Source: Catajapyx aquilonaris (lineage: Eukaryota). Taken from it: DNA of 64,000 nt. The stretch covers positions 124,001-188,000 of the forward strand of contig KZ537963.1 of NCBI GenBank assembly GCA_000934665.2, given 5' to 3'. Positions 1 to 64,000 of this stretch are shown in pieces. The position numbers and the translations under genes are program-made. The notes beneath the pieces were generated by a model that saw nothing but the letters and a program-made list of their open reading frames with translations, did not search any database and was not told the origin of the DNA. The stretch's first letter is position 1; every line of letters starts with the position of its first letter.

Positions 1-1
1 A

Positions 2-6636
<6,635 letters not shown>

Positions 6637-6925
6637 ACTTCTCTGCAGCGTTACGCTCAGACGAATCAGCAGTGTGAGGGAAGGATGCTCTAGCTGCACC
6701 GAATACCGCCAAACAGAGAGCAGAGAGAGGGAAACGCAGCAGGTCTTTCCGACACACAAGCTCCTCTGACTCAGCTTCTCCGGAAAAGGAACAAAGCCGT
6801 GCCGTGGGGCCGAATATCGCTGAGCGGTTCATTAAAAAGCTGCTTTCAAAACGAGAAGCAGCTCTGCGCATATCGGCCTCTCTGCGCGCGCACCTGGATC
6901 GAAATGGAACACCGAAGATGAAGCC
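6637..6925. promoter_or_regulatory. Putative compact bidirectional CpG-rich promoter shared by DDX5/17 and the zinc-finger gene
   Basis: Divergent start codons at 6636 (-) and 6926 (+); CpG/GC-rich interval; YY1-like caacatggccgcc at 6544-6556 and aatggcggccatcttg at 5958-5973 in the adjacent DDX intron. Confidence 0.6.
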
Positions 6926-8652
6926 ATGTCTTCAAATCCATGCAACATTTGCTGGAAGGAATTTTCCAAGAATAATAACTTGAGGAGGCACTTGCGACAG
7001 GTGCACAAGCAGGACTTGCAGGCGGCGTCCCTGCAGCACAGGCAAAGAAACAATAGCGGTGGGGTTCGCTGCAGCTGCCATGCAAACTGCGAGGCATCTT
7101 TTGCTACTGCAGATGGCTATCGGTATCACTTGGAAAATGTGCACAAAGTAGAAGGAGTCTCTGCACAAGGAAGGGAGATGGAATTTGATTCGTTAGCAGG
7201 TATAACGTGTGTAATGCCAGGTTGCCACGCAGTGTCTTTACATGTAAGCGATTTGACGAGCATCGCCGAGGCTGAAATCAGCAATTGTTTTTCGCTTCAA
7301 ACAAGGCAAAGATTCCGCTCGTTAAATCGCTCACATGTAAACCATGCCATTGCTACAAGTATAGACCACATAATTCGTTTCTACAGAATTTCAAATCTGG
7401 CTGAGAGAAGAGGAGAAAAACACCCAGGCAAAATTTGTACGCAGGACAGGGAAAAAGAAATCGGAAAAAACAGGAGTGAAGTGGTATCAATACCATTGCC
7501 ATCGTAGTGGTCATTACCAGCCAACAGGACACGGTGTCCGTCGCTTAAAGAGTATTGGATCCTGCAAACTGGGATATACCTGTCCTGCTGCAATAACTGC
7601 CAAGACCATGGATGGAAAATATTTTGTCCAGTACTTCAGTGGGCATTATGGCCATGCGGACAATCGACTTGAACACCTAACCCTGACCACTTCCCAACGT
7701 CAGGATATTGCAGGTTGGTATTTTCAGAAATAAGTCTCATTAGCTATTTTTTTGTATCCCAGATTGCTAACTCGAATTTTAAATTTTGTCAGGAAAATTG
7801 GCAGCAGGGGTCGCAGATCGGCAAATAATATCTGACATACGTCAGACAGTCAGTGGCGATCTTGAAAGACTCCATTTGATCAAGAAGAAGGACCTGCACA
7901 ACATCAGAGCAGAACATGACATTCCCTTTGTGGCGAACAATGTGCAAAAACATAAAGAGGGCTCTAAGTTGAAGTGTAGCAAGAAGAGTAAGGATATGAC
8001 ATGGCAGGTCTCGGAGGAAGGAAGTGGGAAAATACATGAAGTGAAGGAAAAAAGTGCAGATCATTCGTGCAAAGGGCTTTCTTGCCCTATGTTGTGTGAT
8101 AAGTGTAATGTGTGTATCCATAAGGTTTCATGCACCTGTTCTGATAATTTGGTTAAGGGGAACCTGTGCAAGCACATACATCGTGTATTTGGCCCAAAAC
8201 CCCACACTGACACAAGTATGATTGACATTTCAGTAGATGACACTTTGCAAGAAGAGAGACCTCATAAAGAAATTGTGCAAAAGAGGAAATTGTTGGGCGA
8301 AATGAGTAATGCTAGGGAGTCAGTCAAAAGAACAATAGATGAAGTTTGCCAGGGGTTACTTGAGGATACAAAGAATTACCCAGTATTAGATGAGTCAGTG
8401 GCAAAAGGTATCATTGACCACGTGCAGGCAGCAAGAAAATTGTTAAAAGCTGGTAAGAAGCCTGTTATTGACTTTCAGCAAAAGAACAAGTCGGGACAAA
8501 AAGTAGAAACGCAAAAAAGATTTTTATCCATGAAGCGTAACAGGGCCTCCCCAAAAAAACTAAAAAAAGCTGACACTAACGAGGAAATATTGCAAGGCGA
8601 AGAAGTACTTGTTGTAAATTCAGCTGAACATAACTTTGACCATCAGTATTAA
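6926..8652 (+). CDS. C2H2 zinc finger / WRKY-GCM1-like / SWIM zinc finger protein, Mutator (MULE) transposase-derived, about 486 aa. Exons 6926-7199, 7387-7713, 7793-8652
   Basis: Two C2H2 fingers (CNICWKEFSKNNNLRRHLRQVH; CHANCEASFATADGYRYHLENVH); the module FDSLAEFQIWLREEE...YHCHRSG...GSCKLGYTCPA...GHYGH; SWIM CTCSDNLVKGNLCKHIH. Both introns are phase 1 GT-AG and the total is 1461 nt with no stop. Family assignment is by recalled motif pattern. Confidence 0.8.
7237..7341. repeat. 25-bp-arm inverted repeat in intron 1 of the zinc-finger gene
   Basis: tttacatgtaagcgatttgacgagc / gctcgttaaatcgctcacatgtaaa. Confidence 0.75.
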
Positions 8653-8728
8653 TGATGGTCAAAGTTATGTTCATCTGAATTTACGAATAAATTCAGCCAC
8701 GAAGTGCTTTGCCTTGCAATATTTCCTC
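8581..8728. repeat. Inverted duplication of the CDS 3' end centred on the stop codon
   Basis: 8614-8645 versus 8653-8684: 32 bp with 1 mismatch, loop gtattaa. The outer arm gaggaaatattgcaaggc is mirrored by gccttgcaatatttcctc. Confidence 0.9.
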
Positions 8729-9133
8729 CTTTTTTTTTTACACTTGATGTAAATAAGTAACTTTGATGTAAATAAATAGATTTTGAATGAAATATTAGTA
8801 AGATGAATCTTTCTCTTTTTTCCCACCTCTGACCCCCAGATGCGAGCAAACAGGCCATTTTTAACAGGGACAGGAAAGTCCCGCCTCTGCACTCATAACG
8901 CCGCCATTTTGATGGCAGGCCAAAATTGGCCGCGAGAGGCGCGCAACAGGAAATGGGTCAATCCGGGTCAATCCATGAAATGTCTCCTCTCCCACCCACG
9001 CCATGCTGTATATTACATTAAACGCAATTATGGGTTCTTCAAATTTATCATAATTATGATTATTTGTTTCGACACCTGGCGGATAGGAAACGCACTAGAG
9101 CTAGAGTATTATTCGAAATATTAGGAGGCGAAA

Positions 9134-9598
9134 ATGGAGAGTCCGGCTTACAAGATGTATGTGGAGGATCTGCAGAAGATGGAGAGGGTTGGGAGCAAGG
9201 CGTGGGCATACAGGCTGACTCAGGAGGTGCTGCTGGACGTGGAGTTGGTGCACGTGCAGGGTACGCTCCTGGAGGTACTGCCGGACAACGTGGTCGTTGT
9301 GGACGACGGGACCGGGTCGGTCAGGCTCACCCACTGCCAGGAGACTATAGACGGTTGCGACTGGGCACGGGAAGGTACGCATCGTACCACCCTGATGGCT
9401 GCAGAAAGTAACAATGAAATTTGTATTACAGGCATGTACGTGTCGGCTTCAGGACGACTGGTGTCCATAAGCCCACCAGAAATCCATGCCGAAATGCTAA
9501 ACGATCGATCAGACAACCCTTACATCAAGGAAATGTGGCCTCTGGAAATCAAGGAAGCGAGACTGTACCTCGCCAACGAAATTGAACCGGACGTGTAG
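9134..9598 (+). CDS. RMI2: RecQ-mediated genome instability protein 2 (OB fold). Exons 9134-9374, 9432-9598
   Basis: VHVQGTLL...VVDDGTGSV...GMYVSASGRLVSISPPEIHAEMLNDRSDNPYIKEMWPLEIKE resembles the RMI2 pattern (VWMQG...DxSG...GxYVxVxG...KMTDLSDNP...MWxLEV). 57-nt GT-AG intron. Confidence 0.85.
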   Translation: MESPAYKMYVEDLQKMERVGSKAWAYRLTQEVLLDVELVHVQGTLLEVLPDNVVVVDDGTGSVRLTHCQETIDGCDWAREGTHRTTLMAAESNNEICITGMYVSASGRLVSISPPEIHAEMLNDRSDNPYIKEMWPLEIKEARLYLANEIEPDV

Positions 9599-11293
9599 CA
9601 TCCCTAGAAAAATAATGAAACAAATTGTGTTGTGTGTGTGCTTTCATGTATATTGTTTCATGGAAGATGCGTGTCACCCCCTCTCTTTTTATGAGTATAC
9701 AGAAAAACTGCTTCAGAAAAATACAATTTAAAAATATAACGTTGATGCTATATTGTACTTGTGTCGTCATCATTTTTTTTTTACCCTCTCACTAACAAAT
9801 TTGCTTCTTTTTTTTTGTAAAATGCAGTGTTTACATTACAACAACATTTAAAAAGTAATCCCCCCCCCCCCGTCATTTTNCAACATACAAAATCAATCTA
9901 ACCGCCCCAGCCTTATAATTACCTTTACAATATCGAGTCGTTCTCATCATGATGTATAAATAAGTTGCAAAAATGGGAGATGTTGATTAGGAAATGAAGT
10001 GCATGCATTAAGATCAGGACTGCATGAACATGGAGCGTACACAACAACAGACATTACAAGAAGAATAGCCTACACCACTGCCATTATTACATTACCCAGA
10101 TGCATACAGCAAATATTTTCGTAATGTCAAGATGGTCTTGTACAAGCGCACTGAGTAGTTGAAACTGTTTGACTTTATGCTCATTTTGTAACATAAAACT
10201 GTTTTCTCGCAATTGGTAACCATAACCAGTAATGAGGCAATGTCCATTAATGAATCTGAAATTATCGGCAAAATTATTAATATTTTACTTATTTATTTTC
10301 ATTACCGCATGTGACGGCAAATTTTTGGAAAATTATGTGCAGACATTTCCAAGTCTGCATATTTTGTACCAATTTGGTTCCATGACTTTGGCTTATAAAA
10401 TCTTTTACCATCTCCCAAATGCGTACTGCACACTTCATCAGAAAACTGACTTGATCACCAGAAAGGACTCGAAACAATTAATAACTCAGTTATGAACAAA
10501 TTGCCAGCGACTATTGTGCATTGAAGACGTTCCATGTTAGTGTCCGAAAGCATCCAGTGCATAAGCCTAAGGGAAGTTTGTTACACGTTAATAGTGTTAT
10601 TATGTGAATGGCATGAGTATTATAAATGTAGTAATATCTCCGACATATGCAAACAGCCCAGTAACATAATTACTGCCATAGCCTGCATGAAGATGCCTAA
10701 TTATGCAAACAATAATCATAGTGGTAATGAGCACTGTAACTTCTTCAGCAAGTACAATAGCTATGGCTTTTCAATGTATTGCCTCCACCTTTATGGCTAC
10801 TGTAGTACCTTGACGGCATGTGTCAATGTTTGGAGGTAGGTTTTGAGAGGAACGTAACATATGCCCTGGAATAATGCTAAATTCATAAGGCATGGGCTTG
10901 TCAAAAGCAGACCCGCACGACATATACCCTGAAATAAGTTTGGCATTCCTCTTAATAATTTACACTCCATGTTCATGCACTCCTGATGATGTATACCAAA
11001 TGACTAAAGGAAGACATTGGGCTAAGCCCTAGAACCCAAACCAGTTTCACAGTTTGACCTTCAACTTATTTATATAAAAAAAAAACACTGGCTGCAAAAG
11101 ATGCAGGAATATTCGTCCTTAATAATTAACCTTTCCACAAAGCACCGCGCCACGGTGCAACTCGTAACAATAAATTAACACTCAATAATCCCAATGACTG
11201 AGCAAAAGAATTTCCTCCTTCCTCTCTCCCCGCCTCACCACTTGCATCACAAAGTTGAGCCAAAGAGTTGCGGCAATGTTGGGAAGAACTAAT

Positions 11294-14200
11294 TCATGAC
11301 ACTGCGCAGCTTCCAGCAGCCGCATCCGTGTCCTCCCCGTCAACAACTTCCCCTCCTCCCGCCCCAACAGCACTTCCCACCTCCTTCCCCGCATGAGACA
11401 GTGCTTCTCCGTCCGCCTTCTTCCCAGCTCCCCTGTCCTCTTCGTCACACTTTGGCACTGTGTGGTGGTGGTGGTAGTGCCTGTCCTTCACTGTTTCCAG
11501 AAGCCCACCTCCTGTATTGTTCGCGATTGAAGATGTGGGGCTGGGGGATGGGCCAGTCTGAGTCCCTGCAATGCTGGGCAGCCTCAGTGGCGACATCACC
11601 TTCTGCGGAAGCAGCTTGGCCAAGACTGACACTTGGGTGCGCATGGCCAGCATGAACGGCTTGTATCCCAGGCTGTCAAGTAGAGAAAGAGTATATAACT
11701 TTCCGCATATTACGTCAGTCCAGTGTGACTCACCATTCTGTGTCGCTCCAGCTTGCCAGTGCTAAAAGGCCTTCCCGGAGGCGCAACACCACGTCAGATG
11801 GCTGATCAGGCGACCTGGCAGCGTTGATGGTGCGTATGACTGCCATTGCATCGCGAAGAAGGATGGACACGACCAGAGCCCACTCCAGGCAGCCCGACTC
11901 CATAAACATTTGGAGGAGATATCTGTATAACAATTTCGACAATGAGACAATCTGGAACGTAGTCGAGACAATCTGGAACGTAGTCGAGTCAATCTGGAAC
12001 GTAGTCGAGTCAATCAAAAGCCAATACCTGAGCTGAACTTCGGCCTTTGGCAATCCTCGATTAGCCATCTCCATAGAAACCTGCTCCAATTCCTGGCTGG
12101 TGACCAAGTCAGTCAGACTATTTGCTTCGGATATTACCGGATCTCGTTCCGTCTCACCCCAGAATGAGTTGCTCTCCTCGCTCACCAGGCTGCCATTTTC
12201 TGCGAACAATCAGGAAGGAATTAAGCGCATGAATGACGTACAAATAACTTCTTGTACAGTATATGTGTGTACAGAATGCATCATACAAACGTAAAAAAAT
12301 GCAGGTGAACGCATCGAGGAAAAGAGAATGCTCACCTGCGCCATGCTCAGGATGGGGCATGAGCCTCGCTTCCATGGCCTGGATGTCCATCTCACTACCA
12401 CCATTGCCTCCGATAGCAGCCGGAGCACCGCTGATCCCTATACCTGGACCAGGATGACTTATGTAGCCGCTGTCTCCTATCCTGCTATTTGACTGGCTGA
12501 GAGATGACACGCCAGACACGTCGATCGTCAGCAGCCTCATCCTGTCCTCGATTGTTGGCGATACTGGGTTGGATCGGCTTGACGATCCTGTTCGAAGCGG
12601 ATTGTTATTACGATAACACCCACTACTTGGGGTGTACGACCAACCTGAGCTGGAAGGTTTCCGTTGCAAGTAGTATGAGACTGGATGAGTCAAGATTGGG
12701 TAGGGCCACATGAAGTCAGCATGCAGTCTCTTGATCATTGCGACCGAGTCCGTGAGCATGGCAGCCGAGTGCCTCTCCTTCTGGAGCCATCCAACCAAGT
12801 GGAAGTCAAGATGTGCAGCGAATGTACCCAAATCCCTGAGGCGACACTGAGACAGCAGCCTCCTCGCATGCCTCTGCAACAACCCGTCTAAGAACCACTC
12901 GGGAGATGGGGACAACGGGACTCCATCCTCATAATCATCAGACACACTGTTATTCACCTGCAAATATTTTCTTATGTTGTTTATCGCCTGACAGGCTTTC
13001 ATAGCAAAATGTCACGATCGAATTAAATGACACAACTGACCTGGCACACTTGTCCTGGAAGCCCCAATCCACTGCTGCTCATTCCAGGGACACTCTTTTT
13101 CCGCACCGGTATTGGGGCAGGTTTGGAGTCGACGCTTGCTCCACCGCTGACTCGAGAACCATCGGTGCCTCGGTGGGAAGGATCCACCAAGGAAGGCTTG
13201 GGCACGGTGGAGGTGCTGAAGGAGCGGACACGCTGCACTTGCATGGTTCCCAGCAGCAGGGAGAGGTCCTCCTCATTGGGGCTCACTGGAGGAGTCGGTG
13301 GGGTTGGGCCATACTTGGACGGGAAGACAAACGAAGTGCGGGGAGATTCTACATCCTTTGGGTCTGGATTAGAGAGACATAATTAGTACGCTAATCATGG
13401 AAAAGTACCGCATCTAACTAACCAATAGCCCTGAGAAATCGGACAAGATCCTTGGCCAGGTCCCACTTGCAGCCGTCTAGCGCAGCATCAAGGAGCATGG
13501 TAGCATACTGCCTGCTGATGCTGGAGGGCTCCAGGTTTTGCAGGATGATGAGGTAGGAAGCTGCAGTGTTGAGCTTCTTCCTCTTGAGGCACTCCAGGAA
13601 GAGGTCCTTAGGCTTCCCTGCAGCCGTAAACAGGTAGGACCACAGAGCAATCTCTGTCTTGCGAGCACACTGCACCACAGTCTGTAGGTACACTGGGAAT
13701 TCCTGAATGAATTCAATCACACTAGGTAAGAGAGCATCAGGTATCGGCTCTTTGCTTGTCGCCTCCTCCTCCAGCACCTGAAAAAAATGCTAAGAATGTT
13801 CAACACCGTTGCGCACGACCATTCGCTACCAAGGTCTACTCTCTACAATGTCTACATCCTGATGTTTGAAATGCGACCTGGCTTCTACCGTGCAGACTAC
13901 AATTTTCGTATTTGTACCTCGTGAAGGAGAAGTTCCAGCGAGTGAGGGAAATAGGGCAGATTTGTACAGCTCCGAGCAATTTCCCAGGCATGGAAGCCCA
14001 AGTTGCGACGGATCAGCTGCCGGAGAATTTGATGCAGGTACACTTCACTCTGTCAAAATACAAGTCATGAGTTAATTCTGCCGCTTGATACACCAAATCT
14101 GCGTAACATACCGTCCTTTCAAGTACACAAAATGGAAGAGTAGCAGGGGTGTTGGCATCAGCGCTAAACAGTACCGTGTCATTCTCAGCGCCAACAATTA

Positions 14201-17200
14201 TTGCGTTTTTAAATAAAATTGCTGAAATTACAGTATCGGTTACGCTCTCACTTTGTCAAACTAAACCGTGCACCTTGACTGACCTAGAGGATATATCCTG
14301 AGATGAAAGGGGAGCATAATTCTCTTAGACATGAACGTGTGGGTTTTGTCCCCTTCCCTGGGAAACAGGGGAAGCCAAACCCTCATTCCGTGTGCCCCGC
14401 AGTAGAGCCAAAGGGCTTCCGTCAAATGAGGCTTCTCTCTGCACCTGTTGTCTGGTACCCACACATTCTCCACGCAAGACGCCAACACCGTTGGTGTTAC
14501 GTAGTGTGGCATCCCTCCATTGCTGGCACCATCTTCCTCAGATTCGACGTGGGTTAGATCCTGCTGTATCATCATGAGGCGTCCGCATATGTTCAAGATC
14601 ACACTCTCAGCCGAAGAGGAATCCCGGCCAGCTGTACCAGCACGGGTGGATTCAGGCCGAAGACAAGTCAACGTTACAGAAACGACGCAAGCAGGATGGA
14701 CAAACAGGGCACTGATGTCGATGCTCTGCAGGCTAACCACTTGCACCGAGTTGACTGGTGAGAAAAATTGCGAAACATTAAAAAATTTGCAGAATTTCGC
14801 TATGTGCCAACCAACCTGAACTATCCGCATCTCGGTGCAGATGAAATACCGTGATGTAACTATTGGCAAAGAAAACCAGCAGCTTGTCCCTGAACAGATT
14901 GAGCAGCAAGGCCTGTGACATGATGTTGCACTTTTGCATACATGAGTTGTCCAGCTTGGAGTCCCTCGGATAAAGCCTGAGCTCATCCCTTCCCTCGGCC
15001 ATGTTGTAGCAGCCAAGCACCAAGTAGTCTTCCCACCAAAGCAGGCCACCCATCACAACAAAGTCCTTCTCTTGACTCTCGTTACCAAAAAGCTTCCACT
15101 TTCGGCTGCCTAGGCTGCAGTGGGCAACCCCTGTCCGCCCTGCCACTGCCACATGGTGTCCTCCGGGGTCCACTGCCGTGTACTAATTAACAGAGATAAT
15201 CAGTTGTCAACTTTTCCTTAGGAAATGTGTTGCAATTATTGAAACGTACCCTTATGGGCCAGTTAGTTCCTGAGTACACATGAGGAATAGGAACTACAAT
15301 CCACTGCTTGCTCCCAACGTATATTCCGGCAGTGACTGGAAGTTCAGATGAAGTGTCAAGGGCTTCCGCGTTAGTCCCTGGCGAGTCCTTATCTTCCTGG
15401 TGGATCTTGGACATTGGATCGCTCATATTTATGTACAGGCGGTCTTCCCCTTGTAGGTGCAAGTATTCCAAGTGGCTCTGAAAACATTAACACAGCAATG
15501 ACTGACATGTATCAGTAGCTGGGCTATGGAATTCGCAAATGGCGCTCACCACACATGGATTAACAGTGAGAGCTGACTTGACAAAGTGGAGCTGCATAAC
15601 GACCCTGGGCATATCCTCGCAATTAGTAATCTCCGCATCTGTCTCGCAGCCCACCTGACGGGCAACCATCCAGAGCTGGTACCCTTCTGCAGACCAGTCC
15701 ATCCCGTACACCACAATGGGATTTGCTTTGGAGAGGTCCACCTGTCTTCCGTAGTCCCAGCCGAGAGTGCAGGTGAGCAAAGTGCCAAAGGTACTCCAGA
15801 GAGAGAGGCCACCTTTGGCCCAAGCCACGGCCAGGGTGCATCCATCTGGAGTCCATCTCATTTGCGACACAGGACCTGGACAACCAGGGTAGTCTTTTCC
15901 AGAGAGGACAAGCTGGTGGGACATGTGCAGGGCACCTGTGGTCTCATCTATGCAGTACACAATGCCCTGAGAACTAAACAGAAACAATGTCAACCTTGCC
16001 TCAACGAGACATTCCCAATAACTTACTTTGCACGTCCAAATGTCACTAGACGAAACTTGTGATTCATGGCAGCACATGTTGCGTCCTCGATGCCTTGAGC
16101 CCATATGCCCTGAACTTGCTGCAATTGTTACAGATTTTAGTGGCCATGTTCTGAATCCGTGTGCCGATGCAGAAACCATTTTCACTCACGTTTGGATCAA
16201 ACTTCAATGAGGAAGCGGTCAAAAAAGCAGCTCGTCCGTCACTGAGCACAATAGCAAACCCACCGACCAAAGGTGAGTACTCAATATCAACAACGTAGAC
16301 AGACGAGTCTTCAATTGGCACGGCTGGAAGGATAAACGAGGCAGACATAAGCCAACTTTTGAAGAAAGATATATGCTGGCACCTCCTAACCTTTGGCAAC
16401 CTGTTGATCAATGCAAAACGGGACCCTCTGTAGGTCAAGGCAGTAGTCTCTGTTGAGCGTCCCATCCCAAAGGTAGCGGAGAATGTGTCCCCTTGTGGTG
16501 GCAACCATCAGCTCATCTCGAATGCAGACGAGACTGGTCGCACCTCCAGCCACTTCCACCTCCAGCACCTGTCCATTCGGTTACAAATTATTTGTAACTC
16601 ATCCCTCAATGTGACGTAAATCATCGGCACATACCAGTTCAAGAATGAGCGGCGGAATATTCTCCTTGATGAATAGTTCAGCGCTCTCACGCCTTAGATT
16701 AGGATGAGTCGAGTCTCTCTGCTCATAGAGGCTGCCGCAGTTCACGTCAATTCGAAGCGAGTAGTAGAGCAAGTATCCCCCAGAAGTCTGCAACATATGG
16801 TAATATTGAGCTGCATGAAGCAAATAAAATGCAGCCACATATCCCAAGTGGGGGGGAAGAACACGGCTTCATCACATTTCCTTATCAAGGCCATAACGCC
16901 AGATGGTACATTAATTAATCCAACAAGTACCCATGTTTTAATAATCTGTAAGGATGAAACTAGATGACGCTTTCAATGAAAAATCTTCAGTCAACACTCG
17001 TCTGTCAAATTTCAAGCCGGTCGACTTGTGCACATACGACACAGAAAACTATTGCTATAACAAATCGCAACATCTCATCAAAAATTCAAGGCCATCTGAA
17101 TCAATATTTGCAAACCTGTTTAATATACATGTAAAAATTGTTGTTTTTTTTAAATTAAAAAAGACACTGCAATTTTCCTTAATTTACTTAATAATAATTC

Positions 17201-18649
17201 AAATTGTAGGAAACTCACCACTACAACGAGAGTGCTAGAATCAGGCCTCCATTCAACCAACTCATTAGTTCCAAGATCTTCAACAGACTCCGCTGTTCTT
17301 CGATGAACTACAATCGGCAAGCATGGCTGGAAATTGGGAGAAAAAGAAATAAGTAAAACACATAGAAAACTGCATCTGTCTTATGGCAACTAAAAGAAAG
17401 CATCCATACCTATCCACAATTACATTAAGAATTTAATCATTACTGTCGGATATACAGTAGGGACAAGATAACTCATTCGTTTTGGGAGGTGGCTTGTGTC
17501 CTTGGCAACCAAATAATTAACCCCGCCCCTTACCGATCGACCAATCAAGATTCAATTTCAAAGGAGTTGGGCGTTATGTTCTAAAACCTCCATAAAATAT
17601 AATATTTCCCCACCAATCGTTTGAAATGCCATATAAAAAAAACTCATCAGGGGGCGGGGCTAATTATGGTTGCCAAAGACACAAGCCACCTCCCAAACCG
17701 AATGAGTTATCTTGTCCCTACTGCAGTATTGTATTGCTTAACTACATCAACTAACAGTTTATAAATGAAAAGGGCCCGGAGTCCTTGAAATCCAATACAA
17801 TAAAAGCGGCTGAAGTCTGCAACCTGACAACGCAACCTCAAGTTTATAATGTGAAGCAATCCATCGTGCACATGAATGCATAATTTATCCCCTCAATAAT
17901 TTCTTGCCCCAATCCAACTGCTTCCGTGGAACATACGAGTGTAAAATGCACACCAGACCTGTGCTGGAAAATGACATTTAATTATTTCGACCTGCGCTGG
18001 AAAATGACATCTAATTATTTCACCTGATGTCTCCTCTGTCACTGATATTTATTTTATTGAAATTGTGACATCAGAATTATCCATTAACCACAAACTCAGC
18101 GCAGTAAATGTTCCCAACTGCATAATTACCTAAACGGGTAGCAGATGTGTACGTTCCATTTCTCTTTAAGAAACACTTCCAGCATCTTTATCAGGAGATA
18201 GCAACTCCCCATTTCCTTTTTGTTTTAGTACTTCCTGAAACAATGCACAATACGCCTCCGCAACAGCAATTTCCTCAACATTCCATTAAAAGCCCGACAA
18301 GCAATCGCTTTCAATGCAATGTTCTTTCTAATGCGATACAATTGGAAGATTAAATTTCAGAACGTGTTCAAATGCAATGTCCTTTCTAATGTGATTACGA
18401 CTGAAACATTAATTATTATTATTTCAGAACCGGAGCCTGTTCCGTGTTCCGCACCTTTGTAAACCAGATGGCTAGTGCCTGCTCCGTGAGTATGGCGAAG
18501 AAGATCTTGTCCCTGTTGCAGGCCACCTTCCTCACGGCGAACCAGTCAGGGTCGTCTCTCGCCCCGGGGCCGCCCCCGTCCTCCTCCTCCCCGGTGCTGG
18601 CCTCGGGGCAGAGGTCCAGCACCCTGGGCCAACCCAATGGGAAGTACAT
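11294..18649 (-). CDS. RIC1: RIC1 / Rich, Rab6 GEF complex subunit, multi-exon
   Basis: Start [11 protein letters not shown]; conserved blocks [125 protein letters not shown]; stop at 11294 after CAVS. Confidence 0.96.
11949..12016. repeat. 21-bp tandem repeat (about 3 copies, caatctggaacgtagtcgag[a/t]) inside a 105-nt RIC1 intron (11923-12027)
   Basis: Direct repeats visible in the sequence; they translate as [14 protein letters not shown] repeats in the ORF track. Confidence 0.9.
17455..17723. mobile_element. MITE with about 75 bp TIRs in RIC1 intron 1
   Basis: TA-cagtagggacaagataactcattcgttttgggaggtggcttgtgtc...gacacaagccacctcccaaaccgaatgagttatcttgtccctactg. Confidence 0.85.
17957..18026. 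repeat. 33-bp tandem duplication
   Basis: acctgtgctggaaaatgacatttaattatttcg followed by acctgcgctggaaaatgacatctaattatttc. Confidence 0.85.
18310..18429. repeat. Degenerate tandem duplication of about 60 bp
   Basis: aatgcaatgt(t/c)ctttctaatg...atttcagaac occurs twice. Confidence 0.7.
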
Positions 18650-20576
18650 CTCTCTCTGCACACGGAGGGGGGCTGGATCCCTCTGGGCACTAGACGCGTT
18701 CGAGCATCGTCTCGGTCGCGGTCTGCGATCCGAATGCACAGAAAAACAATATATATTTTTTTTAATGTTCCTTTTTTTCCTCTTCTCTCAATCGTCCATC
18801 TTTTTTTTCTGTCGTGTCTGACAGCATTGTTGCCAACAGAAGTGAATTACTCTAATTAAATGTAATTAGAATAATCTAGATGAACATTGTCGCCATTATG
18901 TCGGATTTTTAAAAAAATGTTATGTTGCTCCGTATATTGTTAAAGCTTAGAGCACAGGCAGAGAGAGAGAGAAAGTAAATGGCGGCCATGTTTGATTCAG
19001 TCACAGTGGCGCTAGATTTGAATTTGTTTGTAGCTGTTTTTCGGGCAATTTTTTTCAGGCGTTTAATTTGCAATTTGCTTTTGCGATTTCCAAATACTAT
19101 TCTGCAAACTTATCTGCTTAGTTAGAAAGCACTGAGCCATACACCGTACAAGTACAATTGACACGACACAAATCACTCTTCGGTGTGTCCGATTTCCTGG
19201 AAGACATCCAGAACACACACACACAATGATTCCTGTCCATTTATTATGTAAAGGAAACGCATTGTCTGGCCCATAATGTTATCATCGCGAGAGACGACCC
19301 CGTTACGCTGGTTGCTTGACGTCACTTGCAAAAGTCATCACAGTATAGCGCGACAGAGGGATGAGTAACTGTCGACGGTCGGCGTAACGACTGCAATTTT
19401 ATGTAATCTAAGGACAACATCGCGCTGTTTTTCGCACTCTAATTCCGCACAACTTCCACTCCACCAGCGACGTACTTTCTTTCTCTGTCTAAATGTGACA
19501 ATGTTACTTCCTGGGCTCAAAAAAAATATAGCATTAAAATTTACAAAGTTTTCTCCCCAAAAATAGTTGCGGATACGGCAACGTGTGGCCTGAATTTGCC
19601 TTGACGTGACTATAAATGTAACAACATTTTATTGGCAGCTTCATATAACCTTTTGGAATATTAAAATAATGCGGAAGCATGAACTGATGATGCCAACTCA
19701 TAATATGAATAACTCTCATTCCAGCATTTGGGTACCGCTGCATTGCATGGTAGATTCTTCCAAGGCAACGGGATCCGTCTTCATTTTTTTAAAAAAAAGA
19801 AGACACAAAAGTAAAATAAATTAATTCTCTCAAACCGGACTCTTTTCCTTCAAGATATAGCAGCTATTCTTGGTCAAAAGAAGGCGTGGAAAACGATCGT
19901 CTGACAGCATTTTTTTGGTCTGAGAAATGGGAAAATTATACCTCTAATTCGTAGCGTGAGCGAAGTAGGCTATAACTGCTGAACGGCCTCTTTATTTTTA
20001 TTTTTTAACCTAGACTGAAAACACACCACACAAAAAAATACGTTTTATGGTCCAAACTGATGATGATGATACACCCAACTCTTTTGCCTTAAAACCTGGT
20101 TCGCCTATCACGAATGATTCAAAGGGTTGAATTAATTAAACAGGTACCGTTCATTATACGAGCGTTTATCAAAGAGTGTGCCATGAGAAATCGTTTTAAA
20201 ACCAATAGTTCAGAGAATTCGAGGGAAAATGTAGACCATGTCACAGAGAAAATTATCACTGGAATCCCAGGGAATAATAATTTTGGTTCACTTTGGATTT
20301 TCGATCGTTTCTTATCGGATTCAAGAGTTGAAGGGTTTATGGCGAGGTAACTATAATAAAACTGCAGTTATGCTCAACAGTTACAACGCATGAGATGTGT
20401 GCACCACACACACTTGTACACAAACCGCATAAATTGTTTACACAACAGTTTAAGGTTATTATATTAATGGCATCCTGTGGGCTGTTTCTAAAATTACAGT
20501 TAATTTTCAATGCTGCATAATTAAGTAATTAATACCGGTACATACACTCTTACATACTGTACATACTGCAGTAGCC

Positions 20577-20588
20577 TACATACATACA

Positions 20589-20627
<39 letters not shown>

Positions 20628-20629
20628 AT
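20577..20629. repeat. Compound microsatellite (TACA)n(TAAA)n
   Basis: tacatacatacata followed by an uninterrupted aata run. Confidence 0.95.
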
Positions 20630-20644
20630 GCGCTGTCTACCGCG

Positions 20645-20959
20645 ATTTCGAGTTATATAATATTATTTTTAGAGTCATACACAAAATAATTATACTACCG
20701 TACCATATTCATCATAAATTATTTTTACTTAAAATTTACTCAAATTCGAGTTAATTTTTCATTAGCTCATCTGAGGTTGGCAATCACGCCTCGGTTAGTG
20801 AAGTCGACACATGCATGGAATTTGTGCCTTATTAGTATTTTTGTCTCATTCAGTCACACTATTATGACGATTACGAATTATAATATGATTTTTAGAGTAA
20901 TACCAAAAATGGTATTAATATTAAATTATTTTACTCAAAATTTTACTCAAATTTCGAGC
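20645..20959. repeat. Degenerate AT-rich direct repeat, two copies about 230 bp apart
   Basis: tataatat(t/g)atttttagagt...aaattatttt...aaaatt(t)tactcaaatt(t)cgag at about 20650-20750 and 20878-20958. Confidence 0.65.
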
Positions 20960-21851
20960 ACATCCTGTTTTATAGCAATTATATTTTCTTGGGGATCAGT
21001 CGGCCATAAATTCGGCGCGTGGTTCAAACACGTGTGACAATCGAAACAGAAACAACGAGAGTTTCTCTTCGTTTTCGGCGCAATGAACACGGACAAAGTG
21101 CAACGAGTGGTTTTGCTCGCACTTGAACTACTTCTTTCCAGCCATTGAGAATAAAGTTGACATGAATCCGCCACACTTGGAAGAAGAACCCCCCTTCCAG
21201 GTAAAGAAGAAAAAAAAAATCAAGGTCCTGGAACCGACTTGGGCTCAGTCCATTCCAGGTGCTCGCTCAGTGCAGTTTGTTGTTACACAGTGCGGAGTTT
21301 AAGTTATTCGCAAAAATTATTAGTTTTTTTTCGCAAAAAAATGGAGTCGCTGCCAGGAATACTGATGCGAATAACGGAGATTTAACATTTTCTGAGGATT
21401 TTCGATTTGTACTATAGACAGGTTAGTACACAATATATATCTATTGTTTTTCTTGAAGATTTGGCGTAACTGGGTGTCGCATTTTGTGACGCTAACTCTT
21501 AATTATCTGCAACACCTTTTTTTTACTGCAAATTGTAACAGTAAGTGTCATCATGAGCTCGTGTGGACAACGTTCCGTGACAAATGAAAGGATTACTGCG
21601 GCGTAAAAGTCACGTACGTGATGTCAATTTTCGACAGTTTGTGCAATGAATATTATAGCGAAATGTTTGCATGTTTATTATAGGCGAAATTGCTTGTGCG
21701 ATTTTAACGGGAAGAGCAGCATGCGCTAAATTGTGGCGTTAATTAGTGCAATAGTAACTAAGATAAGATGAGAGCGGAATTTTAATTGTGGGCAATGATC
21801 ATTATTGCAACAGTTTGTACTGTACAATGGTATTTTTTACTTGCCAGCTGA

Positions 21852-22939
21852 ATGATGTGGATGATATTGTACCTGTTGATGACGGTGGTCCTCAAAGTGA
21901 TCTCAACTCCGCTGCCACATCAGGAATCCCAACAGGACAAGCCGCACTCCAGGCAGAAGAGACTCCTCTGGTTGACCTCTGACCGGCGACTAGTGATGCC
22001 TCCTGGAACGAGCCTCATTGTCACTCCTTCCCTTGCCATGCCCTTCATACGCAATCCACCGCTGGGCCTTCACTCCAACCTCACCATCAGCTTTCCATTC
22101 ACAATAGACTTTGACTCGCTGGGAATATCAGACAACCAGAACCCGTTTGGGTCGTACCCATCTTTTGTCATGAATCCAGTGATTGCGACCAGACAGGTGC
22201 GGCAGAAGCGAGAGCTCACAAGGGACGACGCCACAGGAGGAGAGAGGTAATGTTGCCCATTTTGATGTAGCGCTTGGCGGTGACAGTGATGGTAGGGTTC
22301 ATCATCGCAGGGCTTTCCTGTATCCGATTGTGGAAGACTTCTTGTCCACTATGGGCATGGATGGGAAGGCCTGCCTGCTCAGGGCCATATGCGAGATGCA
22401 CGAACATCCGCTGCACAACCATGGATTTGTGGGTGAAGTGCTGGAGCTTTTCCTAACGTAAGTCATGAATTAAAGATTTTTGTTGCATTCGTTCATTAAG
22501 AATATGTCCAACACTTCGAAGGTAATTTCAAGAATTACCGAATTTGACGGCATGTAAGACGCCAGCAGATCATATTCAGGAAAAAAGAAGTTATGAGTGC
22601 ATTTTCACATATAGGATGCAGGGCAATTTTTTGAGCGATTGTTGTGGGGAAAAATGTGTGTCTTACATGCCGTCAAATACGGTAAATGTGTGATAACAGT
22701 TTGGTTGGGAGTAAATTAATATTTTGATACATTCTCATCATTCTTGACTGATTCATGTAAGTTGAAAGAGGTGTAAACGGTACATTCATTCCAGTGTGAG
22801 TAAATCACCATTTGCTGACAGTCATATGTCAGAATACGTGAGGGCAGAACGTGACGGTAAAGATGATCAGTGTTGGAACTACCAAGCAAAGTGCCCCAAA
22901 TCACTCTTTGAATGGAGGAAGAAAAACAAATATACGTGA
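21852..22939 (+). CDS. Secreted DM4/DM12 family protein. Coding exons 21852-22246, 22311-22457, 22795-22939
   Basis: Signal peptide, RQKR furin-like site, ER|AFLYPIVEDFLSTMGMDGKACLLRAICE...GFVGEVLELFLT, and C-terminal YVRAERDGKDDQCWNYQAKCPKSLF are typical of DM4_12. A probable non-coding exon ends at the donor near 21421. Confidence 0.88.
22538..22682. mobile_element. Small TA-flanked MITE (pogo/Tc1-like ends) in a DM4/12 intron
   Basis: TA-ccgaatttgacggcatgtaagac...gtcttacatgccgtcaaatacgg-TA. Confidence 0.8.
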
Positions 22940-23690
22940 GTATGATCAAAGGCAATTTTCAAAGAGCTGTCACTAACACAGGTTCAACTACAGGAAAGAA
23001 GCAGCGGACGAACATAACATATTGGATGACTACATGGGCTCTTATCAATGGCGAGGACAAAGACTCTGATAATGACGAAGTCAAAATGATCGAAGCCAAC
23101 TTATGACGTTATTCCCAGTGAAACACTACAAATTCCATACTGTCTGGAAAGTGCCAAACTAGTGAATTTTTAAAAATACTGTCAAAGTGCTATGGGAACA
23201 GATGGTTAATACAGTACTGTCCGTAGTGACAAATGTAATGCTCTATGTCTAGTTCCAACAGCAAAATGTGTTCCTGTTTGATTGCGCACATTAATTTCTA
23301 TTTTCATCAAACATGTGCTATAAATGAAAAATAAATATGGCATCAGTACAGCAGTCATATTTTTTTTGGCATCCACCACATTTTCAAACAAGTACAGTAC
23401 AGGTAATGAGTTCTGCAAACAATGCCAAAAGATGTTGAAGTTTTATTACTATCAGTGAACTTTTGGTACATGTGACCCTTACTTTCCAGTCATAACTGCT
23501 TACTCCTAGGCACTACGCTGACAATGGAATGCAGAAAGGTTACACAAATAGCACACACTTGCAGCAAAAATCTTACAGTTTGTCCAATAAATACATAAGG
23601 CATCAATTATTAACCTAAGGCACTCACTGTCAGTGTCAGCCTTTTGTCTTAAATGCAACACAAACAGCAGTGAATAATGGACCCAAACTT

Positions 23691-26600
23691 CTACTTCTTC
23701 TTTGCATGGCTTGGCGCATGAGCTGTCCTTGCTACTGTTGACATGCCATCCACAAACTTGGTCTTGAACAGAACATTGGCATTGTTGAACATGCCATCTT
23801 TTAGTGACACCACAATGAACTGCAAGGAATGAAATGTCATGTACTGTATTTGAAGCACTGTAAGTGGATGCAATGAATGTACCTGTGAGTTATTGAAGTA
23901 GGTTTTGATCATGTGACCAATATTCTGCGTATGGGACAAATCCAAAGCAGCGTCCACTTCATCCAGAATGTATATAGGGGCTGGTTTGAACAGAAGAAGG
24001 GCAAGGATCAGGGAGAGAGCAACCAGGGACCGTTGACCTCCACTCAGTTCATTCAGGCTCTCCTTCCACTGATTTCCAAAGGCAATTCGCACCTGTGGAC
24101 CAAAAATATAAAAATCCATTTACATTCTTCGCTAAACCATACTGATTATAATGGTTTTATACACAACATAGCATTGCGACATAACATGTGAGCCAAGTCA
24201 TAAAGTGTGAGAAAAAAATTTACATCCTATAAAGCTCAAGGGTCGAAAGTAGTGTACCTCAAGACCATCCAGCGCAGTCTGGCCCTCAGGTGGCTCCAAT
24301 TTGGCATGAGATCCTGGCAACAGCATGGAGAAGATTGAGCCGAAGTCCTTGTTGATCTGCCCCCATGCCTTCTGTAAGGCATCCTTCTTTTTCTCATCCA
24401 GCTCCGCAAGACACTTGACAATCTTGGACCGGTCCTTCTCCACAATCTGCTTCCTTCTCATCACATCATTGTATTGCTCCTCTGCTCTGCCGAGAAGTTG
24501 CATTGCATTCGTGTTCACCGTCTTGGACAGAATGTTCTTCTTCTCCAGGAGTGACTGGATCTGGTTGCTGAGCTCTGTAGCATCATGTTTTTGAAAATCA
24601 TAGGCAGTGTTTGACTGCCCAAAGTACTTGCGGTCTTCCAGAATCCAGTCGTTGGCCTTCATCAGGTCTTTCACCTATAAAAGCAATTTGATTGTCAATT
24701 ACACTGTTGTCACCATCAACATTATTTACATAAGACTCATTGAAAAACCACACGTAGAACACTTAATCCCCCTGCTGAATCAAGTGACCTCACCTTGTTG
24801 TCCGCATCTTTTGCATCTCCTTTGACCTTAGACAACTTGTTCTCAAGCTGCTTGATCTCCAACTCCGCATCCTCATTGGCCTTAATTAACTTGTCTTTAT
24901 TAGCAGAAGTCTGGTGGATCTCCTGCATCTGCGCGTGGATTTTATCTTTTTGCTCTTTGACCAGGTCCTGACACTCCTTCACTGCCCCTTTTGCTGCTTC
25001 CACATCCTTCTCCATCTCCTCCACATTGCCTTTCAGAGATTCAATTGTTTCAACAGTAGCGGCCAGTTGGCCTTCACCCGTTGCAATCACATTCTGAAGC
25101 TCCGCCACTTCGAGCTTCAAGCTCTCCACTTCCTGTGAAAGTTGTACGGCATGGTAAATTTGTAATTATAGTAATTACTGGTAATTTGACAGACATCGTG
25201 TACCTTACAGTGGCAGTATCGGAATTTGCATACTTACATCAGGTGAACATACCACGTTTATAAATTGAGAAAATTACATTCGCCTTACCTGCTCTTTTTC
25301 CTTCCACTGTGCCTGAGTTCCCTCCGCCCTTTTCGTTGCATCTGCAAGCTCCTTTTCCGCAGCTTTGAGCTCCTTCTCACGATTGAACTTAGAGTCTTTG
25401 ACCCTTGCTTCTAAGTCCACCACTTTCGCCTGCTCTGACGTTTCCACCTCAGTACAGCGCTTCACTGTTGCCTGCAGCTCAACTGAAATGATCGACACCT
25501 ACTGTTAAAACCAGAATCACATCTTTGACGTATTTCGATTTTACACCCTTCTTCTAAAGTCAGGCACGAAATGTCTTTTTGTTACCCAGCCATGTCCAAT
25601 TGTTGGTGACAATTTGACTGCTGCCGACTCACCGATAGAAGCCTCAGTGGCAGTCACTTCCTCTTGCTGCTTGTGGTGGGTTGTCTGCTGCATGTTGGCC
25701 TTGAGAAGCTCCAGCTTGTGGGACTTGAGGTCAAACTGCTGCTTAATGTTAACGTATCTCTGTGCATCCTTCTGCATCCCATTGAGCTCAGCATCCACTG
25801 CCTGCAACTCACGCTCCATCTCACCCTTCTGCTTCTCGACGTCATGCACCCGCTCCAAGTGCTGCAACGCAGACCTGCCTGTTGAGCTGGAACCTCCGGT
25901 CAGCACACCAGCCGGATCAACAACATCCCCATCCCAAGTAACAGCCCTGCGCTTGATTCTATCATCAAACGCAACAGTTTTGGCCACGTTGAGGTCCTTG
26001 CAGATTAAGGTGTTTCCGAATATCCATCCCATTGCAGGGTGAAGCTCTTTGTGGTACTCAATCAGATCTAAAGCTAGGGTGACATTCTCTTTGCCAACCT
26101 GAAAAATGAACATGAATTATTAACAAAAGTGGCTCCCAAAATTTGCCAACAGACTAACCAGTCTCTGTGCATATCGGACAACTTCTTGGTCAATAGGCCT
26201 GTACGTAATCTTGTTCAGTGGTATGATGGTGACTCTATTTCGAAGTTGTCCTTTCTCCAGGATCTTCTTACCAGTTACATCCTTATCCACGACCACATTG
26301 TAAAGTCGCCCTCCAGCAGCAACCTCTAAGGCGGTTGCCATATTGCGATCCCTCATTCTGAAGAGCTTGCAGGTCATGCCCTTGACTGAAGCTCTGTTAA
26401 AATTGGGTTCAGGGTCAGAATAATGGAAGACTAGGTTTGAAAACTTGGACTCCAAATCTTGCAACTCTCTACGCTTGAGTCGAATCTCATTGTTCAAGGT
26501 ACGTGACCGCTCTTGCAGATGGGTGGCTCGGTTTTCATCATAGTTCAGAGACGTCAGCGTATTCTGGAAATAGATGAAGCCCATGTAAAGACTGTGCTAT

Positions 26601-29600
26601 TGTGAGCAAATTTACGGTTCGTGCCACTTCACTAATAACGAATCATCCCTGCATTACACAAAGTAAAATATAAGCACAGTATTATTCTGCAAAGAGCAGC
26701 TTTACCTTCAAGTCCTTGACTTCTTTCTCCATACTTTCCAGGGCGGCCATGTCCTTCTGGTAGCTGGCATGTGTCTTTGCAGCCTCCTGCTTCTTCTTGG
26801 TCAGATCCTCCTTGAGAGCTCTGAGTTTCATCTCAGCCTGCTTCTTCTCAGTCTTTGCATTGGCAATGTTATTCTTGGTCGTCATAAGCTGTTCTTGCAG
26901 GGTGGCTTCAACGCCATCTTCATTGCTGTATAAACCTTTGCTGATGGCCTGGAACTTCTTGTTCGCATTAACCACAGCCTCAGAATTAGCCTTTCCAGCT
27001 TGGCAGAGCTGCTCCACGGAAGCACAGAGAGTAGCGGATTCTTTCTCCTTGTTTGCCAGAGCCACAAGATCATCTTTCAAACTCTTCTCCAGTTGCTGCT
27101 TCTTCTTTTGTTCCGACTTCAGTGAATCCTTAGTGCTTTGCAGCTTTGATTGGATCTTAGCTTCTTCCGTCTCCTTCTCTTTCAGCTCTTGTTCTAGCTT
27201 TTTCAGCTTTCCTCCACTTTCCTGAGAAAAAGTAAATGGTGGTCAACATATCCTCATATCACCTCCTGCTATCGCTCCAAAAACCAGATTTGACTCTTGC
27301 ATGTAAATTTTTAAATTTAAATGGATTTAAATCAGCTCCTCTTTAAAAATGTGGTTGTGATCCACAAGAAAACAAAATGACTTCAATGCTCACGATTGGT
27401 TTCTTGTCAAAACTAACCTTGTCAAATTTCTTCTGCAGCTCAAGAATAAGTGTATCCAAGTTCTCAACTTCCTTCTTGTTCTCTTCCATTTCACTGTGGT
27501 GGTTATTAATTTCTTGCTTGATGTTATCCATATCTCCTTTGGCTTTTTGGCTGGTTTCCTGGAATTACAATCATGTCACTGGCATCCATGTAAGCCTTAA
27601 AATAACTTGCCTACCTCGTAGGTGACAAACTTCCAAGCGATGTTAAGCTTGTTCAGATGATCCAGCTCTCTCTGGGTGTTTTGAAAGTCCAAGTATTTGC
27701 TTCGCTCTTCTTTAAGCTTCATTATGTTCGGGGTCACCTCCTCTCTCAGAAACTGTGAAGGTAATTGCATGAATTAATAAGGATCAATTTACCTTAACAC
27801 GCTAGTTGTGGCCACTTACCTTGTCCATGTCACGGAGCTTTTCATCCTTCCTTTCAAGAGTCTTACGGGCCACCTGCTTCTTTGTTTCGTACATTCGTGT
27901 TCCAGCTGCTTCTTCCAACATGGATAATATCTGTGGACATGCAAAAATAAAATGTGACTCTGGCACTGTAGGAAGCATATCAAAAGCGACTTTGTTATTT
28001 CTTGCTATTATTTTTTTTGGCAGTAATTAAACCATAATATAAAGAAAAATGAACTCTATTCTCAACCCTGACCCTCTACAACACATGACTGTGCAGTCAT
28101 TGTAAAACAAATTTATTTATGAGGTATACAACACCTGCAATGTATTGATTGTTAGGAACTGTTAAGTGAAGACCAGCAGGTGTTCATCAATGTCAGGTCT
28201 GGCGGGATGCTCATGACTAATACACTGCAGAGAGAGCATTCCTTTAGAATCTATTGCTGACAGTGCACTTTCAAGCCTTTCTGGAGTCAGAATCCACAAA
28301 AAACGGCAGGTAAAATTTAATTGTGATCAACCAGGTTACATCAACGTCGGTAGCGCAGAAAAGGGAATCACAGATTTGTTTTGTCTTTAGCCATGACAAC
28401 TGGACTGCAAGCAGTATCTTACTTGTGGAACCGAATAAGACGATTTCTTCCATGTGTCTGCATTCTGGCTGTGCTGTATTGCATAATTTACGCTTTCACT
28501 CAGGGAAGCTTTCGATCCAACAGAAAAATACTAGATCTATCTGTGACATCACAAGAGGCGGTTGAGGACCCAGGTGGTAAGTAACATTGTCGCAACAATA
28601 CTTTGATGCCACAAAAGCCGAAAAGCAATCTAACTGGCTTTCACAATGTAAAAATATAATGACACGGAAGATTGCTTACAAATTTACTGATACATTGCTT
28701 TAGATAACCAAGCTCAAGAAAGTGTTAAAGTCAAAACTGCTGCACCAGAACTCTTCATTGATCAAGTCCACGAAGAGGAGGCCATCGCAACTGCATCACT
28801 TGGATCCAGCTTTGAAAATGACCAGAATTGGAGCACTAGTACAACACAGGAATTAGTCACAACTCTAACCACAGAAAGTATTGAAGAAAGGGACGACCTC
28901 TATAATGAAACAACTGCGTTTATATTACACACCGACACCTGCAAAATCCCTCGCATTAAATCATTTGATCCGTCGGTAAAATTCTTCTTACAACCAGCAG
29001 AAGACATCACATGTGGCAACAAACCACCCCTTCTCCTCACTACGGTACTGTCAACAAGCTACCTAGGGTGGCGCTTGACAATCTCACGTTGGAAGTGCAT
29101 TTTCGGTCAGATATTACATGCATCACTTTTACTTTCCAGGGCCAAAAGCTTCAAATAAACCAAAAGGCACTTCCAGACCACAATGTCCATAATGTGACAC
29201 TTCTAAATTGTTGCTATAAAAAAATATTTCGGGTGCAAGAAGATCCTAACAACTACACCACCGTGGCTGATAACCATTACGGGTAAGTTACATGAGTTTG
29301 TAGTACGGTGTTGTCTATGGCATGTTTCTTTCAGATTGGCTCAAGATTGCACTCCGTTCAAAGACGAGACAAATATTAAGGACACATATATTTTGGCTCA
29401 GTGCACATATGATGGAAACGAAATTTATAAAAATGTGTATACCTTCATTGGATCTTTCGCAACAAAATTGGCGGAGCAGAAGAATATTTCATCAGTACGC
29501 GATGACTACAGTTTGCCCCATCTCAGCATTCTCTTAGTGGGAATCGATTCCGTGTCAAAACTGAACAGAATGCGGAAACTGAATAGAGTAGCTCATTTTC

Positions 29601-31558
29601 TCTTATCAAAAGGGGCTATCGACCTGAATGGCTATATTAAGGTGGGGATATTTTCCATGTAGTGTTACACAAATAACTGACTGTTATTTCCTCTGCAGAT
29701 TGGAGACAACACGTTCCCAAACTTGATGGCCATACTTACAGGATTAAATGAGACAAGCCTAAACAAATTATGCTGGGGCAATGCAGACAAGAAACTGGAT
29801 GACTGTCCATTCCTATGGAAAGATTTCAGTGCAAAGGGCTACGTGACTGGCTATTCTGAAGATGTTGGAGAAGGTGGGAATTTCAACTCTCAGAAGACTG
29901 GATTTGTGGTTCAACCGGTTGACTTCTATACCCGACCTTCCATGAATGCTATGTTGAACGAGCTTCCAAACAAGATAAATCTCAATAATTACAAGGTGTG
30001 TTTTGCAGACAAGCTGGCTGTCAATGTCACTTTGAGCCATGCTAAAATGTTCGCTAATTCTTTTCAAAATGCACCTTACTTTGGATTGTTTTGGACAGAA
30101 TCTTTGTCACATGATGACATCAACACTGTGTCTTTAGCCGACAAACCATATTTACAACTCTTTGAGGAACTATTCTACAATCCAGAAACACTCAACCACA
30201 CCATACTGATCTTCTTCAGTAACCATGGACTACGATATGGAGACATACGTGGAACCTACTCGGGATGGTTAGAAGAACGGATGCCATTCTTCATGATCTG
30301 GCTACCTGACTGGTTCAAATCTCAGCATCCAAATGCTATTGCGAACTTGAACGACAATGTTGGGAGACTCACATCTCCATTTGACGTCCACTATACGCTT
30401 CGGGACATCCTGAACAACAATTTTGATGAGCCTGGATCCGACTCTCAGATTGGCCAAAGTTTGTTCCAACCAGTTCCAATGAATCGAACCTGTGCTGATG
30501 CAGGGATATCACCTCACTGGTGCACATGCCAAGAGTCAAGGAATATTGACAATTATGATTCAAGAGCGGAAGAATCCATTCATTACCTTATTGAACAGTT
30601 GAACATTTACGTGGCACCATACAAACAATGCAGCATTTTAGAGATTAAAGAAGTGGTTTCAACTCGTGTTTTCAGATCACAGATTAGTTCTAGTGCAGAA
30701 ATCGATACGAACAGGGCAATATCTGACTTTGTCATTGCCTTCCGAACCACCCCTGGAGAGGCCATGTACGAAGGAACTATTCGGTTCGCCCCAGACACAA
30801 ACAGTTACAGCATGTTGGGCCCCATTAGTCGCATCGATCCATACGGTAACACAAGCCATTGTATGAATGACAGTGAGCTAAAAAAGTACTGCTACTGCAT
30901 AAATCAAAGTTAATATTGTCGTATATCCCATGTCTTTATACTGTATTTTGCAAAATTGAATAAAGAACCAGCATATTATTACCTCAGGAGGCTTCATGTT
31001 CAGCACCTTGGTGATCCGCCCCTGCATGATCAGAAAATGCGGGTTGTTCACATTCAGCTGAACAGATCGGAACAGATCTTGCACCCGATTGTTCTGCACG
31101 TTGGTCCCATTAATCATGTACTTATTCTTGCCCCCGATCACCACCTGGCGTGTCACAGATATCTCCTTGTACTCCTCATACCCAACCGGACTCTGCGACT
31201 TGTTCTGGTTGTTAAAGCAGACCGTCACGGTGGCCTTGGTTATTCCAGCCTGGCCGCTCTTGTACACCAGATCCTGGAGGTTGTTAGCCCGAACCTGGGA
31301 AGAGAAGGAAAGGTAAGGAACATGTACGATTCAACCAATACTAGTTCGGGCTTTCCAATGGCCCTACTTTCCACACCCCCAAAAAAATACCTGGCTAAGA
31401 TTAGTGATTCCAAGCAGGAAACATATGGCGTCCAATATGTTCGATTTTCCACTCCCATTGAGTCCAGTGATTGCGTTGAACTGCGGATCGAAATCCTTGA
31501 TCTCCGTCCGGTTCCCGTAGGACTTGAACCCGTCCATTATCACAGATTCGATGTACAT
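23691..31558 (-). CDS. SMC2: Structural maintenance of chromosomes protein 2 (condensin), multi-exon
   Basis: [14 protein letters not shown]...[21 protein letters not shown] (Walker A), [42 protein letters not shown], hinge [84 protein letters not shown]. Confidence 0.98.
28393..30913 (+). CDS. DUF229 family (alkaline phosphatase/sulfatase superfamily) type II membrane protein, nested antisense in an SMC2 intron. Exons about 28393-28576, 28704-29044, 29140-29282, 29335-29641, 29699-30913
   Basis: N-terminal TM ([18 protein letters not shown]), CKIP...[55 protein letters not shown]...[42 protein letters not shown]...LKKYCYC; AATAAA at 30959. Confidence 0.9.
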
Positions 31559-32076
31559 GGCTCCCAACTTTTCGAATCCTTTCAAAAAAATCGACAAAAA
31601 TCGAACGGGCTTTTCAGCAGCCCACAACGGCCTTTACCGCCATTTTCCAATAAGCCAAGGATGCTGCAATCAACGGACTAGCATGTTCCGGCAACACTAA
31701 ACGGATATCAAGTGGCCATAAATTCTGCACTTTAATTAATATCCAAATAATGCCATAAATGTTATTAATAATTGCCTAATTTATTTTATTCCGATCTACT
31801 TCTAACATGAATGGGGCAGATGGCAGTAGTATCGCAGCGTCTAGCTATAGCCGTTACTTTCTAAATAGCCGTTATTTTCATACCAACTGATGGCGATTTT
31901 CAGTTAGCGGCTATGCTTCGTTTGGCCTAACCTGGGTCTGAAATGCCAAGATGGCGGCCCCCGTGCGGCTTGTAACTGACGCAATGCTTTCGGCTTTCTT
32001 TGGAATGTGTCGCATCGATTGACTTCCAGTGGAGGTCGGCTTGTTGGCCAGTCGAGCGAGGGTCAAGGGCAGGAGG
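31559..32076. promoter_or_regulatory. Putative bidirectional promoter between SMC2 and RTCA copy 1, with a YY1/Pho consensus CAAGATGGCGGC at 31947-31958
   Basis: Divergent start codons about 520 bp apart; exact YY1 consensus. Confidence 0.6.
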
Positions 32077-33759
32077 ATGTCGTCCGAAACAGATGTGGAT
32101 GGATCCACGTTGGAAGGGGTGAGATCCATGGGTGAATTTAAAGGATTAATTTTTTAAATGCGTTTTTTTTTTTTTAAATCAGGGAGGACAGATTATCCGG
32201 ATGACTATGGCGTTTAGTGCGCTTCTAGGCGGTCCGGTTAGAGTGCAGAATATACGGGCTGGAAGGAGCAAGCCGGGTCTTCAGGCGCAGCATCTGAAAG
32301 GTATACGTGTTGGGACACACTCTGATATGGTTTGAGTGACGTGATTTGTTTGCAGGTTTGGAGCTGGTGAGGGACATATGCAGAGGGAAGCTACGAGGAG
32401 CAGAGATTGGGTCGACGGAGATTACGTTCCACCCAGGGAAAATCAGCAATGGAAAATATTTAGCTGATATAACAACTGCGGGGTGAGCGTCATTGCTGGT
32501 GTGATATGAACACGATTTTACATGTCGTACTTTGCAGGAGTGTTGGTCTTCTTGTCCAGGTTGCGCTACCCTGTGCACTCTTTGCGCGTGGACCCACAGA
32601 GCTGACCCTCCGAGGCGGAACAAATGCGGACATGGCGCCTCCCATTGACTACACCTTAGAGGTGTTCAAACCCGTCGTTAAGAGGTTCGGAGTTGAATTC
32701 GACCTGCAGATAATCAGGCGGGGTTACTTCCCACGAGGAGGAGGGGAAATACAGCTTCAGATAAACCCGGTGAAGGAACTTGCGCCTGTCACCATGTTGG
32801 ATCCAGGCCAGGTGTCGAAAGTGTATGGATGGTGCTACGTCGCAGGGGTTGTGCCGATCAAAGTGAGTTTTAGGTTGTCGATGTGTCGTATGGAAAGCTG
32901 GTAACGGATGTGACCTTTAGGTGGCCCACGCAATGGCTCAGGGTGCCAACACGGAGCTGCGGAAGCAGTTTCCACGCTTGCAGGTTTACATCCAGTGCTA
33001 CAAAGAGAAGCCGCAAGAGGCTATTGGAAATGGCTCTGGCATAAAGTATGGAGTGCCATCTGTCGCTTTATGTTCATTAAGTTCATACCTGTTATGTTGA
33101 CCAAGCGACACTCGTTCCTCTCGCTTCCTTTAGTAATAATGGTAGTGGGATTTTGGGTGTCGCATATCAAAATATATGAATTCTTCACCCATCGTTACCT
33201 GTTGATGGTGATGTTTGGTTTTGCATGTTCATACATTTCCACATAACTTTTGTCGTAGCCCGTTTTAAACATTTTCAATGTTACATAATTATTTGCTATT
33301 TCACAGCTTGGTGGCTGAAACCACGACTGGTTGTCTCCTGGGAGGATCTGGCCTTGGCAAACGTGATGTACCACCTGAAGAAACTGGTCGTACAGCAGCA
33401 CTGGAAGTATTGCAGTGTCTCAATGAAGGCGTGTGTGTAGACAAACGCATGCAAGATCAGGTTAGGATGAATGTGACGGCAAATGTTTCATACATTTTAA
33501 CTGGTACTTTTCCTTCCATTACAGATCATCATATACATGGCACTGGCCAATGGAAAGTCAAGAGTGAAGTGTGGGACGTGTACGTTGCATACACAGACAG
33601 CAATACATGTGGCTCATCTTATGACTGGCGTGAGTTGCTGAAATGTCATTTGCTTGGTGACATTTTAAAAGCTTTTTTGTATTTAATTTTCAGGCCAAGT
33701 TCAACGCCAGTGATGATGGCATCCTTGAATGTGATGGAATCGGACTCTCTAGTCAATAA
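32077..33759 (+). CDS. RTCA: RNA 3'-terminal phosphate cyclase, copy 1, about 353 aa. Exons 32077-32118, 32183-32300, 32356-32482, 32538-32862, 32921-33045, 33307-33460, 33525-33629, 33694-33759
   Basis: [68 protein letters not shown], catalytic TLHTQTAI; 1062 nt in frame. Confidence 0.96.
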
Positions 33760-33991
33760 TGAATCTGTGGAGGACTTTCGAAAAGTATTAACGACTCCTG
33801 TATTTCTCTTCAGGGTATTCCTGACCTGCAATTAATTGTCATTATGTGACATAAAGGGAACAATAAAGATTACCTGGAAATAATACGACTTCAAAAATAA
33901 TGTCCCGCTATTTTGCCTTGTGCATGTCAAACACCTTTCTGTGAAGAATTGCACTCAACTGGATACAACAATATGCACGATTTTAGCATGA

Positions 33992-34217
33992 TTTTCACTC
34001 CTTCCACTTGATGTGACTCCCACTCGTTTTGAGTCAGAATCACTATTGTTATCATTCGAGTGAAATATTATCACGTAAAATTAGCGATAATTTCAAATAG
34101 CCTCCCGCTCATTTCCACTCTTCTTTCGTGTAATTTTCTACTCGATTTGAGATCAAGTATATCTTTGAGGAGTGAAATTCGTTCAAAAAGAGCACTTTGC
34201 AAAATTGCTCATTTTTT
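33992..34217 (+). repeat. Interspersed repeat, copy 1 (second copy at 41981-42197)
   Basis: ttttcactccttccactt...tgactcccact...tttgagtca...gcgataatttca...gctcattt.cactcttctttcg.gtaattttcta...ttgaggagtgaaattc...aaaaagagca...aaattgctcattt is shared by both copies. Confidence 0.85.
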
Positions 34218-35061
34218 GAAATTCTCAGCGTGATATACAGGGTGACCACGCTAACTCTGGCAAACACCACAGGGTGGGTAGAGGCCCCATAGGCAAGTAT
34301 TTTGAGCTTCGGTACCCATGTCCGGAAATGCCCCCCCGTTTTCAGGAATTCCGAAAATTTTGCTCGGGCTTTTGTCTGAGTCGCGGGCCGGATCCATGCA
34401 CTAGCGTATTCGAGGAGTGTCATCATCATAGGGCTGATAAGAAGAACGAATACGGTAGATCTCCCTCGGGGTTTCCCACATATGCCTCCACATCCAATCA
34501 GACCTCCTGCTTATTGCATCACATGGCCACACAGGTTCACCCTTCGCTATTTTCCTGTATGATGACTAGTCCTTCCACAGTGCACAGCCGACAGCCATGC
34601 TTAGTAGAGACAAGTGCTAATAACTCTTGACAAGTTCTTGGTAGAGCTCTTTGGTATGCCCGAGAGACACCCAACCTGATCTGATAGCACCTAATGGATC
34701 ATTATAGGAGTCCTTTAGGCTATAACGATCGTCTGTTAGGCCATATCGCATCGGTAATTTCGTTGGTGCAATCGGGTAGTATTACATGTACAGTGTAAGA
34801 TATTTGAACAATGTGGCCGGTGCAGGCTGAACTGCGAGTGTTTCATTTCGAGTGTGTTGCCAGGGATTAGAAAATAAGGTACCTTTTTCTAATCCCTGGT
34901 GTCGCAAACAATGGACGAATTTTCGTCCCACTGCTAGTTACTGCTAACTTTGAGGCTTCCATATTATTTTTAAATCTTAATTATTGCATCTCTCCCCTGC
35001 TTGAATGTGTAAGATTTGTATGGTCGGCTTGTTGGCCCGTCGAGTGAGGGTCAAGGGCAGT

Positions 35062-37327
35062 ATGTCGTCTGAAACGGATGTAGATGGATCCACATTGGAA
35101 GGGGTGAGCCAGATGCAGGGTTTTAGTGCATTTAAATTTACTCCTTTCCATCAGTTGCCATGTCGAAATGGCGCGCAACTGGAAAGTCCTCAATTATTGT
35201 GCTTAAATGTGCTGATTTTAATAATAATCAGGGAGGACAGATTCTCCGGATGACTATGGCATTCAGTGCACTTCTGGGAGGTCCGGTTAGAGTGCAGAAT
35301 ATACGGGCTAGAAGGAGCCAGCCTGGTTTGCAAGGGCAGCATCTGAAAGGTATACGGACAAAGGTTGCTGGTCATTTTTATAGGGTGGAGCGAAAAACAT
35401 GGACTTGTATAACACTGCGTCAAACGTGACATGACGTGTTATGGCATAGTCATGTACAGCAGTGATATTTTTCAGCAAATTTCGAGATGGTCTAGCAACA
35501 TTTCGGCTTACTTGATTCGGAATGACCCATATGCACTATTTCCAGGAATTTGGTTTTATGACTGCAACTGCCCCCAAGGCCAAAAACAAATCCCAGACAA
35601 AAGAAATGCTCAATTATGAGTTACCAGTGACCTAAGTAACATGGAAATAGAGGCGGATTTCCATGGGAAAAAATCGTGTTGCATTGAATATTGTTGTGGT
35701 GTTCTCGCAAAAATTGCGAAACTTGAAGGTTCTTTTGTCGAATGAAGATGAAGTACGAAAATTACTGCTATAGTCCAATAGTCCATACACAACTTTTGAC
35801 ACCCCGTGCTATTTAATGGGACAACTTTCATGGTTTTCGCTCCAGCCTATTGGTCATTCTGCGAACGGTTGAGTGACGGAGGTTTGTTGCAGGTTTGGAG
35901 CTGGTGAGGGACATATGTGGTGGACAACTCAGAGGAGGGGAGATTGGGTCAACAGAGATTACATTCTACCCAGGGAAAATCAGAGATGGAAAATATGTAG
36001 GTGAAATATTGGCGGCTGGGTGAGTGATTATCTTTTCAGGCTGGACACATGAGCATTGTTTTAACGTAGTAACTATACCTTGCAGGAGTGTCAGTCTTCT
36101 TGTCCAGGTTGCGCTACCCTGTGCACTGTTTGCAAGTGGACCGACATACCTGACCCTCCGAGGCGTCACAAATTCGGACATGGCGCCTCACATCGACAAC
36201 ACTTTGGAGGTGTTCAAACCTGTTATGAAGAGGTTCGGAGTTGAATTCGACCTGCAGATAATCAGGCGGGGTTACTTCCCACGAGGAGGAGGCGAAATAC
36301 AGCTTCAGATAAACCCGGTGAAGGAACTTGCGCCTGTCACCATGTTGGATCCAGGCCAGGTGTCGAAAGTGTATGGATGGTGCTATGTCGCAGGGGTTGT
36401 GCCCATCAAGGTGAGTTTTAGGTTTGAGTTGTATGGAAAGGTGGTAACGGATGTGACCTTTAGGTGGCCCACGCAATGGCTGAGGCTGCCGACACTGAGC
36501 TGCGGAAGCAGTTTCCATGCTTGCAGGTTTACATCCAGTGCTACAAAGAGAAGCCGCAAGAGGCTATTGGAAATGGCTCGGGAATAAAGTATGGATGCCT
36601 GTTAAATATGCTTTCAAAGTGGAGTAGCTCAATTTGAGTTCACACGTGTTATGTTGCCCAAGCGATGCTCGTTCCTCTCGCTTCCTTGAGTAATAATGGT
36701 AGTGGGATTTTGGGTGTCGCATATCAAAATATCTGAATACTTCACCCATCTTTACCTGTTGATGGTGATGTTTGGTTTTGCATGTTCATACATTTCCACA
36801 TAACTTTTGTCGTAGTAGCCTACGTTTTAAACTTTGCAGATTTGCTTTTCAATGTTACGTATTTGGCGTTTCACAGCTTGGTGGCTGAAACCACGACTGG
36901 TTGTCTCCTGGGAGGAAATGGCCTTGGCAAATGTGATGTACCACCTGAAGAAACTGGTCGTACAGCAGCACTAGAAGTATTGGAGTGTCTCAGTGAAGGC
37001 GTGTGTGTAGACAAATACATGCAAGATCAGGTTAGGATGAATGTGACTGAAAATGTTTCATACAATTTAACTGGTGTTTTCCCTTCCATAACAGCTCATC
37101 ATATACATGGCACTGGCCAATGGAAAGTCGAGAGTGAAGTGTGGGACGTGTACGTTGCATACACAGGCAGCGATACACGTGGCTCATGTTATGACTGGAG
37201 TGAGTTGCTAAAATGTCATTTGCTTGGTGACATTTTAAAAGCTTTTTTTGTATTTAATTTTCAGGCCAAGTTCAATGCCAGTGATGATGGCATCCTTGAA
37301 TGTGATGGAATCGGACTCAGTCAATAA
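35062..37327 (+). CDS. RTCA: RNA 3'-terminal phosphate cyclase, copy 2 (tandem paralog with the same 8-exon structure; intron 2 expanded to about 540 nt)
   Basis: All exons and GT-AG junctions are retained and no stop or frameshift was seen; [41 protein letters not shown] near 37437. Confidence 0.92.
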
Positions 37328-38363
37328 TGAATCTGTGGAGGACTTTCAAAAAGTATTAACCGGCGACTCCTGTATTTCTCTTCAGCAGGGTATTCCTGAC
37401 CTGCAATTAATTGTCATTATGTGACATAATGGGAACAATAAAGATTATCTGGATATAATACGACTGCAAAAAGAATGGCCCACTATATTTTGCCTTATGC
37501 ACCGTCAAACGCACCTTTCTATGAAGTATTCCACTCGACTGGATACAACAATATGCACGAATTTAGTATGATCGAGGCTATTACTTGTATAAGCTCATCT
37601 TTGAATAGATATGTGGGACTAGTATTTTTGATCACCTTGTGTAAGAACTTGTATTGAACTAATCGGAATTTGCATATTTGCATTGGTCTAAGAAGGCAGA
37701 GGCCTTAATATTGCACAGCATAAAATAGGGTTGTTCCGTAACGATTCAGAAAACATTATCTAGTTAAAGTTGCGTGAATGTGAGCCTTTGTTTGTTTTGT
37801 CGAGACTCTAAACACAACGAATGCTGAAAATGCTGCTTGCACTCAATAATAATTGTCTGCTGCTACACTATAGATACAGACTGAACATACAAGAGTCAGG
37901 ACACACCTAGTCATACAGGGAAATAAAATGAAAGCACAAAGTCTACGCAATAAAAAAGTTGTAATATCAGCTCTTTGTACACATTGGCATATATTTTTTA
38001 AAAGTACAAAAACCCTTGGCAAGTAATACCCCGTAGAGACAAGAGGCGTCATAATTATATATATTAATGTACACTCACGCTTTTACACTATCGGGTGGGG
38101 CATCATCCTACGCTACCAAACAATAACCCAAGGCAAGTTGCAGCCTTCCAGGTGACAATCATATCTGTCCGGGAGATAGAAATCACAGTAAAAATGGACC
38201 ACTGAAAGCGTCTGTTTTACGTGTTTGGTAGTAAGAATACAACACTGAGGAGATACTTGAGGTAGTTAAGCTTGGTCCACGGGTCTGCTGCATTGATTGG
38301 TGAATCCGAAGCACAACGACCCAACGACCAGCTTTGACTCTCAGTGCTTTTTGAAAGAGTGTA

Positions 38364-41300
38364 TCAGGAAATGATGCAGTTTTTGTCCTTTTCAGATGCC
38401 TTGTTTCTGGGCTGCGTTCCAGGCGATATGTCTGCAACGGTGGAGTTGCTGATACCTGGTCTCTGTCTGGCACAAGCGAAGGCATCGTTGGGGACATAAG
38501 ATATCCGTACACCTCCATATGCCTGTCTGGGAGGAAGCTCGTAAGGATCATCATCGTCGCTGCTGGAGCTGGAACAAGTGGAGCATCTCTCTTCATCGTG
38601 CGGCTGCTGTGGAGGCGGTGGTCTTCTTAAGAACTTGTCCACAACCTGGTCCTCAAGAGTGATGTCTGCGGCTGTCCGGTGTCGTCTTGGCGGTTGTGTC
38701 TCCACTTCTGGGTGTCCAGAGTACGACCTGCTTCTGGGAAACACCCGACGTCCTTCTGCCCGACCGACAGTGGATGCTTTGGCCGGCAGCTGTGTGCAGT
38801 GGCTGCTGGATGAGCTGGTGTCTGAGTGCTCCACAACCGCTGTTTCGTCGAACCGTACCGTCAGCTGCTTCCCACTTGTTGGTGTCTCCACAAGGTTGCT
38901 CTTCCGGGGCGACTCAGATTCGACCAAGTTGGGCATCGACGAATGTTCCACAACAGCGATGGCTCCAGGGTTTGGACAATTGGCTCGACCTTTGACCGCC
39001 TCGCCAGCCCATGCCAACCACGCTTCCAGGTTGTCATCAGTCAACGCTGTGGGCGTCAGCGGTTGTCGACTCCGCCTCTCTCGTCCTTCAGCAACCAAGC
39101 GACCTAATGTGCGCTCCAGCACAATCCGGTCCAGACTTCTCTCCAGCACCACCCGCTCTCCCTGGAACGCCAAGCTGGAGTCTGAACTACCACATCCCAA
39201 CGCAGACTCATCCGTCTGCAACCCAACCTCCTGGGTCGACGGTGAGGACGCCGATACTACAGGTGATGCTGGAGACGATGCGGACACTGCAGGAGATGGC
39301 GACTTCCTTCTGGAGCTGGTGTCTTCAGATGGTGGCGGAGAACTGGATGCCACACTGGTGCTGGTGTTGGTCTTGACCCCTCGTCTTCTGGGTGAGTGTG
39401 GACTTGACCCTTCGCTCATCTCAGACGCAGAGTCCTGGACCGGAGGCAGCATCTTCAGCTGGTAGTGGCTGAGTCGACTCCTCTGCGTCCTGACCCTCCT
39501 TTCAGCCAGGGGCGAGATCGGGGGCGAGGCCGTCTCTGACCCCAGCTCAGACAACGGGGGCGAAGGATGGGCAGCCGTGGCCGAGACGCGTCTGAGGAAC
39601 GGTGGCGGCCTGGCTGGTGTCGTTGGAGTGTTGGCATTGCTGTCCGTAGGCGTCGGAGGCTCACCTTTGCTGCAGGCAATGGAGCAGTAGATGGACCCTC
39701 GACGAGGAAGGAAAGGACGACCAAGGAGGGACGACCGACATGTCTGGCAGCAGAAACACTCTTCTGTCGCATGCCAATGCTGACCCTCATGGCTCATCTG
39801 ACCTGCAACATTGTTAAAAATGTGATGGAAGCCTGATCTTTACTACAGGACGAAATGGCAGGTGGAGGGCGGTGGCAGTTCAGAGAGCAGGTGACACTGA
39901 CAGGACAGGTCCGTCCATTAGCATGATAATTTTAGTTAGGTTGCGGACCTGGGCGTTTATTGTGCTGGGTTATGCAACCGCAAATACAGTTGAATCCGGA
40001 TATAACATACTAGGACCGCAGAAAAAGTATGTCTGTTATATCCGGATTAGACTGTGGCGCCGCAAGCCAACGAACGTTATTGTGGCATTGCCACGGCCAG
40101 ATGCGCTCTCTGAACTGCCCATACCTCCAACCACTTCGTCGCGTAGTAATGATCATCCGACGCTGTACCTTGATCAACTCCGATGGGATCCCCGCAGGCG
40201 TCGCAGTACTCGGCAAACATAGCGTCGAAACAATGCAGACAGTACGGCTTCCCATCCCGCATGATGTACCGCTGTCCTCCGAGTTGTCGATCGCACTCGA
40301 AGCATGCAAAGTGCTTCATGTGCCAAGCCCTTCCTTCCGCCTCGGTACACTCGTCAGCCAGTATGATCTATAGGAAAATAAATAATAAAAAGAAACCCAT
40401 CATAAATCAAAAAGAGATTGTAGCGTGCACCATTTGTCATCTTCCGCTACTTTTTTTTAATATAACAAAAATTACATTCCCCAGTGGGTACACATAGTTT
40501 CTCTGGCAGTTATTATCACTTTCCTCGCGACCACCCGCGACATTAGCTCCGGAAAAAGAAAAGCACTTTGGGGACCTGTGATGGGCTGGCCACATGAACC
40601 CAAAAATGGGTCCGGATCACGGCATGCTTTTTTACCTCATCGCAGGCGGCGCAACGAGGTTTCAGCGTCTCTGCATGGTGTCGACCACAGTATAGTTGTC
40701 CTTCTCTGAAGAAGTAGATCAGGTCGATCAGAAGCTCTCGACAGACTGAACACACGAAGCAGGCGGGATGCCAACAGGCTGATGGACCTGCTCTGGAGGC
40801 GAACACTGCGATGTCTCCACCGGACAATGCTTCTTTGCACTGCGGGATTGGGGGGTGTTACAACATATACTTTAAAGTACTTAGCATGTACACGTACATT
40901 GCAGCAGACCATAGGCGCTTGCAGGTTGACAAGTAGTTGTCGGACGGTACCACGTCCCAAGGCATCTCTTTTCCTCTGGGCAGAAAACAGCCGGAGCTCC
41001 TTCTTCTCCTCTTCGGACAGCCCATGACAATACCGGACTTCGTTGTCATGTGGAGGCAACTGGTGCAACAACTGACGTACCCTGTACTTCTCACCCACGG
41101 AATTCACATACGGAATCTTATCCTCAGGCAGCGCCGCAAAGTACAAATGGACCTGCAACAAAAACAGAATCGATTGTAATATGGACGCCTCAATCGGAGA
41201 CGCAGCTGGAGCGTCGTCTCCCTCGAAACAAAAACGACGCCTCCCCCGATAAATTAAAGACGTGAGTGGAATGTGATTGGGAAAGAGAAAAAAAAACAGT

Positions 41301-44300
41301 TCCCCTCCCCCCCCCCTCCAATTTTGCAATTCCCATTGTTACGACCATGCCTTGGATGTAGCCACATTAACGGGAATAGAATTCAAATGGACCTGCTTTT
41401 TCTCTCCAAAAAATTCAGCAGTTTGTCATCAGCATTGTACCGTAACACAAGGGCATTCCAGGTTCCGGATAAGTTGGGGGGGGGGGGGTTCAGATGCTCA
41501 GAGAGTTCATTTTTCAGAAGGAAAAAAACACCCCGATAGTTTCAATTGGGAGGGAGGAAGGCACGTGGAGCAATTAAACTGAAGATCGATTACATTCCAA
41601 TTACGTTCCTCCGAGGAGTTTCCTGGAGTTCAAGATGGGGGGAATGCTTATCTTGTTCTTCAAGACGTTTCCTTTGTGGGAACTGGCTTTCAAGCAGTTT
41701 GTATACTTTCGAAGCTGCTATTGGGAACCGATTTGGGGGCATAAAAGTGGTTTGCAAACAAATAATGCGCTAATCGCGATCAATATTGCCTTTTCAATTA
41801 TTGGAACAATGACACTATTATAGTTGCTCTTGTTGATTTTTTTATGTACAGTGCTGGACATGTTATCAGTCCCTAAATGCGTTTATTTTTCGTCATTGGC
41901 GGCGTTACCTGCCAACTAAGTAAACATTTAGGGACTGCTAATATGTCCAGCACTGTAGTCTTTAAAAAATGGTCGAGTTATTTTCACTCCTTCCACTTAA
42001 TTTGACTCCCACTAGTTTATTTGAGTCAAAATCACTCGAGTGAAAAATAATCACTCAAAATGAGCGATAATTTCACTCACTGAAAAGTGAAAGAGTAGTA
42101 TCCAGCTCATTTTCACTCTTCTTTCGCGTAATTTTCTAGTCGAAATATTTGAGGAGTGAAATTCACGTAAAAAGAGCATTTTGCGAAATTGCTCATTTAT
42201 TGAGTGAATTTTTCACTCGCAAATTCGTAGAAAAATATGTTACAAAGAAACAAGATTGGCAAATCACGGGAGGGTGATTCGAGTAGACTTTTTCTCATTG
42301 GGAAGTGCGGGAGATCAGGCTGGCAATTGATTGAACATGTTGTCAGTCTTATGCTTTATTTATTTAGGCTTTGATATCTGTCCACAAACGGACGGACGGA
42401 CAGAGCTGGAAGACTTTTCAGAAAAGGTCTAATAAAATCACCACCCGATTTGTCACACTTATGGAATTCACTTATGCAAAAATTACCACATTTCACATTA
42501 CCAGATATCACTGACCTTCCCGCAATTATCATAACTGGCCTTCCCAGCATAATGACGTCCAATCAAGCCATAAAACCCAGCCGACAACTCATCAACCACA
42601 CTTCGCAACAACGCCATGTACGGATCAGTGCGAAAAACACTACTGGCAGATCCACCCTTAACCAAGGGGAAAAAATCCATTGTAACAGTTGGTGGTAGGG
42701 GGATGGGGGATCAAAGTGAGCCCCCATATTGCAAGTCCCCCCCCAAAAGCATTATGACTACTTAGCACCGAACGTGAGGCGTCGTCTCTACAACTATATT
42801 TGCCCACTTTACGAGGCCGTAATAAAATTTTCCGGCTGGCCATTGAGGTGATAACGGCTCATCTGGACGATATGCCCGACTTTGGCCCACCACACACACA
42901 AAAAAATGAGTCCTAAAAAAAAGTGAAATCAGTTACGTGTGGTGGGTTGCGAACATGAAATTTTCGTCGACCATAAGAAAATAATCCTTCAGAGTGAGAA
43001 AATTCCCTGCCAACTGAATCGAAAATCTAATTAACAAGAGTTTGCTAAAACAAGTGGAGGGCTTTCCATCTGCATAAAATTGCCATCAAAAGTGAGCCCA
43101 TAAAAAGGGGTTTTTGGGAAAGGATCTAACTATACCTTCCACTCAAAATAATCCCCGACACTTCCTTCCCTAACACTTTTCAATTAAGCTAAAAATTTCT
43201 GAAACAACCCCCCTGTCTGCATAAGATAAACCCCATTTTTTTGTGAAAACTTTAGTCCGAGTGTCTTATGTTGCATTTTCCAGGTCATGTCATTAACGCA
43301 TTTCGCTCCAAATGATTTTCAATTCTCTTTTCCATATCTCACAAATTAGGCGCCACAACAAGCGCAGGAATTTGGGGGAGGGACTTCTCAGAACCACGTT
43401 TCCTCAACAGTGTAATTGGATTAAATGCGGCGGATACAAAATGTGCTAAAAGGACAAGGAACAAAAAAAAAGAGGAGGAAGTTACGACCTTTCGGATGAC
43501 TGCAATCCCTAATTTTCATTCATGTAATTCTAGTACTCATATATAGCGCAGAAATTGTCTAGATGACACAGGTACATTATGTCACATACATTTTTTTTCG
43601 AGAATTATTTTCATGTATATTTCCATGAAAAGTCAAGAAAAGTTTATCTTTAAAAAAAATGTCTGGGTCCTGAAGAGACGTCTAGACGAATCTTCCTCTT
43701 CGGTTTATCTCGCAGCTTCATTCCCAGTGTGCATCAGGAGAGCACTCAATCCCAGTCAGAAATCATGCCTCTAGTCTATTACCCTTCTCGGAATGCGCCC
43801 TTAGGGGCTCGTATCATTTTTGCGCTGCCTGCACCCGACAATGAACCAACCCTCCCTCCCCCCCCCCCCNCCCCCAAAAAAAAAAAAAGTTGCCAGTCCC
43901 ATGAATACTCACCAACACTTTTGTTCCGCTCTCTCAACCGAGAAGACCAAGATGACAAAACCCGCGGTTACCTCAACCATGAGGATTATTTTTTTATACC
44001 AAGTTGAGGGGGGTGGTTTAAATAAATGTACGTAATTTGGACTACTGAAGGTTGTGAGGTGTTTTTTTTTTGGCGGGGGGTCCTTAGAGAAAGGTGTGCG
44101 GAATAAAATTTTGTTGAGAGGTGAAGAGCAGCTTTCGGAGATGAGATGACCCCCTGAGGGCACATTGGAAGCCTTGGTCTTGATTGAGAGCACTTTACGT
44201 TGCCCCAAATTTACACAAACTTTGCTGGAGTAATGGACACACGAGTGGACTTTTTTATAGGTTGGAAAAGTTGGATCCAATTGAAAGGGATTTGCCTTCC

Positions 44301-47300
44301 AAAACAACTATTTTCCCTGGGCGAATAGAGAAGTTGACCTCATCGGGTGTTTCTGTGATTTGCCCCATGCGAACAACTACTGGCTGGAGTTATTGCTGCG
44401 AAGGGGATTTCTGCTTCCCCTCTCTTGGCTTTAATTGCGCCATCCATGTTTATGGTAAATTTTGAGCACTCCCAGCGATACCCATGGATTTGCCATAGAT
44501 TACGATGCAAAGTACTCCGGAGCATTCGGAAAGACAAATATGCCGCGATTAAAACCCGCCTCGCTGTATATCATGAAGTTAATTTTAATCACCAATGAAC
44601 AGTTCAGGCTTACTTCTGTCCAGTGCGATGTAATTTAAAGGCATCATAAGCGATCCTACACAGCAATTTCCCCCCCGGAACTGTTGCGAAAAGAAAGGCA
44701 GACGTATTCCCCAAAGGCAGACATCTATATAATATTAAAATCCTACGTTGTTTGGTTATGCCCTCTGATTGGTCCGCCGCACATTGTTGTTACCGCGACG
44801 CTTCCTATTGGCCCGCTTTCTACGCATGCGCAATGGGGGTGGAGGCAGCAGCACCTCTAGTTGTTAGATAAAACAAGCTGATGGCAGATGTTACGTAACA
44901 CGGCTTGTCTTTACATCATCTGGCTTTGTATCGTTTGAAAGCTGCTTCTTGGCAATGTTTACGACGCTGACAGCATCAGATACATCGTTACACGCCTTTA
45001 ATTTGGCCCGCTTTGTAAAGGCACAACATGTTGTTAATTTTGCCAATATTAATTTCACAAACAAACGTGGGGAAACATATTTTGGCATAAAACTGCGCCG
45101 TTTTAACCTAGTTCCAGTTCTGAGCTCATTATTTACGGCACACGGTATATGGAGGAAGGGCAGTTGCTGGGAAAATATTGCCTGCCAATCAGGGAATTAA
45201 TATTGTGTACCGCCCGCTCTTGTTGCGCAAATTAGTATGTGGGTGCTGCTGTGACAGCAATATTTACTGCCGCGCAAAGGTAAATGAAATAATGAGGCAA
45301 GTTATGATGCCATTCGCTGTCACAAATTGCATTCGGGTAATGCGAAGGAGAAAAAAAAGCGTACCGATAATTTAATGAACATGTCTATTGCTGACGCTCA
45401 TATTTTTGCCACAATTTGACGGCAGGGTTTCGAAATGATTGGCCACACACTCTTTTCAATTCGCACCATCTCAGATTCGCAATTCAGTTCAAACCGCCTA
45501 ATTTTTTCGCTTGTACCGCGCCTTTTAAAGCAATCGTGCCCAGCCTATCAATCTCTTTCGCCCAACTTGTCTAGGTTCACTTAGCGCTCTCGTGTTTACA
45601 CGGACGCCATGCCAAGAAGACGAGAATGAAAACCCATCAAAATTCACCGCATGCTTCCTCCTCTTTCCAAAGCTGACCAAAGCAAACCCCAACCAAGCTC
45701 ACTCTTATACAAACTCCAATATTCTCCAAGCAATGATCAATCTGGAAAACCGCATCCTGGGCCTGTAATATTGGGAAGCTGTGGGGGAAAAGAACGAGTT
45801 CCTGTCCGATATTTTTCATCTCCGGAAATGCTATCTCCAGAGTTCAGGTGAAAGTGCCTGTAGTAAGGATTAGATAAAGGCAGAAACAACATTGCAGAAG
45901 GGACGAGCTCTATACAGAAAAGTAGGGGGGGGGGGCATTTATTTTTTTCAGAGGAACAATTTAACCTCCTGCTGTCCTCTTCCATTTCTATGGAAAGAGA
46001 CACTTCGCATGCGGAGTGTCGCCATTTGTCAGTGTCCGCAGCGCTGGGAGAGGTTAAATTGAACTCGGGGCCACGCACGCTTCCATTCCCAAGGAATTAC
46101 CCCAAGACAGACGCATTTTTGCAAACAACCGGCTTTAAATTAAGATTTACTGTACGAGCACAGAACTTTAAGTTAACATTGGATTAGTAATGAACCTAAC
46201 CATGTATCATAACGGTAACTCTTTTCCAGTATATTTTACTATCCTATATGTATACTAATCACCTTATTCTGTCTGTCCGCTTCTTTGTCCGCTCAGCTGG
46301 TGATTAGCGCAATTACATTAATAACCACGAATATCTATAGATAGCTCTCCGGAAACTGCTCTGTTAATACCATTCCCAACTAATTACTCCCCGTGTTGAA
46401 TGCAGGCTCCGAAGTTTGCGCCCATTTATCTCAAAAGCGGCTCTAATGTACAGCCGGAGCTGTCCGATCATTTTAATCCCCGCATGACACCAACCAGAGA
46501 GTCATCTGACAAGAGCCCCCAGGACAACACAGGATGGACGATTCACAACTCAACCAGTCCGCTCAACTATTTCAACGGTTTATCTTTCGTCCTATCAGGT
46601 TGTCCGGACCTGCGCTTGTCTTTTCCCTACAACTTTAATCGCTCTTTTAATGACATTGTTCGCCTTGACGTGATGACAATTCCAAGGTGTTGGAATGGAG
46701 AGCTCCGGAGAATTATTATTTCCGAGTCGGAGCTTCCTTTTTGCGCAACGTAAGGTAGTGCAGATATGATTGAAACAAAAGCGAAAGTCAATCGATTTCG
46801 TGTTACGGTTTGGTGAACAAAAAGGGCGTATTTCGGTGTCAATTATTAAAATATTATCGCGTGCCGATGCCTATAACACCGTGACGCTAATAGCGTTGTG
46901 AACGACTGAAATTATGTAAGCAATTTCCAATACTTTCCCTTGCGTACTGTCCATTTTACCCTTGACACTTTCTCGTTACCGTACATTACTCCCTAATATT
47001 GCCTGATGCCGCCAACCTCTGGACCAATTTGGAACCACACTGACCTCGCAACAATCCGTGGACATGAATGTATATAAAGCTGTCGTGATTTTTGAGACAG
47101 TATCAGTTGCACATCAGCAGCAAAACTAGTCAGCAATGGAAGTTAAGGTAAGTCGCTCCAACTCTGTTATATACATTATAACGTTTAGAGGTTCCCAGTT
47201 GAACCGTTTGGTTCCATCAACTGGATGGTGTTATGCAATAATGTGTCTATCCACAAAAAATATCAAATTTGAAGTAAGCCCACGAACATATACCCAAAGG

Positions 47301-50300
47301 ATCGGACTTCAGTTAAAAATCAATATGGCGAAATCTGCGTGCTTTTGTCGTAAATGACCGAAAATGACACTGAATTAATCATTCAAAACTCTTTTTATCA
47401 AAATTGTTATCATGTGGGTTGGCTCATTATTACATAACACCGTCCAATTTTGGCTCCATCAACTATCATTTTGCAAACAGGAACTTTTGACACCCCATGT
47501 ACATTTCGAGAGAGAGAGTTCATATTATATTTCAGGTTTCTGGCTCTAGATTTGCTAATTGCTGTAATTATCGACATTTCCGGTCCAAACAGGTTATGCT
47601 CCTTCTCCTGGCCGCCCTGATGATGGCGTGCACTGTCGAAGCCGGTATCCACCACAAGTACGGATTCGCCATACACAAGCATGGCGCCGCCAAGGTGGAA
47701 TCCGGAGCTGACGACCACAAGTTTGGGTTCTTCGTCGACAACAAGCATCCTGACGGAGGAGTCAGCTACATCAAGCAGGCTGGACCTAATCACCACTATG
47801 GAGGATATGGAGGCGGATATGGTGGCGGATATGGTGGTGGTGCTGGTGGCGGCGGCGGCGGCGGCGGATATGGCGGTGGATTTGGATTTTTCTAAACACT
47901 GTACTATTATACATAATAAATAGCATCGGTATATATATTCCGCTTGAACACCTGAAATTGGACAAATTTTTTTCCTCCAAAGAATCCTGCTCATATTTGG
48001 ACTCTGATCTGAACTTTGGTTTTGATTTCGCCACACGAAGTACTTGCCCGTCCAGGCATGGCTAACAAGAGGATCCAAAAGCGCCAGATATACTGTCGGA
48101 CCCGATATGAACCGCTTGGCTGGAAATAACGTGGTGCTGGGTCCTCCCGAGCAGACAAGCTCGTATATATGGAGTTATAAAGGCTGCCGGCGATAAGATG
48201 GAGTTGGCCAAGCGGAGAGGATGAGGTCCTCCTCTCCTCCGGAACATCATAATTCCCAGTAAGTCAGCTCCTTTCAGCCACGTTCTCTCACGACAACCCA
48301 GTCGGGGCGAAAATGGGGGACCCTGCCAACCTTCCCCATTCTTTCCTTGCACACCACTATACCATCCCCATCCCTTAAAAGAACTGCTTCGAGGGAGGGA
48401 GTGAGAGAGAAGAAGAAAAAAAAGCTTGATTTATCCAGCCTTCATCCACAGCAATCGGTTCCACTCCATTTCCAAAACTACACTAGAAGCCGTGTGTAGA
48501 GAGGGCGACCGAATCCATCCCAGAGGCGGCTACACACACCAGAAAAAAATATGGGAAACACTTCCTAGTTCCTGGGGGTCCTCACGATCTTATTACCACC
48601 ATGGCTGCTACTAATCTGATCCATTTTGTACGGCTTGCCTGCAACCCTTTCTGCCTTAAGATGGGACATACACAAACGAGCACCAATTTTCACTAAAATT
48701 CGGGTACAAAAACTGTGGCGGGATTGGTTGGTTAACAAAATGAGCAAATTCTTCCACTGTGAAGGTTGAAAGTGTTGCTGCTTCATCAGGTTCTCAATTT
48801 TCCCAAGACTCATATTCAGGCTCTAAAATGCGCACTAGTAAATTTATCAGAGCGGAGCAGCGTTTAAGTTAACGCCTGGCATAAGGTTCCCCTCGCATGC
48901 ATCGCCACGTCAGGAATGTACAAATTTAAATAATAGCCCTCTGCGGGCTCGTACTTCCATTTTATAAGCCATCCGCACTCCAGTTTGGTGGGGCATCTCG
49001 CCTCCAAGTCACAACTTTTATGTCCTGCGGTGGGCCCTCTTTGGCTGAAGGCCGTCTCCCAAGATGAACATCGGAAAGTGGATTTTCATATAGTGGATAG
49101 AGCCCCAGTATGAATTATTCAGAAGGAGTCCAAACACTCTGCTGAGGTCTCATAATGTCCTCAGGACGCCCAACGAGTTCCTAATCACACCCTACCCACC
49201 TTGTCTCTGTGACAAGTTCATACACTTCCTCTTACACACGTGCTGCATCTGCTGAATGTACCACGTGATTCATATCCGTAGTGTACCGTACGAAAAATAC
49301 GTACAATATCATTGGTGCCATGCATACTCCCAACGGTATGATTAAAAATGGCGCAATGAAAGGCAGTGACGTGATGTTCCCTCACCGGGGTAGGATTAAT
49401 ATTGCAAATTAAAAATGGGCATCTCGCATTCCTTAGGGTATTGCACCCACAGTACCGCCCGAGCATTAATCAAGCCGCAAAAACGCAAACACTAATTCAC
49501 CACCAACGTAGCTGCTGTAGTCGAATAATGACCGTCTAATTTCTTCTCTCTGAACAGTACCCGGTTACAAGACTCTCGACGCCCACAGGGTGACAGATGC
49601 ATACGCCATCCCAACACCACACACTGCCGCTATCAATGTTCCCCAGCAATTATATCCGCGACCACATGCGCAGGTGCAAGATCGGTGCTGTACATCATCC
49701 CCGCGATTGCATGACTCATGCTTCCACACTCGAGCAAGAAAGATCGCCTTGCCCCGTGATAAATAGAACCTAAAACCAAATCTATAGGGTCTTCCACTCT
49801 CCCTCATTAGGCAGAGGTCACTCTCTGTGACCCAGCTCGTTATCCTAAGCGAACGTGGCGTTATATATCTACCAGTCAACACGCTTCCAGGTTCCACCCA
49901 CGTGTCCGTCGCTTCCATTCAAGGTTGCCAGACGGATCGTGAGGCTATCTGGTAACCTTGCACCTCGTGGATTCCGCCATTTTGAATCGGTGACCCGTGA
50001 TTGAGTTGCGGTCCTGCCCCGAGGCCTGATATTGATTAGGCCGCAAGCCCATCGCTAATCGGCCTGCGGTAGCTCGTTTAATCAAGTCCGCCGGCTGAAT
50101 GATGCTGAGCGCCGGGGCTTTTCATTGTGAGCTCCGCGCACTGTTGTTGCAAGGGGCGCCAACCCCTACAACCAGAGCACGACCCAACCCCCCCGTTTTA
50201 ATTGTGTTTTGCATGTGCCGGACGCCCTAATGAGGAGTTATGAGCCGGCGCCTGGGTTTGTGTGTTGGAGGACTCGGCGGGGATATGGAGCAGGGAAAAT

Positions 50301-51425
50301 GCGCGGGAGCCAATATTATCGATGACATGAAAACTTCAATATCATAGATTACGGTACTGACACAACCAGGCTCCTCCATTAACGCGATAAACAATGGCTG
50401 CTGATGAGATTTGCATTTTCAGCACTGGAGGACTCGTTATGTGCGGCGTGGCCATAATAACGGTAGCACCTGCCATGGTAAAGTACAGGGGACGACAAAA
50501 GCCATGGACATCTATTGCAGGGAGGTGCATTGCCGCAGGAATCCAGTCAATGGTCGATGGTTTCCAAGAGCTGTAGGCCTACTTCATCTCACAGACTTGT
50601 GAGAGAAAGGAAGCTAAATTTGCATAGTGTTTCACGCTAGAAGATGCAGAAAACAGAGTCGAGTTGTAACAGACTTGGGCTCAAGTAATAAAGGGAGAAA
50701 TTGCCGATTCTCAAAGAACAGTAAAACTGCGTAATTCCCATGCGGGGTACCAGGCCGTGAAGACAGGAAAACAAAGGAAGGAAACGTCGTTTCAATAGCG
50801 AAATTCTCACCAGCACCCAACCCGAACCGCAATTAATTCCCCTCCGCACTTATAACCTGACGTTCTCATCAGTTAAACAATATATTGCATAGATCTGACC
50901 ATCTTTTATTTTTATTATTTAAAACGACAGTGTATAAACAACATTTTGTGTCTTGAACTGACCTGCTCTGGTTTGAGTCCCGGTGGCACCCAAGTGTACT
51001 CTTCGAGGGCGCATCCCGAGTCTTCGTCCGATTGTGAATGTCTCTGGTGGGCATCTCCTACCGGGGGCGGATGGGGCGGGGGCGGAACAAGAGGAAGAGG
51101 CGGAGGCTGCTGCGATCCTCCGGAGCAGTTGGGGCTGGCAAACACCCTTTTCCGGAGTGGCGACCTGGAGGAATCGCCTCCATCCAAGGGTCCGGATGAT
51201 TGGCTCTGCTGCTGTGGTATCAACTGCAGGACATGGGACGAGGAGGATGAGGACGGGCTGTTGGTGGGGTTGCTGGAGGAATGGTGGTGCTGCTGGAGGC
51301 CATGGAACCTTCGGGTGTTTCCAGTGGAAAGCGAGCCTCCAGGGATGTTCATTCCACCGACGCCGACGCCGCCGACGCCAGAACTGTGGTCTTCACGGGG
51401 GCATTTGCAGTTGCGACACACTTTT
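38364..51425 (-). CDS. pk: Prickle (PET domain, 3 LIM domains, C-terminal CaaX). Exons 50963-51425, 40898-41152, 40636-40839, 40169-40367, 38364-39802; further 5' exon(s) not located
   Basis: [68 protein letters not shown] motifs WHPACFVC...[33 protein letters not shown], late [12 protein letters not shown] motif, end KNCIIS*. Confidence 0.96.
39987..40054. mobile_element. Tiny MITE-like foldback (68 bp); related end sequence at 2467
   Basis: TA-cagttgaatccggatataaca...tgttatatccggattagactg. Confidence 0.7.
41849..41955. mobile_element. TA-flanked MITE (107 bp)
   Basis: TA-cagtgctggacatgttatcagtccctaaatg...catttagggactgctaatatgtccagcactg-TA. Confidence 0.85.
41981..42197 (+). repeat. Interspersed repeat, copy 2 (matches 33992-34217)
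   Basis: Colinear similarity over about 220 bp. Confidence 0.85.
47071..47108 (+). promoter_or_regulatory. TATA box plus arthropod Initiator of the nested Gly-rich peptide gene
   Basis: TATATAAAG at 47071 and TCAGTT at 47103-47108 with canonical spacing of about 30 nt; ATG at 47136. Confidence 0.85.
47136..47895 (+). CDS. Small secreted His- and Gly/Tyr-rich protein, 104 aa. Exons 47136-47147, 47593-47895; nested antisense in a prickle intron
   Basis: [21 protein letters not shown] (signal peptide) [83 protein letters not shown]. Donor AAG|gtaagt, phase 0; AATAAA near 47915. Confidence 0.9.
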
Positions 51426-53874
51426 CTGTGGAAGACACAAAACCAAATGGTTATTCACTATTTATTTTTATTATTGCATAGATGTACTATCGCTGTGGAC
51501 TATACCCTAAGTAAATAACCCATCGCAAAAAAAAACCAATTCAGTATAAAATATTGAAATGTTGCTATTTGGATTCTCGCGGGTGCACTAGCATGGGCTA
51601 ATATTGGCACGTCCATGACGCCATAGTTGCGATGAAAAAAAAGTGAGCGTAGCCACTTACGCTCACTCTCCAAACGCATTACTATCGGCATACTAATAGG
51701 CTCATTAGTCCCTAGCAATGGCGGTCACAGGCCGGCTCACCTGATGGAAATAAATTCCGCCTCGCGCAGCTTCACTCTCCCCCTGCTTTTAATTTACAAA
51801 TTAAAAGTTATGTCACAGTTTAAATCAACCACAAATTGATTTGCATGCCGAACTCCAGCCTGGGAAGTGCCATCCCCCCCTCCCGAACTATTGCACTTCA
51901 AAACCCAGGGGAGGTCATAATTAGTATCAATAAGCATCAATAATAATTGAATTAACACTTAACAAGGTACTAATTATTCAGTTAATGCCTGTCAGCATCA
52001 TATTCAGTTATGGAGTCTTTCAGGGCATAAACAAATGCTAACTAAGCTGCAAATTCGTTGATGGACTTTCCCTGCTTTGGGTATATAGCACCAGTCGAGT
52101 ACTGCCCATTCCCATCGTAATATATGTGTATATGCTGAAAGGCTAGAATTCAACTATTGTACTCAATAATATTTCTGTAATACACAATTCATGTCCACCT
52201 TCACAATGACCTGCAAAAGGTGAATCCGTGATCCTCAGTCCGACCTTCACGTCACCACATACTGAATCGTGTCTAATCTTCGCATGAAAAGGAAACTGGA
52301 GGGCACACCCCTGTAATCCTGCTTGACCTCTCGATTCTACTTCCAACTGATGGGGTAGCTTGTCGTGTGTGTGGATGAGGAGAAGGGGGGTGAACCCGAG
52401 AAAAAGAGATTTGATTTCTCCGGGCGGTCAAATGGGAGAGGTCTGCTCTGGAAAACCAGTCTGGATCTGCCCTGGAGAATGAAACACCTACGTGCACACG
52501 ACTCGACCAGAGAACTAGATGGAAACTAGATGGGGGGGAAAAAAAACTTCTAGGATATTTTCCATTTGGCGGAAGTGGAATGAGAGAGCCTTGGTCCACA
52601 TCAGTCTTTCAAGATTTTTGTTTATGGGGTGGGGTGATTTTGTAGGTCCATTCAAGGACTATGACCTCATAGTCCACTTCCGTGATGTATGGAGCAACGA
52701 GTGCAAGTATTTCAACGCCTACAGCCTCACTTTGCATTTTAGGGCTCATTAGGAAGGGAGCACAATATTCACGTCTTGAAATTGCAGCTAAGATTACAGC
52801 GTCATGTATACACACTTCAGGGTATAATAATTAGGTTCATTACCAGTCTAAGCACCTACGCACTTAAAAATTTAGAGAAATAAATTTTGCATGTCAACTT
52901 GTTCGTGAGTAGTTGAAATTGAATCATCCAGAACAATTATGCGCCATTTCAAACTAATCCGACAATTGCGACTTATTCTGAGCGATGTACAGTGCGACAC
53001 ACTGGATTTTATATATACGCCACACTGAATCGATGTAATCGTATATGTCATTACCGCAGTCGTACCACAACAGTAGTTTTAATACAACCTAAAACAACCT
53101 TCAAATCCGTGGCATTGACAGGTATTAAAACCGCTCTCTGCATGTGGCGCCTACAAAAGCGCCACTTGACTTTTACAACTCTCTCTCTCTCTCCCTCTCC
53201 AAAAAGTCTTCCCCACCTCTTTTCCATCATCGCCTCCTCCTTCTTTTCCATAACCAAGGTAGAGGGGGGGGGGGATAGGTAATCATCGCCTCTCCCCAAC
53301 TCCAAGTCAAAAAAAAAAAAGTGTTTCAGCCTGGATTTTGGCAGTCTGGATTTTGGCCACCCTTCCAAGGAAGACTGCTTGGTANAAAAAACGGGCCATT
53401 GTGTTGCCATGGCGACCCCCAAGACTTTTGTGGTCCACGAGGAAAAAACGTCTTGCGTGAGAGTTATCGTTGGATGGATGCTGCGACTCACGGGGGAGAA
53501 TCCAGACCGGTACATATTCATGAAAACGGGGCGCGGATTTCTCCTCCCCGATTCCTTATTCAGCTTGGTCTGGCACCTAGTAATAAAATATGCAAATATA
53601 GTGTCACGCGTAGTTTCAGTTTAAAAAAAAAATCAAGTTGGTGAAATTCGGTGTGCGCCATAATAATAAAAAAATGGGTGTACTGAAGCAGTACAAGTTA
53701 CGCGTTAGCAATTAGTTCGGGTAATCCTCAATTGACATGGACATCACTCGTCGCCCACCAGTTCACGCACAGAAAAAAAACAACATCCGGATTAAGTTAT
53801 AGGTCAAACTAGACGGTCCGTTAAGTCCAGATTGGACACAAAAAACACTAGGCAGTTCGATTTTTTCCCATTCG

Positions 53875-54080
53875 ATGTTGAAATTTTCTGTATATCGTCT
53901 CGCAACAATATTTTGATATATTTTCATTGACTTTATAAAAGCAAAGGTGTTGAAATTTTCCGTATATCCTCCAACGACATAATCAATTTCCGATATACAT
54001 TTTCGTCGATATAATTATATTACAATGAAGGTGTTGAATTTTCCTGTATATCGCCCCCACGATATAATCGATGTTTCGGC
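53875..54080. repeat. Degenerate tandem repeat, three units of about 70-85 bp
   Basis: tgttgaa(a/t)ttt(t/c)c(t/c)gtatatc recurs at about 53876, 53948 and 54033. Confidence 0.75.
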
Positions 54081-57000
54081 TGCTGACAGGGGTGAAAATA
54101 AGCCTGACAGCTGCATGGCCAGAAGCAGTTGGGCGTGAGATGGGATGATGGAAGGAAAGAGAAAGGGACAGTGTCCCGGAATCTTTTCTCTTCTCTTTTC
54201 CTGTGGATGCCCATCACGGACAACTCGATCACGGGACATTGCCTCTCTTTTTTTTCCTTCCATCGTCCTCTTCTTGCTCGCTCGGTCTCCCCCAATTCTT
54301 CCCCTTCGGATCTTCCGGAACTTGATCACTCTAACCCCGTGATGGTCTTCCGACCTTTTCTGGACACTGCCCATTCCCGGCTGAACAATGAGAGTTTCGC
54401 AAATCCTGCTTTTGCACCAAGGATTTATCCTAATGCGGATGACGACGGCGTTTGGATCATTCCATTATCATCCGGACCGCAAGCTCCTCTAGGGGTTTTA
54501 CCCCCACACAAATGCGGTACACTGGCGGTACAGTCTGCCAATTCTGCAGAAGTTTGTGCTAGTGAACTTTGGTTTGTAGTAAAACGCCCGTAGCCACTTT
54601 ACCAGAAGGGAAATCTTGTTGTATAAGCAACTCTTGGGAAAGTGATCAGTACTATAGAAGAATTCATTGAAAAATAGCAATTTGTAGCTTCCTTATTCGC
54701 CACAATTTATTAGATACATTGTTATAAAATGCAGGTGCAAAAATATGTACAATGGAATTCCCATGGCGAAAAAAAAGCGAAAAGTAATGGTTTCACGATA
54801 AGAAAGTTCCTCATAACTCAAGTCCTAATGCAATGAAACGCGATTACTTGCAAGTAATAGGCCCGGTTTTACTATTCATAACGACCGGAATACGAATGAA
54901 AATGGTATCGAGTGAAAAAAAAAACTGTTCACATAATCCATTTTGTAAGCTCTTGAAAATCAGGTTTCTTGAATGGTTTATAGGTTCAGACTAAGAAAAT
55001 CTTCCCAGTTCTTTAATTCATAACTTACGTTAACGTGTAATATGCGAATCACTATCTTGTTTGAGAGGCAAGGAAAAAGGAAATGAAATAAGATGCGTGG
55101 AATTTTTGCAGCGGAAATACCAAGGAGCTGAGAATGCGAAAAATGTTCGCAGTTTGGGCAATCTAGCAGTGCAAACTATTTTATGAACGAATGATGTTGT
55201 ACGAAACTATTACAACTCGCTAATAAACCAAAACTTTTGCAACATTTCATCTGGACCACCCCCTTACAAAATTAATGGCAAGGACATGCAGTGACGAGCA
55301 GGTTTCTTACACAGTAATTTCGAGTGTAAACACGCACGGCCTCCTATATAGTACAGTACAAGTGTATGTTGCATGAAGGAACATCAACACTCATCCCCAA
55401 ACATATTTCTTCCTCCGCATTATTTGGAGGGCCCCACACACAGGAAATAGGTGCAAAAAGGCGTGAGACATCACGCTATGTCGTGCCAGTTCCAAATTCT
55501 TAATAGCCAAGATAGTTTTCTCCTCTGCTCAAAGTTTTAGACTCGGTAATTTCATCAGCACGATTCCTCTCAGGGCAATGCTTTTCCGGCTTCCCACTCT
55601 TTTTGAGTGTATATTGCAACATGAAGGTGAATGGTCTGATATTTCCAGCAGACTGTCCCGAAAAACAATTCAGTGAAAATAGGCGACGACATTTTGTCGG
55701 CGTATGTTGGATGTGGTTTTTTTTGGCCCCGGGGCGAGATGGCCCCTTGTTTCCCTCCCTCCAGGGGTCCTTCTGGGTCATGAATCAGGCGCCTCGCCGG
55801 GAGGCCAAACCATTGCTGTCATTAGTCTCCCAGGCTCATATTTCAACGCCTGTGCCGTATGACGCCAGATTTAGGTTCTACCGGCTCGGAAAATAGGAGA
55901 TTCCGAAAAGGACTCCGAGCGCTAATGAATACTAGAATAGATGAGGGTAAACCTAAACTTATAATAAGCAAATGTAGGGCCTGGATGCGGTCGCCAAATT
56001 ACACGTCATAAGTTTGTCGCAGTCTATTGCACTATAAGCAAATAAAAAGTTCAGTTCAGCCTCCCTCACTTGTAGAGTCATTATGTTACTTTATTTTCTC
56101 ATAAATATTTAACAAAAATTATTCAACAATTTTCTGCATATTTTTTTTTAACGAGGTGACTTTTCTGCAAATATTGGACTGAATGTCACAATTTCTCAAA
56201 AGCGGACGTGCATGTTAACCTTTCATAAGCTGAAAAAAATAGGTGCTGTTTAGCACTCAGGAAATGGGGTGGCATTGTCGTTATATATAAGCTCGGGAAC
56301 TACTGAGCTTTTTTCGGACGTGTCAATGATCTACACGGGCGTGGCTGGCACCAGCATTAGACGCATGTCAAGGAACAACTTTGAAGGTGCAATTCAACAG
56401 ATGCTCTCAGGGTGCGTGACCAGATTATGTCGTTTTCTTGCATAATGTTTGGGGCCCAACGTGGAGTTAATAGCTTTAGAGAGTTAATGGGCTCCGGGAC
56501 TGTCAACCGGGTGCCATCTGTCACTAGATGCTCTGGAAAACGACCCAACCACCCTTTGTCTCCCGTTATATGAGGCCTATTTTCCTAAATGGTGCCAAGG
56601 CAATAAATAATATTCTGGGATATGACCGAAGTTATGTGGTAAAAAAATAATGTTTCGTCCAAACGAAGAAAAAAGTGATCAGCATAATCCTGGTCATTAC
56701 ACTACAAACAAAGCGAATTGTACTACTGGACCATTTTTTACGGTGTATACACCTGCTTTACATTATTTCTGACACATCGCCTTTTGCGGACTTTGGATAA
56801 TTAGGGACATACCGGTATTTCTAACGGATCTCTCTCAAAAAAACCATAATGAACCGCATCCTGCCACAATCTCTGAAAAAATATGCAATACATTTGGGTC
56901 CTCTGCATAATCCTGAATTCAAGCAGACTCACCTAACAGTAGACGGGTCTGACATGTCCGTCGATATATTTTAGGCAGTGTCCCCCCAGCAGGACACGTT

Positions 57001-60000
57001 ATTATGCAGACATCCCGCGCTGTTACAGGAAATGAAATAGCGTGTGCAGAATTCCATATTAGCTGGAGCCCATGATTTTTACGATTGCTGCAGGAGGACT
57101 CTGGATAATAAAAAATAAAGGTGTAGAATAATCCTATAGGATTGTCACCACCGGGTGAAGATTAAAGATTGGTATAAATCGAGGGGAACAAGCAGTTTGG
57201 GTATATAGAAAAAGGAGGTTTCTTCACGTGGCCTCCGTCTTTTACGTGGAGGTATTTGGCCTTAGGGACAGGTGGAACGGTCCTCTCTTAAATCGTCCAT
57301 TGACGTAGCGGACTAGCTCTGGCTGGCAATTTGTATTGTAATTAGATAAAGGGGGTCGCTGAATTTTTTTTTGGAGAGGCATCGAAAAGTTGCGGGCAGA
57401 CAAAAGATAGCGTTTGGCAGTTGGAACATGCAGAACCTCCTTAGAAAACTTCATTTGTGTTTTAGCGAAGGTAAAGAAGGGCTGCTTGGATGGTTGAAAA
57501 GGACGTGGGGAAATTGATGATTGGCAAGATTCATTCCGGGACCCCGAACTTTCTTTTTTAAATGAACATGTGCAGAATGTTGAAAGGTGCCACGGTGTGT
57601 GAATGAATAGATTGGCACGTCATTTGGAGGAGAAAAAATATCGACAAATTCGGTTTGCACATTTGCTCATATTTATCTGTACGTGCAGAAATGATTAACA
57701 CTTTTGCACAACTCGCAGAATTCGTAATTGATGTGCTCTCACATTTCAACATTAGTCGCAGTTGATAGTTTGTTCGGACCACCCTGTATAAAGGCAGCCA
57801 AGGCGTTGATGAAGTTGCAGAATTGCTGGCTTGACAGCTCAACTCAGCAATATTAATTAGCATTGCCGATTCAGTTAATTTGCGCACTTCCTCCGCCCTT
57901 TGGCGCACTTTTCAACCCCCTTAAATCATTCACAACTTCTGACTCCTCTGTGAATACGAAGCGTCGCCCAATGAAACAAGAATTCAGGTTGCTATAATTC
58001 TCTATTCTCTTTACTATTCTCGCACCATTTTCACCTGCTAATAGCTAGTCTTTCATGCGTGGGAATGGAATTAAACAAGTGCCAATGGAAGGAGGTCAGG
58101 AAAAGGGATGGCCGACCGGAAACCGAGAATTAAATAGCATCACCTGGCCAATGCCCCCCTTTGAAAATGCACGTAGACAAACAGCCGTGAGAAACAGGTG
58201 CGCAAAGAAACATGGCGAGCCAATCTTAAGGCGCCATACTGGCAAACGTATATAAGAAGCGACCATAAGCGGGACAATCCTTCCGCAATTTTGGGTAGAG
58301 AATCGTGACTGGAAGGATGGGACAGTCCAACATGGCCCCTTGTAATTAAGCGGATTGAAAATGAGGACCCGTCTTCTCCACCAGTTAGGAAAATATTATT
58401 GAGAGAGACATTACGAGGAATAAACTGAGTGTTGATCTTGATGGCAACAAAAAAAAAGCGTTTTCGAAGAAGAAGCGGATTTAGCCTTGGGTTATGGAAG
58501 CTCCAAAAGTTGACCTCAGCACGCAACTCACATGTCCTACTGTACTCTCCTTTCCATCCTGATTATTACTCTCTCTAGCCCCTAACATTATCTTCCAGAC
58601 AAGTCCCACAGAAAAAAAACAAAATCCTCCCAATCACCGCCCTACAATTTAAAAATCTTCCAGATACAGATTTATTATTTTTTGTGCACCGACCCGTGTA
58701 GAAAGCCTCGGTAATAATATCTTGCGACTTGCCATACTTTGGCCGGGCTTATCGATACCGCAAATATAGTCCGATAAGCCGTCCAAACTCGGGGCAAACT
58801 TTACAGACAATATTTGATGTATCCTGCACTGCATTAATGGCCAGGTTTTGTCAGATAAAGCTGGTCTGTTGGGGCCTCTAAAGATCAGCCAAGTTATGCG
58901 AATTTCAACCTTGGCGTGATGACCATCTATGTGTAAATGCAATTAGAAAAATATGCACTTTGGTTCGATTTATGTCGAAAGTTGTGCACGCTGAGGTACT
59001 AAAGTTCAATCGTCACCTAAAGATTTATGCACAAATCGTGGAATCGGCTCCCCTTGCTTAAAACCTGCGTAACGATGCCGTTACTATGGGGGATGGGAAG
59101 CACGTAACTCTCGTTAACTCTCACAACGAGTCGTTGCGGGCAAGGATATAAAAAAAAACCGCTACCAAAAATCGAAGGAAGTACTAATTGCTGACCGTAT
59201 CCTAGCTTTGATCTGGCTTGTCGCGTCAAGGCAGAAGACACATTGTGGGAAAGCTATCAGCGCAGTTAGGTGCAAGAAATCTTTCGGAGGAACTTCATTA
59301 CAATAGTTTTTTGTGTGTGAAGACTTTATCTCATCTAAAAGGGTTGGAGAAATATTATAACCACACAGGTGGCAACTTGTACATTGTTCAAAAGGCTATG
59401 TTTGGAAATTTCATACACACAAACTGAACCAGTTGCGAACGTCAAAACCTTTTATTTTCTCTAATGGCATGTGAGGCTAATTATTGCTTGTGCACGTCAT
59501 TTGTCCTAATGCAGATATCACTTATTCCATCTGGCGTTGTACGAAAAAATGGCAAAAATTTACGGCAAGAAAAACCGGTTTTTCTGCAAAAGCTTTCATT
59601 CTTTTCAGGCTCACAATTCCTTGGTCATTTGAGCAATTTGAGGCTCCGGGCGCCCAGCAAATTTGCACGTGACGTCTTACCACAAAACATTGCGATTTCT
59701 ACTTACTCATCCAACTGGAGAGATCGAAGTGTGTGCACTGTGGTCCTCTTTCCGTACAACTCTCTGTAATACTTGTACTGGTCTCCGTACACCCAACACA
59801 CTTTCCACCACTGACGACACATCAAAGTGTTCGTCTGCTGCTGCACTACACCCTTTGCCTCTGCCATCTTGATTTACGATCCTTGTTAAATTGGACCCAG
59901 TGACATATTCACTGATCACTTCCGTGGGTAGTCGAAACAGACACGACACCAACACCTTTCACTTTTGGGTCGTGACAGATGCCTACACATTCACAAAACA

Positions 60001-63000
60001 CCTCCACTTTCGGTACAAATCCCTTCCAAGTGTTAACAAATTTTCGGGGCCACACAATCACACACGTCTGGCTCGAGCTAGCAAAAACTCAGGCCATAAA
60101 GATTCACAGATGCTAATTGCAGGCCGCTACCGTACATGCCAGGCGTGATATTTGATCCCGGGAGCCAAGGCCAGACTCTACTCCTCCACAGCTCATTTTC
60201 ACCTGAAGAAGCCCGCTGCTTCGGCCAACCAACCAATGGTCCGTTCTTTTTACCACCCTTCACCTCCACCACTACCAACCATACCAAAAAGGCGAAGGTG
60301 CTGCCTCCATGCGTCTTGGATTTTTTCTCTCTCTTTTGTTTCTTATCCAACCATGTACTCATCTACGTACATCAATTTTAACAATCTGAACTGTAGCCTC
60401 AGCTAGCAGTAGAGGGTGACTTCTGGATATTTTTGACTTTTTTTTTGTGAGTGTAAAAGCATGTGACGATTGACATCCGCACGGTTGACCCCAGCATTCG
60501 CTGCAGTCCATCAAGGTAATGGTTCGTGTAATTGAATGTTTCAGCAGCACTTTCCAACTGGTGGAATCCGAGTGGGCTCGGGGTCCCCACTAAAAAAGAA
60601 TAGTGAAATATGGCCCATGGGCAGTCGACACTGCCACTTTTGGCAGCGGATGGTCCGTTTTTGCAATTCGTGACTCGCATATGGTTATTTTATTTATGGC
60701 CTCTAACGTATAGAGTAGTTAAAAAAAATATGGGGGAATGAAATACAACCAACATTCCATCCTTTCCACTTAACCAAAGGGACAGGTAGACAAAGCGAGT
60801 GACAGGTGCCTTAGAAGCCAAAGGAAAACTTCCTGTCAACTTTTCATTAGCCAGAAACACAGCTCACGAGGAAGGGGGTTCGGGGGTCCAGAACACGCTC
60901 CTCCAAAGTGGTTCGACTTCACAAAGATGCCTCGAAGGCCCAGGATTTTTTTTTTTTGTGTCTGTGCTCACCCTGTGCTTGTGTCCATCCGCATTGTCAC
61001 CGCCATCTCACAACCAGATAAGCATATTTAGCCTCCCGTTCTACAAATAAGCTTTCAACTGGCTCAGACCAAGCAATCAATCTGGTTGGGCCACCATTCG
61101 TGGTAGAGACGGGAAAAGTTATGTCCCGTCTTCATATAACGGGACAGCCGTATGTGCAAAATAAGTATGGAAGAAAATTAGTAGTTGGCGCATTTCCTTC
61201 CGAAATTATGCAGCGGTACGACATGTTTTGTTCAAAAAGAGGCGACGTTATTCGATGCCTGTGACGCCCTTATACAGTGGACAGAACCTGCATGATACAT
61301 GTGAAAAGCCATGTTTTTTCACCCCTGACTGGCAACTGTCCCTCGCATCATCATTGAACGATCGTTACGCTTAACTCCCACTAGCCCACATATGTCGTTC
61401 AAATGAAAATGAGATATTCCTGGAACCGTTTTGTAATCATGAGTGCGTGAATGCGAGCCTTCAATAAAAGAGGGGCCAGATCGAATCCATCATGCTGGAT
61501 GCCAATCTGAGTCAAACAGTGTAATAAATTATGGGAGCTTCACTGCTGTTAAATAAACATCCAAGTGGAGTCAGTTTTGTTGATTAATGCGCTGTTATTG
61601 GTTATTTTACGATATAATAACATTGCTGGTATAACATGCGTGTATGAATTTATGAGGCTGCTAAATTATTAAATGTGTCCGGCCTAGTAGAAACTGCGCG
61701 GGTCATTTTAATAAAAATGAAAAAAAAAGGGTGAAATGGCGAGGTTTAGTTTGAAAATTTCTGGGCCGCAAACTTTTTGAAACGCAACACCTGTTAGGCC
61801 TGGCGCCACTTCAAGTGGAAGGCGTAATTTTACACCAGATGTGGCAAACACTTATTCGCGTTTTCTGCTGCACCTCTCTAAAACGAATCGCTGCAGTGCC
61901 GCAGCTTTTGTTACTGCCCGGACCAGCACCTAAAATTCTACTATGTGCTCATTTTGTGCAGAAAAAAATACGCCTACATTCAACAATGCTGAAAGTGTCT
62001 CATTGTCATCTGGAATGTACGTTACATTCAAACTTTTTCTATATGTTTGTCAAATTTTTTGACAATTTTCTGTCAATAATTTTTTTTGACTACGTATTAT
62101 TAAACGTCACACAGTGCATAGTAGTGTTGCCTGAAAGCAACAAAGCTATACACATATGTTCCCAAATATTCCAACTACTAATCTTCAATTATATGTCATA
62201 TTTTTACGGTTAATTTTTAATAAAAGGTCAGCACATTTGCACAATGTGAACCAAAAGCAACAGTCAGCAACATCTCTTCTAACTTACTATAAGACACTTT
62301 TTCAATAATTGCAATTTGAATTAAATGTGAAAGTCTGTGTCGCCATGTTCAATTACTGTGGAATCCAATCCGGTTATTAACTTTAGTGTGTAAGTACCTT
62401 TCATTAGCCCCGTAATAAACTTGACCGGGCCAGTTTACCTCGCCCCCTTGCTAGGTGCAACACCAATTCCCATTCCACGGCAAACCTCCCCAAAAAATTT
62501 ACTGTTGATGCCTTCCAAATGACCGAACCACACAAAAATTACGACTCTTTTAAAATCCCTCATTACCGTCCTGACCCTGACTTAATGCAACAGGCTCAGG
62601 TACTAATTTCCACCCTCAAGACACACACGTTTTACTGTACTTGTGAGGTTCGAGTTTTTTGTGTGTGTTTCCTCAGCAGAAGACCCAAGCGTTATATTCA
62701 GCTTCCCCAACTTTTTGGTAGTTATTATTATTCCGAAGAGCTGATGGCCTTGGCATTCTCCAAGTTGCTGGCTCCATTTTGGCCTGACGGGTCAGAGGGA
62801 CCAACCAACAGTGTGCCCCGAGGGCGACGGAAAAAGGGGCAGTGCTTCCATCGCAGGCCTCGATTTATTGCAGGAGAAGAGGGGCAATCCTATAGTTCTG
62901 GTGCACTTGGCTCTCTTCAAGGATGACATGTGCCCTCGAGGGATCCGAACCTCGCTTTCCCTTCATTTTCTTTTTTTTTGTGTGTTTTGTTTAGATGGAG

Positions 63001-64000
63001 GGGGGGACTGGCTACTCTGGCCATGTATGAAAGCTCTGGGACCAACAGTGGGCCCCCTTGGTGAAATGATCTTCGATTCAAATCATGCCATGAATTTATG
63101 ATTCGAAGCAGGCGCCGAAGGTAAGAGTGATCTAGCCTGGCAAGATTGTAAAGTCATTCATATCGGAATTCAGTGGGAAAGGCTTCCAGTTGAAATATGT
63201 CTTCAACACGAGGGCTGTGATGGCTTCGTCAACATTGTAGCAAGTGTTAGGCTCAATAGTATATGCCTACTGATTAATTGGATTTACAAAAAAAAAGAGC
63301 GGCACTCTACATACAACTTGACGTTGGCTTTCTTATTACACTCGCCTGATGAATGAGGCTTGGTCGGGGCTTCCCAAAAAGGCAACCCCTCCACAATTTC
63401 CATGGAATTGGCGAGAGTAGCTGTATCGAAGCGTAAATCCGGGGGCTTTCCTCTCACCCCCAACCCTCTCTGAACTGCATATACTCCTCATCCAGCCAAC
63501 CTCGCGTGCAAGCTCTGGCTTCAATTACGACCCAAACATGGGGGGCTACCATGTGTATAATGAAACACCTTCAACAAACTCCCTGGGAGCTGAGTACACC
63601 TTCATCCACCTAGTGGTGTGCAACAGGTGATTACGACTTTTTTTCCCCCTATATATAACCGAGCAGTAAAAGTCGCACCAAATTTGGATTGTCTAGAAGT
63701 AAAATGCTCTAAAATTCAGCGTACTAACCTAACGTGAATGGCTGTTGAGGTAATCATATTTTTTGAATAATAAAAAAATCCCAGCCAGTTTTTCTATAGA
63801 GGTTATAGATGTTCTCCAGCGCCATCTTTTTCCTGGCAGTAATTTTCTCGACCATTTGCAAGACCTCAAAGGCATCGAATTTGTCTATTTTTTGGGAGCT
63901 CCAAAGCTGCACACGCGACTGTCCTCAAAGCGCCACTTGTGAGTTTTGAATATCAGACGTCGTGACCATTAACTCTGATAACAAGCTGCAGTTCGAGTCC

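What the first reader, a model, noticed from the sequence alone, without database searches (positions are those of the whole stretch)
32077..37327. Tandem RTCA paralogs with reciprocal changes in the adenine-binding pocket
Seen: both copies are intact and keep the catalytic His (TLHTQ) and the RNA-end residues (LEGGGQxxR, NIRxxR, QHL). Copy 1 has [13 protein letters not shown] but DKRMQDQ (CGC at 33446). Copy 2 has DKYMQDQ but [13 protein letters not shown] (AAC at 36198) and ILAAGS in place of ITTAGS. Established (recalled from the E. coli RtcA-AMP structure): adenine stacks between Tyr284 and Pro131, and Phe135 packs on the purine C2 edge to enforce ATP preference. Copy 1 has Arg at the Tyr284-equivalent position and copy 2 has Asn at the Phe135-equivalent position. 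Inference: a normally single-copy RNA-end enzyme has split into paralogs with different nucleotide pockets, and copy 2 may accept GTP or other NTPs.
Basis: partly seen in the sequence, partly recalled or inferred. Interest (0 to 1): 0.72.

Follow-up and report, generated by a model that had tools for sequence, protein, structure and literature searches.

The report
Tandem RNA cyclase (RTCA) gene duplicates
An arthropod genome carries two neighbouring intact copies of the RNA-end cyclase gene RTCA: the first looks ordinary and is transcribed, while the second evolves faster and has unusual changes where the enzyme holds its nucleotide and its RNA, so it may work differently or be starting to decay.

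Summary
Two head-to-tail RTCA genes lie at 32077-33759 and 35062-37327. Each has 8 exons, GT..AG introns and an open frame, and the proteins are 90% identical. The residue equivalences to E. coli RtcA hold. Copy 1 has Arg at the Tyr284 site. Copy 2 has Asn at the Phe135 site.

The copies are separate loci, not haplotypes: DNA contigs show flank-like depth on both. An independent sample holds a perfectly matching spliced transcript of copy 1, including the Arg codon. No RNA was seen for copy 2, and the duplication left copy 1's upstream region behind.

Divergence is asymmetric. Copy 2's end branch is 3-4 times longer. Copy 2 departs at 11 of 110 conserved columns, and four of its residues (Ala94, Val123, Asn134, Ala322) occur in none of about 280-330 homologues. 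Copy 1's Arg recurs in at least three other intact RTCAs, so it is probably tolerated.

Pairwise dN/dS is 0.26. In the older 5' half, neutrality is rejected even for copy 2's lineage. The 3' half has been homogenised by gene conversion. Three of four adenine-base contact sites differ between the copies.

Verdict: a real, partly constrained, divergent paralogue. A change in nucleotide preference is plausible but untested.

The parts
31959..33886 (+). RTCA copy 1, the transcribed unit as far as it was seen. The CDS runs 32077-33759 in 8 exons.
   Evidence: Gene model. One 1307-nt contig of run X5 (a different sample and study from the DNA runs) matches with 0 mismatches. It carries all 7 predicted GT..AG joints. 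A contig cannot show true transcript ends.
35062..37327 (+). RTCA copy 2 CDS, 8 exons, 352 aa, open frame, with an AATAAA-containing 3' flank retained.
   Evidence: Gene model. Pfam RTC scores 94.5 bits and RTC_insert 33.2 bits. No RNA contig was laid on it, which is not evidence about expression.
32034..33992 (+). Duplicated unit A. It begins only 43 nt upstream of the copy 1 ATG, inside copy 1's 5' UTR.
   Evidence: blastn HSPs and direct-repeat families D1-D13.
35022..37572 (+). Duplicated unit B. It is longer than unit A because introns 1, 2 and 5 are larger.
33446..33448 (+). Copy 1 codon 293, CGC (Arg), at the E. coli Tyr284 / P. horikoshii Phe283 adenine-stacking site.
   Evidence: Alignments. 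The CGC is present in the X5 transcript contig. Copy 2 has TAC at 37016-37018, a two-nucleotide difference.
36198..36200 (+). Copy 2 codon 134, AAC (Asn), at the E. coli Phe135 site. Copy 1 has TAC (Tyr) at 32650-32652.
   Evidence: Alignments. Asn occurs in 0 of 106, 0 of 132 and 0 of 92 homologues.
36917..36919 (+). Copy 2 codon 260, AAT (Asn), against TCT (Ser) in copy 1 at 33347-33349. This position aligns with P. horikoshii Asp250, which hydrogen-bonds adenine N6.
   Evidence: Direct alignment. Structural role from PMC4174438 passages. The difference is two nucleotides.
36165..36167 (+). Copy 2 codon 123, GTC (Val), in the GGT motif (E. coli Gly124).
   Evidence: Gly occurs in 106/106, 131/131 and 92/92 homologues. 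Human RCL1 has Val here, in LRGVTN.
36012..36014 (+). Copy 2 codon 94, GCG (Ala), in place of the Thr of the TAGS motif (P. horikoshii Thr91, which binds an RNA phosphate).
   Evidence: Ala occurs in 0 of 315 homologues. Role from PMC4174438.
37167..37169 (+). Copy 2 codon 322, GCA (Ala), three residues after the catalytic His (E. coli Thr312).
   Evidence: Ala occurs in 0 of 281 homologues.
35310..35312 (+). Copy 2 codon 41, AGA (Arg), at E. coli Gly42 / P. horikoshii Asn38. This is the tip of the loop that moves onto the RNA.
   Evidence: Arg also occurs in Hyalella RTCA and in human RCL1.
33588..33590 (+). Copy 1 catalytic His319 codon (CAT). The copy 2 equivalent is at 37158-37160.
   Evidence: Alignment to E. 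coli His309 and key-site table.
32680..32837 (+). Very recent gene-conversion tract. It shows 1 difference in 158 nt against 36228-36385. It starts about 30 nt 3' of the Tyr134/Asn134 codon.
   Evidence: Identical-run list. dS is 0.42 in the 5' part against 0.095 in the 3' part, Fisher P 3.5e-6.
33993..35021 (.). Spacer between the copies. It holds high-copy repeats at about 34104-34971.
   Evidence: Summed contig depth is about 200-12,600 there, against about 20-35 on the flanks.
35380..35850 (.). MITE-like insertion in copy 2 intron 2. It has 22-nt terminal inverted repeats (35380-35401 and 35829-35850).
   Evidence: Inverted repeat I1. High-copy depth over 35406-35839. Intron 2 is 55 nt in copy 1 and 543 nt in copy 2.

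Best explanation
[quoted passage not shown] Later gene conversion re-homogenised the region from mid exon 4 to the 3' flank.

Copy 1 is the working housekeeping enzyme. It sits next to the ancestral upstream region, head to head with an SMC-type gene. It is transcribed and spliced as modelled, and it evolves at an ordinary rate. Its Arg293 most likely replaces the aromatic lid by stacking its planar guanidinium on adenine; this is inferred.

Copy 2 is a fast-evolving paralogue that was kept under purifying selection for most of its history. It retains the whole nucleotidyl-transfer core: Glu13, Arg20, Arg39, Arg42, Gln50, His51, Asp296, Gln297 and His319. Its specificity-determining surfaces are remodelled:
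- The base pocket is smaller and polar (Tyr134Asn, Ser260Asn).
- The loop between the pocket and the RNA is changed (Gly123Val, Ala126Ser, Pro131His).
- RNA-backbone contacts are changed (Thr94Ala, Gly41Arg).

The most likely consequence is loosened or shifted nucleotide and RNA-end preference, possibly with lower activity, rather than plain loss of function. This consequence is inferred, not shown.
For: Shown:
- Both frames and all 14 splice sites are intact.
- Pfam RTC and RTC_insert, and NCBIfam TIGR03399, hit both copies.
- All catalytic and 3'-phosphate-binding residues are kept in both.
- Copy-specific DNA contigs have depths of 17-45, like the flank contigs at 21-35, in three runs.
- Copy 1 has a spliced transcript with 0 mismatches in another sample and study.
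- Introns 1-3 are 55-75% identical and introns 4-7 are 86-98% identical.
- dS is 0.42 for codons 1-143 and 0.095 for codons 144-351, Fisher P 3.5e-6.
- Pairwise dN/dS is 0.26.
- In the 5' part, neutrality of copy 2's lineage is rejected even if all replacements are put on it (omega 0.52, P 0.02). With 75% of replacements on it, omega is 0.39 and P is 0.0024.
- Simulated P(no stop | neutral) is 0.017.
- Gap openings number 12 per 612 aligned intron columns against 1 in-frame gap per 1059 exon columns, P 4.7e-5.
- End branches are 0.031 vs 0.097 (FastTree) and 0.022 vs 0.09 (IQ-TREE).
- With 11 outgroups, copy-1-unique sites number 3-7 and copy-2-unique sites 10-17.
- Copy 2 departs at 11 of 110 columns that are at least 90% conserved, and copy 1 at 4.
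- 3 of 4 adenine-base contact sites differ, P 0.0034.
- In the 3' part, the only amino-acid-changing two-nucleotide codon differences are codons 260 and 293, both contact sites.
- Exon 6 has N:S of 7:1 against 36:47 elsewhere, P 0.024.
- Arg at the Tyr284 site recurs in intact RTCAs.
Against: - In the recently converted 3' part, neutrality of copy 2's lineage is not rejected (P 0.23-0.41). A recent loss of constraint is therefore possible.
- Copy 2 lacks copy 1's upstream region, because homology starts 43 nt before the ATG. No promoter evidence exists for it.
- Four of copy 2's residues are unseen in about 280-330 homologues. Two of them are at invariant positions (Gly124, Thr312), which is also what early decay looks like.
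- 5 of 106 orthologues also depart at 11 or more conserved columns, though some of these may be faulty gene models.
- Synonymous changes could not be assigned to lineages because no close outgroup CDS exists. The best homologue is about 65% identical over exon 4.
- The contact-site enrichment is post hoc.
- The role of Phe135 rests on recall.
Confidence: 0.45

Rival explanations
1. Copy 2 is a duplicate in early decay. It was separated from the ancestral promoter, is silent or barely expressed, and was kept open so far by time and by repeated gene conversion from copy 1. Its odd residues are damage, not adaptation.
For: - The duplication starts 43 nt before the ATG, and repeats fill the spacer.
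- A MITE-like element sits in copy 2 intron 2.
- Copy 2's end branch is 3-4 times longer.
- Substitutions occur at Gly124 (0 of 329 homologues differ) and Thr312 (Ala in 0 of 281).
- Neutrality is not rejected for copy 2 in the 3' part.
- Profile scores are lower than for copy 1 (TIGR03399 101.8 vs 116.7 bits).
Against: - The unconverted 5' part has dS 0.42 but omega 0.21, and neutrality is rejected for copy 2's lineage (P 0.002-0.02).
- There are no stops (P 0.017 under neutral substitution alone).
- There is no frameshift, although introns have about 20 times more gap openings.
- All 7 splice-site pairs and the whole catalytic core are intact.
- Gly41Arg and Gly123Val are the states of human RCL1, so they fit the fold.
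Confidence: 0.3
2. One reading: the two copies have split the ancestral job by nucleotide. Copy 1 and copy 2 have different NTP pockets, and copy 2 uses GTP (or another NTP) in place of ATP.
For: - Tyr134Asn removes the bulky residue at the Phe135 site. By recall of Tanaka et al. 2010, that residue packs on the purine C2 edge.
- Ser260Asn lies at the position of P. horikoshii Asp250, which reads adenine N6.
- Both Asn side chains could pair with guanine N2 and O6. This is inference.
- 3 of 4 base-contact sites differ.
- Codons 260 and 293 each differ by two nucleotides.
- Natural RTCAs with Glu at the Phe135 site exist in Euglena, Entosiphon and a heterolobosean, so the site is not obligatorily aromatic.
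Against:
- Copy 1's Arg is found in other intact RTCAs whose copy number I did not check, so a special pocket in copy 1 is unlikely.
- Many copy 2 changes lie outside the base pocket.
- Expression of copy 2 is unknown.
Confidence: 0.12
3. Both copies are equivalent, ordinary ATP-dependent cyclases (a dosage duplicate), and the substitutions are functionally silent.
For: - The catalytic core is identical.
- The proteins are 90% identical.
- Ongoing gene conversion keeps the copies similar.
Against: - The rate asymmetry is 3-4 fold.
- Copy 2 departs at 11 of 110 conserved columns against a median of 2 in orthologues.
- Copy 2 has residues never seen at four sites.
Confidence: 0.1
4. Assembly artefact: two haplotypes of one gene laid in tandem.
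For: Short-read contigs of the DNA runs mix the two copies locally. The X1 contig 33132-33504 switches to copy 2 letters after 33402. The X3 contig 32680-33036 has the copy 2 letter at 32745.
Against: - The switches sit exactly at identical runs of 31 nt or more (33363-33402, and 32680-32744 with 32746-32837). This is expected of a k-mer graph; that Logan's contigs use k=31 is recalled.
- Copy-specific contigs have flank-like depth, not half.
- Contigs run from copy 1's 3' flank through the spacer into copy 2 (33825-34295, 34306-34945, 34923-35456).
- Introns 1-3 are 55-75% identical with different lengths and a transposon, which is unlike alleles.
- The DNA runs may be the assembly's own source, so they are not independent evidence.
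Confidence: 0.03

Closest known systems
E. coli RtcA (PDB 1QMH, 3KGD, 3TUT)
   Same: Exon 4 of both copies matches at E 2e-15 and 8e-13. Glu14, Arg21, Arg40, Arg43, Gln51, His52, Pro131, Asp287, Gln288 and His309 are all conserved in both copies.
   Different: Copy 1 has Arg at Tyr284. Copy 2 has Asn at Phe135, Val at Gly124 and Ala at Thr312. The window's genes are eukaryotic genes with introns, not part of an rtcBA operon.
Pyrococcus horikoshii RtcA with RNA and adenosine (PDB 4O89, 4O8J; PMC4174438)
   Same: Pro127 and Phe283 touch adenine, Asp286 binds the ribose, and Thr91, Ala92 and Ser94 bind the RNA backbone. The equivalent residues are present in copy 1, except that Arg replaces Phe283.
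   Different: Copy 2 changes the equivalents of Thr91 (Ala), Asn38 (Arg), Asp250 (Asn, where animal RTCAs have Ser) and Tyr131 (Asn).
Animal RTCA orthologues (insects, crustaceans, vertebrates)
   Same: The two copies are sisters (support 100) inside an insect-rich clade (SH-aLRT 92) of RTCA proteins. Domain order and length are the same (about 353-365 aa).
   Different: The nearest homologue is only about 65% identical over exon 4. The tandem pair, and copy 2's residues at four sites, were seen in none of the homologues examined.
RTCA of the amphipod Trinorchestia longiramus (P0159), P0234 and P0312
   Same: These are intact RTCAs with Arg at the Tyr284 site. P0159 even shares the RMQDQIII context.
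   Different: They are not close relatives of the window's genes in the tree, so the Arg arose independently. Their copy number was not checked.
RCL1 (cyclase-like protein of the small-subunit processome; PDB 7MQ8, 3PQV, 4CLQ)
   Same: It is an ancient paralogue of the same fold that lost catalysis. Human RCL1 has LRGVTN and IRAR.., the same states as copy 2's Gly123Val and Gly41Arg.
   Different: RCL1 lacks the catalytic His and the Asp-Gln pair, and both window copies keep them. TIGR03399 (RTCA) scores above TIGR03400 (RCL1) for both copies.

Membership tests
RTCA / RtcA (RNA 3'-terminal phosphate cyclase, class with catalytic His) | RTC domain plus RTC insert domain | tested here: met
   PF01137 scores 102.4 bits (copy 1 exon 4) and 94.5 bits (copy 2 exon 4). 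PF05189 scores 37.3 and 33.2 bits (exon 6). All are above the gathering scores. Only single exons could be scanned.
RTCA / RtcA | Nucleophilic histidine (E. coli His309) that forms the enzyme-AMP adduct | tested here: met
   His319 in TLHTQ of both copies aligns with His309 of 1QMH and His307 of 4O89.
RTCA / RtcA | RNA 3'-phosphate and metal site: Glu14, Arg21, Arg40, Arg43, Gln51, His52 | tested here: met
   All six residues are present in both copies. Roles of the P. horikoshii equivalents come from PMC4174438. The role of Glu14 is recalled.
RTCA / RtcA | Ribose contact Asp287 and neighbouring Gln288 | tested here: met
   The DQ pair is kept in both copies. P. horikoshii Asp286 binds the ribose hydroxyls.
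RTCA / RtcA | Adenine sandwich: Pro131 plus an aromatic residue at position 284 | tested here: inconclusive
   Pro is kept in both copies. Copy 2 has Tyr and copy 1 has Arg. The site is not strictly aromatic in the family: N, R, Q, S, E, C and I also occur, and R occurs in 3 credible cases among 295 homologues.
RTCA / RtcA | Aromatic residue at position 135 on the purine edge | tested here: not met
   This is met in copy 1 (Tyr) and not met in copy 2 (Asn). Across homologues the site is Y/F/H in 104+1 of 106, 122 of 132 and 91 of 92. Glu occurs in 1+9+1, Ala in 1 and Asn in 0.
RTCA / RtcA | ATP-dependent cyclisation of RNA 3'-phosphate ends | not testable with these tools
   This needs the purified proteins.
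RCL1 (class II, non-catalytic) | Loss of the catalytic His and of the Asp-Gln pair; role in pre-rRNA processing | tested here: not met
   Both copies keep His and DQ, while human RCL1 has Tyr and S-L there. Both copies group with RTCA proteins.

The most novel reading that the evidence does not exclude
Copy 2 is a functional RTCA-family enzyme whose base pocket has been rebuilt: Tyr134Asn on the purine C2/N2 edge and Ser260Asn on the N6/O6 side, with Tyr293 kept as the lid. With this pocket it would accept GTP, alone or alongside ATP. It would then make RNA(3')pp(5')G or cyclise RNA ends with GTP. That would be the first cyclase of this family with a switched nucleotide, arising by a recent tandem duplication. 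The divergence would be protected from gene conversion, whose youngest tract stops about 30 nt short of the pocket loop.
Probability: 0.12. Interest if true: 0.7.

Novelty: new member of a known kind. Interest (0 to 1): 0.4.

Why it matters
RTCA is usually treated as a lone, slowly evolving RNA-end enzyme whose cellular role is still debated (review PMC13247085, passages). A natural pair in which one copy keeps the catalytic core but rewrites the base pocket and the RNA contacts would be a ready-made experiment on what sets nucleotide choice in this fold. It could also point to a second RNA-end activity in arthropods.

If copy 2 is only decaying, the locus is still a clean example of asymmetric divergence plus patchy gene conversion after tandem duplication, which is common and of modest interest.

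The survey also shows that the so-called aromatic lid (Tyr284 site) and the edge residue (Phe135 site) vary more across the family than the E. coli structure suggests. Arg recurs at the first and Glu at the second.

Tried and rejected
- No RNA holder was listed by the run search. The one transcript-like run (X5) gave no contig on copy 2 apart from a repeat piece at 35422-35532. This says nothing about copy 2 expression.
- No whole genome is held for the window, so other RTCA or RCL1 loci and genome-wide copy number could not be checked.
- No close relative exists in either protein library. The best hits are 65% identical and 58-63% identical over exon 4. I therefore could not run a lineage-specific codon model or test whether the duplication is shared with other species.
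- Tanaka 2010, Chakravarty 2011, Tanaka and Shuman 2009, Chakravarty and Shuman 2011 and Genschik 1997 are not held. Text searches found no paper with Tyr284 or Phe135 of RtcA. None of the 12 papers listed by a further search concerned RTCA paralogues (listing only).
- Structure prediction of the two full proteins was not attempted. The fold tools take only unspliced translations of the window, and a single exon would not show the pocket.
- The 'variants' in DNA contigs (CGC>TAC at 33446-33447 in X1, G>C at 32745 in X3) were considered as conversion alleles. I rejected them as most likely graph artefacts at shared runs of 31 nt or more. A real recombinant allele is not excluded.
- Earlier-findings look-ups returned nothing.
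- The script stopped at the twelfth outgroup, which was a row I had filtered out. The remaining analysis was rerun.

Full report
WHAT IS THERE

The window is eukaryotic, with short GT..AG introns, and no whole genome is held for it. On the + strand lie two head-to-tail genes for RNA 3'-terminal phosphate cyclase.

I rebuilt both models from the sequence:
- Copy 1 CDS is 32077-33759, with 8 exons and 353 aa.
- Copy 2 CDS is 35062-37327, with 8 exons and 352 aa.
- All 14 introns are GT..AG.
- Both frames are open.
- The proteins differ by 35 substitutions and one codon at the C-terminus, giving 90% identity.

As DNA, unit 32034-33992 matches unit 35022-37572 at about 88%, introns included. tblastn finds no further copy in the window.

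Family assignment:
- Pfam RTC and RTC_insert hit single exons of both copies above threshold.
- NCBIfam TIGR03399 (RTCA) scores above TIGR03400 (RCL1) for both copies.

Neighbouring genes:
- A DUF229 gene lies at 29681-30913.
- An SMC-type N-terminus lies on the minus strand at 31364-31633, head to head with copy 1.
- A LIM-domain gene lies on the minus strand at 38364-39839.

RESIDUE EQUIVALENCE

HMMER alignments of exon 4, exon 6 and two full-length orthologues to PDB chains give positions in 1QMH that agree with the published E. coli numbering. The mapping is:
- Pro131 is the first Pro of APP.
- Phe135 aligns with Tyr134 in copy 1 and Asn134 in copy 2.
- Tyr284 aligns with Arg293 in copy 1 and Tyr293 in copy 2.
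- Asp287-Gln288 and His309 are kept in both copies.

The roles of Tyr284, Pro131 and Phe135 in E. coli are recalled from Tanaka et al. 2010, which is not held. The one structural paper I could read, in passages, is Desai et al. 2014 (PMC4174438). It states for P. horikoshii RtcA:
- Adenine touches Pro127 and Phe283.
- Adenine N6 hydrogen-bonds to Asp250.
- Asp286 binds the ribose.
- Thr91, Ala92 and Ser94 bind the RNA backbone.
- The loop 37-42, with Asn38 at its tip, closes on the RNA.

By direct alignment, Asp250 corresponds to Ser260 in copy 1 and Asn260 in copy 2.

REAL LOCI OR AN ARTEFACT?

Four DNA runs (X1-X4) of one sample, possibly the assembly's own source, and one run of another sample and study (X5) hold the stretch. 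I laid X5 and three of the DNA runs, X1-X3.

Contig depths in X1, X2 and X3 respectively:
- Flank contig: 21.3, 35.3, 29.6.
- Copy-1-specific contigs: 17.9-31.5, 29.1-41.3, 26.1-33.3.
- Spacer contigs: 20.1-20.8, 26.9-30.3, 21.7-26.1.
- Copy-2-specific contigs: 17.2-25.8, 23.7-45.5, 18.2-43.4.

This is flank-like depth, not half of it. Contigs also chain copy 1's 3' flank through the spacer into copy 2.

Two DNA contigs mix letters of the two copies. The switches fall exactly at identical runs of 31 nt or more. That is what a k-mer graph produces; that Logan's contigs use k=31 is recalled.

Introns 1-3 are only 55-75% identical and differ in length: 64 vs 128, 55 vs 543 and 55 vs 66 nt. A MITE-like insert with 22-nt inverted ends sits in copy 2 intron 2. 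These are not alleles.

EXPRESSION

Run X5 contains one 1307-nt contig that matches copy 1 from 31959 to 33886. It has no mismatch and carries all seven predicted joints, and it includes the CGC Arg codon. Copy 1 is therefore transcribed and spliced as modelled, in an independent sample.

Nothing was laid on copy 2, which is not evidence about its expression.

The duplication starts 43 nt before the ATG, inside copy 1's 5' UTR. Copy 2 therefore did not inherit copy 1's upstream region. Its own upstream sequence is a spacer rich in high-copy repeats.

HOW THE COPIES EVOLVED

Nei-Gojobori counts give dS 0.218, dN 0.056 and omega 0.26. Divergence is strongly two-tiered:
- Codons 1-143 have dS 0.42 and omega 0.21.
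- Codons 144-351 have dS 0.095 and omega 0.36.
- The heterogeneity has Fisher P 3.5e-6.
- Introns 4-7 are 86-98% identical.
- One tract, 32680-32837, has a single difference in 158 nt.

I read this as an old duplication whose 3' two-thirds were re-homogenised by gene conversion, more than once.

Evidence for constraint:
- Exons have one in-frame gap per 1059 aligned columns, against 12 gap openings per 612 intron columns (P 4.7e-5).
- Neutral substitution alone would leave the frame free of stops in 1.7% of simulations.
- In the 5' part, neutrality is rejected for copy 2's lineage even if every replacement is placed on it (omega 0.52, P 0.02).
- In the 3' part, neutrality is not rejected (P 0.23-0.41).

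Copy 2 was therefore under purifying selection for most of its life. A recent relaxation cannot be excluded.

ASYMMETRY

The copies are sisters (support 100) inside an insect-rich arthropod clade. Support for that placement is SH-aLRT 92, on 50 rows that I chose from the 268 then held. The FastTree run used 108 rows.

- End branches are 0.031 vs 0.097 (FastTree) and 0.022 vs 0.09 (IQ-TREE).
- With 11 outgroups, sites unique to copy 1 number 3-7 and sites unique to copy 2 number 10-17. The binomial P is below 0.05 for 7 of the 11 outgroups.
- Polarised against 106 orthologues, 16 differences are derived in copy 2, 6 in copy 1 and 14 are ambiguous. The 106 come from the 120 listed; I dropped 14 outside 300-460 aa.
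- Of 110 columns at least 90% conserved, copy 1 departs at 4, and 38 of 106 orthologues do as much. Copy 2 departs at 11, the orthologue median is 2, and 5 of 106 reach 11.

HOW UNUSUAL ARE THE RESIDUES?

I surveyed three non-overlapping sets:
- Set 1: 106 animal orthologues.
- Set 2: 132 representatives of 50%-identity clusters. These come from 148 new ids, with 16 dropped for length; fragments lower n at each site.
- Set 3: 92 further hits to the Trinorchestia protein.

Tyr284 site:
- Set 1 has F 61, Y 25, H 19 and N 1.
- Set 2 has Y 44, H 27, W 11, F 7, N 3, R 3, I 1 and Q 1.
- Set 3 has Y 45, F 27, H 14, S 3, E 1, R 1 and C 1.
- The Arg cases are P0159 (Trinorchestia longiramus, an amphipod, with the same RMQDQIII context), P0234 and P0312. 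All three have intact catalytic residues.
- A fourth Arg case, P0169, looks like a faulty model.
- P0159 and P0234 do not group with the window's genes in the tree (P0312 was not in it), so Arg has arisen at least twice more elsewhere.
- Insect relatives have Tyr or His at this site. His (CAC) is one step from both CGC and TAC.

Phe135 site:
- Asn occurs in 0 of 330 homologues.
- Y, F or H dominate.
- Glu occurs in 1, 9 and 1 rows of the three sets. The Glu rows include Euglena, Entosiphon and a heterolobosean.

Copy 2's other changes:
- Val123: Gly in all 329 homologues.
- Ala94: Ala in 0 of 315.
- Ala322: Ala in 0 of 281.
- Arg41: otherwise seen only in Hyalella.
- Gly41Arg and Gly123Val are the states of human RCL1, the non-catalytic paralogue (LRGVTN, IRAR). 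They are therefore compatible with the fold.

POCKET PATTERN

Of the four positions that touch the adenine base by homology (130, 134, 260, 293), three differ between the copies. Overall, 35 of 351 positions differ. The hypergeometric P is 0.0034; the test is post hoc.

In the conversion-homogenised 3' part, the only amino-acid-changing codons that differ by two nucleotides are 260 (TCT/AAT) and 293 (CGC/TAC). Exon 6 has 7 replacement differences against 1 silent one, compared with 36:47 elsewhere (P 0.024). The youngest conversion tract begins about 30 nt after codon 134.

These points fit selection for, or at least tolerance of, divergence in the nucleotide pocket. They do not prove it.

READING

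Copy 1 is the ordinary, expressed RTCA. Its Arg is best seen as a tolerated planar substitute for the aromatic lid.

Copy 2 keeps the nucleotidyl-transfer core, but it has a smaller and more polar base pocket and altered RNA-backbone contacts. Most likely it is a constrained paralogue with shifted or loosened substrate preference (0.45). Early decay of a promoter-less copy is the main rival (0.30). A true switch to GTP is possible (0.12) and untested.

I found no paper on RTCA paralogues of this kind in three text searches (listings only).

SCORES

This is a lineage-specific duplicate of a known enzyme family. The sequence pattern is suggestive, but there are no functional data and no expression evidence for the interesting copy. 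Interest is 0.4.

Noticed in passing
window 35380-35850: A MITE-like element of about 470 bp with 22-nt terminal inverted repeats (91% complementary) sits inside intron 2 of copy 2. Contig depth over it is hundreds to about 1,900, against about 20-35 on the flanks, so it is a high-copy family in this genome.
   Followed up: partly
window 34104-34971: The spacer between the two RTCA copies holds very high-copy sequence. Summed contig depth reaches about 12,600 near 34755-34971, with many loose ends at 34916-34950. No Pfam hit was found on its two longest ORFs. It may mark how the duplication arose.
   Followed up: partly
window 31364-32076: Copy 1 lies head to head with an SMC-type gene (SMC_N hit on the minus strand, 31364-31633). 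The two genes probably share a bidirectional promoter region that copy 2 did not inherit.
   Followed up: no
window 32164: One X5 contig fits the window only from 32164 onward, inside copy 1 intron 1 at the T-run. Before that point it continues with 255 unrelated letters. It could be an alternative 5' exon, an unspliced form or a low-complexity join.
   Followed up: no
proteins P0236, P0254, P0210, P0232, P0213, P0127, P0134, P0142, P0145: A set of RTCA-family proteins carries Glu at the E. coli Phe135 site. It includes Euglena gracilis, Entosiphon sulcatum, a heterolobosean and unnamed metagenome sequences. Where those regions are present in the sequence, the catalytic residues are intact. 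These proteins are natural candidates for a different nucleotide preference.
   Followed up: partly
proteins P0159 (Trinorchestia longiramus), P0234, P0312; P0310 (Hyalella azteca): Arg at the Tyr284 stacking site recurs in intact RTCAs from other lineages. Hyalella has His at that site and Arg at the Gly42 site, as copy 2 does.
   Followed up: partly
window 36150-36170 and 35301-35315 (copy 2) vs PDB 7MQ8 chain SH: Two of copy 2's rare substitutions reproduce the human RCL1 state: LRGVTN (Gly to Val) and IRAR (Gly to Arg). This may be chance, or a small step toward an RCL1-like surface.
   Followed up: partly
window 29681-30913 and 38364-39839: The flanking genes are a DUF229 protein in a single 410-codon open frame on the + strand and a Ser/Pro-rich protein with a weak LIM-domain hit (22.4 bits, just under the 22.9-bit Pfam cut-off) on the minus strand. 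They would be useful synteny anchors for finding the locus in relatives.
   Followed up: no
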